From Candidatus Freyarchaeum deiterrae (GTDB taxonomy: Archaea; Asgardarchaeota; Jordiarchaeia; Jordiarchaeales; Jordiarchaeaceae): a stretch of DNA of 64,000 nucleotides. The translations under genes were made by a program, and so were the position numbers. Shown piece by piece: positions 1 to 64,000 of the stretch. Under the pieces are notes generated by a model that worked only from the letters and a program-made list of their open reading frames with translations, was not told the origin of the DNA and did no database searches. The stretch is taken from assembly GCA_037305845.1 (NCBI GenBank), contig CP147778.1, positions 2,560,001 through 2,624,000 on the forward strand, given 5' to 3'. Position 1 is the first letter of the stretch; every line of letters starts with the position of its first letter.

Positions 1-928
1 TTTCCCACCTCACCGAGTCTTTGCCCAGAAAATTGAATTTTGTTAACCCGTTTTCACCAATTTTGATGTGACTGGGCCTAAGTGTAGTGGCGCCCACAGT
101 GTCCGCCTCGTCCTTATCCTTCTCATCACCCACACGAAGCTTCAAAGCGTCAATAAGGTAACACACGGTAGCTATCTTCCTTCTCTTAGGATCCTCCGAA
201 ACCAAGTTTTCCTCTATATGCTCCCTAAGCTCTTCTATTTTGCTATCAAGTTCTACGGCTTTGTTGAACTTCTCGATTTCCCTTCTCTGCTTTACGTGTG
301 AGGTGTCTGAAAGCCATACATGCTTTAGTTTTCCACGTAACTTGTCATCCCACTTCGCCACCCACATGTAATCCGGTTCCCACACAATTTCTTTCCAATT
401 TCCGGAGGGTCTGGGTGCGTCGGGTGAAAGGTTTAGAACAACATCCTCAGGTCTCGGGCCTCTCTTCCATTTTCCTCTAAGGGGATGTTCCCCTCTACCC
501 ATGAAAATGCTTGAAGGCTCAGCAATGTAATTTGCAATCTCCACTTTTTTTCCATCTACAGTAACATAACCATACTTCTCTCTGTTATTTTCACGTATTA
601 CCTTGCGTTCTGCAGCGAGTTTCTTCTTCTCCTCCTTTAGCACATTGGCCTTCCTAAGCTTCTCCTCTTCCACGTACTTTACAATTTCAGAAAAATCAAA
701 GTCCTCTCGAGAAACTTTCTCCAGACCTAAAGCTGCACTAAAGTCATTAAAGAAGTTTTTAACGAAGACTGGATCCTCCACGTAAACTGTGCCTAGCTTT
801 TTGACCCACGCTACAGCCATCTCTTCTTGTTCTGGCGCCAGTTTAATCTTTGTTCCCTTATACGAGATGGAGAATCCCTTTGTCTCATACTTCGGAAACA
901 GAATGCCATTATGGATTAACTGTTTCAC
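1..928 (-). CDS. top1: DNA topoisomerase IB (eukaryote-type), N-terminal part; runs off the window edge
   Basis: Manual translation from GTG at 928: MKQLIHNGILFPKYE...EQEEMAVAWVKK...YGYVTVDGKKVEIANYIAEPSSIFMGRGEHPLRGKWK...ATVCYLIDALKLRVGDEKDKDEADTVGATTLRPSHI...FNFLGKDSVRW. These are Topo IB core motifs. Absent from the ORF track because it is open at the edge. Confidence 0.93.
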   Translation of the reverse strand, partial: MKQLIHNGILFPKYETKGFSISYKGTKIKLAPEQEEMAVAWVKKLGTVYVEDPVFVKNFFNDFSAALGLEKVSREDFDFSEIVKYVEEEKLRKANVLKEEKKKLAAERKVIRENNREKYGYVTVDGKKVEIANYIAEPSSIFMGRGEHPLRGKWKRGPRPEDVVLNLSPDAPRPSGNWKEIVWEPDYMWVAKWDDKLRGKLKHVWLSDTSHVKQRREIEKFNKAVELDSKIEELREHIEENLVSEDPKRRKIATVCYLIDALKLRVGDEKDKDEADTVGATTLRPSHIKIGENGLTKFNFLGKDSVRWE

Positions 929-1192
929 TTAGAAACACCCACCAAATCTATTATCCCACGATATTCTTTTCGCGTCTTTGGAGTTATTGAATCTATACAT
1001 TGAAACCTTTATATCTCTTATCTTAACTAAAAACTGGGAAGAAAAATTTATTTTGTTTATTCCCTATCCCAATTTCACTAAACAATAGTCGATATTAAAA
1101 GTTTTCCGATTAATGAGAAAAGTATCAATCAACGCTTTTGAATACTGTTTTAAATCTTCCATTCTAGTTATTTCTATGTGAGGTTAGGTAAA

Positions 1193-2251
1193 ATGTCAAA
1201 AGATGTTTCATTTTCAGATGAGGAGAGGGATAGATACTCTAGAAATATTGTTCTCGATTACATAGGATTTACCGGCCAGAAAAAACTCAAGAAATCCAAG
1301 GTTCTGGTTGCCGGGGTGGGAGGAATCGGGTGTTACGCGGCACTGCTCTTCGCTCAGATGGGTGTTGGAACGATTCGCCTAGTGGATATGGACATCGTAG
1401 AAGTTTCAAATCTTCAGAGGCAAGGATTATACAATATGGAGCTGGTGAATTACCCTAAGGTTGAGGCAGCCAAAATTCAGCTCACCAAGTTAAACCCGGA
1501 AATAAACATAGAAGCTCTACCCTATTTTCTGGATGAGACCAATGTTATGAAATTATTAGAAGGTATTGATGTTGTGGTTGACGGACTCGACGCAATAGAG
1601 CCCAGATACATTTTAAACAAGGCTTGCTACAAGTTAGGTATACCCTACGTTTTTGGAGCCGCAATTGAGACTTACGGCAACGTTTTCACAATAATTCCCG
1701 GAGAAACCGCCTGCTTAGAGTGCTTCTATGGAAATATTAGCGATGAAACGCTACCAGCATGCGGACAGGTAGGAGTTTTTCCACCGGTCCCCTCAATAGT
1801 CGCCGATATTGAAGTGTCGGAAGCGGTGAGAATTCTTCTGGGCAAGGCGCCACAGCTGGCGGGCACTTTGCTTATCATTGATACCTCGGATCTCTCCTTC
1901 GAGAGAGTTTCCCTCAAAAAAGAGGATTCTTGTAGGGTTTGCAGCCGTAAGCCGGAGGAAATAATATTCCAATCGAAGCGAGAGGAAAAGGGTGTGAAAG
2001 CGGTTTGCGGCAGGGCGCTTAAAAGCACCTACATAGTCGTACCCGAAAAAGACCTCAATTTAGACTTTCAAAAAATAATTGAGAACATGGATGAATCATA
2101 CAAAATAGTCACGATGTCCGAACTAGGAATCGCTCTAAAAAAAGACGCAAAGGTGGATATCAATATACTCAAATCAGGAGTAGGCATTATCAAAGGAACA
2201 CGTGGAGACGAAGTAGCACAAGAAATCTATGAGCAATTAACTCAACAATAG
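1193..2251 (+). CDS. ThiF/MoeB/E1-like adenylyltransferase
   Basis: RYSRNI, VAGVGGIG, DMDIVEVSNLQRQ, CLEC and CRVC zinc motifs. Confidence 0.9.
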   Translation: MSKDVSFSDEERDRYSRNIVLDYIGFTGQKKLKKSKVLVAGVGGIGCYAALLFAQMGVGTIRLVDMDIVEVSNLQRQGLYNMELVNYPKVEAAKIQLTKLNPEINIEALPYFLDETNVMKLLEGIDVVVDGLDAIEPRYILNKACYKLGIPYVFGAAIETYGNVFTIIPGETACLECFYGNISDETLPACGQVGVFPPVPSIVADIEVSEAVRILLGKAPQLAGTLLIIDTSDLSFERVSLKKEDSCRVCSRKPEEIIFQSKREEKGVKAVCGRALKSTYIVVPEKDLNLDFQKIIENMDESYKIVTMSELGIALKKDAKVDINILKSGVGIIKGTRGDEVAQEIYEQLTQQ

Positions 2252-2409
2252 CTTTGCCAGCGGTATACGATTTTATTAATGCTAAATCCTTTATATATCT
2301 TGATAATATTGTGCATATTGGACTATACATTTTGATAACAAAAAGTTTAAATTATGAAAAGTATAAATATGTTATTACTATCAAAAGGGGAAAAAAGAGT
2401 GTGAGAAAG

Positions 2410-2772
2410 ATGAAAACACCCTGCGAAGTAATGAACAAATTCTACCTACCCTCAATTCGAGCTATGATCGCAAGAGACCTGTCACAAAACTACAACTGTA
2501 CACAGATGAAAATAGCGGATTGGCTGGGAGTGACCCAGGCCGCCATAAGCCAATACCTCTCCTCAAAGCGAGCAGTCACCGAACAAATGTTACAAAATAG
2601 ACCAGAAGTAACCGAGATAATCAAAGACCTCACAACTAAACTAATGAACGGCGAGAAAGATAACTTCAACTCGACCAAAGAGGTATGCAGAATTTGCAAA
2701 ACTTTAAAGTTATGCGAAGAAGGTTATGAAGCAGTAAAGAGTTTCCAGACGGTTAAATACAAAGAAGTGTAA
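2410..2772 (+). CDS. HTH transcriptional regulator (ThiN/COG2522-like N-terminal type)
   Basis: PCE...LPSIRAMIARDL...TQMKIADWLGVTQAAISQYLSSKR, C-terminal CRIC. Confidence 0.8.
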   Translation: MKTPCEVMNKFYLPSIRAMIARDLSQNYNCTQMKIADWLGVTQAAISQYLSSKRAVTEQMLQNRPEVTEIIKDLTTKLMNGEKDNFNSTKEVCRICKTLKLCEEGYEAVKSFQTVKYKEV

Positions 2773-2861
2773 ATAGCCCCAAGAAACGAATTAGTCACAC
2801 CTGTAACCTGCTTCCACTCTTTAAAAGTTGAAAGAATCCCACAATGGTTACAAAGACGACC

Positions 2862-3062
2862 TCACCGAGGTCGTTTTATCTTTATTGTCTTATTCTTCTT
2901 CACTGGTGTTTTTGGGAATTCGTAGCCGCAAGCAGGACATAAAATGAGATTACAAGCCTTTGCGAGAGGGCAAAACGTACATCCCTCTGCCTTTTCCTCC
3001 GTGAATTCATGTCCGCATAAAGGACACCTGTAAACTTCCTTCTCAGATACTACGTCTGGCAT
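2862..3062 (-). CDS. small Cys-rich zinc/Fe-S binding protein
   Basis: CPLCGHEF..CTFCPLAKAC...CPACGYEF. Confidence 0.65.
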   Translation of the reverse strand: MPDVVSEKEVYRCPLCGHEFTEEKAEGCTFCPLAKACNLILCPACGYEFPKTPVKKNKTIKIKRPR

Positions 3063-3140
3063 AATTCAATACTTCCTAAATCAAAGCTGGTTAAAGTCCT
3101 CCCACTATAACCTATGGTTTAGACCTTTTAACTCTTTCAA

Positions 3141-4619
3141 CTATTTTTCCATGAGTTTTGATTTGATTTGGGTGTACTGGTACATTGCTCCTAAGGCTTT
3201 GACCGCCAAATCTATGTCAAGATAGCTGGGGTAATCTGAGGCTTCGAAAGCATTGTAAATTTTGTTAACACTCTCAGTAACAGGACCGTAAATCCAGATT
3301 ACTATGGGCTTATCTGCGGGTGTTTCAGCCTCTTTGAGCATTTTAGTGTAGAGTTCTGGTGGAATTCCCGGATAAGCGTAGATGGTGAGCAAAAGGCAAT
3401 CAACATTGTTATCTTCAGAAAAGACTTCCACCGCCTTTCTATAAGGCGTAATTGGATCCATAAGCGCGGGCATAGCCGGCCCAATGTCTAAGGGATTACC
3501 AACCATTGTGGGATGAACTTGGAATAACTTTTCATTGCTCTCATTTGACAGCTTACTCAGCACCAATCCCCATTCCGCTGCTGTATCTATAGCCATTATG
3601 CCTGCTCCGCCGGAAAGTGTAATTATTCCCAACCTGTTTCCCCGTGGAAGTGGCTGGCATCCGAACACTTTAGCGACCTGAAATAGTTCCACGAATGAAT
3701 TCACCTGAATCAAACCCGCCTGTCTGAATACCGACTCGTAAATTTTCCGGTCTCCAGCCATCGACCCCGTATGAGAAGCTAAAGCCTTTTTACTCTCACT
3801 AGTCCTCCCGGGTTTGTACACTATTATGGGCTTCTTTTTAGCGACTCTTTTAGCCACTTCTAAAAATCTCGGTCCATCTTTAATATCCTCGAGGTGCATT
3901 GCGATTACTCTGGTTTCCGGGTCGTTTTCAAGATATTCCAAAAGGTCTGTTTCGTTGACATCACACTTGTTACTCAAGTCACAGGTTTTGCTGACTCCGT
4001 ATTGCAGGTCTTCAAAGGCATATGCTTGCGCCCCTATAATTCCTGTCTGCGCGGCAAGCGCCACATGTCCCCTCCTTATACTCTTGTACCCCATTGGATA
4101 GGGCATGGTTATTACACTTAAGTAGGGGTTCACAATACCAATAGTGTTTGGACCCAATAGTCTTAATCCCGTCTGCTGAGAAATCTCCACTATCCTCTTT
4201 TGAAGTCTCGCTCCCTCATCATCTCTTTCCGCAAAACCGTCCGCTACAATAACTGCTCCCTTCAACCTCTTTTCTGCACAGTCCCTAAGTATTCCGGGCA
4301 CTGCCCTAGAGGCGGTAATAATCACCGCTAAATCCACTTCACCTGGAATTTCCTTAACATTCCGATAAACCTTAATTCCCTCAACCTCAGAATAAGAAGG
4401 ATTCACCAAATAGACGTTTCCCTTGTACCCCAAATTTTTCAAGTTGTTGAGAGCGACTTGGCCCCCAAACCAGGGGTTACTAACCACACCAATTATCGCG
4501 ATGCTTTTCGGCTCGAAAAAAGGAGTCAAATCGCTTCTAAACCTCACAGTTTCAGACCGATTCTCATAACCTTCAACGATATTCGATTCATCCCGAGTAC
4601 TTTTCAGGCCCATTTCCAT
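3141..4619 (-). CDS. acdA: ADP-forming acyl-CoA synthetase alpha subunit
   Basis: FFEPKSIAIIG, LLGPNTIG, ASHTGSMAG phospho-His motif, ITLSGGAG, NPLD. Confidence 0.9.
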   Translation of the reverse strand: MEMGLKSTRDESNIVEGYENRSETVRFRSDLTPFFEPKSIAIIGVVSNPWFGGQVALNNLKNLGYKGNVYLVNPSYSEVEGIKVYRNVKEIPGEVDLAVIITASRAVPGILRDCAEKRLKGAVIVADGFAERDDEGARLQKRIVEISQQTGLRLLGPNTIGIVNPYLSVITMPYPMGYKSIRRGHVALAAQTGIIGAQAYAFEDLQYGVSKTCDLSNKCDVNETDLLEYLENDPETRVIAMHLEDIKDGPRFLEVAKRVAKKKPIIVYKPGRTSESKKALASHTGSMAGDRKIYESVFRQAGLIQVNSFVELFQVAKVFGCQPLPRGNRLGIITLSGGAGIMAIDTAAEWGLVLSKLSNESNEKLFQVHPTMVGNPLDIGPAMPALMDPITPYRKAVEVFSEDNNVDCLLLTIYAYPGIPPELYTKMLKEAETPADKPIVIWIYGPVTESVNKIYNAFEASDYPSYLDIDLAVKALGAMYQYTQIKSKLMEK

Positions 4620-4886
4620 AACTTCCCTTGAACATCATTTTTAGACTCTTGGTTTACAAATTTAAAATAACATTAAATACCACAATTATTTAAAGCTATA
4701 ATTGGACCGAATCGTTGAATTGGTTCGTGCTAGACAAAATTCACAAACTTTTCTCATTGAAACTCGCTTATTTCCAAAAAATTAATCAGCAATACTCTTA
4801 TTTATAGGATAACTAACTGCTTTGAAACAAAATAAGTTTAAGAGCTTGAAACTCGGGAAGTTCTCAGTTTAATTGGGTTGATTTTT

Positions 4887-5309
4887 ATGACCGATGGTTA
4901 TGACCTATTAGTCTATTCCGATGGTGGTTCTAGGGGAAACCCTGGTCCTTCTGCTATTGGTTTTGTTGTTTGTGATGGTAAGGGTAAGGTTTTAACGAGT
5001 TACGGAGAGTACGTGGGAACTCATACGAATAATCAGTCTGAGTATTTGGCACTGATTAAGGCTCTAGAGCAGGCTATCACTCACTCTAAAGGTAGGGTAC
5101 ACTGTTTTCTTGACAGTGAGCTTGTAGTAAAGCAGCTAAACGGTGAGTACGAGGTGCGGGACAGCGACTTGAACACTTTGTTTTCGAAGGTTAAGGGTTT
5201 AGAGAAGAAATTTAAAAGTGTAAAGTATTCGCATGCTCCTAGGAACACCGGTAAGCTTTCCGTAGCTGATGGACTTGTGAATAAGGCTCTCGACTCGAAG
5301 CAGAAATGA
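4887..5309 (+). CDS. rnhA: ribonuclease HI
   Basis: YSDGGSRGNPGPSAIG, TNNQSEY, DSELVVKQLNGEY, ADGLVN. Confidence 0.92.
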   Translation: MTDGYDLLVYSDGGSRGNPGPSAIGFVVCDGKGKVLTSYGEYVGTHTNNQSEYLALIKALEQAITHSKGRVHCFLDSELVVKQLNGEYEVRDSDLNTLFSKVKGLEKKFKSVKYSHAPRNTGKLSVADGLVNKALDSKQK

Positions 5310-5506
5310 GAGAATCTTATGGTTTTTGGAATTTTTTATTCCCGTTTTTGTTGATTTCAAGAAAAAAATTACTTAAATCAAATGTTAAGGGCCTGGATTT
5401 TTCCGTTTTTTGTTTGTTTTAGTTTATTTTTTTCCGATTTATGCATTCCATACGACTTAATTAAGCAGAAACATTTATAGAATAAAAAAATAATAAAACT
5501 GTTTAG

Positions 5507-6010
5507 ATGCAGTCTAATACAAACATGTTAGAAGGAAGGAGGAAAATGGCCTTACTAGAAAAAATTCAAAGCAAAATAAAAGACGATCACGTATCCGCAT
5601 CCGAAAAAAAGTCAAAAGTAGACTTCAAGTGGGAGGAAGTCGTCACCGTCGACAGCTTAAAAGAAAAGTGGCAGGAATACCTCGACGACATCAAATCCGA
5701 CATAGACAATCTATCACTTTCCCGGGCACAAGTTCTTGCCGAGGGCTATAGACTATACGAGAAAGACTCGGTAAAAATACTGGACAGACTAGAAACCATA
5801 ATAAAACAGAGAAAAATAAAATGCGAAAGAGAACCCGACCAACTAAAAATGAGCCTCGACGAAGAATACGATAAGAACAGACTAGAAAAACTCGGAGACA
5901 AAGACCTAGACAAAACAGTCGAAGAAGCCACCAAAACCCTACAAGCCAAAGTAAAAGACGTCTGGCACGCCTTAGGAAGAGTAATATTCCGAGAAGTCGC
6001 AGAAGAATAA
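5507..6010 (+). CDS. hypothetical helical/coiled-coil protein
   Basis: Long charged ORF with host-like codon use; the real start may be the downstream Met of MALLEK. Confidence 0.6.
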   Translation: MQSNTNMLEGRRKMALLEKIQSKIKDDHVSASEKKSKVDFKWEEVVTVDSLKEKWQEYLDDIKSDIDNLSLSRAQVLAEGYRLYEKDSVKILDRLETIIKQRKIKCEREPDQLKMSLDEEYDKNRLEKLGDKDLDKTVEEATKTLQAKVKDVWHALGRVIFREVAEE

Positions 6011-6252
6011 ATCCCCCTATCTTTTATTATTCCATAAAAATAATGAGCTTTCAAATTACTCATCTCCCTCTAACACTACATCTGTTAATTTAGCTTTATA
6101 AACAACCTTCCCCTGCTTCGGGAAGATTGAATCCCAACCCTTAACTTGCGGTTAAACTAATTTCTAACAAGTTTAAAATTTCCGGATTCTAAGTAAAATA
6201 TCGGCTTAAAATCAGGGAATTGATACTTTTTTGCACTTTCTCGCTCCAAATA

Positions 6253-6510
6253 CTATTGCTCAAGTATTTTGGTTTTGATTGGTTGACAATGCATTTCTTC
6301 AATAATTTTTGTCAGATCAATCAGCATATCTTCTGTTTCATCCAGCAAGTCTTCGTTTTTTTCATCGGAGGCTCTTAAGTTACTAAGGAACGCCTCGATT
6401 TCTCGTTTTACCGATGAAAGATCGCCCTTAATCATTTCACGCTTGGCATATCGATATTTCTCACGGATTTCATCAATACTTGGCTTCAAACAGCTAAACC
6501 TTCCTTCCAT
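6253..6510 (-). CDS. hypothetical protein
   Basis: 85-aa charged helical ORF. Confidence 0.5.
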   Translation of the reverse strand: MEGRFSCLKPSIDEIREKYRYAKREMIKGDLSSVKREIEAFLSNLRASDEKNEDLLDETEDMLIDLTKIIEEMHCQPIKTKILEQ

Positions 6511-6884
6511 ACATCTTTTTTTTATTACTATTACTCAACATTTTACGGTAATTATTCTTCACTATACTGAATTACTTCATGTCCTTAATTTTTTAAAAAG
6601 GTACCTTAACGTGGAAAGTCAGTTTATCTTTTCCAAAAATAGCGGATGAAACACCTATATTTTCATTGAAATTTTAAAAAGTACAACCGTATTTTTATTC
6701 TCTCAAAAATTTGACCAAAATTCCACTAGTGGGAATTGTAAAAAGTGGGATAAAAAATTACCTTACATTTTTATCAGGGTAAAACTTATATAGTTCTACT
6801 AAGCGCTCTTTCTCAAAAAGGAACATTTCAAGACTCCTTCTATGGAAACAATAATTTAAAAGAGAGAGGTCATATTAAATCCTA

Positions 6885-7313
6885 ATGGTGGTAACTGTGT
6901 CCAAGAAGATGAAAATTCGCTTTCTCATGTGTAAACCAGGTCTAGACGGTCATGATAGGGGAGCCAAAGTGGTCTCTATGGCATTAAGAGACGCCGGAAT
7001 GGAAGTAATATATACGGGGCTTCACCAAACTCCCGAACAAATAATCGAGGCTGCCATACAGGAAGACGCAGATGCTATAGGACTCTCCATCCTCAGCGGA
7101 GCACACATGACCCTCGTACCACGCGTACTAGAATTAATGAAGGAACACGGAATCCAAGACCGGCTGGTACTAGCAGGAGGAACAATAGTCCTGAAGGAAG
7201 ACATAGCAGAACTCAAAAAACAAGGCGTCGCCCAAATATACGGACCCGGAACCCCCACAAAAGAAATAGTAGACTTCATAAACAATTACTTCGAAAAAAG
7301 CGTCAAAAAATAA
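6885..7313 (+). CDS. methylmalonyl-CoA mutase-type cobalamin-binding subunit
   Basis: [13 protein letters not shown]12-binding motif, GLSILSGAH. Confidence 0.92.
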
Positions 7314-7522
7314 AATATAAAAAAATAATTACTTTACTTTAAAATAGTATAACCGCTTTTTAATTTTTATAAAAATTAGAATGCCAAGATTCTCCTATGA
7401 TTCTCTCAGTCTGCTATTTTTAGAGAATTAGGCACGCTTATTTCACGCAAGACTCTGCGGAATAGTAATAAGCAAAGTTTAATAGGTGCCACTAGTGTCG
7501 TTTTTCAGGAGATGATACCAGC

Positions 7523-8137
7523 ATGGACGACGAATGGCAAGACGTACCAGAGTTTTCAATTGGTGAAAAGGACACTAATATTCTGCAAATAATAGGAGAA
7601 GAGGATTTAACAAGTTTCACCTTCGAAGGACTAAAGAGGAGGCTGGGAGTTCATCCCGAGACTCTTTCCAGAATTCTCTACAGACTCGAAGATCAAGGCA
7701 TCGTGGAAAAAGCGTTGGAAGGCTATAAGGTTACACCGAAGGCCAAGGAATTTCTCAGATTAAAACCACTAGGCACCGAAAAACCCCGCGTGCACCTACT
7801 CCACACACTACCAATACCCGATGTGCCAATTCAAGAAGTTGTCTCCAATCTTAGAGGTAAATGGTTTGGGACGCTTCGTTGGCTGGGCTACTCCGAGAAT
7901 GACGAAAGCATAACACTCAAGTGGATTACCGAGGACGGCGGAATCCAGGTAGAAGTTAATTTCTCAGAATCCGAACTCAGCATAGAAGCCAAGATGCTGT
8001 GGGAGGATGACACCAATATTGCTCTAAGCGCCTCTTATCAGCTCATAGGCTATATATCAAAGCTTTATTCCAGACTAGGGAGAATCAACCAAATTCCCCG
8101 CTTCAGAACACTCAATCTATACTTAATAATAGATTAA
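7523..8137 (+). CDS. winged-helix DNA-binding protein
   Basis: FEGLKRRLGVHPETLSRILYRLEDQGIVEK. Confidence 0.7.
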   Translation: MDDEWQDVPEFSIGEKDTNILQIIGEEDLTSFTFEGLKRRLGVHPETLSRILYRLEDQGIVEKALEGYKVTPKAKEFLRLKPLGTEKPRVHLLHTLPIPDVPIQEVVSNLRGKWFGTLRWLGYSENDESITLKWITEDGGIQVEVNFSESELSIEAKMLWEDDTNIALSASYQLIGYISKLYSRLGRINQIPRFRTLNLYLIID

Positions 8138-8206
8138 TGTGACTGATTTTCTTCTATTCCCCATCAACAAATCCCTCCGCGACTTCTAGTATTATTAGGT
8201 GAAAAC

Positions 8207-9130
8207 ATGAGCCAAGATTTTACACCATCACAGATATTGAAGTCGCTCTCAGACGCCACTGCTGAAGTGGTTGAAAAGGCAGCTTCCTCCCTAGTAAGCG
8301 TAATCTCTGAAAAGCACGGTCACAGAGGTTCAGGTGTTATATGGAGTTCCGACGGCTACATAGTAACCTGCAGCCACGTAGTAAGTAAAAGCAAAACAGT
8401 CACCATCGGACTTGAAGACGGCCGAAAACTTGAAGCAAACGTAGTTGGCCAGGATTCCTATTCCGATGTAGCATTACTGAAAATCGAAGACGGAGGCACA
8501 TTCGAACCGATAGAACAGGGAGACTCCGAAAGCATAAAGGTTGGACAATTCGCACTCGCCGTAGCCAAATTCACAGGCCGACATCCAAGCGCCACTTCGG
8601 GCATGATCACCAACGTGGGTCTTTCATTCCAAGGATGGAGAGGAATGACGATGGACAACCTCATCGTCACAGACGCACCATTGAACCCCGGCTACTCAGG
8701 AGGCCCACTGCTGGACGCTTCCGGCAAGATGATAGGAATGAACGCAGCCTACGCCTGGTCCAGAGGCCTATCAATTCCAGTCAGCACCATAAAACGAGTC
8801 ACTGACGGTCTAGTCCGCGAAGGTAAAGTCCAAAGAGCATACCTGGGCATAAAATCGAGCACCATCATGCTACCACAGGAAATCGCCACACAAGAGGAAG
8901 TAAATCAAGAAGAAGGCGTAATGGTCTTCTGGGTCGAAAAAGACAGCCCCGCCAAAAAAGCAGGACTAGCCCTAGGCGATATCATAGTAAAATTCGACGA
9001 AAAACCAGTCACAAACGTCTATGACCTGCCCAAACTGCTAACCGAAGAAGTAATCGGAAAAAAGACCAAACTCGAAGTACTACGGGGAGAAAAGCCGATA
9101 AACCTCACAATCACTCCAATCGCAGCATAA
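8207..9130 (+). CDS. HtrA/DegP-type serine protease with PDZ domain
   Basis: GSGVI, TCSHVV, DVALLK, TDAPLNPGYSGGPL, C-terminal PDZ (SPAKKAGL..GDII). Confidence 0.92.
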   Translation: MSQDFTPSQILKSLSDATAEVVEKAASSLVSVISEKHGHRGSGVIWSSDGYIVTCSHVVSKSKTVTIGLEDGRKLEANVVGQDSYSDVALLKIEDGGTFEPIEQGDSESIKVGQFALAVAKFTGRHPSATSGMITNVGLSFQGWRGMTMDNLIVTDAPLNPGYSGGPLLDASGKMIGMNAAYAWSRGLSIPVSTIKRVTDGLVREGKVQRAYLGIKSSTIMLPQEIATQEEVNQEEGVMVFWVEKDSPAKKAGLALGDIIVKFDEKPVTNVYDLPKLLTEEVIGKKTKLEVLRGEKPINLTITPIAA

Positions 9131-9321
9131 TTTTTGGAATCGACGAGTCAAAGCCTTTGAACACAACCAAAGGCTAACCCTCCTTTTTTTTAACCCTAGC
9201 ATGGAGCACAATCTCATGCTGCATTCGAAATCACCCATTTTTGACGAAAAATTACTGCATTTCCCCTCTCTCCTATTTTGAAAATCGGAAAAGAACTGAA
9301 AAAAAAATAATGAGAGAAATT

Positions 9322-9708
9322 TTAAAACTTTATAAAAATCTTATCCTTCTCTACCTTGGACTCAGTCTTTACAAGATCAAAAGTTTCTATTTCTCTACCT
9401 TCCTTCTCCAACATCTGCATGAATTCTTTGGGAAGTTTCGAAGCAATCTCTGGGGGGAATTTAAACACGGGTTCAGAGAGTTTCTTTCCTGTTGTCACGT
9501 CGAAAGTAGCGTAGTGTAATGGACATGTAAGTACCTTACCTTTTAGAACACCATTATGAAGGGCACCATTCATGTGCGGACAACGGTCATAGAAGGCATA
9601 GAACTTGTCATCAACATTAGCCACCGTTATGGGTATGCCTTTTTTCTTTACCATTTTCATTTTGCCTTTTGGTATGTTTGCGACCTTATCAAATTCTACC
9701 CACGACAT
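9322..9708 (-). CDS. Rieske [2Fe-2S] ferredoxin
   Basis: CPH...CPLH motifs. Confidence 0.88.
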   Translation of the reverse strand: MSWVEFDKVANIPKGKMKMVKKKGIPITVANVDDKFYAFYDRCPHMNGALHNGVLKGKVLTCPLHYATFDVTTGKKLSEPVFKFPPEIASKLPKEFMQMLEKEGREIETFDLVKTESKVEKDKIFIKF

Positions 9709-9915
9709 GGTTCTTTAACCTCTTCGCACAGTTATTAACTGTTTTTAGCACACTAAATGCACTTAAAAACATTATGTTAACTCAGCTATGGTAATGTAGA
9801 TTTACAAAAATCTTTTCGAAGCGAACGAATCTCTGTCGCTATTGCTGTTGATAGAAAGGTTTATATATGGGGCCTTATTGTATGTTTACAACTATTATTT
9901 GTATACAATAATAAG

Positions 9916-10455
9916 ATGTATACTGGAGGGCTGACCATGAGTGAAGTAATAAAAGAAAAGGAATCTACCGAAATAGAACCATCTCGAAAGAGGCCATTGG
10001 TTTACACTCCCTTTGAAGACTTGTTTGGAGAAATATTTGGAGACTTTGACCGGATCTTTGAGGATTACTCAACAGGTGCTCTTGAGGAATTCTCAAGACA
10101 AATTATTAGATTTCGACCAATAACCCGGTTCCCGAGATTGGACATAGAAGACACCGGTGACGCTTACAAGGTAACCGCCGATATGCCGGGAATCTCAAAG
10201 GATAAAGTAAACATAAATGTCACAAGCGACAGCTTGGAAATTAGTGGCGGAGAAGAGAAGGATGTAACAGATAAGAACTATCTGCACAGAGAGAGGTTCT
10301 ACGAGTCATTCAGGAGATACGTCGTCTTTAAGGAAGATATTCTATCTGACAAGGTTGAAGCTGAAATAAAAGATGGTATCCTAACAATAAAAATTCCTAA
10401 GAAGTATACTGCTCATATTGAGGAACCGGTAAAAGTCGAAGTAAAGGAAGATTAA
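9916..10455 (+). CDS. Hsp20 small heat-shock protein
   Basis: ADMPGISKDKV, ERFYESFRR, AEIKDGILTIKIPK. Confidence 0.92.
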   Translation: MYTGGLTMSEVIKEKESTEIEPSRKRPLVYTPFEDLFGEIFGDFDRIFEDYSTGALEEFSRQIIRFRPITRFPRLDIEDTGDAYKVTADMPGISKDKVNINVTSDSLEISGGEEKDVTDKNYLHRERFYESFRRYVVFKEDILSDKVEAEIKDGILTIKIPKKYTAHIEEPVKVEVKED

Positions 10456-10652
10456 GAGAAGAGTGAAATTCCCTTAATCTATCCTTCCATAATTGTTTTT
10501 TATATAATTTTTTGTTGCTGACAATTTTTGTCTTTTTTTGATATCGTTTTTTTTAAATAGTTTTGGAGACTTTAATTTTTTGTCGTTCTTGATTGGTTTT
10601 TTAGCAAAGTTAAACTAGGCCAAGAAAAAATAAAAAAAGGAGTAGGTAAATT

Positions 10653-11072
10653 TTAAATTTTTACGAAAATAATACCCTCCTCCACCTTGACCTCAATTGT
10701 CATGAGGTTGTAGGTTTCTATTTCCCTTCCTTCTTCCTCAAACATCTGGAGGAGTGCAATCGAGAGTTTCGAAGCCATCTCTCGAGGGAATTTAAACACA
10801 GGATCCCCGAGTTTCTTTCCGGTTGTAACGTCGAAGCTGGCGTAGTGTAATGGACATATAACTACCTTACCTCTTAGAAAACCCTTATGAAGGGCGGCAT
10901 TCGTGTGCGGGCATCGGTCGTTGAAGGCATAGAACTTCCCATCAACATTAGCCACCGTAATAGGTATGTCCTTTATCTTTACCATTTTCATTGTACCTAA
11001 GGGCACATTTGTTACTTTATCAAACTCTACCCACTGCAGATTTTCTGCTTTATCGACTTCCACCAACGCCAT
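10653..11072 (-). CDS. Rieske [2Fe-2S] ferredoxin (paralog of 9322..9708)
   Basis: CPH...CPLH; close protein and DNA similarity to the upstream copy. Confidence 0.88.
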   Translation of the reverse strand: MALVEVDKAENLQWVEFDKVTNVPLGTMKMVKIKDIPITVANVDGKFYAFNDRCPHTNAALHKGFLRGKVVICPLHYASFDVTTGKKLGDPVFKFPREMASKLSIALLQMFEEEGREIETYNLMTIEVKVEEGIIFVKI

Positions 11073-11492
11073 ATTTTTAGACTCTTCTTTTACTATTGTT
11101 GTATATTTTTGAAAAGTATATTACTTATAGTAGTATACACCAAGTTGTAAAAAATAAGGCTATGTATATAAACCTTTTGACCAAAAGCCACAGCGATAAA
11201 GATTCAACTCTGGGGAAAGATTTTTTCAATCAGACATAACTTTAACATCCCCCTTTTCTGGATAATGCTACTGAAACTACCACTAAAACAATTTTCGCTC
11301 GCAATTCCCATCATACCTGATGCGCTTAGAGCAGTCCCTCCATCCCACGACGGCAGACTAAATTAACCGTATCATTTAACCATCCAATATTAGAAGCCCG
11401 ATTATTACGCGATTCATTGCCGATTGACTGAAAACATCACCACGAATTTTTTAATCGACAAGACGCCGCCAGTATTAAATACTATTTTCCAA

Positions 11493-13385
11493 TTATTCTG
11501 TCTCTGATTTTTGTATGGCTCCCTCAGGACACAGGTCCTGGCATATCGCGCAGCCGAAGCATAGGTTCGATGAAATCTCTACCTCATCTCCCTCAACGAG
11601 AAACGCTGGACACCCCAGAGTGGAAATGCAGAGTCGGCACTTGGTGCACTTGTTCTTATCAATCTCGTAGGGAACGATCTTCTCATTGGCTTTCCTCTTT
11701 TTACGCTGACTAACCAGGGTGCAGTCCTGACGCGAAATAATTAGAGCCGGGCCGTCCCTAAACGAAACCGCTTCCAAAATCGTGTCGACAGTGCTTTTAA
11801 GATCGTAAGGATCAGTTACCTTAATGTATTTCACTCCGCATCCTTCAGCAATTTTTTCCATCTGAATCTTGGGGGACGGGGAACCATCTATTCGAAAACC
11901 GGTTCCCGGGTGGGGTTGATGTCCGGTCATTGCGGTGGTGCCGTTGTCAAGAACAACGACGATGACTTTGCTACCGTTGTAAACCAGGTTAATGAGTGCC
12001 GGGATGCCTGCATGGAAAAATGTTGAATCACCCAATATGGCGAAAATGGGGCTATCCTCACCCGCCTTTGAGAAACCGTTAGCCATACCTATGCTCGCCC
12101 CCATGCATAAACAAGTCTCAATTGTCTCCAAGGGCGGATAGAATCCCAGAGTGTAGCAGCCTATGTCAGAGCTGTATATGAATTTTGTTTTGCTTCGGTT
12201 CTCCGCCAACTTCAAAGCGTAGAAGAAGGCCCTGTGCGGACATCCGGGGCATAGTACGGGTGGACGGGGTGGGGCTTTTACTTCCTGCTGGTTTTGGATT
12301 TCCTTTTTCTGCGTTGAGGCTGGTTGCCCTTTCTCAAGGAAGTTGTTTATTGCTTCTCCGACAACATCTGGTGACAACTCACCATATTGAGGTAACAACT
12401 TTTTGCCAACTATTTCTAGAGCTGGATTGAATTCTTTAGCATACATGTTAACATATTCCTCAATGAAGGGTTCAAGTTCTTCCACCACCAAGACGCGGTC
12501 CAAGTTAGACACAAATTCTCCGATTAATTTTCTTGGAGGCGGGAATGTTGTAGCCAACTTCAGGTAGGAAACCCGGTTCTTGAGATTGCTTTTCTCAAGG
12601 TATTCGCTTACGTACGTGTGTGATAGGCCCGACGCTAGGATGCCGGTTCTTGTATTTTCGTTGATAACCATCTTGTTGAAGGGATTCGACTCAGCCGCTT
12701 CTTTTATTCTCTCAATTCTCTCAAGCATGACTCTTCGCTGAATCCTCGCGTTAACCGGTAGAAAGGTCCAACGGCTCTTATCATGGTCAAATTTACCCGC
12801 CTTCTTTATCGGAGGAATCTCTCCCAGAGTGACATCCTGCTGAGAATGGCTTAACCGGGTAGTGGTGCGCAGCATTACCAGAGTTTTGTACTGCTCCGAA
12901 AACTCAAAAGCGAACTTAGTCATCTCCTTTGCTTCATTCGCACTCGCCGGTTCAAGAACCGGGCAAAAAGCAAGTTTTGCCAATTGACGGTTATCCTGCT
13001 CATTCTGGCTCGAGTGGCAGTCCGGGTCATCAGTGCTAACCAGAACAAACCCTCCTCTGGCTCCCGCATAGCACGCCGTTACAAAACTATCCAGAGCAAC
13101 GTTCAACCCAACGTGCTTCATACAGGCAATTGATCTTACTCCACACATTGAGCCGGCGAAAGCGGTTTCAAAACCGACCTTTTCATTTATTGACCACTCC
13201 ACATACATCTCTGGGTAAAATTCGGACATAGCCGCGAGGGTTTCAATAATCTCTGTTGCTGGAGTTCCGGGGTATCCCGCCGCAACTCTGACCCCCGCCT
13301 CAAGAGCCCCACGAGCTATAGCTTCATTTCCCAAAAGAATTACACGTGTACCCGGTGAATCCTGAGCAAACATTGGCCTAACCAT
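11493..13385 (-). CDS. iorA: indolepyruvate:ferredoxin oxidoreductase alpha subunit
   Basis: GNEAIARGA, GYPGTP, SSQNEQD, RPPVLCPGCPHR, DIGCY, GDSTFFH, two C-terminal 4Fe-4S motifs. Confidence 0.95.
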   Translation of the reverse strand: MVRPMFAQDSPGTRVILLGNEAIARGALEAGVRVAAGYPGTPATEIIETLAAMSEFYPEMYVEWSINEKVGFETAFAGSMCGVRSIACMKHVGLNVALDSFVTACYAGARGGFVLVSTDDPDCHSSQNEQDNRQLAKLAFCPVLEPASANEAKEMTKFAFEFSEQYKTLVMLRTTTRLSHSQQDVTLGEIPPIKKAGKFDHDKSRWTFLPVNARIQRRVMLERIERIKEAAESNPFNKMVINENTRTGILASGLSHTYVSEYLEKSNLKNRVSYLKLATTFPPPRKLIGEFVSNLDRVLVVEELEPFIEEYVNMYAKEFNPALEIVGKKLLPQYGELSPDVVGEAINNFLEKGQPASTQKKEIQNQQEVKAPPRPPVLCPGCPHRAFFYALKLAENRSKTKFIYSSDIGCYTLGFYPPLETIETCLCMGASIGMANGFSKAGEDSPIFAILGDSTFFHAGIPALINLVYNGSKVIVVVLDNGTTAMTGHQPHPGTGFRIDGSPSPKIQMEKIAEGCGVKYIKVTDPYDLKSTVDTILEAVSFRDGPALIISRQDCTLVSQRKKRKANEKIVPYEIDKNKCTKCRLCISTLGCPAFLVEGDEVEISSNLCFGCAICQDLCPEGAIQKSETE

Positions 13386-13466
13386 TACCTCATCATCCCA
13401 TTAACCCTTTATTTACAAGCTTGCTTAAAACAAAATTTTTAATACCAAATTTTGAAAACTGTTTAA

Positions 13467-14303
13467 TCAAGAATTCTTAGCTATGATTTCTCGGCCTTTT
13501 TGAACACCAGTTTGAAACGCCTTCAAATTAATATCCACTAGGTTCGCTGGAACCAGCCTTGAGATACAAGACTCCACTATCTCAACACTCAAAGGCACTT
13601 TCCCAGTTCCCAATAATATTCCTAACAGTAAAATATTTGCTACCTTGGGATTGCCTAACTCCTTAGCGTAATCTGTCGCAGGAATTATGAATACATTATT
13701 TGTGACCTTTTTCAGCTCGTTAGTGATTTGCTCGATTTCTGGGTAAGCGGTTTTTTCCAATAGTTTTTTTGCTGACCTTGGGCAGACGGAAAAACATTGG
13801 GTGCATCCCGTACAGGAAGGCTGAATGACACACTTTCCACTAATCACACTCGAAGCCGGGTTACTCAAAGCCAGAAGATCATTATCCCCCTTAAAGTAAT
13901 AATTAACTTGGCAGAAAGCGAGGCAATTTCCGCACCCAGAGCAAAGAGACGGGTCGACGTCCACCTTCTGTCCCTGAAGAGATACCGGAGGAATATTAAT
14001 GTCACTGTTTATAACCGCTATGGAGCCGTCGTATAAATAATCCATGTAGCGTAACCCCTCCGCTAGCTCAAGTGAGAGAAGCGCGTCAGCCGAACCCTTA
14101 GCCACTAACGGGCTATCCACAGTCGGACCGAATCTGAGGTGAACAATAACCGAGGCGGAGCGTTGACTCATGCCCTTAATCTGCGAGGTTCTAACCCTAT
14201 TCTCCGGACCTTCCTCAAGGGCTGCCATAGCCAAAATATCCGACGCCAATAAAACTCCCTGGCCGCCGATTCCAGTCAACACCATATTATAGTCTTTATC
14301 CAA
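13467..14303 (-). CDS. iorB: indolepyruvate:ferredoxin oxidoreductase beta subunit with internal ferredoxin insert
   Basis: GIGGQG, GMSQRSASV, LGNPKVANILLLG, NLKAF; insert CSGCGNC...CTGCTQCFSVCP. Confidence 0.88.
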   Translation of the reverse strand: MDKDYNMVLTGIGGQGVLLASDILAMAALEEGPENRVRTSQIKGMSQRSASVIVHLRFGPTVDSPLVAKGSADALLSLELAEGLRYMDYLYDGSIAVINSDINIPPVSLQGQKVDVDPSLCSGCGNCLAFCQVNYYFKGDNDLLALSNPASSVISGKCVIQPSCTGCTQCFSVCPRSAKKLLEKTAYPEIEQITNELKKVTNNVFIIPATDYAKELGNPKVANILLLGILLGTGKVPLSVEIVESCISRLVPANLVDINLKAFQTGVQKGREIIAKNS

Positions 14304-14468
14304 ACTGGTATCTCCACGCTTAATATTGTCTACAACGCGGACAATTGAAGCTAAGTAATAGTGGTATTTAATTATATTCTAAAAGCAACTTCGACTAAAA
14401 ATACGTAACTATGAAACTGGTTCAAGCGAGTTTGTGTTTTGCTCGTTGATTTATAATGCACTCTGCTT

Positions 14469-15101
14469 TTAGCATAAGGGCTCAATAATCATATGAGGGA
14501 ATCTCTCTAGATCTAAAAGATAATATTTCATCACGATGTTCTCTTCGGATAGGTTCTGAACTTCTTCAAGAATGTCTAATGGAACTTCCTTCGTGAACAC
14601 AAACATCACTTTGAACGGCACGCCTTCCCTTTCCTGACGCTTGAGTTTGTACAGAATTGGATCCGATGTACTATGCCCCTTTAATGTTTCCAAAAATTCA
14701 TGTAGACTTTTTATTAAGCTAAAACACTCTTTTGGTTCATTAATTATCCATGAAAATCCCCAAGAGTTTCCCACTCTAAGAAGCAAATCGGTCTTAAAAT
14801 CCCCTAAGCAAAACTCTCGAATGAACTGATCAGGCGCCAGATACTTTACAAACAGGTTTAGAACGAAAACTTGATCCGCGTTGTCTCGCCATCTGGGAAA
14901 TATCTGAAAGTCCTCGTTAGCGTATATTAGCGCCCTCACCAACTGTTCCCGAGCCTTCTCCAAGCGGATAAGCATCGGGCTGAGCTCTTCGTCAAACTCT
15001 CCTCCTCTCAAATCCCGCCTAATGTCCGAAATGAGACGATTAATTAGGGTAAGCTCATCCTCCAACCTAACCCTAACGGTTTCAACCATCAAATCCGACA
15101 C
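14469..15101 (-). CDS. hypothetical protein
   Basis: 210-aa ORF; N-terminal helical region, C-terminal part possibly a degenerate PD-(D/E)XK-like fold (TDLLL...IINEPK). Confidence 0.55.
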   Translation of the reverse strand: MSDLMVETVRVRLEDELTLINRLISDIRRDLRGGEFDEELSPMLIRLEKAREQLVRALIYANEDFQIFPRWRDNADQVFVLNLFVKYLAPDQFIREFCLGDFKTDLLLRVGNSWGFSWIINEPKECFSLIKSLHEFLETLKGHSTSDPILYKLKRQEREGVPFKVMFVFTKEVPLDILEEVQNLSEENIVMKYYLLDLERFPHMIIEPLC

Positions 15102-15442
15102 CCACCAACCAGCACCTAAAAATAAGAAACCGTATTACACCTTAACAAATCCCAATTGTATCTTCCGAATCCTACTCAAATTTTAGTAGGACCTATTATA
15201 AAATTCTTTCTACGAAACTTAAACTATACTAAATTCAAAACCCAATTTTTTGAGTATTTTTCATGAAAAAGCACCCTTTTTAGACAAAGAAATAAAAGTG
15301 TGAACCAAATTCCCTATTTTTAAATTTAGATAAAGCAAGTATCACCAAAATTTTCGACCATAATTCCAGAATACCCAAAATGGGAAACATGTAATCAATA
15401 TTTAAAAGGACAAGTTAAATTATTCCTTTCAAGGGTGAGAAT

Positions 15443-16315
15443 ATGATTGGTATCCTAACGGAAGGAGGAGAAAAAGGCTACGCAGTCCCCCAACTGCTTG
15501 AAGCGGCCGAAAGAAAAAATATTAAGACACTAATAATTCCCATGAGAAAACTGATTCTGGGAGTCTCGGCGAATTCCCCCGCCTCATTCGGAGACCTAAA
15601 CCTTCTGGATTTCGACGCCCTGCTTTTCAGAGGTTTCAACTTAGGATCCTTGGAGGAGGTAATACTCAGAATGGACGCCCTCCACCGATTACAGCGTTTA
15701 GGCATGAAAATCTACAACTCCCCATCAGCAATAGAGAAATCCAGCGACAAGTTTTATGCGTCAGCACTACTGGAGGAAGCCGGACTACCCACACCCCGCA
15801 CCTTCGTAACCGAGGACGAGAATGAAGCACTAAAAATTTTCAGAGAAATGGGTGACGTGGTCGTCAAGCCCCTATTCGGCTCCCAGGGAAAAGGAATGAC
15901 CAGAGTCACCGACGTTGAAACCGCCTCCAGAGTCTTCGAAAACCTCGTCTTCTCCAACCTCGTAATTTATATGCAGGAATTCGTCCCCCACGGAAACCGC
16001 GATATACGAGCCTTCACCATAGGAGAAGAAGTCGTAGCCGCAATGCACCGAATATCAGACTCATGGAAAACAAACGTCTTCCAAGGAGCGAAACCAGTCG
16101 CCCTCAAACTTGAACCCGAACTGGAAGAACTAAGCATAAAAGCCGCAAAAGTAGTAGGATGCGAATACGCGGGAGTAGACATACTCGAAGGTCCAAACGG
16201 TCCCGTAATAATCGAAGTCAACTCCTCCCCCACCTGGAAAGGCTTATACCAGGCAACAAAAATACCCATAGCCGACCTACTCCTAGACTACATCATAAAA
16301 AATACAAAGCAATAG
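15443..16315 (+). CDS. RimK/MptN-family ATP-grasp alpha-L-glutamate ligase
   Basis: DKF, VVKPLFGSQGKG, YMQEFV, DIRAF, WKTNV.QG, GVDI, IEVNSSP. Confidence 0.9.
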   Translation: MIGILTEGGEKGYAVPQLLEAAERKNIKTLIIPMRKLILGVSANSPASFGDLNLLDFDALLFRGFNLGSLEEVILRMDALHRLQRLGMKIYNSPSAIEKSSDKFYASALLEEAGLPTPRTFVTEDENEALKIFREMGDVVVKPLFGSQGKGMTRVTDVETASRVFENLVFSNLVIYMQEFVPHGNRDIRAFTIGEEVVAAMHRISDSWKTNVFQGAKPVALKLEPELEELSIKAAKVVGCEYAGVDILEGPNGPVIIEVNSSPTWKGLYQATKIPIADLLLDYIIKNTKQ

Positions 16316-16645
16316 TTCCGAGACCATCCCCCTTAAATTTCCTTAACCATCACATTTAGCTGATGCGATGAAAAAAATGGCAACATAAGGAGGGAGGAGC
16401 CAGGAAAACTCGAAAAGTAGAAGAGGGGATGGATGCGGTTCAAACAATACCCTGGCTCCTAACAAAACCCCGAACCAAACTCTTTGGAGAGGGAGGGGGA
16501 TACAATTTATATCCAAAGTCACCCTAAAAACCCCACCTTTTCCCCAAAAAAAAGGAAATAATCGATGCAAGAACCGTTTTAATCAGCTAAATGTACACAC
16601 CCTTAACTAAAATCTGCCAAAACGATAGATGAGAATCATCAGTTA

Positions 16646-17635
16646 TCAAATTTTAATATCGATTTTGGCTTTCTCCCTTAAAAATTTTTGAAGCTCCTCC
16701 CTATCCGGTAAGGCTGTTATAGCACCCCTCTTAGTAACTACAAGAGCCCCTATCGCGTTTGCAATGGTAATACATTTCTTCAAGTCCCACTTCTTGATCA
16801 GCCCCACTAGGAGACCCGCATTCCAGCCGTCTCCAGCCCCCGTAGTATCAATAGGCTTAACCTTGAAGGCTGGCATCTCGATTTTTTCATCCCCCTTACT
16901 AAATATCATGGAGCCCCGCGAACCCAATTTGATACCCACTATCTTGATTCCGTATCCCAGCGCCCTGTGAGCAGCCTCTTCGGGATCCCCTGTCTGAAAA
17001 ATAAACTCTGCCTCCTCCGTGGAAAAAGTCGCTATATCCGACAATTTAAGTGCCCTGTCATAGGTTTTTCTCAAAACACTGAGGGAATCCCACACATCCA
17101 CTCTCAGTGTCGGATCGAATGAAACTCTTACCCCCGCCTTCTTAGCGTAATCTATGGCTTTGAAAACGGCGTTTCTACAGGGATTCTGTGAGAGCGAGAA
17201 TCCGGAGACGTGGAGAATACTGGCACCCGAAACGTAGTTCTTGTCGATATCCTTCACCTCGAGTGAAGTGTCCGCTGTACCGCCAATCCATGGCTTCCTA
17301 TAAAACATGAAGCTCCTTTCACCGGTAGCGGGGTCATTCGCAACAAACGTAACGGTGGTTCGTTTCCCCTTCTTAACCACAACATGAGAAACATCAACCC
17401 CATTTCTCTCAAGCTCATTTCTCAAAAAATTCCCAAAGGAATCTTCACTCACAGCGGTTATTACTCCACTGCTCACACCCAGCCGAGATACCCCCACTAT
17501 GGTATTCATTGGTGCGCCGCCGAAACACTTCTCGAAAAATTTGACATCCCCGTAAGAAACAGGTTCAGAAGCGACAAAATCTATCAATATTTCACCGATG
17601 GCAATTACCTTGGGAGCCAAAAATACACCACCCAA
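16646..17635 (-). CDS. PfkB family carbohydrate kinase
   Basis: IGEILID, GGAPMN, FDPTLR, DTTGAGDGW. Confidence 0.92.
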   Translation of the reverse strand: MGGVFLAPKVIAIGEILIDFVASEPVSYGDVKFFEKCFGGAPMNTIVGVSRLGVSSGVITAVSEDSFGNFLRNELERNGVDVSHVVVKKGKRTTVTFVANDPATGERSFMFYRKPWIGGTADTSLEVKDIDKNYVSGASILHVSGFSLSQNPCRNAVFKAIDYAKKAGVRVSFDPTLRVDVWDSLSVLRKTYDRALKLSDIATFSTEEAEFIFQTGDPEEAAHRALGYGIKIVGIKLGSRGSMIFSKGDEKIEMPAFKVKPIDTTGAGDGWNAGLLVGLIKKWDLKKCITIANAIGALVVTKRGAITALPDREELQKFLREKAKIDIKI

Positions 17636-17873
17636 TATTCTCGAAAGAATTATGAATTTTTAAATTGTTTTTTAATTCTTAATTTTTATCCATTAGATTT
17701 AAAATATGTTGGTAAAAGGTTTACTTAGTAAATCTTTCTACTGATGTGACCATAACACAGCAGAAAAGTAATCATGGTTCAACATCAGTATTGAGATTTG
17801 GTTCACTCGGTTAAAGTTTCAGAAATAAATAGTTGATTCTCTTCTCAATACTAAGAGTGTTCATATAGGGTGT

Positions 17874-18671
17874 TTGAAATTGGAAAGAACAGAATCCATA
17901 AAAATCACACGCCTAAAGGATGGACAAGCCGAAGAAACCCAAGATAAAGTAGTAAAAGAAAATATCCTAGTAATCAGAGTAAACGGCAAACAGGTCGTAG
18001 GCTTAGTCTATCTTCCCGGCGAGGAAAAAGAACTCGTCTTCGGGCATCTATTCACAACCGGCATAATAGAGAACGTAGACGAAGTGCAAGATTACTCCTA
18101 CTCTAACCTCACTGCAAATCTCAAATTCAAAGAAGGAATTGATGTCGAGGACAGAATTGCAACGTGCGTTACTGGTGGAAGACTGGTAACCACAGCCTGC
18201 GGGCCCCCCGAGTATTTCGTCCAGTTGAAGCAAGGCGTAGGAATACCAAGACTCCAGTCAGAGCTCAAGGTAGAGAGTGAGACAATATTCTCCGCCGCAA
18301 AAACCATGAGTAAAGGCTCAGTGATCTTCCGCGAAACCGGAGGAACCCACGCCGCAGCCCTCTTCACCGAGAAGGGAGATTTGCTGCATCTATCAGAAGA
18401 CGTCGGAAGACACAACGCAGTGGACAAAGTAATAGGAGCATCCATTCTTTCCGGCATCCAACTAGAGAAAACATTCCTGATAAGCACCGGCAGACAAACC
18501 GTGGACATGGTGGTAAAATCGGCCAGAGCCGGCATACCCATAGTCGCATCTCTCTCCGCAGCCACCGACTCCGGAATCTCCGCAGCGGAATCCACCAATA
18601 TCACCCTAATCGGATTCACCCGCGGAACACGAATGAACATATATACCCAACCCCAACGTGTAGTACTATAA
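17874..18671 (+). CDS. fdhD: formate dehydrogenase accessory sulfurtransferase
   Basis: TTACG, FRETGGTHAAA, EDVGRHNAVDKVIG. Confidence 0.93.
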   Translation: MKLERTESIKITRLKDGQAEETQDKVVKENILVIRVNGKQVVGLVYLPGEEKELVFGHLFTTGIIENVDEVQDYSYSNLTANLKFKEGIDVEDRIATCVTGGRLVTTACGPPEYFVQLKQGVGIPRLQSELKVESETIFSAAKTMSKGSVIFRETGGTHAAALFTEKGDLLHLSEDVGRHNAVDKVIGASILSGIQLEKTFLISTGRQTVDMVVKSARAGIPIVASLSAATDSGISAAESTNITLIGFTRGTRMNIYTQPQRVVL

Positions 18672-18725
18672 TCCAAAAAATTGTAATCTCGATAAATCAT
18701 CAACGCCGTCTCGGAGAACATCACT

Positions 18726-19355
18726 ATGATACCTGATTCCGCCGTAGCAATTCTCTGTGGAGGAAAATCAGTAAGAATGGGAACCGACAAAGGACTGGTC
18801 CCCCTCAGCGGCAAACCGATGTTGCTCTATTCCCTAGAAACCTGCGAGGAGGTCTTCTCTGAAATATTCGTCGTCCTAGGCTCAAACCTTAACAAATCCT
18901 ACGAAGAGCTGATAGGCGACAGAGCCAGCATACTAACCGACAAACTTCCGGATATCACTAGCCCCCTAAACGGAGCCTACACAGCCTTTGAGAATTGCAA
19001 ACAAAAATATCTCTACATACTCTCCTGCGACATGCCCTTCGTGAACACAGAGGTACTCAAACTATTGAGAGAAATAATTACCACAGAGGGCGCAGTAGTG
19101 CCCAGATGGCCTAACGGTAACATAGAACCCCTACACGCCGTCTACCGGGCGAAGCCTTCCCTAGAAGCTGCGGAAAAAGCCCTATCAGAAAACCGAATGG
19201 ACATGCTCTCCATGATAAAAAATCTTAGAAGCGTACTATATCTCTCCACCCTTGTGATTGAACAACTGGATCCCAAACTTGAAACATTTTTCAACGTCAA
19301 CACAGTTAACGAACTGAAGAGAGCCGAAGACAAAATCAAAAAACACACCAAATAA
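18726..19355 (+). CDS. mobA: molybdenum cofactor guanylyltransferase
   Basis: ILCGGKSVRMGTDK, SCDMPF, EPLHAVY, FFNVNT. Confidence 0.92.
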   Translation: MIPDSAVAILCGGKSVRMGTDKGLVPLSGKPMLLYSLETCEEVFSEIFVVLGSNLNKSYEELIGDRASILTDKLPDITSPLNGAYTAFENCKQKYLYILSCDMPFVNTEVLKLLREIITTEGAVVPRWPNGNIEPLHAVYRAKPSLEAAEKALSENRMDMLSMIKNLRSVLYLSTLVIEQLDPKLETFFNVNTVNELKRAEDKIKKHTK

Positions 19356-19496
19356 ACCAAAAAACACTCCTCACCTCTAAAAAATAATCAGTAGAAAAAT
19401 GTTATGAATTCACGTTAAATATTAGAAGAGGTGTTTAAATTCGAATTTTTATCTCTGTTTACCATAAAGTATTAAATTTGACAAATTAATGTAAAC

Positions 19497-19718
19497 ATGG
19501 TGAATATTTTGATTGAAGTGCGGAAACTAGATAATCAGGGCAGAATAGTTCTTCCGAAGGAGTGGAGAAAAAAGTTCGGCGGTGAAGTGGTAGTCCTAAC
19601 GCTAGAGAATAAAATAGAAATTTTCCCGAGGAAAGGAAACCTGCTGAAGTTCATAGATTTAATCGAGGTTGAAGAACTCAAAGAATGGAGTGAAATGAAG
19701 AAAGAGCGGCTAAGCTAG
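19497..19718 (+). CDS. AbrB/MazE-type antitoxin (orphan)
   Basis: RKLDNQGRIVLPKEWR. Confidence 0.8.
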   Translation: MVNILIEVRKLDNQGRIVLPKEWRKKFGGEVVVLTLENKIEIFPRKGNLLKFIDLIEVEELKEWSEMKKERLS

Positions 19719-19884
19719 AAATGAAACCGCTAAGCTCCTTTCAACATCTCAATAAAACTTAACTCAACTAAGATAACAATATAAATGCTAAATTGATTGT
19801 TCACTACGGAATTAGGATAGTTTAACGCCGCGTCCATTCAAAAATCGGCATAATTCCTATTTTAAATACTGGTAGTGTTGTGGA

Positions 19885-21007
19885 ATGAAAGATTTAGAAT
19901 TCCTTAATGCTTTCAAGGACCCCAAATTCGCGAGCAAAATCTCCGAAACCATAAAGAGTTTAGCTCCGGAAGAAAGGGTGAAGTTTGTTCATATATGCGG
20001 GACAGCCTAGAAGACTCCCCTAGACCTCGAAACATGAACAAACTATAAGCAAAAACGGCTTGAGAACCCTTCTTCCAGACAACGTCGAAGTAATAGCAGG
20101 CCCAGGATGCCCGGTCTGCGTCACACCATCCATGGTTCTAGATGAAACTATCGAGCTCGCAAGGAGAGGCATCACCATCACGGCTTTCGGCGACCTCCTG
20201 ATGGTCCCCGCAACCCAGACCTCCCTCTACAGTTTAAAGGCAGAAGGAGCCGACATACGAATAGTTTACGGTCCACACGACGCCGTGGAAATCGCCGAAA
20301 AAAACCCCGACAAAGACGTAGTCTTCTGCGCAGTAGGATTCGAAACCACAGCCCCCGGAATAGCATCCGAGATACTCAGAGGCGTCCCCAAAAACTTCAG
20401 TATCATAAGCGCACAAAGACTAATCCCCCCAGCAATGGAGCTCCTCATGGGCTTAGGAGACCTCCAAATAGACGGATTCATCTGCCCAGGACACGTAGCA
20501 ACCATAATAGGAATGAAACCCTTCAGACGCTTCTCAGATGCATACCACATGCCCGCCATCATATCCGGCTTCGAGCCAAACGACGTCCTCCTCACCCTAG
20601 CAATGCTCCTCAAACAGCTAAAAGACGAAGACCCCAAATGCGAAAACGAATACACCCGACTAGTCAAAGAAGAAGGCAACCTCAAGGCCCAAAAAATACT
20701 CGGAGAAGTTTTCGACGTTGCCAACGCCCACTGGCGGGGAATAGGACGAGTACCCGAATCCGGCTACGTGCTCAAAAAAGAATTCGAAGAACACGACGCA
20801 GAAAAAAAGTACGGAATCACAATAAAAAAATCCGTAGACATACACCCCGGATGCAACTGCCACCTAGTCATGATTGGAAGAATATACCCACCGGAATGCA
20901 AACTATTCGGAAACGTGTGCAGACCAGAAAAACCATACGGACCATGCATGGTCTCAAGCGAAGGAACATGCAGAATCTACCACAAATACGGAGCACACTT
21001 CAAATAA
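19885..21007 (+). CDS. hypD: hydrogenase maturation protein HypD, two exons (19885..20003 + 20032..21007; 364 aa after splicing)
   Basis: Exon 1 encodes MKDLEF...KFVHICG; the junction codon AC|A gives T; exon 2 continues HEQTISKNGLRTLLP...GPGCPVCVTP, GFETT, PGHV, C-terminal Cys cluster and GPCMVSSEGTC. Confidence 0.92.
20004..20031 (+). other. putative 28-nt bulge-helix-bulge intron in hypD
   Basis: Central helix CGGG(19998-20001)/CUCG(20026-20029); 3-nt bulges ACA(20002-04) and AAA(20030-32). Cutting after the second bulge nucleotide gives GGG ACA CAT = G-T-H. Confidence 0.85.
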
Positions 21008-21590
21008 ATAATATAATAGCGGTCCCATTTCTTCAGAAACTCATGCTCCATAAACAAGAGAAATTATTAGAAAAAAGAAGTTTCCTCTAAAAAGGAAGAT
21101 GATGATAATGATAACTGCAATGATGATGATAATGATAATGATGCAGAAAGAGAAGGAGAAAGAAGAGAAGGAGAGAAAAGAGAAGAGGAAGAAGAAGATT
21201 AGAAGAACTTAACTTTATGAAGAAGGAATTTTTTCTCAGGATTAGAAAACCTAGAACAATTCAACGAACGAACGAGAAAAGCTAATCGTAGATTCTTCTA
21301 TTATTTTATTCTCTTGATTTTTGCCAAATCTTTATACGTTTACAAAATGTTAATCAAATTGAGAATTTAAGGATTGGAAGAATGTTAATGAATCACATGA
21401 CGCCTCAGACACATTATATTATAGATGAGAAGTGCTGAAGTAAGATGGAGGGCATCTCCAAGGGGGTAAGCGTCTGTAAGATAATACAGCATATTAGCTT
21501 GTTCCGCAATTTTTTTTTGGATCCTATTATTTTATTAGATAGGAAAATATTTATAGATAGTACTCATACTTCCTTGTTTGAGGTTTTTTT

Positions 21591-21818
21591 ATGCGAACTA
21601 CCGTGAAGGTGACAAGAAGGGGTCAAACCACAATTCCCAAAGAGTTTAGAGAAAAACTCGGAATTAAAGAGGGGGACGAGTTAATGGTAGAGTTCACCAA
21701 AGAAGGTTTGCTCTTTAGAGTTATTCCTAAGCTTGAAGAATTGGCTGGCGCATACTCAAAGTTTGGCAAGGTGGAGGAGATTAAAAAAGAGATAGAAAAG
21801 CTAAGAGAGGAATACTAG
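21591..21818 (+). CDS. AbrB-type antitoxin
   Basis: VKVTRRGQTTIPKEFREKLGIKEGD. Confidence 0.88.
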   Translation: MRTTVKVTRRGQTTIPKEFREKLGIKEGDELMVEFTKEGLLFRVIPKLEELAGAYSKFGKVEEIKKEIEKLREEY

Positions 21819-21819
21819 C

Positions 21820-21940
21820 CTGAATGAAGTATTGGATAGTCGGTTTCTTGTTGAACATTTTTACCCCGTCGAAACAGTAGCACACGACCTAAAAAAATAC
21901 TATGAGAGAATTGTAAAGAACCAATTCACTCTTCTATACA
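21820..21940 (+). pseudogene. truncated VapC/PIN toxin N-terminus
   Basis: NEVLDSRFLVEHFY directly after the antitoxin, then runs into the convergent gene. Confidence 0.5.
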
Positions 21941-21941
21941 T

Positions 21942-22841
21942 CTATTTTGTCATTACGGCTGAGAGGTATCCCACTATAGCGTCAGAGCTTCCCCGAATAT
22001 CATAACTGGTCGCGTACTGCAGCTTCATCCCCTTCGTAGCACCCAACTCTTTCGCAGCCACTATCGCGGTAGACACGGGTGCAGAACCACACATAGTAAG
22101 ATCCTTCGTCCGAACCAACCTAAGCAAGCCCTCAGCATCCAAGCTTTCAACCTTACCAATTATTTCCCCATCGGTATCATGAACCCATTTCACAACCTTC
22201 TCCAGCGGCTTCGTCCCAGCAGGAGCATAACCATACATCGCCCCATAGTGAGTAAGATCCGTACTAGCGATTATCACCGCATTCACGTTTTCTTCCTTGA
22301 TTGCCGCCGCCACACCCATCCCAACATCCTGACAAGTTTGCCAATCAGACATACCCAAAGATATCGGAACAATCTTCAAATCCGCATAGAGCTCCTGCAG
22401 GAAGGGAAGCTGAACCTCCAGAGAATGCTCCTCCCTCTGAGCACTAGCATCATCAAGAATTATCCCCGCATTAGTAATTATTGATTTAGCCAACGCGGAA
22501 TCCACAGGAACACTCCCCTCAGGCATAATCCAGTTCCCCTCCACCATAGTCGACGCACCCGGATAACCCATATGACTCGGACCAATCAAAACAAAAGAAT
22601 CCGGCTTACCATCATCAGCAACAGCACTATACGAGTGCGCCGCAACAGGCCCCGAATAATAATAACCCGCATGAGGACAAACACACGCAACAATCCTCCT
22701 CGGACCCTCAGGATTAACCTTCGGAAGACTCTTCGGACCAAACTCGCTAAGATAACATTCCTCAATCATTTTCTTCAAAGCTTGCTTATTACCCGGATAA
22801 AACCCAATCGCAGCAGGACTTCTGTCCCTCAACTCCATCAA
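21942..22841 (-). CDS. MEMO1 family protein (AmmeMemoRadiSam protein B)
   Basis: GFYP, PHAGYYYSG, GPSH, EHSLEVQLPFLQ, ASTDLTHYG, TMCG, VGY. Confidence 0.92.
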   Translation of the reverse strand: MMELRDRSPAAIGFYPGNKQALKKMIEECYLSEFGPKSLPKVNPEGPRRIVACVCPHAGYYYSGPVAAHSYSAVADDGKPDSFVLIGPSHMGYPGASTMVEGNWIMPEGSVPVDSALAKSIITNAGIILDDASAQREEHSLEVQLPFLQELYADLKIVPISLGMSDWQTCQDVGMGVAAAIKEENVNAVIIASTDLTHYGAMYGYAPAGTKPLEKVVKWVHDTDGEIIGKVESLDAEGLLRLVRTKDLTMCGSAPVSTAIVAAKELGATKGMKLQYATSYDIRGSSDAIVGYLSAVMTK

Positions 22842-23060
22842 ACACTCCTACAACATTTTAGAACCATTCTCGAACAGATTAACACCCTTTTTAGGCACAT
22901 TCTCTTTGATATTTCTTCCTACTGAGCACCCTAATACAGTTTTTTAACTATCCTCCTTCACCGAAGGTGTGCAAGGGTTACATATTTTTTAAATAAGCTT
23001 CGCGGGTTAGTCGCCCTTCCATCAGTATACTAAACATCATTTAGCTTTCCTCAAATGGGA

Positions 23061-23172
23061 TAAGTTGTTTTTTCTGCTGTAGGTCTCACAATGTCACCCC
23101 AACATGGGTAGATGGGAAAACATCTTAAAACCTAAAAAAGATTCCTCCAAGACCTAATAAATCTACACCACC
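23061..23172. repeat. ~110-bp dispersed repeat, copy 1 (copy 2 at 27066..27173)
   Basis: Shared ctcacaat(g/a)tcaccccaacatg...gggaaaacat..taaaacct...ccaagaccta..aatctacaccacc. Confidence 0.8.
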
Positions 23173-23229
23173 TAGCAGTGGTGAAGGAAAGTTTATTTAG
23201 CTCTCGATGAGAAGAAAGTGTGGTGAAGA

Positions 23230-23439
23230 ATGATGGATAGGGATAGTCTTATACAGAAGGTTAGATCGTTGCCTGAAGACAGTCTTAAAGAGGTCATGGA
23301 TTTCATCGAGCATCTAGAAGAGAAGAGGAAAACTGGGGAGAGGAAAAAAGAGAAGAAAGACCTCTTAGCAGACGTGATAGGGATTTGTGAAGGTCCTTCT
23401 GACTTGGCGGAAAGGCATGATAAGTATGTCTATGGCTAA
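23230..23439 (+). CDS. DUF2281-like antitoxin
   Basis: SLPEDSLKEVMDFIEHL...DLAERHDKYVYG; overlaps the PIN gene. Confidence 0.8.
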   Translation: MMDRDSLIQKVRSLPEDSLKEVMDFIEHLEEKRKTGERKKEKKDLLADVIGICEGPSDLAERHDKYVYG

Positions 23440-23863
23440 ACTAGTTTTCGTGGACACATGGGCCTGGTTGGCTCTGGCGAATCGGAGGGATTCAAACCAT
23501 AAAAGTGCTGTTAAAAAATATAAAGAAATAAAAGGAGAAGGGTGCAGAATGATTACCTCCGACTACGTGCTCGATGAGGTGATAACAGCTCTCTTCAGAA
23601 ACGTTGTTTTCGTTACTGCAGTTCGATTTATAGAGACTCTATATTCGATGATAAAAAACGACCAGTTAAAGTTAGAGAGAATCGCAGAGGAAAGATTTAG
23701 AATCGCCTGGCAGCTGAGGAAAAAACTGCAAGATAAACCAAATATTTCATTCACAGATTTGACATCTTTTGTTTTGATGCAAGAGTTGGAAATAACCAGG
23801 GTTTTCACCGGCGATGCTGATTTTGAGAAAGTGAACCTAGGATTCGAGATAGTACCAAAATAA
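23432..23863 (+). CDS. VapC/PIN toxin
   Basis: VFVDTWAW, SDYVLDE, SFTDLTS, FTGDADF. Confidence 0.9.
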   Translation: MAKLVFVDTWAWLALANRRDSNHKSAVKKYKEIKGEGCRMITSDYVLDEVITALFRNVVFVTAVRFIETLYSMIKNDQLKLERIAEERFRIAWQLRKKLQDKPNISFTDLTSFVLMQELEITRVFTGDADFEKVNLGFEIVPK

Positions 23864-24011
23864 ATATACTGCTCACAAGACCGCCTCCCAGCATGCGTGT
23901 TTTACTTAGCAAGAGCAGGTATTGTTTCAAACAATAATTATTTATAATAGTCAAACGAATAATGAACAATAACTCACGCTTAAAGCATTTTAATTTGGGA
24001 CGTGTGTTAGG

Positions 24012-25652
24012 ATGCAGCTAAAAAATACTAGTATCATACTGGTAGCCTTCGGAATAACGGCTGCTGTTTCTCTTTTCTGGAACTGGCCCTTCAAAGTCGC
24101 CGAAATAGGTGGAGGACCATCAGTACTCATGTACCTCGCCCTACTCCTGGTAGTAGGAATACCCGTAGTCCTAGTCGAACTAGCCCTCGGCTCCTGGTCC
24201 AAGACCAGCTTCCCCAAATCCCTCAAAATGATACACTCCAAACTCGAATTCTTCGGATGGTTCGCAGCCGTAAACACCTTCTGGCTACTAATAGGAATAT
24301 GCGCAATCCTCAGCTGGGCCGCAAGCTTCGCCATCTACTCACTAAGCCCACTCTACCCCCTATCCAACTGGCTCTACCCCCTAACCGGAGCCTTCGACTT
24401 CACAAACTACTTCTTCAACTACGCAGACTCCCTCTACCCACTCATCGGACTAGCAATAATATGGAGCACAATCTTCCTCATCCTAGTAAGCACCAAGTGG
24501 GGACCAAGAATCAGAAGCATCGCCATCAAAACCGTGTTCCCCACACTAACAATCGTCCTAGCAATCATACTCGCCCTAATCATATTCTTCGCGGGCGGCG
24601 TAGACCCCGGAATAAACTTCTACCTCGGCTTCAACCCCAGCGTCTTCCTAAACGGCTCATCCTGGCGCACAATCATAACCATACTCTTCTTCAACCTCGG
24701 AGCCGGACTAGGCGTCCTCAGCTTCTACACCAGCAAAAACCCCGCACAAAACAAACTAACCACACTCTCAATAATCGCACCACTACTAGGAACCGCACTA
24801 ATCTTCATAGGCGGACTGGTCTTCTTCTCCATGAGCGGCGCAAGCGGACTCACCAACACGTTCAACACCACGAACATACTCAACCCCAGCAGCCTCCTCC
24901 CAATGGGAACCCTAGGCTACCCCGCAGCACCATTCATAGGATGGCAAGCAGGCTTCGCAACCATAACACGCACCATGGGACCCACCATCGGCAAAACCCT
25001 AGCCTTCCTCTTCTACACACTCACCCTCATCGCCGGAACCCTAGGACTAACCCTCATAATAGAACCCATAAAAGAAACAATAAAAACCAAATTCAACCTA
25101 AGCCCACGAAAACTACTAGCAGCAATCGTAACAATAGGATTCCTAGCCAGCATACCCCTAACACTAACATCAACAACACCCCTAGGCTACAACCTAACAA
25201 CACTATCCAACTGGTGGGTAGAAGGCTTCGGACTAACCATAGTAATAATCGTAGAGCTAATCGCAGCAGGATGGATATGGGGAGCAGACAACACCGTAGG
25301 ATACATAAACAACAACACCCGAATCAAAATCCCAAAATGGTTCAAATGGATAATCAAAATAGTAGCACCCGCAGTCGCAATAATCGCACTAGCAGCAGCA
25401 GTATACGACACAATCAAAGGATACGTACTCAACAACTGGGGATACCTAACACCACTAATAACATCATGGCAAACACTAGCACCATGGTACACCGACCCCA
25501 ACTTCGTATTCCTACTCCTAGTTGCAGTATGGCTCGCAAGCAACCTCATCATAGCCGCCATCCTAACAAGAAGAAAACCCAAAGAAGAAGAAAAAGAAGA
25601 AAAAGGCGAACCGAAGAAAAAAGAGAAACGGAGCAAAGAAAAAAATGCTTGA
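24012..25652 (+). CDS. sodium:neurotransmitter symporter (NSS/SNF) family transporter, divergent
   Basis: Multi-TM; FWNWPF...GGG...YL.LL.VVGIP...ELALG, FEFFGW, IVELIAAGWIWG, W.IK.VAP. Confidence 0.8.
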   Translation: MQLKNTSIILVAFGITAAVSLFWNWPFKVAEIGGGPSVLMYLALLLVVGIPVVLVELALGSWSKTSFPKSLKMIHSKLEFFGWFAAVNTFWLLIGICAILSWAASFAIYSLSPLYPLSNWLYPLTGAFDFTNYFFNYADSLYPLIGLAIIWSTIFLILVSTKWGPRIRSIAIKTVFPTLTIVLAIILALIIFFAGGVDPGINFYLGFNPSVFLNGSSWRTIITILFFNLGAGLGVLSFYTSKNPAQNKLTTLSIIAPLLGTALIFIGGLVFFSMSGASGLTNTFNTTNILNPSSLLPMGTLGYPAAPFIGWQAGFATITRTMGPTIGKTLAFLFYTLTLIAGTLGLTLIIEPIKETIKTKFNLSPRKLLAAIVTIGFLASIPLTLTSTTPLGYNLTTLSNWWVEGFGLTIVIIVELIAAGWIWGADNTVGYINNNTRIKIPKWFKWIIKIVAPAVAIIALAAAVYDTIKGYVLNNWGYLTPLITSWQTLAPWYTDPNFVFLLLVAVWLASNLIIAAILTRRKPKEEEKEEKGEPKKKEKRSKEKNA

Positions 25653-25863
25653 AAGAATATACTGGGCACTAGAAAAATACGACAACCTAGGAGCCTGGAT
25701 AATAATCTGCCTATTCACAGTCATAGGAGCACTAACAGCAGCCGCACTCAGAATACTGGGATACCTCAACCCCTTCACTATAATAACCATAGTAGCAGTA
25801 GTAACAGTAATACCGGGAATAATCCTCGCAGTCAAGTACCTAGACTACATAAAAGGAAACTAG
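25645..25863 (+). CDS. small 2-TM membrane protein, translationally coupled to the transporter
   Basis: Two hydrophobic segments; start overlaps the upstream stop. Confidence 0.6.
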   Translation: MLERIYWALEKYDNLGAWIIICLFTVIGALTAAALRILGYLNPFTIITIVAVVTVIPGIILAVKYLDYIKGN

Positions 25864-25882
25864 CTCAATATCAATTCTTTTA

Positions 25883-26212
25883 TCAGCAATGTTTGAAAAA
25901 GACACCCTCTTCCTTCACATTCAGCAAAAACGGAGAGTTATAATTCTTGAAGAAATGCTCAGGCACAACTATAACCGAAATCAATTCTCCCTTTTCGAGG
26001 AGAATATCAAGAATAATATCACCCAACCTTTCTCTCACATCAGAAGGATTAAGAAAATCATCAACCACCACCAACACATCAACATCCGAATCTTTCGTAG
26101 CCTGACCCCTCACATGAGAACCATACAGTATAACCTGCTTGACCTTTCCCCCATACGTCTTAATCAGATATTCTTTAATCTGATTTACCAGTTCTTTTAC
26201 TCTTTTATCCAT
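25883..26212 (-). CDS. minimal nucleotidyltransferase (MNT antitoxin)
   Basis: ILYGSHVRG...SDVDVLVV. Confidence 0.9.
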   Translation of the reverse strand: MDKRVKELVNQIKEYLIKTYGGKVKQVILYGSHVRGQATKDSDVDVLVVVDDFLNPSDVRERLGDIILDILLEKGELISVIVVPEHFFKNYNSPFLLNVKEEGVFFKHC

Positions 26213-26515
26213 TTATATACACCCATCACAGTGAACCCCGACATCCTGCCAGCTCCAGTACGGCTTTAGGTCCCTCATTCCTCTCTAAATCGGGTCAGTT
26301 TTGTAGTCCCTCCTCTTCTTTTCTTCGTACCTAACTATTTTTTCAAGAGCCTTACGGATCTCCTTATCCTCCAGAAAAGGAGTAATATCATCCATTCGCT
26401 TAACCCCCGCTTCAGTTATTTCAAAAAAAAGATTTCGACCCCGAGCACTTGCTATTTGTACCTGTATTATATTATATCTTTAAAGTTTTACTAATACTTT
26501 CTCATCGCATCCCCT

Positions 26516-26656
26516 CTACAGAGCTTTCACACGCTTAACTATGGGCGGCCGTTTTTTGTAAAGGACACGGTAACCGCATTCAGGACATTGAATTCGATCC
26601 CGTGAAAGTTCCTCTCTTGTTATTTCTTTTCCACACTTCCCACATATATACGCCAT
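26516..26656 (-). CDS. rpo12: DNA-directed RNA polymerase subunit Rpo12 (RpoP)
   Basis: Manual translation [46 protein letters not shown] (46 aa, below the ORF-track cutoff). Confidence 0.92.
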
Positions 26657-26850
26657 CACAATCAACTCCTATCATGATTTTTCTGGTAAAAGAAAAAAGA
26701 ATCCCCTCACGAAGAATAATGCTTTGAAATAGGGCGAAAAGTCGTTATTATAATATTTTACATCAAAACCCTAATTTTTAGCCGATTATTACTCACGCAT
26801 ACCCATTTTTCCATTCCTGAATGGTTCCCCCCAATTTACTACGATTTAAG

Positions 26851-27045
26851 TTAATAGTGGAGAACGCCCTCTATCTGTTGGTGGACTTTTTTCAAGTGTT
26901 CCACGATTCTATCTCCGTCCACTTCGCTGAACTTGAAGATTTTGTTGATTTCATATGATGCGCCCAGCGTATAGATTAGACCAATTTCCATATTAACATT
27001 CCCATACAGCTCGATTCCAGAACCCATTCCTCTCTCATCTACCAT
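26851..27045 (-). CDS. hypothetical protein or gene fragment
   Basis: 64-aa ORF in the TA tract. Confidence 0.35.
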   Translation of the reverse strand: MVDERGMGSGIELYGNVNMEIGLIYTLGASYEINKIFKFSEVDGDRIVEHLKKVHQQIEGVLHY

Positions 27046-27065
27046 ACAACAACAAAAAATAAAGT

Positions 27066-27173
27066 TAAGCTGTTTTTTGCTGGAGGCCTCACAATATCAC
27101 CCCAACATGAGTACATGGGAAAACATGTTAAAACCTCAAAAATATTCCCCCAAGACCTAAAATCTACACCACC
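27066..27173. repeat. ~110-bp dispersed repeat, copy 2
   Basis: Aligns to 23061..23172 with scattered substitutions. Confidence 0.8.
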
Positions 27174-27318
27174 ACCCGACCTAATAAATCTCCATCACCT
27201 CTACTTGTTTCTTGAAGTTGAAACCTGCTAGGAGATAAATACTGAAAAATAATAAAAAAGAAAAAAAGTTTTAGTATAGAGAATAAACAGAAGAAGAAAA
27301 GGAACTCGGTTTACTGTT

Positions 27319-27810
27319 TTAATTACGGGGACGCCCGAGCCACTTGTCTGCCTCTTTTAGTGTTTTTTCCAACTCACTTTGAGATATGGTTTGAGAGTAC
27401 TTGCTTCCGACGACACTTTCCACGATGCCCCCGAAGGATCTTTCATCGTAGGTTGCGAGCATACCTATCTTAAGCTTCATCATAACGGCAATTATCGAGG
27501 CGTCCGTTAAGCTCAACTCTCTTTCCCTGTACTTGGAGAAAATATTGACCGCTCCCTCGTACAATTCTTCGTCCACGAAGATAATCCTCACTCCCGACTT
27601 ACTCACCGAGTCTAGAAAAGCTAGGGCTGCATTAACACCTACTCTGTACCGTAGTAGCGTAGCAGTCTCAGCCACAACGAGTATCGTGGTGAAGACACCA
27701 CCCCACCTCCCCTCTAGAGCGTGAAGTATCAAGCACAGCGAGTCTGGATGATGAATATCCTTTCGATTGTAGAAAGCATAAAAGACCCCAGTATCTATGA
27801 GGATGCTCAA
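27319..27810 (-). CDS. VapC/PIN toxin
   Basis: ILIDTGVF, VVAET, LSLTDAS, ATYDE. Confidence 0.9.
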   Translation of the reverse strand: MSILIDTGVFYAFYNRKDIHHPDSLCLILHALEGRWGGVFTTILVVAETATLLRYRVGVNAALAFLDSVSKSGVRIIFVDEELYEGAVNIFSKYRERELSLTDASIIAVMMKLKIGMLATYDERSFGGIVESVVGSKYSQTISQSELEKTLKEADKWLGRPRN

Positions 27811-28049
27811 TCCTCACTCCTCCGGTACAGTAACTCGTCAACCTGTTCCGAGTCTCTCTCTCCAGCCTCACCAGAAAACCTCAGACTTTCGAAGAACACA
27901 TCAGGGTCTCCTTCCCACCTGTCCAACTCCTTTTCGGCAGTATTAATTATAATCTCCAAGAGCTTAGACATGCTCTTTATACGAAGCTTCCTTTTGAGAA
28001 TCTCTAACCTGTCGCGAACCTCAGGACTAATCCTTATTACAGAACTCAT
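27807..28049 (-). CDS. VapB-type antitoxin (RHH-like)
   Basis: Overlaps the PIN start; SVIRIS..., C-terminal DSEQVDELLY. Confidence 0.75.
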   Translation of the reverse strand: MSSVIRISPEVRDRLEILKRKLRIKSMSKLLEIIINTAEKELDRWEGDPDVFFESLRFSGEAGERDSEQVDELLYRRSED

Positions 28050-28204
28050 ATTACCACTCGCGGAAAATGTTACATGTAACATGTATACATTGTTATATAT
28101 AAATACGCTGGTTCAAAGAAACCAGAAACTGCAATCTTTTGATCAAGTCAAAATCGCCTAAAACTTATTTAGCTCACGATGAGAAGAAAGTGTGACGAAG
28201 AACG

Positions 28205-28417
28205 ATGGATAAGGATAGCCTTATACAGAAGGTTAGATCGTTGCCTGAAGACAGTCTCAGAGAAGTTATGGATTTCATAGAGCATCTAGAAGAAAAGAAG
28301 AAGAGGGAAACTGAGAAGAAGAAAAAAGAGAAGAAAGACCTCTTAGAAGACGTAATAGGAATTTGTGAAGGCCCCTCTGACTTGGCGGAAAGGCACGATA
28401 AGTATGTCTATGGCTAA
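28205..28417 (+). CDS. DUF2281-like antitoxin, duplicate of 23230..23439
   Basis: Near-identical protein; the duplication spans ~28160..28440 and includes only ~10 codons of the PIN toxin. Confidence 0.8.
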   Translation: MDKDSLIQKVRSLPEDSLREVMDFIEHLEEKKKRETEKKKKEKKDLLEDVIGICEGPSDLAERHDKYVYG

Positions 28418-28563
28418 ACTAGTTTTCGTGGATACATGGGGTTTGTTGGCTTTATTTTTAAACCATTTGTTATGGTGCTTAAGGGTTTTTAAAAAAAGAT
28501 TTATACTTAAAGTTCATAAATTAGAGTGATATTATAGAGAATTTTTGGCTAATAACGTTATGG

Positions 28564-28788
28564 ATGGTGAAAGTTTTGGATAAAGCTGACAAATCTATTG
28601 AAGCTGTGTACGAGGAGGGAGTGTTTAAACCCGTGGAGAGAATCGACCTTCCAGAAGGAATTAGAGTCAGGATAGTTGTAAAACCGAGCATTAACGCGTT
28701 AATGAAAGACTTGGAGAATGTTGAAGTAAAGGAAGATTCAGAAGAAGCCCTTAAGGAAGCGCGAGGAAGGAAAAAATACAATGAGTAA
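28564..28788 (+). CDS. AF2212-like (DUF104) antitoxin
   Basis: IEAVYEEGVFKPVERIDLPEG.RVRI. Confidence 0.85.
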   Translation: MVKVLDKADKSIEAVYEEGVFKPVERIDLPEGIRVRIVVKPSINALMKDLENVEVKEDSEEALKEARGRKKYNE

Positions 28789-29263
28789 ACGCTTTGTACT
28801 TGACACTACAGTTATTGTTAAGGGCCTCTTAAAACCTTACCAAAGACTTCCAGCCGAGATTTATGACAGGGAGCTTGAAACTCATCATAAGTGCAAGTTC
28901 ATTCTTGATAGATTCGAGAAAGAAGCCTTTGAGATTTATATTCCTCTAGTGTGTGTCGTAGAAGTTGCAGCAGTTTTCAAAAGGCTTACTGGTAAAGAAG
29001 AATTAGCACTTAGTGTATCATCGAAAATACGGGAAATTTATTTCATGGTCAGTGAGGAAAAATTTTTTGATGAAGCATGGAAAACCGCAGCCAAAACAGG
29101 TTCCTCAGGCTTTGACTCCTACTTTTTAGCATTAGCAAAAATTATGGATGCAACACTAATTACCGACGATGAAAACATGTCAGAAAAAGGGTCAATTACA
29201 AATACAAAGACAATACTCGTAAGAAAAACAAGCCTAAAGAAGTTAGAAGAACAATTAAAGTAG
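28781..29263 (+). CDS. VapC/PIN toxin
   Basis: FVLDTTV, VVEV, GFDSYFLA, LITDD. Confidence 0.88.
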   Translation: MSKRFVLDTTVIVKGLLKPYQRLPAEIYDRELETHHKCKFILDRFEKEAFEIYIPLVCVVEVAAVFKRLTGKEELALSVSSKIREIYFMVSEEKFFDEAWKTAAKTGSSGFDSYFLALAKIMDATLITDDENMSEKGSITNTKTILVRKTSLKKLEEQLK

Positions 29264-29409
29264 TAAATAGGCGACTGACAAAGAAACGTTTTAATCATAA
29301 ATCAAAAAAACACCAAAAAGTTTCAAACTAAAAAAAGCGATTTTGAATATAAAAAAGCAACTCCACACATCGTAGAGCCAAAAGGAAACTAAATAAAAAG
29401 AGAGTATCC

Positions 29410-29560
29410 CCTGTACGAAAAATATTACGAGATAACAACAGTCACAGAGAAATATTTATGCTTCGTAGTTAAGGTATTAGTCGATGACCTGTTTATTATA
29501 ACTGCGTATTTTACAGACACCGTAAAGAAAGGTGAAATACTATTATGGGAAAGGAGATAA
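29410..29560 (+). pseudogene. C-terminal remnant of a RelE/BrnT-like (DUF4258-type) toxin
   Basis: LYEKYYEITTVTEKYLCFVVKVLVDDLFIITAYFTDTVKKGE with no start codon, directly upstream of the DUF2283-like gene. Confidence 0.55.
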
Positions 29561-29823
29561 AAATCTGGTACGACAAGAAGGGAGACAACTTAGAAGTCAT
29601 ATTCGAACGAAAAGAGGGATACTTCAGAGAAACAGAAAACGAAGCAGTAATGGAAAAAGTCGACAATGAAGGAAAGACAATCGGCTTCTCCATCCTGAAC
29701 GTGAGCGTACTCAAAGACAAACCACTCTCATTAAGCCTCAAAGAACATCAACACCCCCCACAACAAAGAGAACCTAATCAACTCTACCTGCCGTCAAAAG
29801 CAGCAGTTTCATTTTGCACTTGA
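29545..29823 (+). CDS. DUF2283-like antitoxin (C-terminus probably read-through)
   Basis: IWYDKKGDNLEV.F...VMEKVDNEGKTIGFSILN. Confidence 0.75.
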   Translation: MGKEIKIWYDKKGDNLEVIFERKEGYFRETENEAVMEKVDNEGKTIGFSILNVSVLKDKPLSLSLKEHQHPPQQREPNQLYLPSKAAVSFCT

Positions 29824-30070
29824 ATTCAGCTCCCTACATTTGATGGACCCGAAGAACCTGTTCCAACACGAGATAATCATAAAAATTCAGGAAATATAAA
29901 GGCGTTATTTCAACAGATAATAGGCGCCCTTTTTGAAACCCTAGGAACGAAAACTTGAATTGGTGCAAAACAATCGGCGGAAATTAAGTAATCTTTATAT
30001 AACTATAGAGATAAAGCTTGAAAAGAGGGTTTATAAAGCGTATGTAAAGAAGTTTGAGGAGAGAGAATGA

Positions 30071-30604
30071 ATGAATGTTTCCAAAGACAGCAAGGTTTAT
30101 CTCTTCGTATTTACAGGGATGACCCCGCTGAATTCGGATCTTCAACAAGCTTTGGAGCAATGGAGTAAGGAAGCAGAAGGCAACTTATTTGTTGGAATCT
30201 GGCCCAAGTCTGATACAGATTACCAGAAAGTTGTTTCCCAATTCTCAATTGATAAAAGCCCAACGATATTGATTACAGCCAAGCCGGAACTTGCTCTTAT
30301 GGATGATCTGACAGAAGAAAACGTATGGGTCAAAATCGACAATGAAAAAATCTTGCACAATAAAAATTATATTGAACAAGCAAAAAAAATTTTAGAACAC
30401 GTCTATTATCTTTTCCTCAGTGGTAAAATTAAGGAAGCTGTAAAAAGTGTTAAAAAATCTTCTGACAAAGCAAAAGTAATAACGGCCATTTATGGTCTCA
30501 AGGATACTTTGGGCGGTACTGTGGGGAAATGGCTTAATGATCACAATTTAAAGGTGGCGTGGGGTTCATTTAAATTAGATATCGAACATAGCAAAAATGT
30601 TTAA
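30071..30604 (+). CDS. hypothetical protein (possible thioredoxin-like fold)
   Basis: 177-aa ORF; QFSIDKSPTILIT. Confidence 0.55.
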   Translation: MNVSKDSKVYLFVFTGMTPLNSDLQQALEQWSKEAEGNLFVGIWPKSDTDYQKVVSQFSIDKSPTILITAKPELALMDDLTEENVWVKIDNEKILHNKNYIEQAKKILEHVYYLFLSGKIKEAVKSVKKSSDKAKVITAIYGLKDTLGGTVGKWLNDHNLKVAWGSFKLDIEHSKNV

Positions 30605-30757
30605 CAAGAGTGTATGTCATACTTTTGGCTTTTCGTTCTTTTGCTCAATGGCATCAAGGTATTCTCTTAGCACTTTCATGCTTGTAACCTTTTTTAGAGC
30701 ATGAATTTTTTTAAAAATAAAAAAATAAGTAGATTTTGGAATTCTTGAATGGCTTAC

Positions 30758-30940
30758 TTACTGTTTCTTTCTCAAGTAGTATACTAGACCCAATGCGACG
30801 CCTACAACTGCTATAGCCGCCAAAGCGATTAGGCCTACTGGGGAGCTACCTGATCCCAGTCCAGCAAGTGCAAGGGGTAACGCTGAAGAGCCTGCTCCAG
30901 AACTCTGATTGATTACTCCTATCGCTAAGGGAGACAGAAT
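30758..30940 (-). pseudogene. orphan C-terminal membrane anchor of a surface protein
   Basis: ...LPLALAGLGSGSSPVGLIALAAIAVVGVALGLVYYLRKKQ* with an in-frame stop and no start upstream. Confidence 0.55.
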
Positions 30941-30987
30941 TGGTGAAAAGCTTAAAAATATAAGACATTAAAATAGTCAAAACGGGG

Positions 30988-31935
<948 letters not shown>

Positions 31936-31989
31936 CCCCCCCACAAATTCCCAACCAATACACAAGCAACTCCTCATTCATAGTGAAAC

Positions 31990-33822
31990 TTAGTTCCCTG
32001 GATAGTCGAGTTTAGATTTTTTTATAGAAGTATCCTTCGAAAGAGAGTTTATAGAATTCAATGTGATGACTTCATTTTTATCATGAAATACCAAAGTTTC
32101 TTCGATAAATGGAAGTTTTTTCAATTCGAGTCTAGCGTTGGTTAATAATCTGGGTTTCTGGTGGAATAGACAGACCTTTTTCGGTTTCAAAGCTCTTAAC
32201 ATCTTTTCTATTTGTAGAAAATCAGCATGTAGATTTATTATCTCTGAGGGATTTTCAAAGTTAAAAATCTCTGCATTAATTTTGTAATTACACCCTTCAA
32301 CTATAATATTTTTGTTGCCTGAAGCCAATTCTATTGCATTCCTTGTTCGTAAAGCACCTGAAAGATAAATCAAATTGTATTTTTCTATCCCGAGTTCAAG
32401 TAGTATCGTTTGGATCGCTTTTCCAGTTAAATCTGGTGGATCAAAAATTATTATACTTCTCTTGGTTTGAATTGCCTTTTCAATATCTGACCATCCTAAC
32501 ACCCACCTGATTAATGCACTAGAAAAAGGATTAAGTCCTTTATTTATATCCTCTTTTATCACAGGATGAAGATCCTCCTTTCTCGTTTGTATAATTTTGA
32601 TGAATTCCAAAATCTTACGGTTTAAAAAGATCGTCGGTCGTTTTTGAAAATCTTTCTTTGTTTGCAAAGATCTGAAATAGTGGAAAATTTTCAAATAAAG
32701 AACTATTGCAACACTAGCAGGATCAGCCACAATTAAAACTTGATTATTGTAGATAGCTTTCTTTTTAAGAACAACTTTCAGTTTATTGATAATATATTGT
32801 GGAGCTAAATATTTTAGGTGTGCGGAAGATCCATCTAAAAGAATGAAATCTGTATGCCTAGGCAAATCACGAATAATTTGCTTAACTCCTGTAATTGGAA
32901 AATAAGTATAATAAGAAAAATCTCCAGTATATAAGAATCTAAAATTATTAAACTCCACAAAAAACATTAAAGAACCAGGCATATGACCAGCATGAAAGAA
33001 TTGGATGAAACCATTTTTGAAAGAAATTTTCTCTTTATTTTCTACGGTAATAACATTTTTAACGACACGAATAATATTCTGGGGTAACTGAATTTTGTCA
33101 TTATTAAAAAAACCAGAAACTGTAGAATTAAAGACAAAAATATCTGAAGTAGTTTTAGAACAAATTACAGGCGTATCTGGATATTTCTCTATAAGAGATA
33201 CTAAACCGCAGCAATGATCATAATGAGCATGGCTTAAGAAAATTAGATCAAGCGATGGGAGTTTATTCTTTAAATTCTCAATATCTTTATGAGATAAACC
33301 GGCGTCGAGAAGAATAGCCTTTTCACCTATCTTCAGGAGAAAACAATTCATGCCTGGTTTCAAACAAATACTTTCTAATTTTAATTCAGCCTTATCCTTA
33401 AAATCCCACTTAGTAAAATCGAAATTAAGTCTTGGAATCCGATCTACATAATCTGAAATAATACTTCTGGGTAAAACAATCCCAGTTAAATAAAAATACC
33501 ATCCAGTATTTTGTGTTAGATAATTTAATTTTTTAAAAGTACTTTTTGAATCTTCCATTCGTAAAACGATAATATCTATTTCGTCGCAACGGATAATTTC
33601 ATCTATTCCCTCTTTATCCCATGACGGTATTTCCTGATCCTCGTAAAAAAACCAATTTATTGCTTCTTCAAAAGATTTCTTCTTTATCTGATTCTTTTCC
33701 AACGCTTTCATCGTCTTAAAATATAGACGCGTTTTATATTGTTGGGGTGAATCTGTAGTAGAAATTGGAATTCTTTTACCCTTAAAGATAAATTCGTTTT
33801 CTTTCATGTGGCAAATCCCCAC
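31990..33822 (-). CDS. beta-CASP metallo-beta-lactamase nuclease with N-terminal extension
   Basis: LLDAG, SHAHYDHC, HAGHMPGS, YTGDF, LHAD, LFH; AT-rich. Confidence 0.85.
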   Translation of the reverse strand: MGICHMKENEFIFKGKRIPISTTDSPQQYKTRLYFKTMKALEKNQIKKKSFEEAINWFFYEDQEIPSWDKEGIDEIIRCDEIDIIVLRMEDSKSTFKKLNYLTQNTGWYFYLTGIVLPRSIISDYVDRIPRLNFDFTKWDFKDKAELKLESICLKPGMNCFLLKIGEKAILLDAGLSHKDIENLKNKLPSLDLIFLSHAHYDHCCGLVSLIEKYPDTPVICSKTTSDIFVFNSTVSGFFNNDKIQLPQNIIRVVKNVITVENKEKISFKNGFIQFFHAGHMPGSLMFFVEFNNFRFLYTGDFSYYTYFPITGVKQIIRDLPRHTDFILLDGSSAHLKYLAPQYIINKLKVVLKKKAIYNNQVLIVADPASVAIVLYLKIFHYFRSLQTKKDFQKRPTIFLNRKILEFIKIIQTRKEDLHPVIKEDINKGLNPFSSALIRWVLGWSDIEKAIQTKRSIIIFDPPDLTGKAIQTILLELGIEKYNLIYLSGALRTRNAIELASGNKNIIVEGCNYKINAEIFNFENPSEIINLHADFLQIEKMLRALKPKKVCLFHQKPRLLTNARLELKKLPFIEETLVFHDKNEVITLNSINSLSKDTSIKKSKLDYPGN

Positions 33823-34187
33823 TCTTAGAACCTTAGAATTTTAGATAAGGTACAAAATCGCTTTCTTAAGTGAATAAAATATTAACCAACATTTATTTTT
33901 TTTCATTAAACTTTATTAGTGAATAACGGTTCCTCAGATAAGTAGATTCAGTTCTAACTACAGCCTCTTCATTTTTTTGGATTCTCTTTATCGCAATACC
34001 AAACAAGATATGTTTTCAAGCTCACACGCTATCTTCCTATATCTTATCCAAGAATTATGAGCAAACTTGTCATCATCAATGCTCAGAAACATTTTTCAAG
34101 GTACAAGTTTTCTGCTAAAATCCTCGACTCTTTCTGGTTTCTAATACTCTACAAGGTAACAAATCTTCAGTATCAAGCTAAAAAATG

Positions 34188-34898
34188 TTAGAAATCCTGA
34201 TTTTGCTTAAATTTCATGAAGTTGCATTCATCTAGCATTTTGAGGGGACTTTCTCTGAATGAGAACGCTTCAACAAAGCTTTTATCAATAAAGTTTGAGT
34301 GTTGTTTCCAGAGCTTTTCCGCGGTAGTTTTGCTAAGGACTTCTTTTAGTATTCCTTGTGACTGTTGTAAAAAGTGGATATAACATTCTTCTTTAGGATG
34401 AGTCTTATCAGAGTGGAATTTATGGTAGGCGTCTCTTATGCTTGCATCCCACATCATGAAAATATCAGGTTTAATTATATGTAACGCTTTCGATCCCCCT
34501 GTATACTCAATCGATTGCTTTGATGAGAATATTGAAAATATTTGCTTAATAATCTTAAAGTCTGCGTAATTCAATTCCAACAGATTTTTTCCTTCCAACT
34601 TATTCAAATCTGAGTAACATACATCAAGTGAGGATGTTATATCATTTTCCAAATTATTTCTTTTGGATGTAGGAATCCATCGTAATCGAATTGCATTCCA
34701 TGATGCAATAATCGTTTTGATACCTGCAAACATATGATTTTTATCATTTGGCTTTAAAGCAACAATATCTCTAGAAATCACATACTCCATATCTCGCTCA
34801 TTCATCTCATGATATTTTTTACATCCATTAATGACAGTTAAAGGCTCTTTTAATCTGTTAAGAAAATTTGCCACATCTATCTTCTTCATGAAAACCAA
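34188..34898 (-). CDS. hypothetical protein (possible HhH/glycosylase-like helical fold)
   Basis: TGGSKALHIIKPDIFMMWDASI and K.LDE motifs. Confidence 0.55.
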   Translation of the reverse strand: MVFMKKIDVANFLNRLKEPLTVINGCKKYHEMNERDMEYVISRDIVALKPNDKNHMFAGIKTIIASWNAIRLRWIPTSKRNNLENDITSSLDVCYSDLNKLEGKNLLELNYADFKIIKQIFSIFSSKQSIEYTGGSKALHIIKPDIFMMWDASIRDAYHKFHSDKTHPKEECYIHFLQQSQGILKEVLSKTTAEKLWKQHSNFIDKSFVEAFSFRESPLKMLDECNFMKFKQNQDF

Positions 34899-35096
34899 CC
34901 TCCATAAATTTGATATATGGTAGAGCGTAGAAAATTACTTAGAATTGCAATAGACAAATATACTATCCGTCTTTTTCCCACCTCACGGAATCAAACGGTT
35001 ATATTAAATTTACAATGTATAAATTTATATACTTTTTTAAAATAAAGATATATATTGCGTGATAATTTTTAACCTATAATAGCGAGGTGGAGTAAA

Positions 35097-36203
35097 TTGT
35101 GTGACCTTTTAGCAATGAATTTCAACAAGTCTGTCACTGCAACTTTCTCTCTTAAGGGATTCAAATCTCGAGGAACATTAAATCCAGATGGTTGGGGAAT
35201 TGCTTGGTACCCTGACAAGTCTGTTCAAGTAATTAAAGAGCCGGTGAAGGCGACACAGAGTAATTTGTTCTCTGATGTGCTTAAAGACATGAAGATGGAA
35301 TCTGAAATTTTTATTGGGCATGTACGGCGTGGTTCTGTGGGTGAACCCGCCTATAGGAACACTCATCCTTTCTGGCGTGAACTAAACGGTAAAGCGTACG
35401 TCTTCGCGCATAATGGAAGCCGTAAAAATGATTGGGAGAATAGTTCCCAGCTTGGAAAATTTAAACCCCCTAGAGATACCGACTCCAAGCGTATATTTAA
35501 AGCCCTTGGTGATACTGACTCCGAGAGTATATTCTGCTATATACTCAATTGCATCGAGGAGCAACGTATAGGCAACTGGACCGAAGACTCTTTTAGTTGG
35601 CTTTTAGAAAAATTCACGGAGGTAAATAAATACTGTACTTCCAATTTTGCTATGAGTGATGGCGAACACCTCTTTGTGTATCACGATTCAGGAGGCCACA
35701 ATGGTATGGCATTGGTTTTCAGACATCCTCCTTATGCAGATGTGAAACTGAAAGATGATGAGGAAGAAGTATTGTTCGGTGCCACAAAGGATCCAGAGTT
35801 AAGAGGCTTTATTGTGACTACACTCTCAAAAACTAAGTCCCCTAACCCAAAATACCTAACAAATGAAAATTGGGAGCCAATAGAGCCGGGAGAACTAATG
35901 GTGTTCAAAAAGGGTCGCATGGTATATTCGAGTAAAAGACAAACTATACGCGAGTTAAGTAGACTCACCGAACAAGAGCTTAAAGTGTTAAGCGTAATAA
36001 GACACAATCAACACAAAATAAGCATAAATGAAATAACAAACAAGTCAGGTTACTCAGTGAGAGAAGTGGTTGAAGCTTTAAGATCGCTTAGAGAAAAGGA
36101 ATTAATAAAGCATGATACTACAGATACAGTTCAATGGAATCATAGTAATGCAAACTATTTCACCCAACCATCAAAAAGAAATGAAATATACTGGTTTCTA
36201 TGA
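35097..36203 (+). CDS. class II glutamine amidotransferase (YafJ/EgtC-like) fused to C-terminal wHTH
   Basis: Cys2 N-terminus, NPDGWG, GHVR, NTHPF, FAHNG, GDTDSE; tail ISINEITNKSGYSVREVVEALRSLREKELI. Confidence 0.85.
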   Translation: MCDLLAMNFNKSVTATFSLKGFKSRGTLNPDGWGIAWYPDKSVQVIKEPVKATQSNLFSDVLKDMKMESEIFIGHVRRGSVGEPAYRNTHPFWRELNGKAYVFAHNGSRKNDWENSSQLGKFKPPRDTDSKRIFKALGDTDSESIFCYILNCIEEQRIGNWTEDSFSWLLEKFTEVNKYCTSNFAMSDGEHLFVYHDSGGHNGMALVFRHPPYADVKLKDDEEEVLFGATKDPELRGFIVTTLSKTKSPNPKYLTNENWEPIEPGELMVFKKGRMVYSSKRQTIRELSRLTEQELKVLSVIRHNQHKISINEITNKSGYSVREVVEALRSLREKELIKHDTTDTVQWNHSNANYFTQPSKRNEIYWFL

Positions 36204-36216
36204 TTACCGATTTGCC

Positions 36217-36513
36217 CTACCGGTGTCTTTCTACCTGCGTGATTGAAGGATTGATGCAGATATTCAAAACTCTTCCCTTACGTTGTTTAGAATAAATTAG
36301 TGCTTTATCCTCAAAGATTAGGGAATCAACTTCTTCGGATTTCAGTGGTTTTATTTTAAATATTGCCCCCTGTTTTTCTTCTTTAACAAGCTCGTATCCT
36401 TCTTCTTTTAGTTCATCAATTGTATCTTTAAAAATAAATCTAAGGAGGTTAGTGTTCACTCTTTCATGAAGAAATCCTTCGTATAGTTCACAAATAATTT
36501 TATTATTTTTCAC
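36217..36513 (-). CDS. hypothetical protein
   Basis: 98-aa ORF. Confidence 0.45.
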   Translation of the reverse strand: MKNNKIICELYEGFLHERVNTNLLRFIFKDTIDELKEEGYELVKEEKQGAIFKIKPLKSEEVDSLIFEDKALIYSKQRKGRVLNICINPSITQVERHR

Positions 36514-36692
36514 AAAGCAAAAAAAGTGTTAAGCTAGGAATCAGCTCTCCCTAGCCGTAACATTTTAAACAACTTCTTCCAAACCCTTGGCTAAACACTT
36601 TACTTCTTACTCTTTCTTCACGAATGTTTAACCGTCTCTACGAAGATTCTTCTCGTATTTGAGAACTTAACCTCAATTCAACCTCTCAACTA

Positions 36693-37040
36693 TTAGCGCT
36701 CACGTACCATTCTATCGATAACCTCAATAAAATCATACGCTTTCTCATAGTCAAAGTCATTGGGAAGACCAAGCTCTCTCCTCAAGAATCCAGTTCTCCT
36801 AGCAATCGACTTAACTTCATATCCCAAGGGTCTATCGAATGAAACTTTAAAATAATCCCAAGTTGTACCACTTTGGTATGAACCATCCTCAGCCACACAA
36901 AGGGTGACGATGGCCTTAAGGCGCTTCGGCTTACTGAGGTTTCTGCTCAACCAATCGTAAAACTCTCGGAAACTCTCAAAGTTATACTCGCCTTTAACTC
37001 TTTTAGGCCAAAACACTTCCAGATTAATTATGGACATCAC
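36693..37040 (-). CDS. hypothetical protein
   Basis: 115-aa ORF with aggtg RBS-like sequence at its start. Confidence 0.55.
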   Translation of the reverse strand: MMSIINLEVFWPKRVKGEYNFESFREFYDWLSRNLSKPKRLKAIVTLCVAEDGSYQSGTTWDYFKVSFDRPLGYEVKSIARRTGFLRRELGLPNDFDYEKAYDFIEVIDRMVRER

Positions 37041-37430
37041 CTACCTGAATTTTATGAGTCAAAAAATAACTCAGTTAACTCAAAATTATTCAAGCATTAA
37101 ACATATTTCAAAGCATTATCTATTTAACAAACCATATAAATAAAATATAAAAATAATAGTCATCCGAAAATCGCAGCGTACCAAAAATAAAAAATTATAA
37201 TAGATAAATACCATGTACTCTTGTGAACATAGTATATCACTATAAATCATAATGAAGATTGTATATGTAACAATTACCGATGCTTATTGTTCTTGACTCG
37301 TTTATAATTATCTAACACTATGCTAATAAAGTTATTCAAGTGGCACTTAGCTTGTTTGAAGAAGCTTTTACCTCCCTGCCAGTATAAATTAAACATCAAG
37401 ATAAAAGTTAAATATGTAATGAACTAATAG

Positions 37431-38372
37431 ATGCGAGAAGGATATTATAAACGTGTAGTGGAGTTGGGAGAGTTGAAGGGTATACTCATCAATATTCTGA
37501 GTTTTAATCATCCTCATGCTGCTTCTTTGTTCTCTGAGGGACTCTGGGGTTTTCCAGATAGAAGCGTTAATAGGTCTAGGTGGGCTCACATTGAAATTGA
37601 TGACCCTGTTTTAATTTTTGGCGAACTTGAAGGTAAGCGTGGAGTTTGGTTTTCGGGAGAGATAATTGAAAAGTTTGAAGACCATAAACCAGTTAAGTAT
37701 TGGATTCAGAACCCAACCGGCTACCCCTTACAGATCAGAATTAGATTCAAGTTTCCATCAGAGAAATTGTCATCAGATACTTTGAGTAAGGTTAGAACAA
37801 TTGGTAGGGAGGAGTTATCCTCAGTCTTTGACATTAACATCTTCAAGTCTAAGACTGACCGTTGGTCACTACTCGTCTTTGGGGAGGTTAAGGAGAGAGG
37901 AATCACCTACGAATACGAACCATTTAAAGCGCTCCTAGACGAGTTTCGCACGAGGAATAAAGTCATGACTGTCGAGGAAAAGCCGGAACACGACAAGGTC
38001 AAGGAGCTAATCTACCAGATTGGAGTAATCCAGAAAAGAAATCCTGTTATGGAGTATCAAATAGACGGAAGGAGGCTCGATGTTGTTTGGAAGAGAACAT
38101 CCAAGAGTGTCCCATCGGTGGCCTTCGAAGTTCAGTTTGGGGGAAACCTCTTTGAGGTGTTGACAAAATTGAAACACGCATATGACCTCTGGAACACAAT
38201 ACCAGTCCTAATAACAACGGAGCCACAGATAGACGGAGCAAAACAATGGTTAGAAGGATCATTCCACGAATTAAAAGACGTATTCAGAATAATAGAATGG
38301 AATGAGATTAACAAATATTACAAACTTAAACAGGAGACAAAAAACTTGGAGATAAACCTAGGAATACCATAA
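37431..38372 (+). CDS. EVE/PUA-like domain + PD-(D/E)XK nuclease (putative modification-dependent restriction enzyme)
   Basis: GLWGF..W..IEIDD.VLIF...YPLQIRI (EVE-like); HDKVKE...RLDVVW...AFEVQ..G...LTKL. Confidence 0.75.
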   Translation: MREGYYKRVVELGELKGILINILSFNHPHAASLFSEGLWGFPDRSVNRSRWAHIEIDDPVLIFGELEGKRGVWFSGEIIEKFEDHKPVKYWIQNPTGYPLQIRIRFKFPSEKLSSDTLSKVRTIGREELSSVFDINIFKSKTDRWSLLVFGEVKERGITYEYEPFKALLDEFRTRNKVMTVEEKPEHDKVKELIYQIGVIQKRNPVMEYQIDGRRLDVVWKRTSKSVPSVAFEVQFGGNLFEVLTKLKHAYDLWNTIPVLITTEPQIDGAKQWLEGSFHELKDVFRIIEWNEINKYYKLKQETKNLEINLGIP

Positions 38373-38603
38373 AAACGCAAGTTACTGAGCGAAGGGCCAG
38401 GTATCGCTCTGAATTAATCTTACTAATAATATGTCAAACTTTTCTTTTATTACTCATAGATTGCGAACACTTCCAAAAACGAGAATTTTTATATATTTCT
38501 ATAAGAAACTGATATTACACCAACAAAAATAGAGTGGAAAAAGAGGATTAATTAATATATGTAAATTTTAAATAGGATTATATAAGTCTCAAGAGGCGAG
38601 AAT

Positions 38604-39929
38604 ATGGTTACGGAGACAGTGACTTATCCCAAAATATTTTCCGGGAAAATGGCACTTGCAACAAGTATCTATGTGTTCGTAATGCTGGCCGGATTCAATA
38701 TACTGGTTTGCTATAGTTTAAGCTTGCAAATCTTCCCCAGCCAATTTAATCCCTCAATAATCACATTTTCTCTGCTGCTTACATCAGCCTGTGTATCTGC
38801 GGTCTGCATAGGGATTATACCGACGAATTCTAGAGTATATAGATCACTGGGTCTTCCAAAGGATGTAAAAAATGATGCTATGAAAATCAGTATAGGTTGG
38901 GCTCTGGCGATACCATCTGCGTTGCTTGCCGTAATCCCTACTCTAGCAGCGGTAACACTCTTGTACTTGATGCAGTATATAGGCATCTTTCCCGCCGTTT
39001 ACCTCACCGTTCTCACAGCCCCTGCTGCCTTATTTGTAATGTGGGTATTCATAAACAGCCTTCAGATAAGACCCGGGGCAATGATATACCTGTCACCAAA
39101 AATTATGGGGGTCTTGCCAGTAGCACTCGCAGCTTGTGTCGCTATATTACTATACGCAGTGTATATCATAATCGCCGGATGGCAGAACTCATTATCCTTT
39201 CTAAAATTTTACTTTCCGTTCACATGGCTCACGTTCGTAGAAATCGTACCAGTAATAAATGTACCAGACGCATGGCCGCTAGTATTATATTCTGGCATTA
39301 TAATACTTATATACGGCGTTGCAGGAGTGGTAGCTTACCTAGCACTCGCAAGGGAAATGATTAACCCACCATCATTAACAAGCGGGCAAATAATTGTAAT
39401 GGAAGCCGGAAAGCCTTTAGAATGGAAATGGAACGAGATTAAAGACACTTTTTCAGAACTAAAGGGAGACATATGGGCCAGCTTTCCCTACCTCAACGAA
39501 GAATCCGTAGAGATGTTCAGAAGACTTCCAACGGAAGGAAAAATAAGGGTTATCACAGGAGTAATAAGAAATAGAGAAGAATTTCTAGAAGGAATCGATA
39601 ATTTAAACAAAGAAGGATGGAAAATAGGCATACGCAAAATCTACATAACAAACGATAGAAACGAAGAAAGCCCAGTATTCCATGACCGCTTCGTCATAGC
39701 GGAAAATATGCTACTTTTCCTAGGAACAGACATTATGAAAGGGTCCATGGTCAGAGAATTCTTCACAACAAAAATACCATCAACACTCATCGAGGAGAGC
39801 AACAAAATCAGAGGACTACTGCGCCACTACTGGGAAATAAAAGAAAATGATCTTAAAAAAATATACGGAGAAACAGCAAAAAAAGTAATCATAACCAAAT
39901 TTAAGGAAGCAGACCAAAAAGAAAAATAA
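38604..39929 (+). CDS. multi-TM membrane protein with C-terminal PLD-like (HDRF) domain
   Basis: ~6 hydrophobic segments, then WASFPYL...IRVIT...FHDRFVI...LGT. Confidence 0.7.
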   Translation: MVTETVTYPKIFSGKMALATSIYVFVMLAGFNILVCYSLSLQIFPSQFNPSIITFSLLLTSACVSAVCIGIIPTNSRVYRSLGLPKDVKNDAMKISIGWALAIPSALLAVIPTLAAVTLLYLMQYIGIFPAVYLTVLTAPAALFVMWVFINSLQIRPGAMIYLSPKIMGVLPVALAACVAILLYAVYIIIAGWQNSLSFLKFYFPFTWLTFVEIVPVINVPDAWPLVLYSGIIILIYGVAGVVAYLALAREMINPPSLTSGQIIVMEAGKPLEWKWNEIKDTFSELKGDIWASFPYLNEESVEMFRRLPTEGKIRVITGVIRNREEFLEGIDNLNKEGWKIGIRKIYITNDRNEESPVFHDRFVIAENMLLFLGTDIMKGSMVREFFTTKIPSTLIEESNKIRGLLRHYWEIKENDLKKIYGETAKKVIITKFKEADQKEK

Positions 39930-40013
39930 ATCTACGTTTGCTAATTTGTGTTTACAAGTATCTAATTAATATTATTTTTTGAGTTTAGCAAAATTTTTCA
40001 TGTACTGATTAAT

Positions 40014-40685
40014 TTAGATATTATTGAGATATTCTGAATATTCTGTGGGATCAGGTATTCTTGCTTCCTTGAATGCTTTTCTTCGGTTTACACATGATTC
40101 ACATTTTCCGCAATGTTTTGGTCCATTAAAATAGCATGACCATGTTAATTGGAAGGGGACACCGAGTTTTGCTCCTAATTTTAGGACTTCCGACTTTGGA
40201 ATATTACTGAAGGGGGCATCTATGTTTATCGCGGTTTCCGTTCCTAATTGTGCCGTTTTTTCAAAGGATTTGTAGAACTCTTTTCTACAGTCTGGATAAA
40301 AAGGAGCATCTGAGCCTTGTGCTCCATAGAAAACTTTTGTTGCGCCAATTGAAACTGCATAAGCAACAGCAACTGAAAGAAAAATAGCGTTTCTAAATGG
40401 AACTATGATAGGTTCGCTGAAAGATGAAGTCATGTCAATACTTTCATCACAAAGAGAGGTTACTCCAACAAATATTTCGTTAAGTGAACTTAGGTCTATC
40501 TCTTTGATTGGAATTCCAAGTTTGTCTGCTATCATTATTGCGTGCTTAGTTTCTTTCGTTGCGATTTGACCATATTTAACAGTTAATGCATATTCATTAT
40601 ATCCTTCTTTTTTTGCCCAATAGGCTAGAGTAGATGAGTCAGGTCCTCCGCTTAGCACTACAACGCATTTGTTGGCATCGCTCAT
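40014..40685 (-). CDS. queC: 7-cyano-7-deazaguanine synthase
   Basis: VVVLSGGPDS, VPFRN, YPDCR, TWSCY...HCGKCESC..R. Confidence 0.95.
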   Translation of the reverse strand: MSDANKCVVVLSGGPDSSTLAYWAKKEGYNEYALTVKYGQIATKETKHAIMIADKLGIPIKEIDLSSLNEIFVGVTSLCDESIDMTSSFSEPIIVPFRNAIFLSVAVAYAVSIGATKVFYGAQGSDAPFYPDCRKEFYKSFEKTAQLGTETAINIDAPFSNIPKSEVLKLGAKLGVPFQLTWSCYFNGPKHCGKCESCVNRRKAFKEARIPDPTEYSEYLNNI

Positions 40686-40700
40686 TTTTATGACCTCTTG

Positions 40701-41123
40701 TTATATCGACCCTAGAACCTCAATCACTTCCTCTACTGATTTGTAGATGCCCCTCATCGGGACTTCTATAATTAAATTTATATCTTCTATCTTTGAAAAG
40801 GTTCGGTAGTCGGTCTTCAGTCCAATAATGGGTTTACCCAGAGCCGCTGCGTATCCGATTTCAAAGGCAACACCAGACTCGACATCTATTCCATCCAGCA
40901 CTGCAACTACTACATCACTCTTCTTAAGTGCTGTGGTGTCTGTTTTATAAATGGTGGTTTTCTCCTCCTTTGTTCCCTCGTTTATGAATAATGTCTCCTG
41001 AGCCATCCAGACCTTAAAGCCGGCGTCTCGGAGCCTTTTGACGATTTTCTCATTGAATGCTCGTTCGCTTTCACTGAACAAAGGTGAAGCTAAGAAAATC
41101 TGCATCCAAAATTCTCCTTTCAT
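40701..41123 (-). CDS. nucleoside 2-deoxyribosyltransferase family (DNPH1/NDT-like)
   Basis: IFLASPLFS..E, D...LKKSDVVVAVLDG..VESGVAFEIGYA.ALGKPI. Confidence 0.88.
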   Translation of the reverse strand: MKGEFWMQIFLASPLFSESERAFNEKIVKRLRDAGFKVWMAQETLFINEGTKEEKTTIYKTDTTALKKSDVVVAVLDGIDVESGVAFEIGYAAALGKPIIGLKTDYRTFSKIEDINLIIEVPMRGIYKSVEEVIEVLGSI

Positions 41124-41198
41124 TTATTTAGTGAAAGAGGCAAATAGGCGAGCTAGTTGTTTTTGTATTTTCTTAACAGTCTATGCTGAAATTGAATG

Positions 41199-42503
41199 TT
41201 ATTCTGATATGGGTGTTATTAAACCTTGTGATAATCGGATTTTGTCGCACCATAAAGCTGTGTTTATTAGGGTACTCATGTCGTACATGTCTACGGGGGG
41301 TTGGTTTTGCTCCGCGAGTAACAAATTTATCTCCAATAGTAATTGATTTTTAGATTTGGGTTTTTCTGGGTCTAATTTGTCGAAAAAGGTTTTGAAGGCT
41401 GGAAATTCTGAAACAATTTCCAGAAACTTTTGTTTTGCTAATCTCTCATCTGAGATTATATTTTGATAAAATTCCAAACCTTTTGGAGTTAGGTATACAA
41501 TTCCACGGGTACGTTTCAATAGACCTAACATTTTTCCGAAGCGGGTGTGATCCCCTCCACTTGTTTCCAGCTTCATGTAAACTAACGTTTGAATCGGCAT
41601 ATTATTCTCAGGACTTGAGCCCAGGTTCTTTATTAGCTCAAAAAATTTTTCTGGTACTATAAGCGGAAGTGAAGTACCCTTTCTGTCAGAACGCTCTCTT
41701 TTTTCTTTGGCGTATGAAAAGTAAAAAATAAAATTCCCAGCATCATGAATTAATTCTAAACGCGGTGGAGCATTCTCTCCGATAGATAAATACACCTCTT
41801 TACACATTTTTATTGCTGGAAGTAAAGTTTTAAGATACTTCGAAACTGTTTCTATTGTTGTATTTTCACTTTTAATGTACTTACAATTGATTTCTGTTTC
41901 TACTTGGAAATCCCCCTGAGAGGCTTCTAATGTTAGAATTTGTTTATCCGATTCCCCGTTACTTGTAATCTTTATCTCGTCCGAGATCGCAGTAACTTGA
42001 GATAGTGCATCGTAAAAAACACCTGCATTCACGTAAGCCTCGCTCAGGTAAGCGTGCTCCTTCGGATCTGGAATTATGGGCTCTGCTATGTAATTCCATT
42101 TAATTCGGTATTTAGTTAGAAGATTTGTGGTACTTCCGCTTAAAACTAATTCATTCTCATTGAAATCAATTTCAAGACTCTTAGCTCTTCTTAGTTGTGG
42201 TAGTATCTTATCTAAAAGAGAAACATCAATGATGTAGTGAGAACTATCTTTAACTTCAAAAGTACTTGATAAATCCGAGCTAGAAACAAAAAAGCTCTTC
42301 TTAAAATTAACATCAGCATAACAATAATTATGAGGATCAATACCCCTTAGGCGTATACCGTCCTGAGTTGCGGAAAATTCAGCATTCTGCAAGAATTTAG
42401 TAATATATTCAAGAATATACAAAAAGAAGTTTTTGTCCTTAACATGCAGAACTGTATCTCTCATGAGAGCCATCCATGCCCACCAACTTCTTTCGAAGCG
42501 CAC
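41199..42503 (-). CDS. PCNA (sliding clamp)-like domain fused to C-terminal winged-helix domain; start possibly at 42473 or 42464
   Basis: AEFSATQDGIRLRGIDPHNYCYADVNFKKSFF, IDVSLLDKIL, YLKTLLPAIKMCKEVYLSIGENAPPRLE...GNFIFYF match the PCNA pattern; tail has LGLL...VYLTPKG. Confidence 0.78.
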   Translation of the reverse strand: MRFERSWWAWMALMRDTVLHVKDKNFFLYILEYITKFLQNAEFSATQDGIRLRGIDPHNYCYADVNFKKSFFVSSSDLSSTFEVKDSSHYIIDVSLLDKILPQLRRAKSLEIDFNENELVLSGSTTNLLTKYRIKWNYIAEPIIPDPKEHAYLSEAYVNAGVFYDALSQVTAISDEIKITSNGESDKQILTLEASQGDFQVETEINCKYIKSENTTIETVSKYLKTLLPAIKMCKEVYLSIGENAPPRLELIHDAGNFIFYFSYAKEKRERSDRKGTSLPLIVPEKFFELIKNLGSSPENNMPIQTLVYMKLETSGGDHTRFGKMLGLLKRTRGIVYLTPKGLEFYQNIISDERLAKQKFLEIVSEFPAFKTFFDKLDPEKPKSKNQLLLEINLLLAEQNQPPVDMYDMSTLINTALWCDKIRLSQGLITPISE

Positions 42504-42504
42504 T

Positions 42505-43563
42505 TTAAATTATTTCAGAAATTTGATACATACGCTTTTTTAACTTTGCATATTCCCACAAGTATTTAAGACTAGAAACTTTCTTGGTTCCGTCAGGATT
42601 CATGGAAAATATTCCATCAATATATTTCTCATACTCATCCTCCCCGATGCTGAGTAGAATCTGCGCATTTTGAGCCTCCATTTTCATAACATACTCATTG
42701 TGAATAGCTCGGGCAGTCCAATCATTAAACAATCTTTCAGGCTCTGATCTACATATAGGGCAATCACAACTGCTCTGTAAAGCTTTAACCTGCGCAGGCC
42801 CCCTATTGTTGTTACTCTTTCCTCCAAAACTAGCAATTCCATAACCACAATAATATTCACCAGTTCCCGGAAAAATCACATTACCATAAGCCGCTTTACG
42901 CCTGTACCCCGAAGAATCGGTGCTATCCGCACCAAGATAGTAAGTAAGATGCAATGTCAAAGGCGAAGAACCAGTCCCGAGCAAATGTACCTTAAAATCA
43001 GTTAGCCGCCTCACCCCAGATATAGCTAACGAAAACATATCTATGAGTTCTTTCCTAGGTTGGCGATCCCCAAAAAACCCAGTAAAATCAGAAAAATCTG
43101 AACTCACGATACTACCGAGAGCAATCATATCACTATCAACATTTTTCTGCATCCATTCCAGATTATCGTATAAAGATTTCTTACTCCAGGAATGAACAGA
43201 AGGAACTAAACGCCCACGAAGAGTCGTACAATCCTGCCAATAAAGTATATTTTCTCTAGTTTTAAACCACAAATCTTTCATATGGGAAACAGAATCCCCC
43301 GGAGAAAAAGGAAAGTCCAAAGGAATAGCATAAACAGGATTAAATGACTCCTGAACCGCAACCACACGATTACGATCTAGATCTATCCCCTGCATTCGTG
43401 CAGTGAACGCTCCATTATCCAAAAATAAATTCTCAGTCCTATAATTTAGAGACGGAGAAATATCTTTGTAGTAATTAAATACCGAATCCATGACAAAATC
43501 TTTTTCTCGATTTTTAATTACTGGGTCCTTCTGCTCACCAATCCAAAGTATCTTCGACTCCAT
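42505..43563 (-). CDS. tRNA-guanine transglycosylase-like (TGT/DpdA-like) protein
   Basis: LFLDNGAF, IPLDFP, PSVH, IALG, VHLLG, GADSTDSS...A.YG, CDCPIC...HN zinc site. Confidence 0.85.
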   Translation of the reverse strand: MESKILWIGEQKDPVIKNREKDFVMDSVFNYYKDISPSLNYRTENLFLDNGAFTARMQGIDLDRNRVVAVQESFNPVYAIPLDFPFSPGDSVSHMKDLWFKTRENILYWQDCTTLRGRLVPSVHSWSKKSLYDNLEWMQKNVDSDMIALGSIVSSDFSDFTGFFGDRQPRKELIDMFSLAISGVRRLTDFKVHLLGTGSSPLTLHLTYYLGADSTDSSGYRRKAAYGNVIFPGTGEYYCGYGIASFGGKSNNNRGPAQVKALQSSCDCPICRSEPERLFNDWTARAIHNEYVMKMEAQNAQILLSIGEDEYEKYIDGIFSMNPDGTKKVSSLKYLWEYAKLKKRMYQISEII

Positions 43564-43614
43564 CCCTCAACCCTCATTTGAAATTCTTTTTGTCTAGAAT
43601 TTCTACTATTCTCA

Positions 43615-45198
43615 TTAAAATTTCTTCATCTCCTCTATAACATCTGGCGTATATCCTCCATGTTCTGTTAATCTTTTTGTATTAATCATAACAGTAAAAG
43701 ATAATGGAACAGCGCTACCGAAAATATAAGCTTCCCCAGGACTTAATGATTTGATCTCTTCCAAATCCTCATCAGTAACATGCTCTGATATAGCCCTAAC
43801 ATATCTTTGGTCATCAGGATTTGTTAAACGTAAAATAATTTGTGTATTGCATTGAGAAAGGACATCACTGTCAACTCTGCTTGGACGCTGGCTTACAATC
43901 CCTAATCCCATCATAAACTTTCTTCCTTCTTGAGCAATTCGTTTTAAAGATGGTTTTGATGCAGTCATTTCTCCACCCGAGGGCATAAATCTATGAGCTT
44001 CTTCAAAAATTGTTAAAACAGGTGGAATTTCATCTAGCATTCTCCCTTCCAATATTTTATTAGCAACTATTGCTATGAGTGCTTGTTGAAAAATCAGCTC
44101 CATCCCCGACATATCGATTATTGTTAACTGTCCTTTCTTTACTAGTTCCAAAATTTTAATAACCGGTTCACCAATATCTTTACGAATAAAGGGAGCTTTA
44201 TCATAAAGTAATTCTAATTTTGTATTTAAGATATGAGGAGAAGCCTCTCCATAAACTACCCTTCCTGCAACTTCACTCAGTTTATTTTTAATTTTTTCTA
44301 TATCTGTTGTGCTTCTTAGATCTGGATCTTTATGAATTGCTGACCAACCAGCTTGTAAAATTCTCCTCTGAGCCTCAGATATATCATGCAATTTTTCTAA
44401 TAAATAGATTATTTGATAGGTTTCCAAATCCCCCAGATTAACGCAAAGCCTTTGACTCTTTCTATCTTTATGAAACTTATTCTCGAATCTCTTATCTAGC
44501 AGTTTTTTAACTTGCTCAGCCGCTGTCACATAAATTTTTGTTTTATTAATAACTTTTTTAGAATCTGAGTTTCCTGCTCCACGTTCGCAGCACAGAGAGC
44601 TATACTCCCCATGAGGATCAAAAATAATTATAGGAATGTCATACTCCCTTGCTATCTGTTCAATAATAACAGCAACAGCCCAAGATTTACCCATTCCCGT
44701 CATTGCTAATACACAAAAATGTTTAGTCAATATTTCATTAAGATCTAGATGCACATCTATATTTTCGTTCATTCTAAAGCTCCCAATTACTATACTTTTG
44801 TTTAATGGTTTAATTTGTTCTTTTAAGAAATTTTCATCTGCAACAAACACCTTTTCTCCAATAGAGATTGGAGTCCTTGGTCTTCTAAATATAGTTCCTT
44901 GCCTTCTACCAATAATCTCAATTTCTCCTACTATGTAATCCTCAAACTCGCCCCGTATTCCTATACTTTTAGCATTAATATCCGTTTTAGACTCATATAG
45001 ACTTGATAACTGAACTGCACTATCTTGGTCAATAAGATAATTTCTCCTGTTAATAGAGATGATTCGCCCTAATTGTTTAGTCCCGTCTGCATTTATCTCT
45101 ACTAGCTCCCCAACACGTACATGACCTCCCGGTTTAGTAGAGAACTTAATTCGAGATATGGAAGGTGTCTCGAAAACAGTACCTATAAATGAACTCAT
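43615..45198 (-). CDS. herA: HerA family ATPase/helicase
   Basis: N-terminal HAS-barrel-like region, HFCVLAMTGMGKS, IFDPHGEY, EEAHRF, EGRKF..G...SQRPS, SQCNT. Confidence 0.92.
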   Translation of the reverse strand: MSSFIGTVFETPSISRIKFSTKPGGHVRVGELVEINADGTKQLGRIISINRRNYLIDQDSAVQLSSLYESKTDINAKSIGIRGEFEDYIVGEIEIIGRRQGTIFRRPRTPISIGEKVFVADENFLKEQIKPLNKSIVIGSFRMNENIDVHLDLNEILTKHFCVLAMTGMGKSWAVAVIIEQIAREYDIPIIIFDPHGEYSSLCCERGAGNSDSKKVINKTKIYVTAAEQVKKLLDKRFENKFHKDRKSQRLCVNLGDLETYQIIYLLEKLHDISEAQRRILQAGWSAIHKDPDLRSTTDIEKIKNKLSEVAGRVVYGEASPHILNTKLELLYDKAPFIRKDIGEPVIKILELVKKGQLTIIDMSGMELIFQQALIAIVANKILEGRMLDEIPPVLTIFEEAHRFMPSGGEMTASKPSLKRIAQEGRKFMMGLGIVSQRPSRVDSDVLSQCNTQIILRLTNPDDQRYVRAISEHVTDEDLEEIKSLSPGEAYIFGSAVPLSFTVMINTKRLTEHGGYTPDVIEEMKKF

Positions 45199-45206
45199 AC
45201 TATCAC

Positions 45207-46331
45207 CTATAACCTTTCATGAAATTTTTCCTCATAAAGCAAATGATAATATTCTGGTAAATCCTTCCTTGTAAAATTTTTTAGAAGCTGTATAATTCTA
45301 TGTGCACTTTTCTTCCTTAATTGCACTTTCATGTGTGCAGCAAATAACGGCAGAGGATATCCCGGTCTCAGAGAAAAATAACTAAAAGATGTAAATAGTT
45401 GAAGGATTTGGTCCAGTTTGTGTTTAAAAAATCCTGGAATTTCTATAAAAAATGGTTTTTGATTTGTATTTATTTTGATATACATACCTATTATATTACC
45501 TTGAAGCATTTCAATGGGAACCTCAGAACGTAAAGATTGAGTTACTTCAACATATTTTGTTCTTTTAAGATTTTTATCCTTAAATAAGTATTTAATCATG
45601 CTATATTCTGAAACTTGAGAATACTCTCCATTTGGTTTCCATTTTGAAATAAGTTCCTCCATTGATTGAATATCTTCGTCTGTGAATTCATTCTTCGAAT
45701 TTCCATTGCTAAGAGATTTGACTAGTGATAAAAAATATTTATTAGCTTGACTGTCTTTCACAACAGCAATAACTGGTATATCTTCATCCTTAAGATAGTT
45801 GAAGAATTCTGTTGAAACCTTAACATATTCATCATGAACCTCATTTATCCATGGTACTCGATCCACATGTTCAAAAAGAGCGTTATCGGGAAATGTAATA
45901 GTTCCATCAAGGAAAACCAACTTTGGAAAATTACCACTTTTATTTAATTCTTCTAAAACACTATGGGTTATTTGATATTCAAGTGTCTTCATAGATACCG
46001 AATTCACTAAACTGGAATAATATGGTGGTATAATCGATATTTTGGGTAGGTATCTTTCTATACAACCTTTTGTAAAATATGCATAAGCTACAGCTAATAA
46101 AATTGAAGTAGCCTCATACTCTTCTTGATAACTCCCACCATCAGCTGCAACTACATTAGTCTCTAAATCTTTCAAATCTGGTTTAGGTCCGTCTACTATA
46201 ATGTCGGGAATTAATTCTTTCGCGTCTTCCTCAATCTTGTGAAAAATCTCTTTAATTTTTACAAGCTCATTATACCTTCGTTTTGATATTTCACTTATAT
46301 AGCCATCAACTTCAGTTTCATATGAACTCAA
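45207..46331 (-). CDS. nurA: NurA family nuclease
   Basis: VAADGGS, FLDGTI, AVVKDS, GYPLPLFAAH; immediately upstream of herA. Confidence 0.87.
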   Translation of the reverse strand: MSSYETEVDGYISEISKRRYNELVKIKEIFHKIEEDAKELIPDIIVDGPKPDLKDLETNVVAADGGSYQEEYEATSILLAVAYAYFTKGCIERYLPKISIIPPYYSSLVNSVSMKTLEYQITHSVLEELNKSGNFPKLVFLDGTITFPDNALFEHVDRVPWINEVHDEYVKVSTEFFNYLKDEDIPVIAVVKDSQANKYFLSLVKSLSNGNSKNEFTDEDIQSMEELISKWKPNGEYSQVSEYSMIKYLFKDKNLKRTKYVEVTQSLRSEVPIEMLQGNIIGMYIKINTNQKPFFIEIPGFFKHKLDQILQLFTSFSYFSLRPGYPLPLFAAHMKVQLRKKSAHRIIQLLKNFTRKDLPEYYHLLYEEKFHERL

Positions 46332-46335
46332 CTCG

Positions 46336-46944
46336 TTACCTCCTTAGCATATTAACTATAGGTCTGAGGTGCGGATACTTATCAAGAATAGTTTTTTTAT
46401 TGTTTTCAATAAACGTTAAAACTTCTTCGAGTTTACTTTTCGTTATCTTAACTTTTTTGCTCCAGTTTTCATCAAATACATGGCTATTTAAGTATTTTAT
46501 AAAAAACTCATGTAATTCCTCATCATCCCTAAGCCTAATAAGTATATCCTCAATCTTAATTTCAATTATAGAATCAATTCTCTCTTTGATTGGTTTTTCT
46601 ACTTTGGGAACTGTGGAATATTTGGTACCATGCTTTTTTCGTAACTCTGATAAAATTGCTTTATACTCATCTCTATTAGCAGTTAATACATCATGGAAAA
46701 CAATAGGTGTGACAATATTGTTTTTCTCGTCTACGAATCCAATATCCACATTATACGGGCTTATTATTTCTTTTACTTTTTCATGTATAATCTCACCTAT
46801 ACTTTCAATTGTATACGTCTTGTTGCCAATCTTTAATTCAATTTGTTTCCAACCATAATTTATAGATGGATGATCTAAGGGAGTTAGTAAAATTTTATTT
46901 TCAAATGTTTCATTAAAACTCTTTAAAAAAATAGGTTCACTCAA
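46336..46944 (-). CDS. hypothetical protein in the operon
   Basis: Overlaps the upstream ATPase stop; 4-nt gap to nurA. Confidence 0.75.
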   Translation of the reverse strand: MSEPIFLKSFNETFENKILLTPLDHPSINYGWKQIELKIGNKTYTIESIGEIIHEKVKEIISPYNVDIGFVDEKNNIVTPIVFHDVLTANRDEYKAILSELRKKHGTKYSTVPKVEKPIKERIDSIIEIKIEDILIRLRDDEELHEFFIKYLNSHVFDENWSKKVKITKSKLEEVLTFIENNKKTILDKYPHLRPIVNMLRR

Positions 46945-49900
46945 GATGCCACCTTCTCTCTTATGATTTTATATCTAATTTCTTGTTTCTTTTTTATAGA
47001 ACCTCCATCTCTGAATTCACTTGTTATTGTATTTCTATAAAGTAGTCCGTCATTAAATATCTCTTCGATTTTACTTGGTTTACATTTGAGATTCCTAATT
47101 ATATTTTTAAGATCATCTTGAGCAAAATCATCATTCTTTCCATTTTTTAGTAATGCCTCAAGTAATATGTATCTATTTTCAGGTAAATTTTGAATTAAAT
47201 AAAGATATTTTTCAAAGTTGGTAGTGCCTTTACATTCCATATTTTCTGATAAGTATTTCTCCCATTCGGGATATCGAACGAATAATTCATTAATTTCAGA
47301 AACCATTTTCTCTATAGACATTAGAGTATCTTCATCACAATTTCTCTTGAGAAAATCCACATAATCTTTAAGAAGAAATAGATCTGATTTAGCCAATTCT
47401 CTTAATCTTGATTTTTCCAAACTACCATTCAGTTTCCCAGGATATTTTATTTCCAAATCTTTTAATATTTCATCTTCCCTGCGGGGCTGAGAAATGTCAA
47501 CTCTTATGCTTTCATATTTTTTCCACTGTTCATAAATATTTAAAGCGGTGTTAAATTCCACTATAGTTTCTGATAAAAATTTTTCCGCTTCTTGTAATAT
47601 TTCGTATCCTCTTTCCAATTCTTTTTTAATAGTTTCCAATGTAGATCTAAGTAACATGACATTATCTGTTTTGAAAAATAAATTATAAATTCTTGTAGAT
47701 AAATCTTCTACAGTTTTTTTGTTCATTGAATTAGAAACAAGACAAAGTTTTACTGCAATTTTTTGTGACCATGCCTGCAAGAAATTATCAGAGGGTAAAT
47801 TATACTCCTTTAGGGTATCTTTAATTTTGGAAAGCTCCTCTTTCTCCTCGGATTTTTTAATTTCAAAATTTATAAGATTGGTATCTGCGAGTTTAATTCC
47901 TTCTACTATTTCTCTTAAAAGTAAGTCATTAACATTTTGATGAATTTTCTTTATCTCTTGGACAAGGTCATCATCAGGTTTAACATAAAAATCTGAAATT
48001 TTATCTATTATATACGAAATTCTCTTATTATAAATACTTTTTTTATTGTAATCCATTTTAGAAAAATCTTCAGAACTAATGTCGTCTAATTCTAGCTTTA
48101 ATTTACCTAATATTGTTTTTTCAGCTTTGGACAAAGTAGCGCCAGGTATATCCTCCTTACTAATATTTTTTATTAATTCTAAAGCTTGAGACAATAAATT
48201 ATTGGGGCCAATTAACTTAATTCTCTCATCTTTAATTTCTATTAACTTTCTAGTAGTTAAAATTTTAGAAAGAAATTCATATTGTTGAATCCTAGAATAT
48301 GAAGTAAAGTATTTTTTCACAGAATTTTTAAATTCATCTACCCGAACCTCTTCTTCTCTAAAAAGAGAGAGAAATTGTTTTTCGTACTTAGAAACTTTGG
48401 AACCAATAATTTTACCATTCTCAGCTAATTCCATAAACTCCGAAAGGGTTTCAATTGCTAAATTACGCAAACCACCATCAACAGCTTTTTCAACAGTACC
48501 GATTTCCCCACCTAAATTACCTCCTTCTATACATATAGAAGAATAGGAAGAACTTTCTCTTTCAAATTGCCTTTTAAGTTCAACTTGAAGAGAACGGTCA
48601 ATATCCATAGAAACAGCATCAAATAATATCCCTTCGCTTTGCTTAATTTTTTCTTGTAACCCTGTAAAGGGGATAGTAAAACCTTTCTCAACTGCCTCAT
48701 TAATATATGTGCTGACAGAATCTCTTATAATTTTTTTAATAACATCTATGTTAGAATTAAGTATTTCACCAAGACCTTTTTTATCAAGTTTTTCGATAAA
48801 AAGACGATTTTCCATTTTACGAATCGCTGTTGCTGCTTCTCTTTTAGGCTCAGTAGTGTATGGATCTAAAACTATAATCCCTAAATCTGCTTTAATACCC
48901 TCAAGTTCAACTTTGATTTCATTTACATAGCTATCTATGAAATCTGAATATTTTTCAGGATGATAAAAAATGGCTACTTCATATACGACCTTTGAATCAG
49001 GAATTATTTCAAATTCTCCATCAATATAAGAATAACTGATGGATGTATGAGTGCAAGTCCGTTTGCTATATCTTAATTCATTTCTAATTATCTCTTGAAC
49101 ATTTTCATGTTTCAAAATCGGATCTTTATCCATATATTCTTTAATTTTTTCCGCAAATTTTGATTCTATTTCAGGAGAAAACCCGTATATCTTTTTTAGA
49201 TACTCGTCTGAAATTCTAATCACTCGAATTATACCAAATTCGTCATCTAGGTACTTCCTAAGATCATCATCCGCAATGTCAACGAATAGTATATAATAAG
49301 CTTCTCCATTGTGAAAAATTCTTTCTTTTTCTAGACCCTGAAATTTCTCTTTTAAAGTAGGGTTTATTTCAAGTTCCTTTAATTGAATATTGTACTGATT
49401 ACATTGAATTAGTATTGCCTCTCTTCTTATTGCATGTTCAAATTTTTCTATAATATCTTTATACTGATTCGGAAGATCTTTTATAATATGCCATTTTGGA
49501 TTAAATAATAAATAATAAAATAATTCTTTTGTTTTTTCATCGAAAGCTGTTACTATATTTCTCAAAAACGCGGGGTCTTTTAATGAAACGCTTACATCTC
49601 CTACTTTAATCTCAGGATTTTTATTAATTAAAACCTCTTTAATTTTATTAATATCAATTTTTTTGCCTTCTTTCCTCCAAAGATTCTCAAAAAGCTCAAA
49701 AAATATTTGAACGTAGGTTCGTGGGTTTTTCTTATTTACGCCTACTCTCCCTTCGTGTACACGGGGTGTAATAGCAAAAATAGAATTTATTACGCTTTCA
49801 TCAAAAAAATCTTCTATTTTATAACCTTCGCTCTCCATATATCTTCTAATTATCTCGTACGCAGAAAAATAGTCTAGGTCTCTTAAATCATATCTCTTAA

Positions 49901-50498
49901 CGACTACTCTTTCAGTAACATCTTCACGTGCTCTTTTGGAAACTTTTTCGTCTTCTGTTAGTCCGCTGATTACGTCAAAATAATATTTAAATGTTTCAGG
50001 ATGTAATGATAAAAGCAAGACAAAATATTTGTTACTATCTATTTTTTCTATTTTATTATCAACAAGAGATCTAAGGTCGTTTAAAAATTTTTTTTCTTCA
50101 TCTGATAATGTTGATTCTTCGCCTTCTCTCTTTTCTATTAGTTTTTGTGCTTCGTCTAAAAAAATTAATATTCCACTTTCTTTTTGTTTAGCTTGATTAT
50201 AAGCTTTTTGTAGAATATCTGCCAAATCTGGAATTTTGTCCAAATCCTTATATATAACTTCTAGTTTACCCCATCCACCCTCATCTTCACTCTTACTGAA
50301 TTTTTCTCTTAACTCTTCTATAATAGTTGTTTTTCCTTGACCATATTCTCCTATAATATTGATTATAATTAGCTGTCTTCCTGCATTGTTTTTTATTAAT
50401 TCTTTAATCTCTTCGAGTTCTAGATCATATCCTACTGGGGATATCTTTTTACCTCCAGGTGCCCCAACTTGGGGAAAAGGGTTTGGTATTTTTCTCAT
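46941..50498 (-). CDS. large P-loop ATPase (N-terminal AAA/BrxC-like domain, long helical C-terminus)
   Basis: NPF near N-terminus, Walker A GEYGQGKT, Walker B LIFLDEAQ, NPR. Confidence 0.82.
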   Translation of the reverse strand: MRKIPNPFPQVGAPGGKKISPVGYDLELEEIKELIKNNAGRQLIIINIIGEYGQGKTTIIEELREKFSKSEDEGGWGKLEVIYKDLDKIPDLADILQKAYNQAKQKESGILIFLDEAQKLIEKREGEESTLSDEEKKFLNDLRSLVDNKIEKIDSNKYFVLLLSLHPETFKYYFDVISGLTEDEKVSKRAREDVTERVVVKRYDLRDLDYFSAYEIIRRYMESEGYKIEDFFDESVINSIFAITPRVHEGRVGVNKKNPRTYVQIFFELFENLWRKEGKKIDINKIKEVLINKNPEIKVGDVSVSLKDPAFLRNIVTAFDEKTKELFYYLLFNPKWHIIKDLPNQYKDIIEKFEHAIRREAILIQCNQYNIQLKELEINPTLKEKFQGLEKERIFHNGEAYYILFVDIADDDLRKYLDDEFGIIRVIRISDEYLKKIYGFSPEIESKFAEKIKEYMDKDPILKHENVQEIIRNELRYSKRTCTHTSISYSYIDGEFEIIPDSKVVYEVAIFYHPEKYSDFIDSYVNEIKVELEGIKADLGIIVLDPYTTEPKREAATAIRKMENRLFIEKLDKKGLGEILNSNIDVIKKIIRDSVSTYINEAVEKGFTIPFTGLQEKIKQSEGILFDAVSMDIDRSLQVELKRQFERESSSYSSICIEGGNLGGEIGTVEKAVDGGLRNLAIETLSEFMELAENGKIIGSKVSKYEKQFLSLFREEEVRVDEFKNSVKKYFTSYSRIQQYEFLSKILTTRKLIEIKDERIKLIGPNNLLSQALELIKNISKEDIPGATLSKAEKTILGKLKLELDDISSEDFSKMDYNKKSIYNKRISYIIDKISDFYVKPDDDLVQEIKKIHQNVNDLLLREIVEGIKLADTNLINFEIKKSEEKEELSKIKDTLKEYNLPSDNFLQAWSQKIAVKLCLVSNSMNKKTVEDLSTRIYNLFFKTDNVMLLRSTLETIKKELERGYEILQEAEKFLSETIVEFNTALNIYEQWKKYESIRVDISQPRREDEILKDLEIKYPGKLNGSLEKSRLRELAKSDLFLLKDYVDFLKRNCDEDTLMSIEKMVSEINELFVRYPEWEKYLSENMECKGTTNFEKYLYLIQNLPENRYILLEALLKNGKNDDFAQDDLKNIIRNLKCKPSKIEEIFNDGLLYRNTITSEFRDGGSIKKKQEIRYKIIREKVAS

Positions 50499-51308
50499 TT
50501 AATCCCTCCATTTTAATAAGGTGAATGCGGCTGGAATGGGTGGCTTAGGGAGTCCTCCAAGAAAAGTTATTTTTTCTTCTTTGTATAATTCGATTAATTT
50601 TTGAAAAATAAGTGGTATATTTAACTCTTCCTTTGTACCTGTATAAAATTCATGATAATTATTAATTAATTTTTGACATATAACTTTTGTTAACTCAAGC
50701 TCGGTTTCTTTTAACAGCCTTTTAACCAGTTTTTGAAATTTATCTTTATCAAATTTTAATTTATATTCATCAGAAATTTTGTAATAATCACTATCTTCTA
50801 ATTCAATTACACCAAGATTTTTAAAACAATTAAAAGTATTATCGAAACTTATTCTATCATATATTCTAACTCCAAAATCTTTAGAAGAATTCTCAACTAG
50901 AAACTCGAATAATTCCTCTTTTGTGAATTTATAGTAACTTTCTCTCAAGATAATATTGTAAGCATAATTATACCAAAAAATTCCTGAATATAATGCATCA
51001 TGAAGAAATCTGCATTTCCTACTTACTTCATCAATTTCTAAGTAATGTTCACCATTATCGGTAAGGGTATATTGCTGTTGAGCTTTTTTAGCGTCAGGAT
51101 TTTCTAAATTAATAAAACCAATTTTTTTTAAAAACTCTAAATGACCATCTCTTGTCTTTGCGTCAAATCCATTTTTGGGAATATTCTCTTTAAACTCTTT
51201 TTTTCCAGATTTATTATCAAGATGTTGAAGAATTTTTTCGATATAATCCTTCCAATCTTTTACTAACATTATAGACCATGTAGTATGCAAATTATGCCGC
51301 ATCCCCAA
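50499..51308 (-). CDS. winged-helix repeat protein (DUF4007/BrxA/Mrr-N-like), first gene of the operon
   Basis: HLEFLKKIGFI...YTLTDNG...RFLHDAL...Y...FTKEEL...FKNLGVI; abuts the ATPase start. Confidence 0.65.
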   Translation of the reverse strand: MGMRHNLHTTWSIMLVKDWKDYIEKILQHLDNKSGKKEFKENIPKNGFDAKTRDGHLEFLKKIGFINLENPDAKKAQQQYTLTDNGEHYLEIDEVSRKCRFLHDALYSGIFWYNYAYNIILRESYYKFTKEELFEFLVENSSKDFGVRIYDRISFDNTFNCFKNLGVIELEDSDYYKISDEYKLKFDKDKFQKLVKRLLKETELELTKVICQKLINNYHEFYTGTKEELNIPLIFQKLIELYKEEKITFLGGLPKPPIPAAFTLLKWRD

Positions 51309-52200
51309 TTAATTCTTAAATATAATTTTTCTATATCTTTTGATATTGCTTTTAGTTATTAATTAATACATCTTTCCATTTTTGTTGGTCAAATATAAAT
51401 ATATTTTCTAGATTTATATAAAAATTGTGTAAATTTCTTAACGAAAGTTAAATATGGGAGTATATGATATGATACGCTATTTTTTAGGTAATTTGATAAA
51501 ATAATATATAATTTAAGTAATTAGCATGGGTGATTTTACAACTGTCCGTAGCCTTTCCACCTAATTTTCTTATTTTAAAAATAGACATATTTTTTTTAAA
51601 AAAATACGAGCATTAAAATGTTGATATTTGTAGTTTTTAGTTGTAGCAATTTGTGTATCTTGGCTGGTTTTTAGGATTGCTCTCAATTTTTGCTCCCTTG
51701 TTTGAATAACATTTAGGTTTGTTCTAATTTTCCTTTTAGCAATTTTTATAGTGATTGCGTTTGCTATTCGGATAAACATCTCTTAAGCATTTAAAGTAAT
51801 AGTAGTGATTTTAATAATGGGTACCATACATTTAATTGTACGTTTTGCTGTTCTATGGTTGAGTAATTACACGGGTTGTAGGTAGGATTTTGGGCATTCT
51901 TCGATTGGGGTGAGTTTTTCTATTCTTAGGGCTTTGTCGAGTGGCGAGTTTGTTTGGTCTAGTCATTCTTCTTCTAGGAGGGTTCTCTTGGTTTTTTCAT
52001 AGTTGTTTCTGTTAGTTGAGTCCGGAGTAGTTTAGGAGGCTGTGTGTGGCTTCTATTTTGGTGATTTGTTGTAGACAATTAAATCTATAAAATCTTCGTC
52101 TTTTTCCTCTTTCTCTTTTTCGGCTTATGAAGTTTTGTAGATAAACGTATTATATTTTTTATCATTTGATAATATGTCTAAAAAGTGAATTAGGTGAGGG

Positions 52201-53067
52201 TTGATGGAATTCTTAAGTCAATCCTGGTGCGATTTAGAATGGATGTCTTGGATTCGATTTAAGAGGGCAAATATCCTTTTTCAGGATATTCCTAAAGTTC
52301 CTGGGTTTTATCGTGTTAAACCTGTTGATAGAGAAATACTTGTGTATGTCGGTCAGACAGGTCGCGATTTAAGAGAACGAGTCTCTGCTTTGTGTCATAA
52401 CACACTGGCTACTAAAATGCCCTTTAACGATCCTCATACAGCAGCCTCAGGTCTCTGGGCATGGAGAGATTCGGAAGGAATGGAATTTGAGTGTTCTGTA
52501 GCACCAACTAACTTTTTGAAAAAAGAGAGACTAGCATTTGAGTGTTATCTTTTATGGCGGTACCGTTTGGAAAAAGGAGAATCAACGTTATGCAATCATG
52601 GTCGGTTCCATCCTCATTATCGCAAATCTCGTCCAAAATCAAAGGGTGATCGGGGTGGTCGATTGCCAGAGGGTAAGTTAAATCCGAATGGTGGTCCAAG
52701 TTTACCACCATTAATTTCAAAGGGAAAATCAATAGACTCCAATTGGATGGGTCTTAAATGGAGTGAGGCAAAAAATTTCGTAATCGAAGAAATTAGGAAT
52801 ACTCCTAATTCTCAATGCTTATACAAGATTATGAATCAGGACGCAAAGGAATTACTTTACATCGGGCAATCACAAAATTTAAGAAATCGCTTATCGTACC
52901 ACCTCCGAGAAAATTGGATAAACCCCACTATTAAATATTCTTTCTCCGAGTTATCTCATTCAAGCTTTAAATATCAACTCAGAGAGCTGGAGAACGACTT
53001 GATTGGAAGTTATTACGATCAAACCAAATCTGCTCCAAAATTTCAATTTTTAAAATATAATCAATAA
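52201..53067 (+). CDS. tandem GIY-YIG nuclease-domain protein
   Basis: PGFYRV...YVGQTGRDLRER and CLYKI...LYIGQSQNLRNRL...ELE. Confidence 0.8.
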   Translation: MMEFLSQSWCDLEWMSWIRFKRANILFQDIPKVPGFYRVKPVDREILVYVGQTGRDLRERVSALCHNTLATKMPFNDPHTAASGLWAWRDSEGMEFECSVAPTNFLKKERLAFECYLLWRYRLEKGESTLCNHGRFHPHYRKSRPKSKGDRGGRLPEGKLNPNGGPSLPPLISKGKSIDSNWMGLKWSEAKNFVIEEIRNTPNSQCLYKIMNQDAKELLYIGQSQNLRNRLSYHLRENWINPTIKYSFSELSHSSFKYQLRELENDLIGSYYDQTKSAPKFQFLKYNQ

Positions 53068-53113
53068 CATAAGTAGGAAGAAATAGAATTGATTTCAAAA
53101 TGAATCTAGATTT

Positions 53114-53281
53114 TTATAGTGAGTGTAAGTATTCTTCTATTCTTTTTACTCCTTCTTGTATGTCTTGCATGGATGTTGCGTAGCTTATTCTGAGGTGTCC
53201 TTCTCCGTTGGTTCCGAATACGCTTCCCGGTGTTAGTGATACTCCCTTGTTTTGGAGTAGTTTTTCTGCGAGTTGTGATTG
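53114..53281 (-). pseudogene. 3' fragment (copy 3) of the aminotransferase at 59815..61008
   Basis: SQLAEKLL..KGV..TPGSVFG.NGEGHLRISYATSMQDI.EGVKR.EEYLHSL. Confidence 0.88.
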
Positions 53282-53302
53282 GACTAATGGAGAGAGAAAC
53301 AT

Positions 53303-53626
53303 TCATTTAATATCCTTTTCTAAGATTTCAAAGATGCGTCGAACATTCCTTTTTGTTCTTCCATATGCTGCGATGTTAGTCCATAGTTTCGGCTTTGATT
53401 TCACATAAACTTGCGATCCTCCATCTTCCTCGCGGTTTACTGTCACTTCAATGAGGTGGCCCCACGACCAATGAGTCATAGGTGTAGAAAATTTTAATCG
53501 TTTATTAGTTTCGTTCACAATTTTTACCTTGAATCCAGCGTCTTTAACTATTTTCTTAAGTTTTTCGAAAATTATCTCTGGATGGGTCTTATAATTCCTT
53601 GCTTCTTTAATAGAAACAATCTTCAC
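53303..53626 (-). CDS. hypothetical protein (DUF1499-like alpha/beta)
   Basis: 107-aa ORF; its 5' part is duplicated and degenerate at ~56005..56148. Confidence 0.6.
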   Translation of the reverse strand: MKIVSIKEARNYKTHPEIIFEKLKKIVKDAGFKVKIVNETNKRLKFSTPMTHWSWGHLIEVTVNREEDGGSQVYVKSKPKLWTNIAAYGRTKRNVRRIFEILEKDIK

Positions 53627-54176
53627 ACTCTCAAATCAAAGGGATTTTCTACAAATCGGACATATTCCTAACTTTTATTACAAATAGTATCATATAAAAT
53701 GGAATTAAACCATGTTGTATTCGTTCGGAAGAGAAACTGTTCTCTGTTCTCTTAAATTACGTTTCCCATTTGAATTTGAGCATCTTTGTCACTCGTTAAA
53801 TTTTATATCTAATTTCCTCAATATTTTGCTCTAGTTTTGGACAAAATTAGTAACTCTTTCTTCTTAAAGGACTTTCCATCGCTGGGGGTTGAGTTTAAAC
53901 AGCGCACCCTAATCGTATCCCGTTCAGCATCCCCCTTATAAACACTACCACCTCAAGGACGCAGCCACCCCATCCCCCATGATGATCACACTTACAACCC
54001 ACTCGATAGAACTCCGAAGAACCCAAGCTTAAAAGAAGAAGCCCTCTACTCGGAAAAAGGACAAACACGCCTCTCTTTACTTTTAAACGAATACTTTATC
54101 CCGATTAGGTTTAAAAAAAGTGGACAGCATAAAAAAGTTTGACGACAACAAAGACGGAGAAATGTGGTGCTAAACA

Positions 54177-55409
54177 GTGCTGGAAACGATCACGGTGACC
54201 AGAACGGAGCAAATCCACCTCAAGCCCAGCAACATCCTGAGCAGACTGTGCCATTATTCCAAAAACCTCTACAACCAAGCAAACTACATCACCAGACAAA
54301 CCCTCCTCAAAACCGGAAAATGGATGAGATACGAGGAACTCGCGGGAGCGCTTAAAAACTCTGAGAGCTACAAAACCCTACCAGCACAAACCGCCCAGCA
54401 AACCCTGAAAACACTAGACAGGAGCTGGAAAGCGTACTTCAGAGCAACGGAGGAGTGGACTAAAAACCCGGACAAGTTCCTTGGGAGACCGAAGATGCCC
54501 GGGTACAAGGAAAAAAACGGAGAACACATCCTAATCTTCACAAACCAACAGTGCCGAATAACTGGCGGAGAAATAAAATTTCCCAAAAAGGCGAACCTGA
54601 ATATTAGGGTTAAGACGCGGCTGGACGACGAAACACCTCTCAGGGAGATCCGAATAGTGCCCAGGGGCTGGGGCTACGTCTTGGAGGTGGTCTACCACAA
54701 GACCGTCGTGGAGCCGCAGAAAATACTGGACCGGGACAGAGTGGTGGGTGTGGATTTGGGATTGAGGAACACCGTAACCATGGTAAACAACATCGGAGAG
54801 AAGCCGATTGCTGTTAAGGGCGGTGCCCTGAAGTCCATAAACCAGTACTACAACAAGGAGAGAGCGCGGCTGCAGAGCATCTACGACCGACAGAAGATTA
54901 AGACTAGTGGCTCTCTGCTTCTTAAGCTTACCGAGAGGAGGAACCGGAAGATACACGACTTCTTCCATAAACTGAGCCGCGTAATCGTGGAGTGGTGCGT
55001 AGGACACGATGTGGGCACCATTGTGGTCGGCTATAATGGCGGTGGCTGGAAGCAGAGTCCGCGTCTCGGGCGGAGGAACAATCAGAACTTCGTTCAGATA
55101 CCCTTCCAGAAGCTTCTGCGGCAGATCCGTTACAAGGCTGAAGAGGCGGGAATAACCGTATTGGCACGAGAGGAGAACCACACCTCAAAGTGCAGCTTCC
55201 TGGACCTTGAACCAGTGGAGCACCATAAGGAGTACGCCGGTAGGCGAATAAGTCGGGGCATGTTCCGATCGAATAAGGGAGTGGTAATCAATGCGGATGT
55301 GAACGCCGCCTACAATATTATAAGGAAGGCATTCCCGGAAGCTTTCACAGCGGACGGGATAGAGGGTGTGGGGCTTCACCCGGCTAGAATGGATTTAAAC
55401 ACATTCTAG
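54177..55409 (+). mobile_element. tnpB: IS200/IS605-family TnpB (solo, IS1341-like)
   Basis: SKNLYN, LPAQTAQQ, PKMPGY, GVDLG, HKLSR, YKAEEAGI, EENHTSK, INADVNAAYNI; GC-richer than flanks. Confidence 0.92.
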
Positions 55410-55434
55410 CAAAGGGGCTTTGAAGGAAGAGCAA

Positions 55435-55776
55435 CTAATTTTGTTCCAAAGCTTTTTGCTCTGTAATCTCTATATGATCTCTTTTTTCCCTCTCGCTTAT
55501 TTGGGTTTCAAATCGGATTTCGAGGACATAATCACAGAAAACTTGGTGAGGGTCGTCCTCAGATTCAATGATCATCCACCCAAATCCTCCTTCTCCATAA
55601 TGAACCACCTTGTTCTCACTGAAAAATACTCGTTTGCCACTCCTAATGTAAGCTTCCGCTACTTTGCGAAGGAAATGGATATATTTTTCCGCAATCTTCC
55701 TCTCTTGTTCCTCAACAAATTCCTCAGTCTCCTTCCATAGAGTCTTTAAATCTTCCATGTATCTATTTCCTTCCAT
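55435..55776 (-). CDS. hypothetical protein
   Basis: 113-aa ORF coupled to the upstream ORF. Confidence 0.6.
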   Translation of the reverse strand: MEGNRYMEDLKTLWKETEEFVEEQERKIAEKYIHFLRKVAEAYIRSGKRVFFSENKVVHYGEGGFGWMIIESEDDPHQVFCDYVLEIRFETQISEREKRDHIEITEQKALEQN

Positions 55777-55966
55777 TAAGCTCTTTTTCTTTTATAAAAT
55801 CCTCAAGTTCTGTGTTAAACCTGTTTCTAAAAGCTTCTTGTGCAAGTTCCTTAAATTCGGGGAAGTTTTCACAGAATAACTCTAGCAAACTTGACACGCA
55901 ATACTCGCATCCACCATCGGCTGCAAGCAATATTCTTACAACTTTCTCTGCTTCCTTTCTGTTCAT
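55763..55966 (-). CDS. small hypothetical protein with CxxC
   Basis: ADGGCEYC; overlaps the next gene. Confidence 0.6.
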   Translation of the reverse strand: MNRKEAEKVVRILLAADGGCEYCVSSLLELFCENFPEFKELAQEAFRNRFNTELEDFIKEKELNGRK

Positions 55967-56004
55967 AACAGAACCTCTACTCTAAATCCCTTACAAACTA
56001 CTTC

Positions 56005-56148
56005 TTTACCTTGAATCCAGCGTCTTTAATAACTAGTTTCTTAAGTAAGTTTTTCGAAAATTGTCTCTGGATGGGTCTCTTATAATTCCTTGCTTCTTTA
56101 ATAGACATATCTTCGCACTCTCAATTCAAGAGATTTTCTACAAATCGA
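56005..56148. repeat. degenerate duplicate of ~53524..53658
   Basis: tttaccttgaatccagcgtctttaa...ttttcgaaaatt.tctctggatgggtct...gattttctacaaatcg. Confidence 0.8.
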
Positions 56149-56208
56149 ACAACTAAATCTTATTCAAAAGCGAAAAATAAATAGGTATTTCTGCATAAAC
56201 AATTAATT

Positions 56209-56376
56209 ATGAAGAGAATCGTTCAAGTCAGAATCTATAAGGGGGAGAAATACTACGTTGCCGAATGCCTTGATTTACCTGTTGTTACCCAAGGAAAAAC
56301 ATTAGATGAAGTCGTGGAGAATGTTAGGGAAGCAATCGAACTTCATTTGGAGGGCGAGGACAAGAATGAAAACTAA
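56209..56376 (+). CDS. HicB-like antitoxin (short)
   Basis: Manual translation YYVAECLDLPVVTQGKTLDEVVENVREAIELHLE. Confidence 0.85.
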   Translation: MKRIVQVRIYKGEKYYVAECLDLPVVTQGKTLDEVVENVREAIELHLEGEDKNEN

Positions 56377-56692
56377 GACTATACGATTGCCTGAAGAAAT
56401 CCTGAGGGGTGTGGCTTACAGGGCGGAGAAGGAGGACATAGAGGAATCAACTGCGATCCGAAAACTTCTAAGAGAGGGAATAATGGAATACGCTACAAAA
56501 CTGTACAGTTTAGGAGAGATCACTCTCGGAGAGTCTGCGCAACTTGCGGGAGTTAGCCTGAGAAAAATGCTGGAAACACTCCTGAACAAGGGTGTACGCG
56601 GAAACGTGACTCTGAGTCAGCAGAAAAAGGCCATCGCACACGCAAAAATAACTCAAATAAATACCCGCTCAGCACGATGCCAACTGAATTAA
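56366..56692 (+). CDS. UPF0175-family antitoxin, copy 1
   Basis: TIRLPEE...STAIRKLL...LYSLGEITLGESAQLAGVS. Confidence 0.8.
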   Translation: MKTKTIRLPEEILRGVAYRAEKEDIEESTAIRKLLREGIMEYATKLYSLGEITLGESAQLAGVSLRKMLETLLNKGVRGNVTLSQQKKAIAHAKITQINTRSARCQLN

Positions 56693-56766
56693 GGGAATAT
56701 TATGGTTCTTTGGAAGGGGCGATAGTCTTAAATATTGGGAATTTTTTTGGTAAATTGGTGGGAAAA

Positions 56767-56988
56767 ATGAAGGTAAAAATAGTTGAGAGGAAGATATACC
56801 TCCCAAAGAAACTCATAGAAGAGGCAAAATTACCCGAGAATGGCTCATGCGAAGCCAATGTGGTCGGCGATGAAATAAGGATAAGACGCCCGGCATCAGA
56901 AGAACTCAATGTGGTTAAGATTTTGAAGTCCCCTAAAACGCAGAGCATCGAAGAAATGATGAAGGCAGAGGAAGTGGAGGATGTCTAG
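56767..56988 (+). CDS. AbrB-like antitoxin
   Basis: KIYLPKKL...; overlaps the PIN gene. Confidence 0.7.
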   Translation: MKVKIVERKIYLPKKLIEEAKLPENGSCEANVVGDEIRIRRPASEELNVVKILKSPKTQSIEEMMKAEEVEDV

Positions 56989-57463
56989 CTTCATTCTAAT
57001 AGATACAAACATTTGGCATTTCGCTCTAGTAAAACCTGCTGAGAAAGAGTTTCTGGAAATTCATAATATGGCAAATGCATTTCTATCCTCTATACTCTCT
57101 GATCCAAGCATACGAATTGCTGTTAGCTGCTATCAGGTCGGCGAAATACTTGAAGTGCTAAGAAGAGCAAAGCTGAGCGCTGATACAAGGCTTAAACTGT
57201 TAGAGGATTTTGAGAAAGGAAAATATTTTGTAAAACCCTTAGACTTTCCAGTAGTCATAAGCGCAGTAAAAGACAGTGCCAAGTCAAATATTCACGTCTA
57301 CGACTATCTGGTCGCCTATCCCTTGAGGGAAATTGTTAACAGAATCTATTCCGCTGACGCTCACTTTGAGCATCCACATTTTCAGGATATAGCAGAGGTA
57401 AAAAATCCCCTGAGCCCATGGATACTCACAGAAGGAAAAAAGCCCGAAAAACCATCCCATTAA
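56981..57463 (+). CDS. VapC/PIN toxin
   Basis: ILIDTNIW, QVGEI, HVYDYLV, IYSADAHF. Confidence 0.88.
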   Translation: MSSFILIDTNIWHFALVKPAEKEFLEIHNMANAFLSSILSDPSIRIAVSCYQVGEILEVLRRAKLSADTRLKLLEDFEKGKYFVKPLDFPVVISAVKDSAKSNIHVYDYLVAYPLREIVNRIYSADAHFEHPHFQDIAEVKNPLSPWILTEGKKPEKPSH

Positions 57464-57475
57464 GAAAGGAAGCAT

Positions 57476-57556
57476 TTAGTATTTATTGTATTTATGTAAC
57501 TCGTTGGTGATCGCTAATGTGAGGAATCCTGTGTCGAAAATATACTTGCTCGCCAT
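57476..57556 (-). pseudogene. truncated PIN toxin N-terminus
   Basis: MASKYIFDTGFL... stops after 26 aa. Confidence 0.5.
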
Positions 57557-57885
57557 GGGTTAATCCTCTTTAGTGAAGCACGCCCTTCTTGAAGACAACT
57601 TTTCCTTGTTCGTTTGCGGTGTATGTTATAGTGTACAGTCTTTCAGGCATACCGAAATGTGTGGCATTTGCCTATTTGAACCTCTATAAAATGAAATTGC
57701 TGTAAACGGCTTTAAGGTATGTACCAGAAGAAGATTTAAGGTCTCATTTTTATGGATGAGGGGGAGCGTTTATGATTGAGATTTTCATTTAACTGACATA
57801 CTCCCACCTTGAAAGGTTTGGGGTTCTACACTTCTACACTGCTGCTGTTGTTATTTTTTGGAGCAGCAAATATACCACATTTGCA

Positions 57886-58128
57886 TCAGTCACCAGTCGC
57901 ATGCTTTCTAAACCTCTCTCCAATCGACTTGCTTACTTTTTCGCCTAGTTCTAGAGCATCTTCCTCAGTCATCTCGCTTTTGGATATTGTTCTCTCAATC
58001 TCGGTCAAGTTTTGAATTTCCCTTTTGATCATTCTCCTTATTGCTGGCGACCAGTCGACTCCAAATTTTTCCATCTCCCTCTTCAGATCCTCAGGAATTT
58101 TAATTTTCAACTCAGTCATAGGTATCAC
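57886..58128 (-). CDS. VapB/RHH antitoxin followed by a truncated PIN start (MRLVTDANVV, 57834..57902)
   Basis: LKIKIPEDLKREM...VDWS..IRR.I. Confidence 0.8.
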   Translation of the reverse strand: MIPMTELKIKIPEDLKREMEKFGVDWSPAIRRMIKREIQNLTEIERTISKSEMTEEDALELGEKVSKSIGERFRKHATGD

Positions 58129-58223
58129 GACACCTCCACAGATTATATCTCTTACAGTAGTTTTAATCTTCTACTGTTTTGTTGAAAATTAGCTTTACCC
58201 GCAAGCGTTGCTCTGGATTATTT

Positions 58224-58607
58224 TTATAGTGAGTGTAGGTATTCTTCTAGTCTTTTTACGCCTTCCAGTATGTCTTGCATGGATGTGGCATAGCTTATTC
58301 TGAGGTGTCCTTCTCCGTTGCTTCCAAAAACGCTTCCGGGAGTAAAGCATACTCCTTTGCTTTCCAGTAGTTTTTCTGCTAGTTGCAAACTATTTTTGGA
58401 GTATTCTGAGATGTTTGGAAAAGCGTAGAATGCTCCCTTGGGCATCTTGCATGTGACTCCGTCTATCTGGTTTAGAGCTTTAACAATGGCTTTTCTTCTT
58501 TTGTCGTATTCTTTTCGCATTTGTTCGACGGGTTCTTGTGGTCCGGTGAGTGCTTGTACTGCTGCTTTTTGTGCGAAGCTTGTGGCGCATGTGGTTGTGT
58601 TTTGCTG
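58224..58607 (-). pseudogene. 3' fragment (copy 2, ~127 codons) of the aminotransferase at 59815..61008
   Basis: QQNTTTCATSFAQKAA...PKGAFYAFPN...RISYATS...EEYLHSL, with no N-terminal part. Confidence 0.9.
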
Positions 58608-58647
58608 CGGGATAGTTTTTTAAATTCTGTAGGTGCTTGGTGTTAGT

Positions 58648-58917
58648 ATGGACTTGAAGGTTTCTCGTGAGGAGATAAAGGAGTACCAGCGGTTAAAGAT
58701 AATCTCTCAGCTTGCGCCTATAAGGGAGAGGATACTGTTTTTTGAGAAGAAGTACGGCTGCTCGTTTGAAGATTTTGAGAAGAGGATCAAAGAGAGCCCG
58801 GAAGACTTTGAGGCGTGGGACGACTATATCGAGTGGAAGGCCTACGATGAGAGTTTGAGAGATTTAAAAGTGAAGCTCGAGAAGATCAAGGATGCTAAGA
58901 AAATTACAGTTACTTGA
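58648..58917 (+). CDS. putative antitoxin (partner of the DUF6516-like gene)
   Basis: FEKKYGCSFEDF...WDDYIEW. Confidence 0.75.
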   Translation: MDLKVSREEIKEYQRLKIISQLAPIRERILFFEKKYGCSFEDFEKRIKESPEDFEAWDDYIEWKAYDESLRDLKVKLEKIKDAKKITVT

Positions 58918-59236
58918 ATCCAGCAGGGTCGTTGAGAAATTTGAGATACTGGACTTCAAGCAAGGCGAAAGCTTCTACTTCTTAAGGATTAAAGCAATTT
59001 TAAAGAACGGTAATGAACTTCGCATAAAAGAGTACGTATCTGAGAATGAATATTCCTACTCTTATCACTGGCAAGACAATGAGGGGCGGCTTATAACTAG
59101 ATGGGACAACTCTCCCCATCACAAACACTTGAATACATTTCCTCATCACAGGCATACACCCGATATAGAAGAGTCCAGAGAAACGAACATAGAAGAGGTG
59201 CTAAAAGTCATAGAGGAAAAATTAAAGGAAGGCTGA
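58892..59236 (+). CDS. DUF6516-like toxin
   Basis: YSYHWQ...RWDNSPHH....TFPHHRH. Confidence 0.8.
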   Translation: MLRKLQLLESSRVVEKFEILDFKQGESFYFLRIKAILKNGNELRIKEYVSENEYSYSYHWQDNEGRLITRWDNSPHHKHLNTFPHHRHTPDIEESRETNIEEVLKVIEEKLKEG

Positions 59237-59377
59237 ATCACTCGAATCAACAATTCTCTACATTCATCGGAAGGGGGCACTGAACTTAGAGAAGGCCAGA
59301 GAAATCATGAAGAATCTGAAAAATCTTGTCTCAGAGGATGAATACCATCTAGCCATGGAAGAGTTAGGAGGAGGAGA

Positions 59378-59671
59378 ATGAAAACTAAGACCATAAGATT
59401 GCCTGAAGAAATCCTGAGGGGCGTAGCCTTCAGAGCGGAGAAGGAGGACATAGAGGAATCAACTACGATCCGAAAACTTCTAAGAGAGGGAATAATGGAA
59501 TACGCTACAAAACTGTACAGTTTAGGAGAGATCACTCTCGGAGAATCTGCGCAACTTGCGGGAGTCAGCCTGAGAAAAATGCTGGAAACACTCCTTAACA
59601 AAGGTGTAAGCGGAAACGTGACCCTAAGCCAGCAGAAAAAGGCCATCGCACACGCAAAAAGGCTCAAATAA
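59378..59671 (+). CDS. UPF0175-family antitoxin, copy 2
   Basis: Near-identical to 56366..56692. Confidence 0.82.
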   Translation: MKTKTIRLPEEILRGVAFRAEKEDIEESTTIRKLLREGIMEYATKLYSLGEITLGESAQLAGVSLRKMLETLLNKGVSGNVTLSQQKKAIAHAKRLK

Positions 59672-59814
59672 GTACCCGCCTCTCAAATGTATCTCTGTTG
59701 GCAAACCAGAAATTAGGATACCAGAGTTTATTCGGGCTTCGATAAAATTAATGTGTCAGCGACTTCGTTAGCACTCTTAGCATTACTCACAAGTGCTGCT
59801 CTGGATTATTATTA

Positions 59815-61008
59815 TTATAGTGAGTGTAGGTATTCTTCTAACTTTTGTACGCCTTCCAGTATGTCTTGCATGGATGTGGCGTAGCTTATTCTGATGTGGC
59901 CTTCTCCGTTGCTTCCAAAAACCTTTCCGGGAGTGATGCATACGCCTTTACTTTCTAGTAGTTGTTCTGCCAGCTGCGAACTGTCGTTGGAGTATTCTGA
60001 AATGTTTGGAAAAGCATAGAATGCTCCTTTGGGTGTTTTGCATGTGACTCCGTCGATTTGGTTTAGGGCTTTTACAATGGCTTTTCTTCTTTTGTCGTAT
60101 TCTTTTCGCATTTCCTCGACGCAGTCCTGAGGCCCTCTAATCGCCTCCACGGCTGCCTTCTGTGCGAAGCTGGTGGCGCAGGTGGTTGAATTCTGCTGTA
60201 TCTTCGACATTTCATCAACTATTTTCTGGGGAGCTGCGATGTATCCCAGTCTCCATCCGGTCATGGAATATGTTTTCGAGAAGCCGTGAATGTACACCGT
60301 CTGGTCTTGTAGCTGGGGGAAGCTTAGTATGCTCGTGTTTTTGAATCCATCATATGTTAGGGCGTCGTATATTTCGTCTGAGAAGATGATGAGTTTGCTG
60401 TCTCGTGCTATGTCTGCTATTGTTGCCATTTCCGGTTTTGTGAGTGCTCCTCCTGTGGGGTTGTTGGGTGTGTTTATGAATATGGCCTTGGTTCTGCGTG
60501 TTATTGCTTTTTTGAGTGCTTCGTCATCTATTGAGTAGTCTTCCTGGAAGGGGACTTCTTTGGGTACGCCTTCGGCCATGGTTACGATGTCTTTGTAGCT
60601 GGGCCATACTGGTACGGGTATTAGTACTTCGTCTCCGGGGTTTATTAGGGTTTGAACTGCGCAGAATATGGCGTGTTTGGCTCCGGGGGTTACTATTATC
60701 TGGTTTGTTTTTATTTCTGCTCCGGTTCTTCTTTTTATGTCTGTGGCTATGGCTTCGCGTAGTTCGGGGATTCCTTTGCTGCTGGTGTATTTTGTGAATC
60801 CTTCGTTGAGGGCTTTTATGGCGGCGTCTTTGATGTGTTGGGGGGTGTCGAAGTCTGGTTCTCCTACTTCGAAGTGTATGATTTTTTGTCCTTTTTGTTC
60901 GAGTTCTTTGGCGATTTCGAGCATTCGGATTGTTCCGGAGGCTGGGATTTTTTCCATGCGTTTGGCGGTCTTCATAATCATCGTCATAGTGGGTTTCCTC
61001 TCCTCCAA
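59815..61008 (-). CDS. class I/II PLP-dependent (aspartate-type) aminotransferase
   Basis: GEPDFDTP, NTPNNPTG, SDEIY, GFSKTYSMTGWRLGY, GAFY, RISYA. Confidence 0.95.
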   Translation of the reverse strand: MEERKPTMTMIMKTAKRMEKIPASGTIRMLEIAKELEQKGQKIIHFEVGEPDFDTPQHIKDAAIKALNEGFTKYTSSKGIPELREAIATDIKRRTGAEIKTNQIIVTPGAKHAIFCAVQTLINPGDEVLIPVPVWPSYKDIVTMAEGVPKEVPFQEDYSIDDEALKKAITRRTKAIFINTPNNPTGGALTKPEMATIADIARDSKLIIFSDEIYDALTYDGFKNTSILSFPQLQDQTVYIHGFSKTYSMTGWRLGYIAAPQKIVDEMSKIQQNSTTCATSFAQKAAVEAIRGPQDCVEEMRKEYDKRRKAIVKALNQIDGVTCKTPKGAFYAFPNISEYSNDSSQLAEQLLESKGVCITPGKVFGSNGEGHIRISYATSMQDILEGVQKLEEYLHSL

Positions 61009-61234
61009 TAATCAATTATTCATCCATTTTAAACATTTTGCATAAATCACGCTTCCCGAATACTAACTCTCAATAAAGTAAACGTTCAACTTTCATAAAA
61101 AAATTAGGTTTGCAGAAAAAATGGGGGATATGTTGTTGGTGTTTGACGGTGTTTTTTCGCTGTTCTGCTGGTAGCCTGTTTCTACGTTTTTTTCCTGTTT
61201 TTGGTTACACGCTTCTTTTCTTTTTCTTTTGTGT

Positions 61235-61576
61235 TTAGGCTTTTGATACCAGGATGTCTTTGCCTTCTACTTTGACTTTGTATGAGGGTTCGTCCTTGAT
61301 CTTTGGGGGTGTGGAGCCTTTGGGGCCTGCGACGGCTTTTCCTGTGGTTACGTCGAATTTCGATCCGTGTTTTGGGCAGGTTACTATGTTGCCTGATAAT
61401 GTTCCTTTGTAGAGGTCTCCTCTGAAGTGCGTGCACTTGTCGCCTATGGCGTAGTACTTTCCGTTCACGTTCGCAATCATGACTTCGTTTTTTTCAAACT
61501 TTACATTCTTCATCTTTCCCGAAGGGATTTCTGAAGTTTCAGCAACTTTTACAAAACTCAACCATATTCCTCCCAA
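61235..61576 (-). CDS. Rieske [2Fe-2S] ferredoxin
   Basis: CTH...CPKHGSKFDVTTG. Confidence 0.88.
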   Translation of the reverse strand: MGGIWLSFVKVAETSEIPSGKMKNVKFEKNEVMIANVNGKYYAIGDKCTHFRGDLYKGTLSGNIVTCPKHGSKFDVTTGKAVAGPKGSTPPKIKDEPSYKVKVEGKDILVSKA

Positions 61577-62001
61577 AAACTATTCTGTGTAGTTAGAAAT
61601 AGTGAGGGGTTCAATGCTTAAAAAAATTGCTGCGTGACTATTTTGTATTCTATTTTTTGCAATTCTGTTGGAATTAGTGTGTTGAAACTAGGATGTTGTT
61701 TCCCTCAACTTTGACTTTTTGTGAGTCTGGTTCTTCTTATTGAAATGTTTCTTCATTTATCGCAAAAAATCTTTTTCTTTTCCACTTTTTTCTTTGGGGT
61801 GAGATGATATTTTTCGGTCGGGTGGTGAGAATGTTTTAAAAAAAGTTGTGATACTTGAAAGTGGAAAAAAATTTGTAGAAAAAATAGTTCAACACTTAAA
61901 AAGAGAAAGAGGTATCTGAAAAATGTAGCCTGAAAGGGTATTTTTCGAATAAAGCTCAATAGTTGTTGTCACAAATAATAATCGGACTTGGTTTAATACA
62001 C

Positions 62002-62931
62002 TTAGAGTCCCATCATTTTGAACGAAAGCATACTTGAAGGGCTTACTAAGCTGAATCCTCCATCCACGATGATTACCTGCCCTGTTACGTAGCTCGCCTC
62101 CGGTGATGCTAGGTAGGCTGTCATCGATGCTATATCTTCTACTGTACCCCACCTTTTAGCAGGTATGTCATTGCCGAGGCTTGATAAAATTTCCGCCATC
62201 TTTTTTGTCATACCAGCAAGTATAAGTCCAGGTGCGATCGCATTAACGGTGATTCCTTTATGGGCTACCTCTAGTGCTAGAGATTTTGTAAGTCCTATTA
62301 TTGCGGCTTTCGCTGCAGCGTAACTGGAAGCGAGCGCGTCCCCGCTGATTCCCGCTAGTGCGGACATGTTGACTACTCTTCCACCCGCCTTCATGTTTTT
62401 AAGGGCGGCTTTGCAGAATAAGAACGTGCCATCAACATGAACTTTGAACATGTTATCCCATCTATCTAATGGCGTGTCGACAAACAAACTCGCATCAATT
62501 ATTCCAGCATTATTTACAAGGATATCTATGCTTCCATAACTTGCCTCGGTTTCTTCCACGACCTTTGATACTTGTTCGACGTTTCTTACGTCACATTGTA
62601 TGCACATCGCCTCTCCGCCGAACTCTTTGATTTCATTAACTGTTTTTTTCGCCTCGTCCTTGTTGGTGTTATAGGTAAAACAGACCTTTGCTCCTTCACG
62701 AGCAAAACGCCGGGTAATCCCGTTTCCTATTCCTACACTGCCCCCTGTCACGAGGGCGTTTTTGCCCAACAGTCTTCCCTTTACATACCCCATCTCCATA
62801 GTTTCGGGAGCTGTTTTGGACTTATCTAGGGTTGCCCCAGTTTCAGCTTTCTTCACGCTGGGGGCTTCAACTACCTTTTTTTCTTTTTTCTCTTTTTCTG
62901 ATTCTTTAATTTGCTTCTTTTCCCAAGTCAT
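62002..62931 (-). CDS. short-chain dehydrogenase/reductase (FabG-like)
   Basis: TGGSVGIG, LVNNAG, YAAAK, VNAIAPG, VDGG. Confidence 0.93.
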   Translation of the reverse strand: MTWEKKQIKESEKEKKEKKVVEAPSVKKAETGATLDKSKTAPETMEMGYVKGRLLGKNALVTGGSVGIGNGITRRFAREGAKVCFTYNTNKDEAKKTVNEIKEFGGEAMCIQCDVRNVEQVSKVVEETEASYGSIDILVNNAGIIDASLFVDTPLDRWDNMFKVHVDGTFLFCKAALKNMKAGGRVVNMSALAGISGDALASSYAAAKAAIIGLTKSLALEVAHKGITVNAIAPGLILAGMTKKMAEILSSLGNDIPAKRWGTVEDIASMTAYLASPEASYVTGQVIIVDGGFSLVSPSSMLSFKMMGL

Positions 62932-63221
62932 TCTATGGCCTCCTGTAATTTAAACATACAAATTGTATTGGGCACTTAGTATTGTGCCGAAAATTAGGGC
63001 GTTGAAGAAGGGACTTATTTCCGACATTATTTTAAACCTCTCTTCTTCTTTTGAAAGAGTTTGTATTTAATTAAAATTGGTTGAATTTTTTATTGATTGT
63101 TGAGTCCAACTGCTTCCATCGATAATGATGGTGGTGTCGCTTTCCTCTTTAACCACTAAATATATAATTCTGTTATTCGATTTATATTTTTTTTCATATT
63201 TTATTTTAGCATGGCTGCTAA

Positions 63222-64000
63222 CCGTTGTCCGAAACTTACCCATCTAGGACATTCCCCAGTGGTGTTCGATTCCCGCTTCATCAAGGAGCACCTGCCTTGC
63301 GGCATGAACCTCTCCACTCTTTCGGGCGTTTAGTGTCTCCGCCCAACTGGCGGCGACGGAAGAAGCTAGATTCAACGCAGCGTTCAGGTCACGGTCGGCT
63401 TCGAAACCGCAGCTCTCGCACTTGTACGTCCTTTCGGAAAGCGGCATTTCGTCCTTCACGGCTCCGCAGTTGGAGCACCTCTTCGTGGAAGGGAAAAAGG
63501 GGTCGGCCTCCACGACTACACCCCCGTACCACTGGGCTTTGTACTTCAGCTGGCGGAAGAACTCTCCGAGCCCCGCGTCTGCGAGCTGCTTCGCCAGGCG
63601 GTGGTTCTTCAGCAGCCCAGCCAAATTCAGGCTCTCCACGCCGATGACCGACTTGGTTCTCGCCAGCATCGTCGTGGCCTTGTGCTGGGCGTCCCTGCGG
63701 ATGCTCGCGATTCTGAACTCACACCCGGCAAGCTGCATCCTTGCATCAAGTCTGTTCTTGCTGTTTTTCATCTTCCTAGAAAGCGACCTATGGAGCCGCT
63801 TCATCTTCCGCTCGTATCGAGTAAGCGCCTTGGGATTCTCGATGACGGCTCCATCGCTGAGCGTGGCGAGTTTGGAAATACCTACATCGACGCCGACAAC
63901 TGGGCCAGTGTTGACTGAAACTTCGATTTTCTCCTCGACCTGAAGGCTCACGAACCACCGCCGCCCTTCTCTCTCCGAAACTGTTGCGGATAGGATGTGA
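63222..64000 (-). mobile_element. tnpB: IS607/IS605-type element with TnpB (CDS 63244..>63999, cut by the window edge)
   Basis: GVDVGI, IGVESL, QLKYKAQWYG, FFPSTKRCSNCG...CESCG...DRDLNAALNL; high GC; probable right end ...ggacaacgg at ~63222. Confidence 0.9.

What the first reader, a model, noticed from the sequence alone, without database searches (positions are those of the whole stretch)
19982..20044. Candidate bulge-helix-bulge (tRNA-type) intron inside the hypD mRNA, splitting the catalytic CGTH motif
Seen: the hypD frame from ATG 19885 reads ...HICGT-A-stop, and the conserved continuation HEQTISKNGLR..GPGCPVC resumes 28 nt later in another frame. The RNA folds into a canonical BHB. The outer exon-exon helix is AUG(19995-97)/CAU(20033-35), extended by AGUUUGUUC(19982-90)/GAACAAACU(20036-44). 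The 4-bp central helix is CGGG/CUCG, the two 3-nt bulges are ACA and AAA, and the intron stem is G-C plus CUAG/CUAG. Established: the archaeal splicing endonuclease EndA cuts after the second nucleotide of each bulge, and RtcB ligates. Applied here (AC|A, AA|A) this removes 20004..20031 and yields GGG ACA CAT, a 364-aa HypD with an intact CGTH motif. The classic archaeal mRNA intron of this type is in crenarchaeal cbf5; I know of none in hypD. Inference: [NiFe]-hydrogenase maturation here depends on, and could be regulated by, mRNA splicing. Other apparently frameshifted genes in this lineage may hide similar introns.
Basis: partly seen in the sequence, partly recalled or inferred. Interest (0 to 1): 0.95.

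Follow-up and report, generated by a model that had tools for sequence, protein, structure and literature searches.

The report
tRNA-type intron splits Asgard hypD
The only hydrogenase-maturation gene hypD of this Asgard archaeon is broken in its iron-binding motif by a 28-base intron of the kind normally cut out of tRNAs, one of at least 19 such inserts in its protein genes, so it very probably splices many messenger RNAs, which in the papers I could search is confirmed for the coding region of only one archaeal gene.

Summary
Confirmed. Removing 20004-20031 at the bulge-helix-bulge (BHB) cut sites gives a 364-aa HypD with an intact CGTH motif; it is the only hypD in a closed 3.58-Mb genome, probably Freyarchaeum deiteterre (Asgard). 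All 11 genomes of the class carry an insert at the same base (16, 17 or 28 nt), as does one genome of another family (24 nt, in-frame stop). The insert varies but the BHB is kept, and both exons are under purifying selection. Assembly error, pseudogene, frameshifting and ribosome hopping are rejected. A homology-first test found a BHB at all 8 insert-type gene breaks (7 blind, 1 post hoc). I checked 19 such inserts in 17 genes, including cbf5 at its known site, rtcB itself and three in ahcY. Two EndA paralogues and RtcB are encoded. Not shown: any spliced RNA (the run finder was closed; assemblies gave only unspliced DNA) or regulation. The energy model favours a relaxed outer helix. The papers searched confirm coding-region BHB splicing only for cbf5. 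This scan noted the hypD intron and similar Asgard introns before on other genomes.

The parts
19885..20003 (+). hypD exon 1 (39 codons plus AC of Thr40), ends with the Fe-ligand Cys38-Gly39
   Evidence: dN/dS 0.04-0.28 in within-family pairs; gene callers call it as a separate 41-aa peptide
20004..20031 (+). 28-nt BHB intron, frameshifting, with in-frame TAG at 20008-20010
20032..21007 (+). hypD exon 2 (last base of Thr40, then HEQTISKNG to the stop)
   Evidence: Pfam HypD profile 29-351, TIGR00075 43-367; dN/dS 0.03-0.10
19998..20001 (+). central helix, exon strand CGGG (codons TGC GGG)
   Evidence: TGC GGG in 12/12 intron-bearing loci and 0/17 intron-free loci
20002..20004 (+). 5' bulge ACA, predicted cut AC|A
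   Evidence: cut rule from established EndA chemistry
20005..20025 (+). intron inner hairpin (G-C, then CUAG/CUAG, 9-nt loop)
   Evidence: first G-C pair in 13/13 distinct introns
20026..20029 (+). central helix, intron strand CUCG
   Evidence: 51 of 52 pair cells are standard pairs across 13 distinct introns
20030..20032 (+). 3' bulge AAA, predicted cut AA|A
19982..19997 (+). 5' arm of the exon-exon helix (distal 19982-19990; proximal AUG 19995-19997)
   Evidence: first two outer pairs G-C and U-A in 13/13 introns, but these bases are also fixed by the protein
20033..20044 (+). 3' arm of the exon-exon helix (CAU 20033-35; 20036-44)

Best explanation
hypD is transcribed as a pre-mRNA with a 28-nt archaeal (BHB) intron. 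The exon end CGGG pairs with CUCG in the intron and two 3-nt bulges flank this 4-bp helix. The two-subunit splicing endonuclease EndA cuts AC|A and AA|A, and RtcB joins the exons to GGG ACA CAU, restoring the Cys-Gly-Thr-His motif whose Cys binds the Fe(CN)2CO precursor on HypCD. Without splicing the ribosome stops after 41 residues. The intron is one of at least 19 in 17 protein genes of this genome, so mRNA splicing by the tRNA machinery is probably routine in this lineage. Shown: sequence, geometry, conservation, selection, presence of the enzyme genes. Inferred: cleavage, ligation and a circular excised intron. I think the intron most likely persists as an obligatory, constitutively removed insert, and that such inserts survive or are seen mainly at conserved motifs; regulation is possible but unsupported.
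For: Insert at the same base in 11/11 genomes of the class and one outside family, lengths 16, 17, 24, 28 covering all three frame classes, and the BHB cut always restores GGG ACN CAY GAR. 13 distinct introns keep the central helix (51/52 cells; changes are G-C to G-U plus one G-A). Synonymous codons frozen to TGC GGG only where the intron is present, 12/12 versus 0/17. Purifying selection on both exons. Single hypD with intact hypC and NiFe large subunits. Homology-first test: 7 of 8 insert-type breaks have a 4/4 central helix, first outer pair and three inner pairs at a deletion within 1 score unit of the best; the eighth resolved post hoc; chance per register 0.00037. cbf5 carries a 32-nt BHB intron in the catalytic Asp codon, the proven crenarchaeal site (PMC2738675). 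Two EndA paralogues and RtcB; Asgard EndA is of the broad-specificity two-subunit type (PMC5829648).
Against: No spliced RNA seen: protein clusters hold only truncated Jordarchaeales HypD, the JGI scan gave two unspliced forms, and apparent full-length PorA and Rps26e entries were misframed calls on unspliced DNA. The strict outer helix is 4.4 kcal/mol above the minimum-energy fold. No two-sided compensatory change in the central helix, whose exon strand is invariant. The 12 genomes are mostly kin (tree needs 2 changes, one origin not excluded). A loose ab initio scan showed no excess over decoys; only a stricter cut-off chosen afterwards did (12 versus 2-6).
Confidence: 0.92

Rival explanations
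1. Translational recoding: the ribosome frameshifts or hops over the hairpin, as in phage T4 gene 60, with no RNA splicing.
For: A stop codon lies two codons after the break and inside a hairpin, which resembles a bypass signal (own knowledge).
Against: Take-off and landing codons do not match in any of 12 loci (ACA versus AAA, AGA, AGG, ATT, ATA, AAG; ACT versus ACA). Insert lengths fall in all three frames, so no single shift explains them, and a plain shift would leave extra residues inside CGTH. Recoding would not predict 4-bp/3-nt geometry at 19 unrelated sites.
Confidence: 0.03
2. Split gene: a 41-aa peptide and a separately started 315-aa protein assemble into a working HypD.
For: Gene callers annotate the two pieces; TTG 20060 offers a start.
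Against: In this genome HEQTISKNG lies upstream of the first start codon of the exon-2 frame, yet is conserved with synonymous changes; the first start varies from -16 to +19 codons or is absent among relatives. The break falls inside the metal-binding motif.
Confidence: 0.02
3. Pseudogene or assembly error.
For: The genome is assembled from a metagenome and holds ordinary 1-nt frameshifts elsewhere.
Against: Same insert in three independent runs and in all class members; dN/dS far below 1 on both sides; single copy while hydrogenases and hypC are intact.
Confidence: 0.01
4. The insert is removed, but at DNA level or by a nuclease other than EndA.
For: No direct test of EndA here; DNA-excised elements are known in cyanobacterial hupL and nifD (own knowledge).
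Against: No intron-free DNA copy in any class member or cluster; no recombinase gene among the neighbouring ORFs I identified (not every ORF was scanned); the insert occurs once in the genome; geometry fits EndA exactly.
Confidence: 0.02

Closest known systems
cbf5 pre-mRNA BHB intron of Crenarchaeota (Aeropyrum, Sulfolobales, Desulfurococcales; Yokobori 2009, PMC2738675)
   Same: Short BHB intron inside a coding sequence, breaking the codon or motif of a functionally essential residue, missed by gene callers; this genome has a cbf5 intron at that same Asp codon.
   Different: Here the host is a metabolic maturase in an Asgard archaeon, and it is one of at least 19 introns in 17 genes, including a three-intron gene and rtcB. 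PMC2738675 says splicing was confirmed only for cbf5, with others merely predicted. Splicing is not demonstrated here.
BHB intron in the 5' UTR of Haloferax volcanii HVO_1309 (Schwarz 2020, PMC7714728)
   Same: mRNA substrate of the splicing endonuclease; that paper names cbf5 as the only other mRNA case.
   Different: It lies outside the coding sequence and does not gate the reading frame.
Multiple non-canonical tRNA introns of Freyarchaeia/Jordiarchaeia and Atabeyarchaeia (PMC11291895; bioRxiv 10.64898/2026.10.13.758758)
   Same: Same lineage, same motif and enzymes, similar sizes, repeated gains.
   Different: Both treat tRNA genes only; the preprint has no occurrence of 'mRNA' or 'cbf5' and says no Asgard intron of its set has been shown spliced.
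HAC1/XBP1 unconventional mRNA splicing in eukaryotes (own knowledge)
   Same: A short frameshifting intron cut by an endonuclease and joined by a tRNA ligase (RtcB in animals) switches on a protein.
   Different: Cut by IRE1 at stem-loops, not by EndA at a BHB, and stress-regulated; no regulation or common descent is shown here.

Membership tests
Archaeal BHB (EndA/RtcB) introns | 4-bp central helix between exon end and intron end | tested here: met
   CGGG/CUCG, pair probability 0.90-0.96; 51/52 cells paired in 13 introns
Archaeal BHB (EndA/RtcB) introns | Two 3-nt bulges on opposite strands closed by inner and outer helices | tested here: inconclusive
   Can form by sequence, inner G-C and outer G-C/U-A in 13/13; the energy model prefers a 5x4 internal loop on the exon side, i.e. 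a relaxed form
Archaeal BHB (EndA/RtcB) introns | Cutting after the second base of each bulge restores a functional RNA | tested here: met
   364-aa HypD with CGTH; holds for all 12 genomes
Archaeal BHB (EndA/RtcB) introns | Host encodes EndA and an RNA ligase | tested here: met
   Two EndA paralogues, one over the TIGR00324 cut-off; RtcB present but itself interrupted
Archaeal BHB (EndA/RtcB) introns | Spliced RNA and excised circular intron exist in cells | tested here: inconclusive
Archaeal BHB (EndA/RtcB) introns | Cleavage by EndA in vitro | not testable with these tools
   needs bench work
HypD | N-terminal CG(T/S)H motif plus the HypD domain | tested here: met
   After splicing; Pfam/TIGR hits; motif in 104 of the 120 best homologues; same motif in the T. 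kodakarensis structure 2z1d; Cys38/Cys41 is the proposed Fe ligand (PMC11565642)
Programmed ribosomal bypass (T4 gene 60 type) | Matched take-off and landing codons | tested here: not met
   0 of 12 loci

The most novel reading that the evidence does not exclude
This Asgard class routinely splices dozens of protein-coding mRNAs with the tRNA endonuclease and ligase, including multi-intron messages and the ligase's own message, and uses this as a shared post-transcriptional gate on hydrogenase maturation, translation factors and metabolism: a non-spliceosomal mRNA-splicing regime in the prokaryotes closest to eukaryotes. (Widespread splicing alone I put near 0.9; the probability given is for splicing plus a regulatory role.)
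Probability: 0.25. Interest if true: 0.95.

Novelty: new variant of a known kind. Interest (0 to 1): 0.82.

Why it matters
Coding-region introns in archaea are known as a single-gene curiosity (cbf5). If these are spliced, an Asgard lineage has introns in roughly 1% of its conserved genes (8 insert-type breaks among about 812 genes tested, a lower bound), with essential enzymes and the ligase itself dependent on splicing. That bears on how interrupted genes and endonuclease/RtcB splicing (as in XBP1) arose near the origin of eukaryotes. In practice, every Jordarchaeales HypD I found in the databases is annotated truncated and lacking its iron-binding cysteine, and other genes are probably mis-called as broken, which distorts metabolic reconstructions. 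The claim can be tested directly: metatranscriptomes from the source soil are published (PMC11291895), and EndA can be assayed in vitro.

Tried and rejected
Searches for spliced products in assemblies all failed: HypD clusters, a junction pattern in JGI contigs, PorA (the 392-aa entries are misframed extensions on unspliced DNA) and Rps26e (the 95-aa entry is unspliced DNA identical to this genome). An exact look-up of the spliced protein was left out because it has no reference and would have to be typed. The loose ab initio BHB scan did not beat decoys. In one search two decoy classes scored high only by re-finding true sites one base off, so that decoy table is not a clean null. Five of the 15 breaks were set aside as matches between non-coding shadow frames (four look rRNA-derived; inference) and two are 1-nt frameshifts. 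A DNA pattern across 301 Asgard genomes found no hypD intron beyond the 12 known; its other 16 matches are not hypD, and the pattern would miss introns after other codons. Truncated hits P0031 and P0009 have no insert. No second convincing mRNA intron inside this window. Literature searches found no paper on Asgard mRNA introns; the library lacks most subscription papers.

Full report
Observation. The window sequence matches the finding. The hypD frame from ATG 19885 stops two codons after CGT, and removing 20004-20031 yields a 364-aa protein with HICGTHEQTISK. It is the only hypD in the genome, a single 3,576,204-base contig. Size and relatives' names point to Freyarchaeum deiteterre, the 3.58-Mbp complete Asgard genome of PMC11291895; this identification is an inference. 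The central helix CGGG/CUCG and the inner stem are predicted with probability 0.9 or more. The proximal AUG/CAU helix is not in the minimum-energy fold and the strict BHB lies 4.4 kcal/mol higher, so the free RNA may present a relaxed motif. Asgard EndA belongs to the two-subunit type with the loop that allows relaxed substrates (PMC5829648). The identical insert is in contigs of three independent runs, so it is not an assembly error.

Conservation. All 11 genomes of the class have hypD and all have an insert after TGC GGG AC: 28 nt in the six genomes of this genus, 16 or 17 nt in the five of the sister family. One genome of another family has 24 nt with an in-frame TGA. Seventeen other Asgard loci have none. 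In every case the BHB cut rule restores Gly-Thr-His-Glu. Among 13 distinct introns the loop and length vary, but 51 of 52 central-helix cells are standard pairs and the first inner pair is always G-C. The Cys and Gly codons are TGC GGG in 12 of 12 intron-bearing loci and in none of 17 intron-free ones, where synonymous codons vary: the RNA helix constrains the exon. Kinship inflates this contrast; the tree needs two changes but does not exclude one origin. dN/dS is 0.04-0.28 in exon 1 and 0.03-0.10 in exon 2 where synonymous sites are not saturated. HypC and NiFe large subunits are intact. The cysteine just before the break is the proposed Fe(CN)2CO ligand (PMC11565642; motif aligned to structure 2z1d), so neither half can plausibly work alone.

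Rivals. Ribosome hopping fails because take-off and landing codons never match, and frameshifting fails because insert lengths cover all three frames. A split gene fails because HEQTISKNG is conserved although it precedes the first available start here. Pseudogene and assembly error are excluded above.

Genome-wide test. Two EndA paralogues and RtcB are encoded. cbf5 carries a 32-nt BHB intron in its catalytic Asp codon, the site proven in Crenarchaeota (PMC2738675), which serves as an internal control. A loose ab initio scan gave no excess over decoy cut sites; a stricter cut-off, chosen after seeing that, gave 12 versus 2-6. To avoid motif bias I sampled 1.2 Mb from two other Asgard genomes, which covered about 812 genes, and located breaks by homology alone. 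Of 15 breaks, five were non-coding artefacts, two were 1-nt frameshifts and eight were inserts. Seven of the eight have a full central helix, first outer pair and three inner pairs at a deletion within one score unit of the best alignment, chosen from at most five near-equal registers; the chance per register is 0.00037. The eighth fits a 34-nt BHB found afterwards. With further sites, and five leads from earlier scan notes that I re-derived, I count 19 inserts in 17 genes: hypD, cbf5, rtcB, pcm, kae1, an HD-domain gene, a leuC-like gene, a CxxC protein, a porA-like gene, a radical-SAM gene, ahcY (three), ychF, nadE, a flavin oxidoreductase, tyrS, rps26e and an endoQ-like gene. These names come from motifs and reference alignments, and most were not scanned against a family library. 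Lengths are 20-56 nt, plus one of 191 nt. Nearly all split conserved motifs, partly because that is where homology detects them. The rtcB insert (29 nt here, 30 nt with an in-frame stop in the five congeners, absent in the four sister-family genomes found) splits the PD-AHQGYG motif.

What is missing. I found no spliced RNA. These searches have little power for a rare uncultured soil organism. Nothing here shows regulation.

Comparison with what is known. It works like, and by every testable feature except the energy of the outer helix is, an archaeal BHB intron of the cbf5 type. Schwarz 2020 lists cbf5 and a Haloferax 5' UTR as the only mRNA cases; Yokobori 2009 says others were predicted but unconfirmed. 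Papers on this lineage describe abundant tRNA introns only. My searches found no report of Asgard mRNA introns, within the limits of the library. This scan has noted the hypD intron on several other genomes, and other introns in this genome, before; those are unchecked AI notes, and I had the hypD, cbf5, rtcB, pcm, kae1, HD and leuC-like results before reading them. Two notes mention spliced RNA for other Asgard genes; I did not verify that.

Verdict. A real, conserved, very probably spliced intron (0.92). The mechanism is known; its place in hypD, its scale across the genome and the self-dependent ligase are new relative to the literature I could search. New variant of a known kind, interest 0.82.

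Noticed in passing
genome C1 1452824 (- strand), locus L033; congeners L117-L121: rtcB, the ligase needed for splicing, is itself interrupted by a 29-30 nt BHB insert in its PD-AHQGYG motif in all six genomes of the genus, and not in the sister family: a possible self-dependent loop.
   Followed up: yes
genome C1 1483446 (- strand), locus L034: cbf5 has a 32-nt BHB intron in the catalytic Asp codon, the same site as in Crenarchaeota; shared ancestry or repeated gain was not tested.
   Followed up: partly
genome C1 1876203-1877066 (- strand), locus L103: ahcY has three BHB inserts (56, 29 and 191 nt): a multi-intron prokaryotic mRNA. The 191-nt one is long enough to hide a small RNA; not examined.
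   Followed up: partly
L015/L097 hypD; genome ychF C1 2191720; genome rtcB C1 1452824: Three unrelated introns have the same defect: a G-A mismatch at the fourth central-helix pair next to the 5' bulge, suggesting a tolerated variant of the motif.
   Followed up: no
all 19 sites: The first base of the 3' bulge is A in nearly all introns and of the 5' bulge in most, a sequence bias on top of the structure.
   Followed up: no
G016:C67 (L015): A genome outside the class has a 24-nt hypD intron at the same base with an unrelated 7-bp hairpin; independent gain or ancient retention is unresolved.
   Followed up: partly
window 19497-19718 and 21591-21818: Two small AbrB/MazE-like genes flank hypD; no toxin partner is evident after the first one. 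The window also has antitoxin/PIN-like pairs at about 23230-23863 and 27319-28082 (read from the ORF list).
   Followed up: no
window 21095-21205: Low-complexity stretch of ATG/ATA-type triplets followed by a purine-only run, downstream of hypD; called as a 34-36 aa ORF in other assemblies.
   Followed up: no
genome C1 28-33 kb, 79-84 kb and 2675-2681 kb: Arrays of short ORF fragments that match each other with net offsets of about 74-77 bases, probably tandem-repeat regions.
   Followed up: no
genome C1 1634526 and 2485068 (- strand): Two 1-nt frameshifts in conserved genes without BHB (a phosphate-uptake-regulator-like gene and a radical-SAM gene); error, pseudogene or recoding not tested.
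   Followed up: no
whole genome: ARAGORN finds only 17 tRNAs, several implausible, consistent with the published heavy tRNA interruption in this lineage.
   Followed up: no

Follow-up and report, generated by a model that had tools for sequence, protein, structure and literature searches.

In the present study we describe a gene cluster of the archaeon Candidatus Freyarchaeum deiterrae which probably represents a mobile archaeal restriction-modification system, clamp-coupled and Dpd-like, that marks self DNA with preQ0. Its central enzyme, a transglycosylase of the TGT fold, most likely replaces guanine in DNA by a modified base when bound to a sliding clamp, the product of the adjacent gene; the analysis points to a restriction-modification design of which the literature searches gave no example. 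The cluster lies in the window, i.e. the whole stretch of 64,000 nucleotides analysed here (contig CP147778.1 of assembly GCA_037305845.1, positions 2,560,001 to 2,624,000), and contains the following features, given from the first gene to the last in positions of the window:

50499..51308, minus strand: multi-winged-helix protein (wHTH), 267-269 aa; cassette A, candidate DNA-site reader
46941..50498, minus strand: large AAA+ protein of 1185 aa with the ATPase at its N-terminus and a long helical tail (AAA_22)
46336..46944, minus strand: conserved hypothetical protein, 202 aa, with homologs at the same position in loci L099 and L101-L104
45207..46331, minus strand: NurA-family nuclease, dedicated paralog (Pfam NurA, 1e-12)
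43615..45198, minus strand: HerA translocase, dedicated paralog (HAS-barrel and DUF87)
42505..43563, minus strand: TGT-fold guanine transglycosylase, 352 aa, predicted DNA writer (AF2 model, pLDDT 90)
42505..42531, minus strand: PIP-box-like C-terminus of the TGT (MYQISEII, residues 345-352), in PIP-box register
41199..42503, minus strand: dedicated PCNA paralog, 421 aa from the probable start ATG 42464, with a fused tandem winged-helix domain
40701..41123, minus strand: NDT, nucleoside 2-deoxyribosyltransferase/hydrolase-family protein (Pfam PF05014, 2e-23)
40014..40685, minus strand: second, accessory QueC of canonical type, a preQ0 synthase (TIGR00364, 188 bits, cut-off 150)

The nine reading frames are uninterrupted, intact and co-oriented at 40014-51308, as a preliminary description had reported, and its domain calls were borne out by matches to AAA_22, NurA, HerA with HAS-barrel and DUF87, TGT, sliding clamp, Nuc_deoxyrib_tr and QueC. 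The gaps between the genes are 0, -4, 4, 8, 51, 1, 75 and 15 nt; with the likelier ATG starts of the clamp (42464) and of NDT (around 41105) the last gaps become 40 and 93 nt. An identical gene order was recovered in independent Logan assemblies. The operon has a GC content of 32.8%, compared with a genome median of 40.7%, a value below which only 0.15% of 11-kb segments fall being that of the operon. The AT-richness noted before is concentrated in the five leading genes (27-35%), while TGT, clamp, NDT and QueC have 36-42%. The surroundings had been called a nuclease-rich island, a fair term for flanks with GIY-YIG, IS605/TnpB, PIN and MBL genes. A scan of the locus for sigma-70 promoters gave matches at chance level, the sigma-70 consensus not covering archaeal promoters.

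The TGT keeps the catalytic set of DpdA, with D49, D83, H124 and D216 invariant in the family and aligned to D95, D130, H181 and D256 of DpdA. Both catalytic aspartates are retained together with the DpdA-type histidine, where tRNA TGTs have glutamine, and the zinc site C266/C268/C271/H288 is invariant as well. The protein is devoid of the N-terminal lid and of a PUA domain, its alignment to arcTGT (PDB 1IQ8) beginning at residue 23. By VIA the fold is nearest to arcTGT (Z 27.8, rmsd 2.9 over 302 residues), followed by DpdA (20.5) and Cap10 (18.6), and this greater closeness to a tRNA-acting enzyme than to DpdA counts against a DNA writer. The arcTGT family model gave 26 bits at a cut-off of 350, no DpdA family HMM of PADLOC or NCBIfam matched the TGT at E 0.01, and hhalign aligned it with DpdA at 93%, spanning 155 columns only. 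The writer is a family separate from bacterial DpdA and structurally nearer to arcTGT. It is not the tRNA enzyme of the host, whose genome encodes a separate arcTGT of 540 aa (25% identical) and also an ArcS-like gene. In one Asgard genus a related TGT clade that has the lid occurs in housekeeping surroundings (L112, L114 and L115).

The gene adjacent to the TGT encodes a PCNA paralog, recognised by the NCBIfam sliding clamp model (2e-18) and modelled (pLDDT 91) as a two-domain clamp fold with a PIP pocket; Foldseek assigned this fold to PCNA (E 9e-18), with TM 0.79-0.87 by target against archaeal PCNA. It is only 18% identical to the host PCNA, which lies elsewhere in the genome (1.669 Mb). 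The PIP register of the TGT tail is shared by 117 of 146 distinct TGT tails, neighbouring registers reaching at most 3. In the predicted complex of TGT and clamp the tail residue I348 is placed in the peptide pocket of the clamp. This complex scored 0.63 against 0.26 for the best control, a level that was attained by 58 of 80 pairs of solved structure and by 2 of 110 mismatched ones, and since PIP and PCNA are a textbook pair the score may reflect likeness to solved structures; across runs at least 52% of the contacts agree, with a partner pLDDT of at least 79. The earlier suggestion of a clamp-guided TGT is borne out at the level of prediction, by the tail register and the modelled docking. 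Clamp-less relatives (L091, L015, L093 and L126) end in a canonical Q-x-x-L/I-x-x-aromatic box, found in 10 of 2188 genome ORFs; L094 and L095 carry a divergent clamp and were left out of the clamp-less count. Tail or clamp is missing in some members (L012-L014, L113, L118 and the tails of cassette C loci).

The neighbourhood recurs in other archaea, as had been anticipated, though not as a unit of nine genes: the conserved core is smaller and consists of TGT, clamp and an exchangeable effector cassette, QueC and NDT being occasional. A PCNA paralog lies near the TGT in 50 of the 59 relatives with enough flanking sequence, and of the 35 whose downstream sequence extends to 6 kb or more, 31 have exactly one of three cassettes. 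Cassette A, that of the window, comprises wHTH, AAA+ ATPase, NurA and HerA; cassette B, the commonest of the family, ATPase, a wHTH-like protein, a split DpdJ and DpdK (PADLOC 1e-43 and 3e-8; hhalign 100, 89 and 97.7%); and cassette C, HerA, a large ATPase-like protein and NurA. Each of them contains a gene of a nuclease family, PLD in B and NurA with unbroken acidic motifs in both A and C, together with a translocase or helicase. Writers which are 84-87% identical carry either A or B. In the reverse direction, homologs of the ATPase were clustered with a TGT in all 7 cases checked. The spread is patchy and the cluster mobile: the core family was found in 2 of 251 genomes of the phylum and was not found in five congeners. 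The family tree gives no firm root or sister group for the window and implies no direction of transfer. A viral origin was considered and rejected, no relative being present in IMG/VR viral contigs.

Within cassette A, the wHTH family (n=13) has an invariant C-terminal P-x-PPI motif, HTH_45 in 5 of 13 members, and homology to the C-terminal domain of the clamp fusion (hhalign 88.5%); the Atlas offered leads only, to DpdG-like, BrxA and FokI recognition clusters (TM 0.50-0.55). In the AAA+ ATPase the Walker A motif GxxGQGKTT, the Walker B DE, H166/P167, R197 and R260 are invariant across 14 homologs, and its N-terminal region is common to the large proteins of cassettes B (hhalign 96%) and C (97%). 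Searches of solved structures with the wHTH and ATPase profiles returned generic winged-helix or helical matches only. The hypothetical protein, for which neither Atlas nor Pfam gave an identity, carries an invariant L-x-x-P-x-x-HP-x-I-x-Y-x-W motif and, since it forms a C-terminal extension of the ATPase itself in P0122 and P0123, two of the relatives, is probably part of the ATPase module. NurA retains its acidic motifs (DGs and LLDG conserved), and HerA shares 40-46% identity with its counterparts in sister cassettes and no more than 28% with the full-length HerAs of the host; the host has a second NurA-HerA pair at 2.077 Mb. Mre11 and Rad50 of the archaeal HerA-NurA-Mre11-Rad50 repair operon are absent among the nine genes and the sister loci.

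The accessory genes QueC, QueT and ArcS2 point to supply and maturation of preQ0. The operon QueC is 37% identical to that of the host, and a 70% identical QueC adjoins the TGT together with QueT in L007 and L020. Among close relatives QueC occurs in 5 of 65 and NDT in 0 of 65; NDT adjoins one more distant locus (L118), has a 78% identical paralog elsewhere in the host genome and is an accessory, possibly for modified-base salvage or pool cleaning. A stand-alone DUF5591/ArcS2 gene with a PC-x3-KPY motif stands beside 18 of 65 relatives, the window having no ArcS2. An identification of DUF5591 with DpdC was rejected by hhalign. No clear QueE was found in the host genome.

We propose that preQ0 would be supplied by QueC and the host pathway, as the enzyme families suggest, and that the C-terminal PIP-like tail is predicted by model and motif to dock the TGT on the co-encoded PCNA paralog. 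Tethered in this way on duplex DNA, the TGT would exchange guanine for preQ0 by the two-aspartate chemistry known for DpdA, its sites probably being chosen by the winged-helix domain of the clamp, and in relatives carrying ArcS2/DUF5591 the mark would probably be converted to archaeosine. The wHTH-ATPase pair may then read the sites, and HerA-NurA would translocate on unmarked DNA and degrade it; in relatives other effectors (DpdJ/DpdK-like) would be plugged into the same writer. DpdA requires the ATPase activity of DpdB, and we conjecture that the sliding clamp may take the place of DpdB. DNMT1 docks on PCNA, a parallel to the recruitment of a clamp into a modification system. As a more tentative suggestion, the clamp could be private and orthogonal, forming its own ring, being placed by the winged-helix domain or by the AAA+ ATPase of the system and not by the host loader, and carrying the base-exchange enzyme via a co-evolved non-canonical PIP box. 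PacBio and nanopore data of this genome are public (BioProject PRJNA1050611 per PMC11291895); in the published study the motifs reported are five, all of m4C type, with no unusual mark on G, such a mark not having been sought. The marks of bacterial Dpd are sparse.

No described system matches the locus in PADLOC, NCBIfam or the literature, in agreement with the preliminary description; PADLOC did not recognise the system, and the literature searched (subscription journals being outside its coverage) contained no report of the gene combination. With bacterial Dpd (DpdA of Salmonella Montevideo, PDB 7UI4; PMC10164549) it shares the four active-site residues, the zinc site, the lack of an N-terminal lid, optional preQ0 genes, a sporadic island and, in sister cassette B, homologs of DpdJ and DpdK. 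The statement that Dpd partners are lacking consequently stands for the window and fails for the family. Unlike Dpd, the system has a dedicated PCNA paralog with a PIP tail on the TGT, and its effector in the window is NurA-HerA. Homologs of DpdB, C, D, E, G and I were not found in the core loci by phmmer and hhalign. The window has no DpdB, a DpdB-like gene being detected by phmmer only near two Lokiarchaeal loci; DpdC and DpdD, searched with only 2 query sequences each, had no phmmer match in any locus and were negative in hhalign; and DpdE-K are absent from the window, the sole Atlas lead being the weak one from wHTH to DpdG. Size and order had suggested wHTH, ATPase and hypothetical protein as DpdG, DpdH and DpdI, an assignment that we discarded as homology and retain as an analogy (hhalign 0.5%, an insignificant 13.6% and 0.5%; NCBIfam models blank in the operon).

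BREX-Related Capture (BRC; PMC12839542) has in common with the present system a TGT, HerA/FtsK, an ORC/Cdc6-type AAA+ ATPase, a multi-wHTH protein and the lack of DpdB and DpdC. BRC is defined by PglZ, DUF6079, STAND NTPase, DUF4007 and GNAT, with an optional TGT and without mention of NurA or PCNA (PMC12839542), whereas here the TGT is constant, NurA and PCNA are added, and none of those five defining families had a match in the nine genes by Pfam or PADLOC. The theme of wHTH, AAA+ ATPase, HerA and nuclease is also shared with HerA/FtsK capture systems containing an Orc/Cdc6 ATPase, which have REase domains, a phosphorothioate or no mark, and no NurA, PCNA or TGT (PMC10853773). Viral DpdA with ArcS2 (Vibrio phage nt-1, STSV2; bioRxiv 10.1101/2023.04.13.536721) offers DpdB-independent insertion of preQ0, as predicted for our family, and a stand-alone DUF5591/ArcS2, as seen in it; the family is in contrast cellular and linked to effectors and a clamp. 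The best structural match, arcTGT, shares the zinc site and the Val-type pocket region, and differs by its lid, its C1-C3/PUA domains, glutamine in place of histidine, the lack of a PIP tail and its universal presence in the lineage.

Several other explanations were weighed. The mark could be real and the cassette could act without direct cutting of unmarked DNA, by blocking invader replication in a BREX-like manner, by killing the infected cell or chiefly as an addiction module through which the island is retained. The resemblance of wHTH and AAA+ ATPase pairs to BREX/Ssp scaffolds (Atlas BrxA lead; PMC10853773), the still unsettled restriction step of Dpd itself (PMC5699537) and the patchy, AT-rich island are in line with this, but a nuclease-family gene with a translocase or helicase in all three cassettes makes it unlikely. 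A somewhat more doubtful proposal is that the TGT acts on the invader, being carried by the clamp on replicating foreign DNA, excising guanine or viral 7-deazaguanine or installing a tag, with the lesion recruiting HerA-NurA or DpdJ/K. TGT chemistry is a reversible base exchange, 7-deazaguanines occur in archaeal viruses, glycosylases attacking them exist and a preQ0 gene is absent at most loci; nevertheless arcTGT-bearing hosts have preQ0 anyway, QueC, QueT and ArcS2 are genes of supply and maturation, and bacterial DpdJ/K accompany a self-marking DpdA.

We consider it highly improbable that the pair serves deazaguanylation of a protein or signal as in type IV CBASS (Cap9/Cap10), Qat or TIM-B, in which QueC would attach the base to a protein, and the fold of the TGT would bind or transfer it to control an effector. 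QueC and TGT do so in the defence context of CBASS, and Cap10 is a structural neighbour; here, in contrast, QueC is canonical (23 bits against the QatC model, cut-off 280) and optional, the zinc site lost in Cap10 is kept, and tethering to the clamp points to DNA. Neither a CD-NTase nor Cap11 nor QatB/D was found, consistent with the initial impression (no PADLOC CBASS core match, no other Qat match). The least probable reading is that of an additional tRNA transglycosylase, or of a repair unit with a housekeeping role, sitting by chance among island genes, as the closest solved fold, the lid-bearing clade in its housekeeping context and the repair roles of HerA-NurA and PCNA could suggest; against it stand the failure to find it in congeners, host copies of all housekeeping genes, the fixed linkage to a divergent clamp, the exchange of effectors, the PIP tail and the lack of a PUA domain.

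In the literature searched, 7-deazaguanines in DNA have been reported for bacteria and viruses and not for archaeal chromosomes, whereas the present family predicts such a mark in Bathyarchaeia, Nitrososphaerota, Desulfurococcales and Asgard hosts, where PADLOC models miss it; the existing PacBio and nanopore data of this genome could be re-read for it. The family suggests a route by which a transglycosylase reaches duplex DNA without DpdB, through a replication clamp co-opted as a dedicated component of modification machinery. With one writer and three cassettes it becomes possible to test directly which of the Dpd genes carry out restriction; the smallest effector common to the cassettes consists of wHTH, ATPase, motor and nuclease. 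Were the clamp indeed private, this would amount to clamp-borne epigenetic marking with a hypermodified base in archaeal chromosomes, including those of Asgard archaea, with plug-in restriction cassettes.

The nine minus-strand open reading frames claimed in the preliminary description are present and uninterrupted, and Pfam and NCBIfam assign AAA_22, NurA, HerA, TGT, sliding clamp, NDT and canonical QueC families across the operon, with the wHTH and the 202-aa protein left without a confident family in these libraries.

Window positions of the operon and its TGT
40014-51308, minus strand: the operon; in transcription order wHTH, ATPase, 202-aa protein, NurA, HerA, TGT, clamp, NDT, QueC
42505-43563, minus strand: the TGT-fold protein (352 aa), predicted to be the writer of a modified guanine in DNA

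PADLOC gave strong matches to HerA and QueC only, and DpdA was not matched. The GC content of the operon is 32.8%, below that of 99.8% of the 11-kb windows of the genome, with 27-35% in the effector genes and 36-42% in the writer-side genes. The host genome is a single contig of 3,576,204 bases, the size published for this Asgard archaeon (PMC11291895). A DefenseFinder/PADLOC survey of the same genome named CRISPR, IIG RM, Hachiman and DISARM, with no mention of HerA, queuosine or deazaguanine (PMC11529989). Outside the operon the host encodes a 540-aa arcTGT, an ArcS-like gene, a second QueC, QueD, MptA, its own PCNA and another NurA-HerA pair; no clear copy of QueE was found in the genome. 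The operon genes are therefore extra paralogs; a sole TGT in the genome, which the preliminary description had named as telling against its proposal, is not the case here.

The search for relatives of the writer returned 194 proteins, the best 120 of which share 48-58% identity with it. Its AF2 model (pLDDT 90) shows a TGT barrel that superposes on arcTGT with Z 27.8 (rmsd 2.9, 302 aligned), on DpdA with Z 20.5 and on Cap10 with Z 18.6. The PUA domain is lacking, as is the N-terminal lid, likewise absent in DpdA, and the Zn site is intact, unlike that of Cap10. The invariant D49, D83, H124 and D216 align with D95, D130, H181 and D256, which form the active site of DpdA (PMC10164549), and the motifs DNGAFT and HxW are nearer those of DpdA (DCGAFT, HGW) than those of arcTGT (DSGAYQ, QGG). 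In its fold the writer is thus nearest to arcTGT, and in its active site it resembles DpdA.

The clamp folds as a PCNA followed by a tandem winged helix; it is 18% identical to the host PCNA, and the product of the wHTH gene is a homologue of its C-terminal domain (hhalign 88.5%). The writer ends in a PIP-like pattern, Y-x-R-I-S-x-[VAIL]-L-F, which keeps a single register in 117 of 146 tails. Several writers without a clamp gene in their flanks end in a canonical PIP form, which has a background of 10 in 2188 long ORFs. Members that depart from this picture, by lacking the tail or the clamp, include the related loci L012-L014, L113 and L118 and, in their tails, most writers of cassette C (see below).

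Canonical PIP-form ends of writers at related loci
L091: QTVLDMFL
L015: QQTLTLYL
L093: QKILDVYF
L126 (more distant Asgard relative): QSKILQYL

The predicted TGT-clamp complex scored 0.63 against 0.26 for the best control and passed a mark that 58 of 80 solved pairs and 2 of 110 mismatched pairs reach, with a contact agreement between runs of at least 52% and a partner pLDDT of at least 79. The best-defined contacts place TGT residues 345-351 on clamp residues 42-49, 233 and 248-253, which we take, from PCNA structures generally, to be the PIP pocket. As PIP and PCNA make a textbook pair, this score may reflect likeness to solved structures; the prediction nevertheless supports a putative binding of the TGT to the clamp.

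From 89 related loci, 65 distinct writers were retained for the survey. Near the writer lies a PCNA-like gene in 50 of the 59 with at least 400 nt of downstream sequence, and one of three cassettes accompanies 31 of the 35 whose downstream sequence extends for 6 kb or more, two cassettes occurring together in none of these 35.

Alternative effector cassettes beside the writer
A (window): wHTH, ATPase, small protein, NurA, HerA
B (commonest): ATPase, 315-aa protein, DEAD helicase and MZB protein, PLD
C: HerA, 1450-aa protein (N-terminal part matching the ATPase), NurA

In their N-terminal regions, the large proteins of cassettes B and C match the cassette A ATPase (96% and 97%), and the 315-aa protein of B is weakly like the wHTH (hhalign 46%). 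The DEAD helicase and MZB protein of B jointly match DpdJ (hhalign 100% and 89%; PADLOC 1e-43) and its PLD matches DpdK (hhalign 97.7%). Loci with A and B are intermixed within a 99/100 clade of the tree, different cassettes stand beside writers of 84-87% identity, and effectors are exchanged on one writer. In the reverse look-up from the ATPase all 7 homologs examined cluster with a TGT, usually in the order clamp-DUF5591-TGT-wHTH-ATPase-small protein-NurA-HerA; L105 keeps the gene order of the window with DUF5591 in place of NDT-QueC. Among the 65 writers the accessory genes are QueC (5), QueT (3) and DUF5591/ArcS2 (18), with HAD or NDT enzymes as further accessories, and L084 reads TGT-clamp-QueT-QueC where the window has TGT-clamp-NDT-QueC. 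The nine genes do not form one fixed unit; what recurs is the TGT with its clamp and one of the interchangeable cassettes.

Named genomes with matches belong to Bathyarchaeia, Nitrosopumilus and other Nitrososphaerota, Desulfurococcales, Methanomethylicia and Promethearchaeota. Neither five congeners (87-99% complete) nor the viral contigs searched yielded a copy of the writer, and of 251 genomes of the phylum two carry the core family, a patchy distribution such as a mobile island shows. In Asgard archaea, more distant TGTs (380-410 aa) likewise have as neighbours DpdJ-like helicases or a clamp-less wHTH-large protein-NurA-HerA cassette.

Several further loci were observed. A related PUA-less TGT, which retains the N-terminal lid and is without the PIP tail (L112:9362-10420, L114:9213-10271, L115:6963-8021), was found in 5/5 genomes of one Asgard genus and is surrounded by housekeeping genes in these three loci; it may be a second enzyme for tRNA and a link to the family that acts on DNA. 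In an Asgard genome, L126:8690-11104 holds two tandem TGT paralogs, each with a PIP-like tail, and a DpdJ-like helicase nearby. The Dpd cluster of a Paenibacillus plasmid (L097:9345-14148) contains, as its second TGT, a small one that matches the operon TGT family (hhalign 96.7%), followed by an uncharacterised gene and a P-loop NTPase. L116:4218-9150 has a TGT relative in a viral-looking series of small unannotated genes, with a weak primase match downstream. In L088-L090 the TGT, shortened to 286 aa, precedes a 123-aa ORF, neither clamp nor cassette being recognised; this is possibly a broken copy.

Neighbours of the operon in the window
31990-33822, minus strand: 610-aa metallo-beta-lactamase-fold protein; Apyc1-like Pfam match, weak LmuA match
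34188-34898, minus strand: 236-aa protein given no identity by Pfam, PADLOC or PHROG
35097-36203, plus strand: class II glutamine amidotransferase (GATase_4, 7e-71) carrying a fused winged helix; QueC lies 4 kb away
37431-38372, plus strand: 313-aa protein without library match; apparent C-terminal PD-(D/E)XK-like stretch
38604-39929, plus strand: 441-aa membrane protein without library match; apparent PLD-like FHDR motif
51560-52070, upstream of the operon: about 450 nt, possibly a decayed IS, with 68-73% identical copies at 270.6 and 271.6 kb of the host genome (G000) and in congeners
54177-55409, plus strand: IS605-family TnpB gene with several genome copies

Gat-QueC fusions make archaeosine; linkage of the amidotransferase to the operon was not seen in other loci. 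The SKALHIIKPDIFMMWD stretch of the 236-aa protein may resemble helix-hairpin-helix glycosylase-like families. Elsewhere in the host, G000:C1 249139-260000 looks like a second defence-like island, with an NDT paralog 78% identical to that of the operon and, apparently, a DGQHR-type protein, a restriction endonuclease, Vsr and a 2134-aa protein.

We favour, with somewhat more confidence than doubt, a self-marking mechanism. Kept on DNA by its dedicated clamp, the TGT would replace G with preQ0, the winged-helix domains selecting the sites; these would be read by the wHTH-ATPase pair, and HerA-NurA would destroy DNA without the mark. A tether to a clamp makes sense for a DNA substrate and not for tRNA, and a role of the operon in tRNA or repair is the least probable of the readings considered. 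The deazaguanylation of protein is scarcely more credible. A DNA mark with a non-cutting, abortive or addiction output is unlikely, although the strongest of these rivals, and a TGT acting on the DNA of the invader is slightly less likely still. ArcS2 converts dPreQ0 to dG+ for phage nt-1 (bioRxiv 10.1101/2023.04.13.536721), so the relatives with DUF5591 probably carry dG+ as their mark; at the window locus the modification is predicted to stop at dPreQ0.

The gene combination, said in the preliminary description to match no known system, was not found in the literature searched, a coverage outside which most subscription journals lie. BRC (PMC12839542) and HerA capture systems (PMC10853773) have a theme in common with the operon, and NurA and PCNA are not mentioned in either paper. 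By its proposed mode of action the operon would work like Dpd; however, its TGT has no DpdA-family HMM match, and DpdB, DpdC and DpdD are absent by the tests run. By these tests the operon falls outside Dpd proper, and we regard it as an unusually designed variant of the Dpd type.

Follow-up and report, generated by a model that had tools for sequence, protein, structure and literature searches.

Among the systems close to the locus described here is the bacterial Dpd system (DpdA-K), in which the transglycosylase DpdA has a histidine (His181) at its base-reading position and depends on the ParB-like ATPase DpdB, for which encirclement of DNA is predicted (PMC10164549). BRIGADE (10.1101/2025.09.15.676423) is an archaeal Dpd-like system with a YprA/DpdJ helicase, a PLD nuclease, DpdG, a BrxC-like ATPase and deazaguanine genes; it has been reported only in halophilic archaea, usually with two helicases, and no PCNA appears in the text and supplements examined. 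BREX-Related Capture (BRC; PMC12839542) brings together a TGT, HerA/FtsK, a BrxC-like ATPase and a BrxA-like winged-helix (wHTH) protein, and it is defined by PglZ, DUF6079, a STAND NTPase, DUF4007 and GNAT, with no PCNA or NurA in the paper. Type IV CBASS (Cap9/Cap10; 10.1101/2025.04.06.647259) places QueC and a TGT-fold protein in a defence setting, and Cap10 keeps the catalytic aspartates of the fold with a lysine at the base-reading position. A paper on Dnd/HerA capture contains no TGT, NurA or clamp. The literature searches returned no paper linking PCNA with DpdA or with the other systems named above, with earlier mention in key reviews still possible, and no paper combining PIP, PCNA and tRNA-guanine transglycosylase.

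Freyarchaeia is an Asgard archaeon with a complete genome from wetland soil (PMC11291895), for which long-read data exist, and the PacBio motifs published for it were called m4C (PMC11529989). The genome of Candidatus Freyarchaeum deiterrae is a single contig of 3,576,204 bp, and the window analysed in this work is a stretch of 64,000 nucleotides of it. A gene cassette in this window, all of it on the minus strand, includes the following features:

40014 to 40685, minus strand: QueC, a preQ0 synthase, above the TIGR00364 cut-off, with a second copy in the genome.
40701 to 41123, minus strand: nucleoside 2-deoxyribosyltransferase-like (NDT) gene, found in this locus only.
41199 to 42473, minus strand: accessory PCNA-tandem-wHTH fusion gene, 424 aa from ATG 42473, with the ORF reaching GTG 42503.
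41202 to 41675, minus strand: tandem winged-helix region of the fusion, aa 267-424, with a BrxA/FokI/SspB-like fold (AlphaFold2 model, fold matches).
41676 to 41705, minus strand: charged low-confidence linker, aa ~257-266 (pLDDT below 50 at 260-263).
41706 to 42455, minus strand: PCNA-fold domain, aa 7-256, one full two-domain subunit (AlphaFold2 model, structural superposition).
42318 to 42341, minus strand: PIP-pocket loop of the clamp, aa 45-52 (alignment and complex model).
42480 to 42484, minus strand: GGTGG motif before ATG 42473, seen in the sequence and putatively of ribosome-binding type.
42505 to 43563, minus strand: TGT-fold transglycosylase, 352 aa, lacking the tRNA-binding C-terminal domains (sequence and fold).
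42508 to 42531, minus strand: putative PIP-like C-terminal tail of the TGT, aa 345-352, MYQISEII (complex model and family alignment).
43615 to 45198, minus strand: HerA-family ATPase/translocase, 527 aa (homology).
45207 to 46331, minus strand: NurA-family nuclease, 374 aa (homology).
46336 to 46944, minus strand: orphan ORF of 202 aa between the ATPase and NurA, with no homologue in the other loci.
46941 to 50498, minus strand: large AAA+ ATPase, 1185 aa, related by profile to those of other cassette types, with a putative BrxC/DpdH-like role.
50499 to 51308, minus strand: stand-alone wHTH protein, 269 aa (profile comparison).

The preferred reading of this arrangement, to which a probability of about 0.68 is given, sees here an archaeal restriction-modification cassette of a Dpd-like kind not described before, in which a DNA guanine transglycosylase has the PCNA-wHTH protein as its dedicated partner subunit. 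The fusion, the folds, its fixed position behind the TGT gene, the DpdA-like active site and the swappable neighbours were established computationally. Likeness to Dpd lies in a TGT-fold enzyme with three active-site aspartates, a base-reading histidine and a zinc site, together with the DpdJ-like helicase, DpdK-like PLD protein, large ATPase and preQ0 genes of related loci. The cassette differs from Dpd in that DpdB, DpdC and DpdD were not detected, the partner is PCNA-wHTH, the TGT is nearer to archaeal TGT, the effectors can be HerA/NurA and the hosts are archaea. No ARMADA-like YprA helicase of the BRIGADE kind is present in this cassette, and the clamp loci occur in Asgard archaea, Bathyarchaeia, Nitrososphaerota and Thermoproteota rather than in halophiles. 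With BRC the cassette has in common that a TGT, a HerA-type ATPase, a BrxC-like ATPase and a BrxA-like wHTH protein occur side by side, but none of PglZ, DUF6079, the STAND NTPase, DUF4007 and GNAT had a Pfam or PADLOC match among the window genes or the recurring families. Type IV CBASS is set apart by a histidine in place of lysine, a canonical QueC and the clamp partner, and no CD-NTase was found among the window genes or the recurring families.

The fusion lies in an ORF at 41199-42503 that is open for 434 codons counted from GTG 42503; ATG 42473 is the likelier start because GGTGG is found 6 nt upstream and the homologues begin at about this point. A Pfam search of the protein gave no match. 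The original prediction had described a PCNA pattern over the first ~265 aa, and residues ~7-256 do match archaeal PCNA models over their whole length (NF002221, E 2e-18, 66 bits, which falls below the curated cut-off of 239 bits), with P. furiosus PCNA also matching the clamp domain by sequence (E 6e-9). The AlphaFold2 monomer model (pLDDT 91) revealed the expected DNA-clamp fold: comparison with PCNA gave a Foldseek E of 3e-17 and a Z of 25.5, with an rmsd of 2.5 A over 236 residues, and the superposition contains the two-domain subunit with its interdomain loop. The wHTH-like tail of ~165 aa with an LG..LT..G pattern, also proposed originally, was recovered as a winged-helix fold in which this pattern is conserved among homologues, with the correction that residues ~262-424 form two winged helices rather than one. 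Fold matches of the tail were middling for BrxA, FokI and SspB (Z 8.8, 8.6 and 8.3) and moderate for N.BspD6I and BpuJI, also among the top matches (Z 7-9); Atlas wHTH clusters match the tail likewise.

Clamp and wHTH share one frame in 41 full-length sequences (400-440 aa) from the fetched loci, in about two dozen more fusions from an independent library search (E under 1e-10, partly overlapping the 41) and in an Atlas archaeal cluster of 103 members and 414 aa. These three sets rule out a read-through artefact, which had been named as a possible objection to the fusion. The word-based protein search returned the fusion itself alone, and its relatives came from the HMMER search and the loci.

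The same genome also carries a normal PCNA of 254 aa, with 20% identity to the clamp domain of the fusion, and a normal PCNA is retained in the four named fusion-bearing genomes checked (4/4). A small Ras-like GTPase gene was observed just upstream of the housekeeping PCNA (L001:329-814). In the phylogeny, 30 housekeeping PCNAs lie on one side of a branch with SH-aLRT 100 and all accessory copies fall outside; the trees are quick IQ-TREE runs with long branches, used unrooted, with no donor inferred and a housekeeping set from one phylum, and the separation of accessory clamps from housekeeping PCNAs is the sole point taken from them. Replicative archaeal PCNAs, including extra copies such as T. 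kodakarensis TK0582, share with the accessory clamp the whole-subunit fold, the D-P-x-H pocket loop and, as modelled, PIP-type partner binding; the accessory clamp differs in its tandem wHTH, near-neutral charge and patchy distribution. Identity as a replicative archaeal PCNA, a stand-alone protein of about 250 aa, was rejected, given the fusion, the score of 66 bits against 239, the missing LAPR, the position outside the housekeeping clade and the separate housekeeping gene.

The end of the TGT gene lies 31 nt before the likely clamp start, and the pairing was found in both search directions. Among 90 TGT-family loci, which were not dereplicated, a fused clamp is found in 50; another 8 have a clamp truncated where the contig ends, 11 carry a divergent PCNA that stands alone, and no clamp is seen in the other 21, of which 9 were complete enough to score. 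In the reverse direction, the TGT stands directly before the clamp in 9/9 clamp homologues with upstream DNA, two or more of these loci overlapping the TGT-first set. The pairwise identities of TGT and clamp covary (rho 0.75), as expected for linked genes. This pairing, together with the separate housekeeping PCNA, the tree, the PIP-like tail described below and the canonical PIP boxes that clamp-less homologues have in its place, supports the earlier suggestion of a clamp repurposed to serve a base-exchange enzyme.

The modelled TGT-clamp complex reached an ipSAE of 0.61, with 0.00 for the best control. The complex runs share at least 58% of their contacts with partner pLDDT of at least 80, and the mark used for the complex score is reached by 58 of 80 solved pairs and by 2 of 110 mismatched pairs; the score may owe something to memory of solved PCNA-PIP structures. 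The tightest modelled contacts join TGT residues 345-352 with clamp residues 45-52, 137, 236 and 251-256, the known PIP-box binding site of PCNA. The loop at 45-52 (family consensus IDPHDFCY), touched by the TGT tail in the model, is the best-conserved stretch of the clamp domain. The complex model thus has the Tyr-variant PIP tail of the TGT bound in the PIP pocket of the clamp, in agreement with the proposal that a PIP-like motif might be found in an operon protein such as the TGT at its C-terminus. The first winged helix also contacts the TGT barrel in the model and its recognition helix is turned towards the TGT, an orientation that is hard to reconcile with sequence reading by this first wHTH.

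The sequence of the tail, a line of evidence independent of the complex model, points in the same direction. A Tyr-type tail with the consensus Y-x-R-I-S-x-x-L-F, a pattern defined on the fused set itself, ends 41 of the 45 distinct TGTs paired with a fused clamp and is absent from all 9 clamp-less homologues. A canonical QxxLxxFF-type PIP box, with a background of 9/2188 ORF ends in the genome, was found in 4/9 clamp-less, 2/11 solo-clamp and 3 distant Asgard TGT homologues; these canonical boxes are spread over three separate clades, and 5/9 clamp-less homologues lack one. One TGT homologue nested among the fused systems has lost both clamp and tail, and a small clade (L065, L067, L072 and L076) keeps a divergent fused clamp with the TGT tail absent. 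Fisher tests on tail type were set aside because the sequences are related, and the association of tail and clamp comprises only 1-3 phylogenetically independent contrasts, so few that an independent-pairs test is powerless. DNMT1, UNG2, archaeal UDG and EndoMS are base-modifying or base-excising enzymes tethered to the housekeeping clamp by a PIP box, whereas the cassette enzyme would come with a private clamp and a variant motif fitted to it. Binding of T4 glucosyltransferase to gp45, considered as a precedent, is disputed and was dropped. A coupling of modification to replication, also raised in the original prediction, fits the clamp-less homologues with canonical PIP boxes better than it fits this locus, where a private clamp would, if anything, separate the enzyme from the replisome.

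Whether the clamp domain forms a ring is where the strongest alternative enters. It states that the clamp no longer encircles DNA and serves either as a scaffold or, like UL42 of herpesviruses, as a processivity factor in monomeric form, presenting winged helices that read the target, and it departs from the preferred reading only in how the tether works. No clamp loader genes were found in the loci; the GDTG turn and the C-terminal LAPR motif of housekeeping PCNAs are lost, with F-S-x-K-K standing in the place of L-A-P-R; and the clamp domain is more basic, with a median net charge of +1 against -15 for housekeeping PCNAs. The resemblance of the wHTH pair to the recognition domains of FokI, BpuJI and N.BspD6I points the same way, as does its variability, with a mean identity of 38%, about as variable as the clamp (59% for the TGT). 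However, the two-domain subunit is still complete, its four helices all present and bearing basic residues; in the 11 solo-clamp loci an accessory PCNA lacking wHTH holds the same position; and the canonical PIP boxes of clamp-less homologues imply that this role is filled by a true ring. A monomeric tether is regarded as rather unlikely, though it keeps appreciable weight.

Relatives of the cassette occur in Bathyarchaeia, Nitrosopumilus and other Nitrososphaerota, Thermoproteota and Lokiarchaea. The cassette has a GC content of 33% against 41% for the genome, it was not found in 5 genomes of the same genus, the fused clamp was not found in the 300 genomes of the phylum searched, and integrases and transposases lie near some loci; the cassette behaves as a horizontally moving island. 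A search for TGT relatives in viral contigs gave none.

Three cassette types were distinguished. The commonest contains an ~800-aa AAA ATPase, an ~315-aa protein, a DpdJ-like helicase, an ~730-aa protein and a DpdK-like PLD protein; the type of this window has the wHTH protein, an ~1190-aa ATPase, NurA and HerA; and the third has HerA, an ~1450-aa protein, NurA and an ArcS-like DUF5591 gene. The ATPases of the cassette types are related to one another by profile (98% and 76%), and in HHalign the 269-aa wHTH profile matches both the wHTH tail of the clamp (96%) and the ~315-aa proteins found in helicase-type cassettes (92%); direct BLAST of the clamp tail against the 269-aa protein gave nothing, and only the profiles match. 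DpdJ-like (E 2e-57) and DpdK-like (E 7e-9) genes, both below the model cut-offs, are present in most fused loci and absent from the locus of this window. DpdG/H/I models gave no match, the DpdB motif DGQ[HQ]R was found in no ORF of the 90 loci, and the recurring families matched neither DpdB nor DpdC. The only DndB-like gene of the genome lies 2.3 Mb from the cassette. Along the TGT tree the effector type switches 5 times. The TGT-clamp pair is the part of this defence-type cassette that stays constant while the effectors are exchanged.

Genes for deazaguanine synthesis vary among the loci, with QueC present in several related ones, and the genome encodes MptA/FolE2, QueD and the second QueC; QueE was sought in the genome and not clearly found. 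The NDT gene is not counted among the core components of the cassette and is possibly a local add-on, since it occurs only in this locus and has a 78% identical paralogue elsewhere in the genome. This paralogue sits in a second defence-like island (L155, G000:C1:249142-257000) with a DndB-like gene, a BglII-family endonuclease and Vsr.

A second alternative inverts the target: the pair would act on invader DNA, the TGT excising or swapping guanines or modified deazaguanines while the clamp-wHTH tracks along it and HerA/NurA or the helicase/PLD module destroys it, and in one variant the clamp could act as a sensor that is loaded onto foreign DNA during its replication. The same anatomy fits this proposal, many loci have no preQ0 genes (QueC is missing from most), and TGT homologues also adjoin ordinary DNA methylases, which could be the true self mark. 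Against it, QueC, QueT and ArcS-like DUF5591 genes recur beside the pair, as expected for deazaguanine insertion, and a constant pair with swapped effectors, often encoded on the opposite strand, is the usual layout of modification versus restriction. Action on invader DNA is given a low probability, well below that of the monomeric tether.

Several variants were observed among the TGT homologues. Seven loci (L007, L069-L071, L075, L078 and L079) carry a Thermoproteota-type, very basic stand-alone accessory PCNA (median net charge +11) and a short TGT tail ending in Y-x-P-I, together with DUF5591, HerA, the ~1450-aa protein and NurA. In another Asgard genome (G086, L160:7690-10104), two tandem distant TGT homologues, both with terminal canonical PIP boxes, adjoin a methylase-like gene and an ATPase. 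In G074 (L159:8032-16416), a distant TGT homologue is accompanied by an N6/N4 methylase, a UvrD helicase and a YprA/MrfA-type helicase of 1588 aa, making up another Asgard defence cassette that is not yet catalogued. A distant TGT subfamily without PIP tail or clamp (L097-L103) is present in 5/5 genomes of one Asgard genus in a housekeeping-like context.

The TGT of the cassette is a TIM barrel with catalytic and base-binding aspartates and a CxCxxC...H zinc site, and residues D49, D83, D216 and H124 as well as C266/C268/C271/H288 are invariant in 68 aligned close homologues. The base-reading column holds His124 here and Gln in the tRNA TGT of the genome; its equivalence to His181 of DpdA was obtained via alignment to archaeal TGT and spacing, rather than by direct superposition. 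In the fold ranking, archaeal tRNA TGT comes first (Z 26.3), followed by bacterial and eukaryotic TGT, DpdA (19.2) and Cap10 (18.0), and the best sequence match is likewise archaeal tRNA TGT. The DpdA models of PADLOC and NCBIfam gave no match at E 0.1. The enzyme is thus assigned to a separate subfamily, being closest to archaeal TGT by fold and matching no DpdA model. Identity as an archaeal tRNA TGT (TgtA) was rejected on a score of 26 bits against the TIGR00432 cut-off of 350, a length of 352 aa and the replacement of Gln by His.

The Cap10 match, the catalytic aspartates that Cap10 also keeps and the presence of QueC in the operon are the grounds for a third alternative of the type IV CBASS kind, in which QueC would put a deazaguanine on a protein N-terminus and the TGT would bind or transfer that protein, with the clamp as carrier or co-factor. 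This is very improbable, since the QueC scores above the canonical TIGR00364 cut-off and most loci lack it, the base-reading residue is His and not Lys, the loci contain no cyclase, the clamp N-termini have no conserved Gly-rich start and the modelled contact runs through the TGT C-terminus, away from the active site. Least credible of all is a second tRNA-modifying TGT with a DNA repair or regulatory clamp fusion merely travelling along, for which the archaeal tRNA TGT matches and the housekeeping repair relatives of HerA and NurA speak, and against which stand the genome's own normal tRNA TGT of 540 aa, the lack of the C-terminal tRNA-binding region in the cassette TGT, the patchy, AT-rich and horizontally spread cassette with DpdJ/DpdK-like genes and the PIP-type tail.

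For the DNA guanine transglycosylase with its dedicated clamp, the following mechanism is proposed. The TGT would dock onto the PIP pocket of the clamp by its C-terminal Tyr-variant tail, as modelled, and the clamp domain, probably as a ring and possibly as a basic monomer, would hold the enzyme on double-stranded DNA together with the winged helices, both of which may help to pick the target site. At this site the enzyme would swap guanine for preQ0 supplied by QueC, and the mark would shield self DNA while the ATPase-wHTH-HerA-NurA module destroys unmarked DNA, a restriction role that the DpdJ/DpdK-like helicase and PLD nuclease would play in other loci. The clamp would thereby do the work that falls to DpdB, with its predicted encirclement of DNA, in bacterial Dpd systems. 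With Tyr replacing Gln in the tail and F-S-x-K-K replacing L-A-P-R in the clamp, the PIP code is altered in a way that would insulate the pair from host PCNA, and this insulation would let the cassette move between archaea. A tentative evolutionary scenario, held at slightly less than even odds, is that mobile archaeal defence cassettes captured a PCNA, fused it to wHTH and re-coded the interface, giving an orthogonal clamp that replaces DpdB in an inserter of 7-deazaguanine into DNA that is independent of the host replisome, while sister systems use the host PCNA via a canonical PIP box.

Other features of the window and the cassette borders were also recorded. Just upstream of the cassette, ~450 bp (51619-52070) contain no long ORF and have copies with 70-73% identity elsewhere in the genome and in four genomes of the same genus; this segment is possibly a non-coding element or a gene remnant. 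A GIY-YIG nuclease gene (52201-53067) is divergent from the cassette, and a TnpB/IS605 gene with flanking inverted repeats is located at 54177-55409. Local duplications at 53107-60107 comprise three copies of an aminotransferase 3' fragment (~300 nt each), two copies of a 293-nt segment and a small gene region duplicated 2.5 kb apart. On the other side, an unassigned nuclease-like ORF (37431-38372) has one homologue, in L039, and a perfect (AAC)x104 tract at 31286-31598, encoding a poly-Gln run within the ORF 30988-31935, could have arisen through misassembly or gap filling.

Sliding clamps count as core components of the replication machinery, and the extra PCNA copies of archaea are mostly unexplained. 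The locus is real, conserved and apparently undescribed, probably a variant of 7-deazaguanine defence whose distinctive part would be a private sliding clamp. If the scenario of clamp capture and re-coding is true, this would be the first chromosomal deazaguanine restriction-modification system in archaea outside halophiles, and no dedicated sliding clamp would have been known from a prokaryotic immune system before it. It also makes testable why bacterial DpdA needs the ATPase DpdB but phage DpdAs do not, and a PCNA able to replace DpdB would mean that the role of DpdB is topological tethering. The family offers three natural states, namely the host clamp used via a canonical PIP box, a private stand-alone clamp and a private wHTH-fused clamp, a series suited to the study of how clamp-partner specificity evolves, and the orthogonal clamp/peptide pair could serve as a tool.
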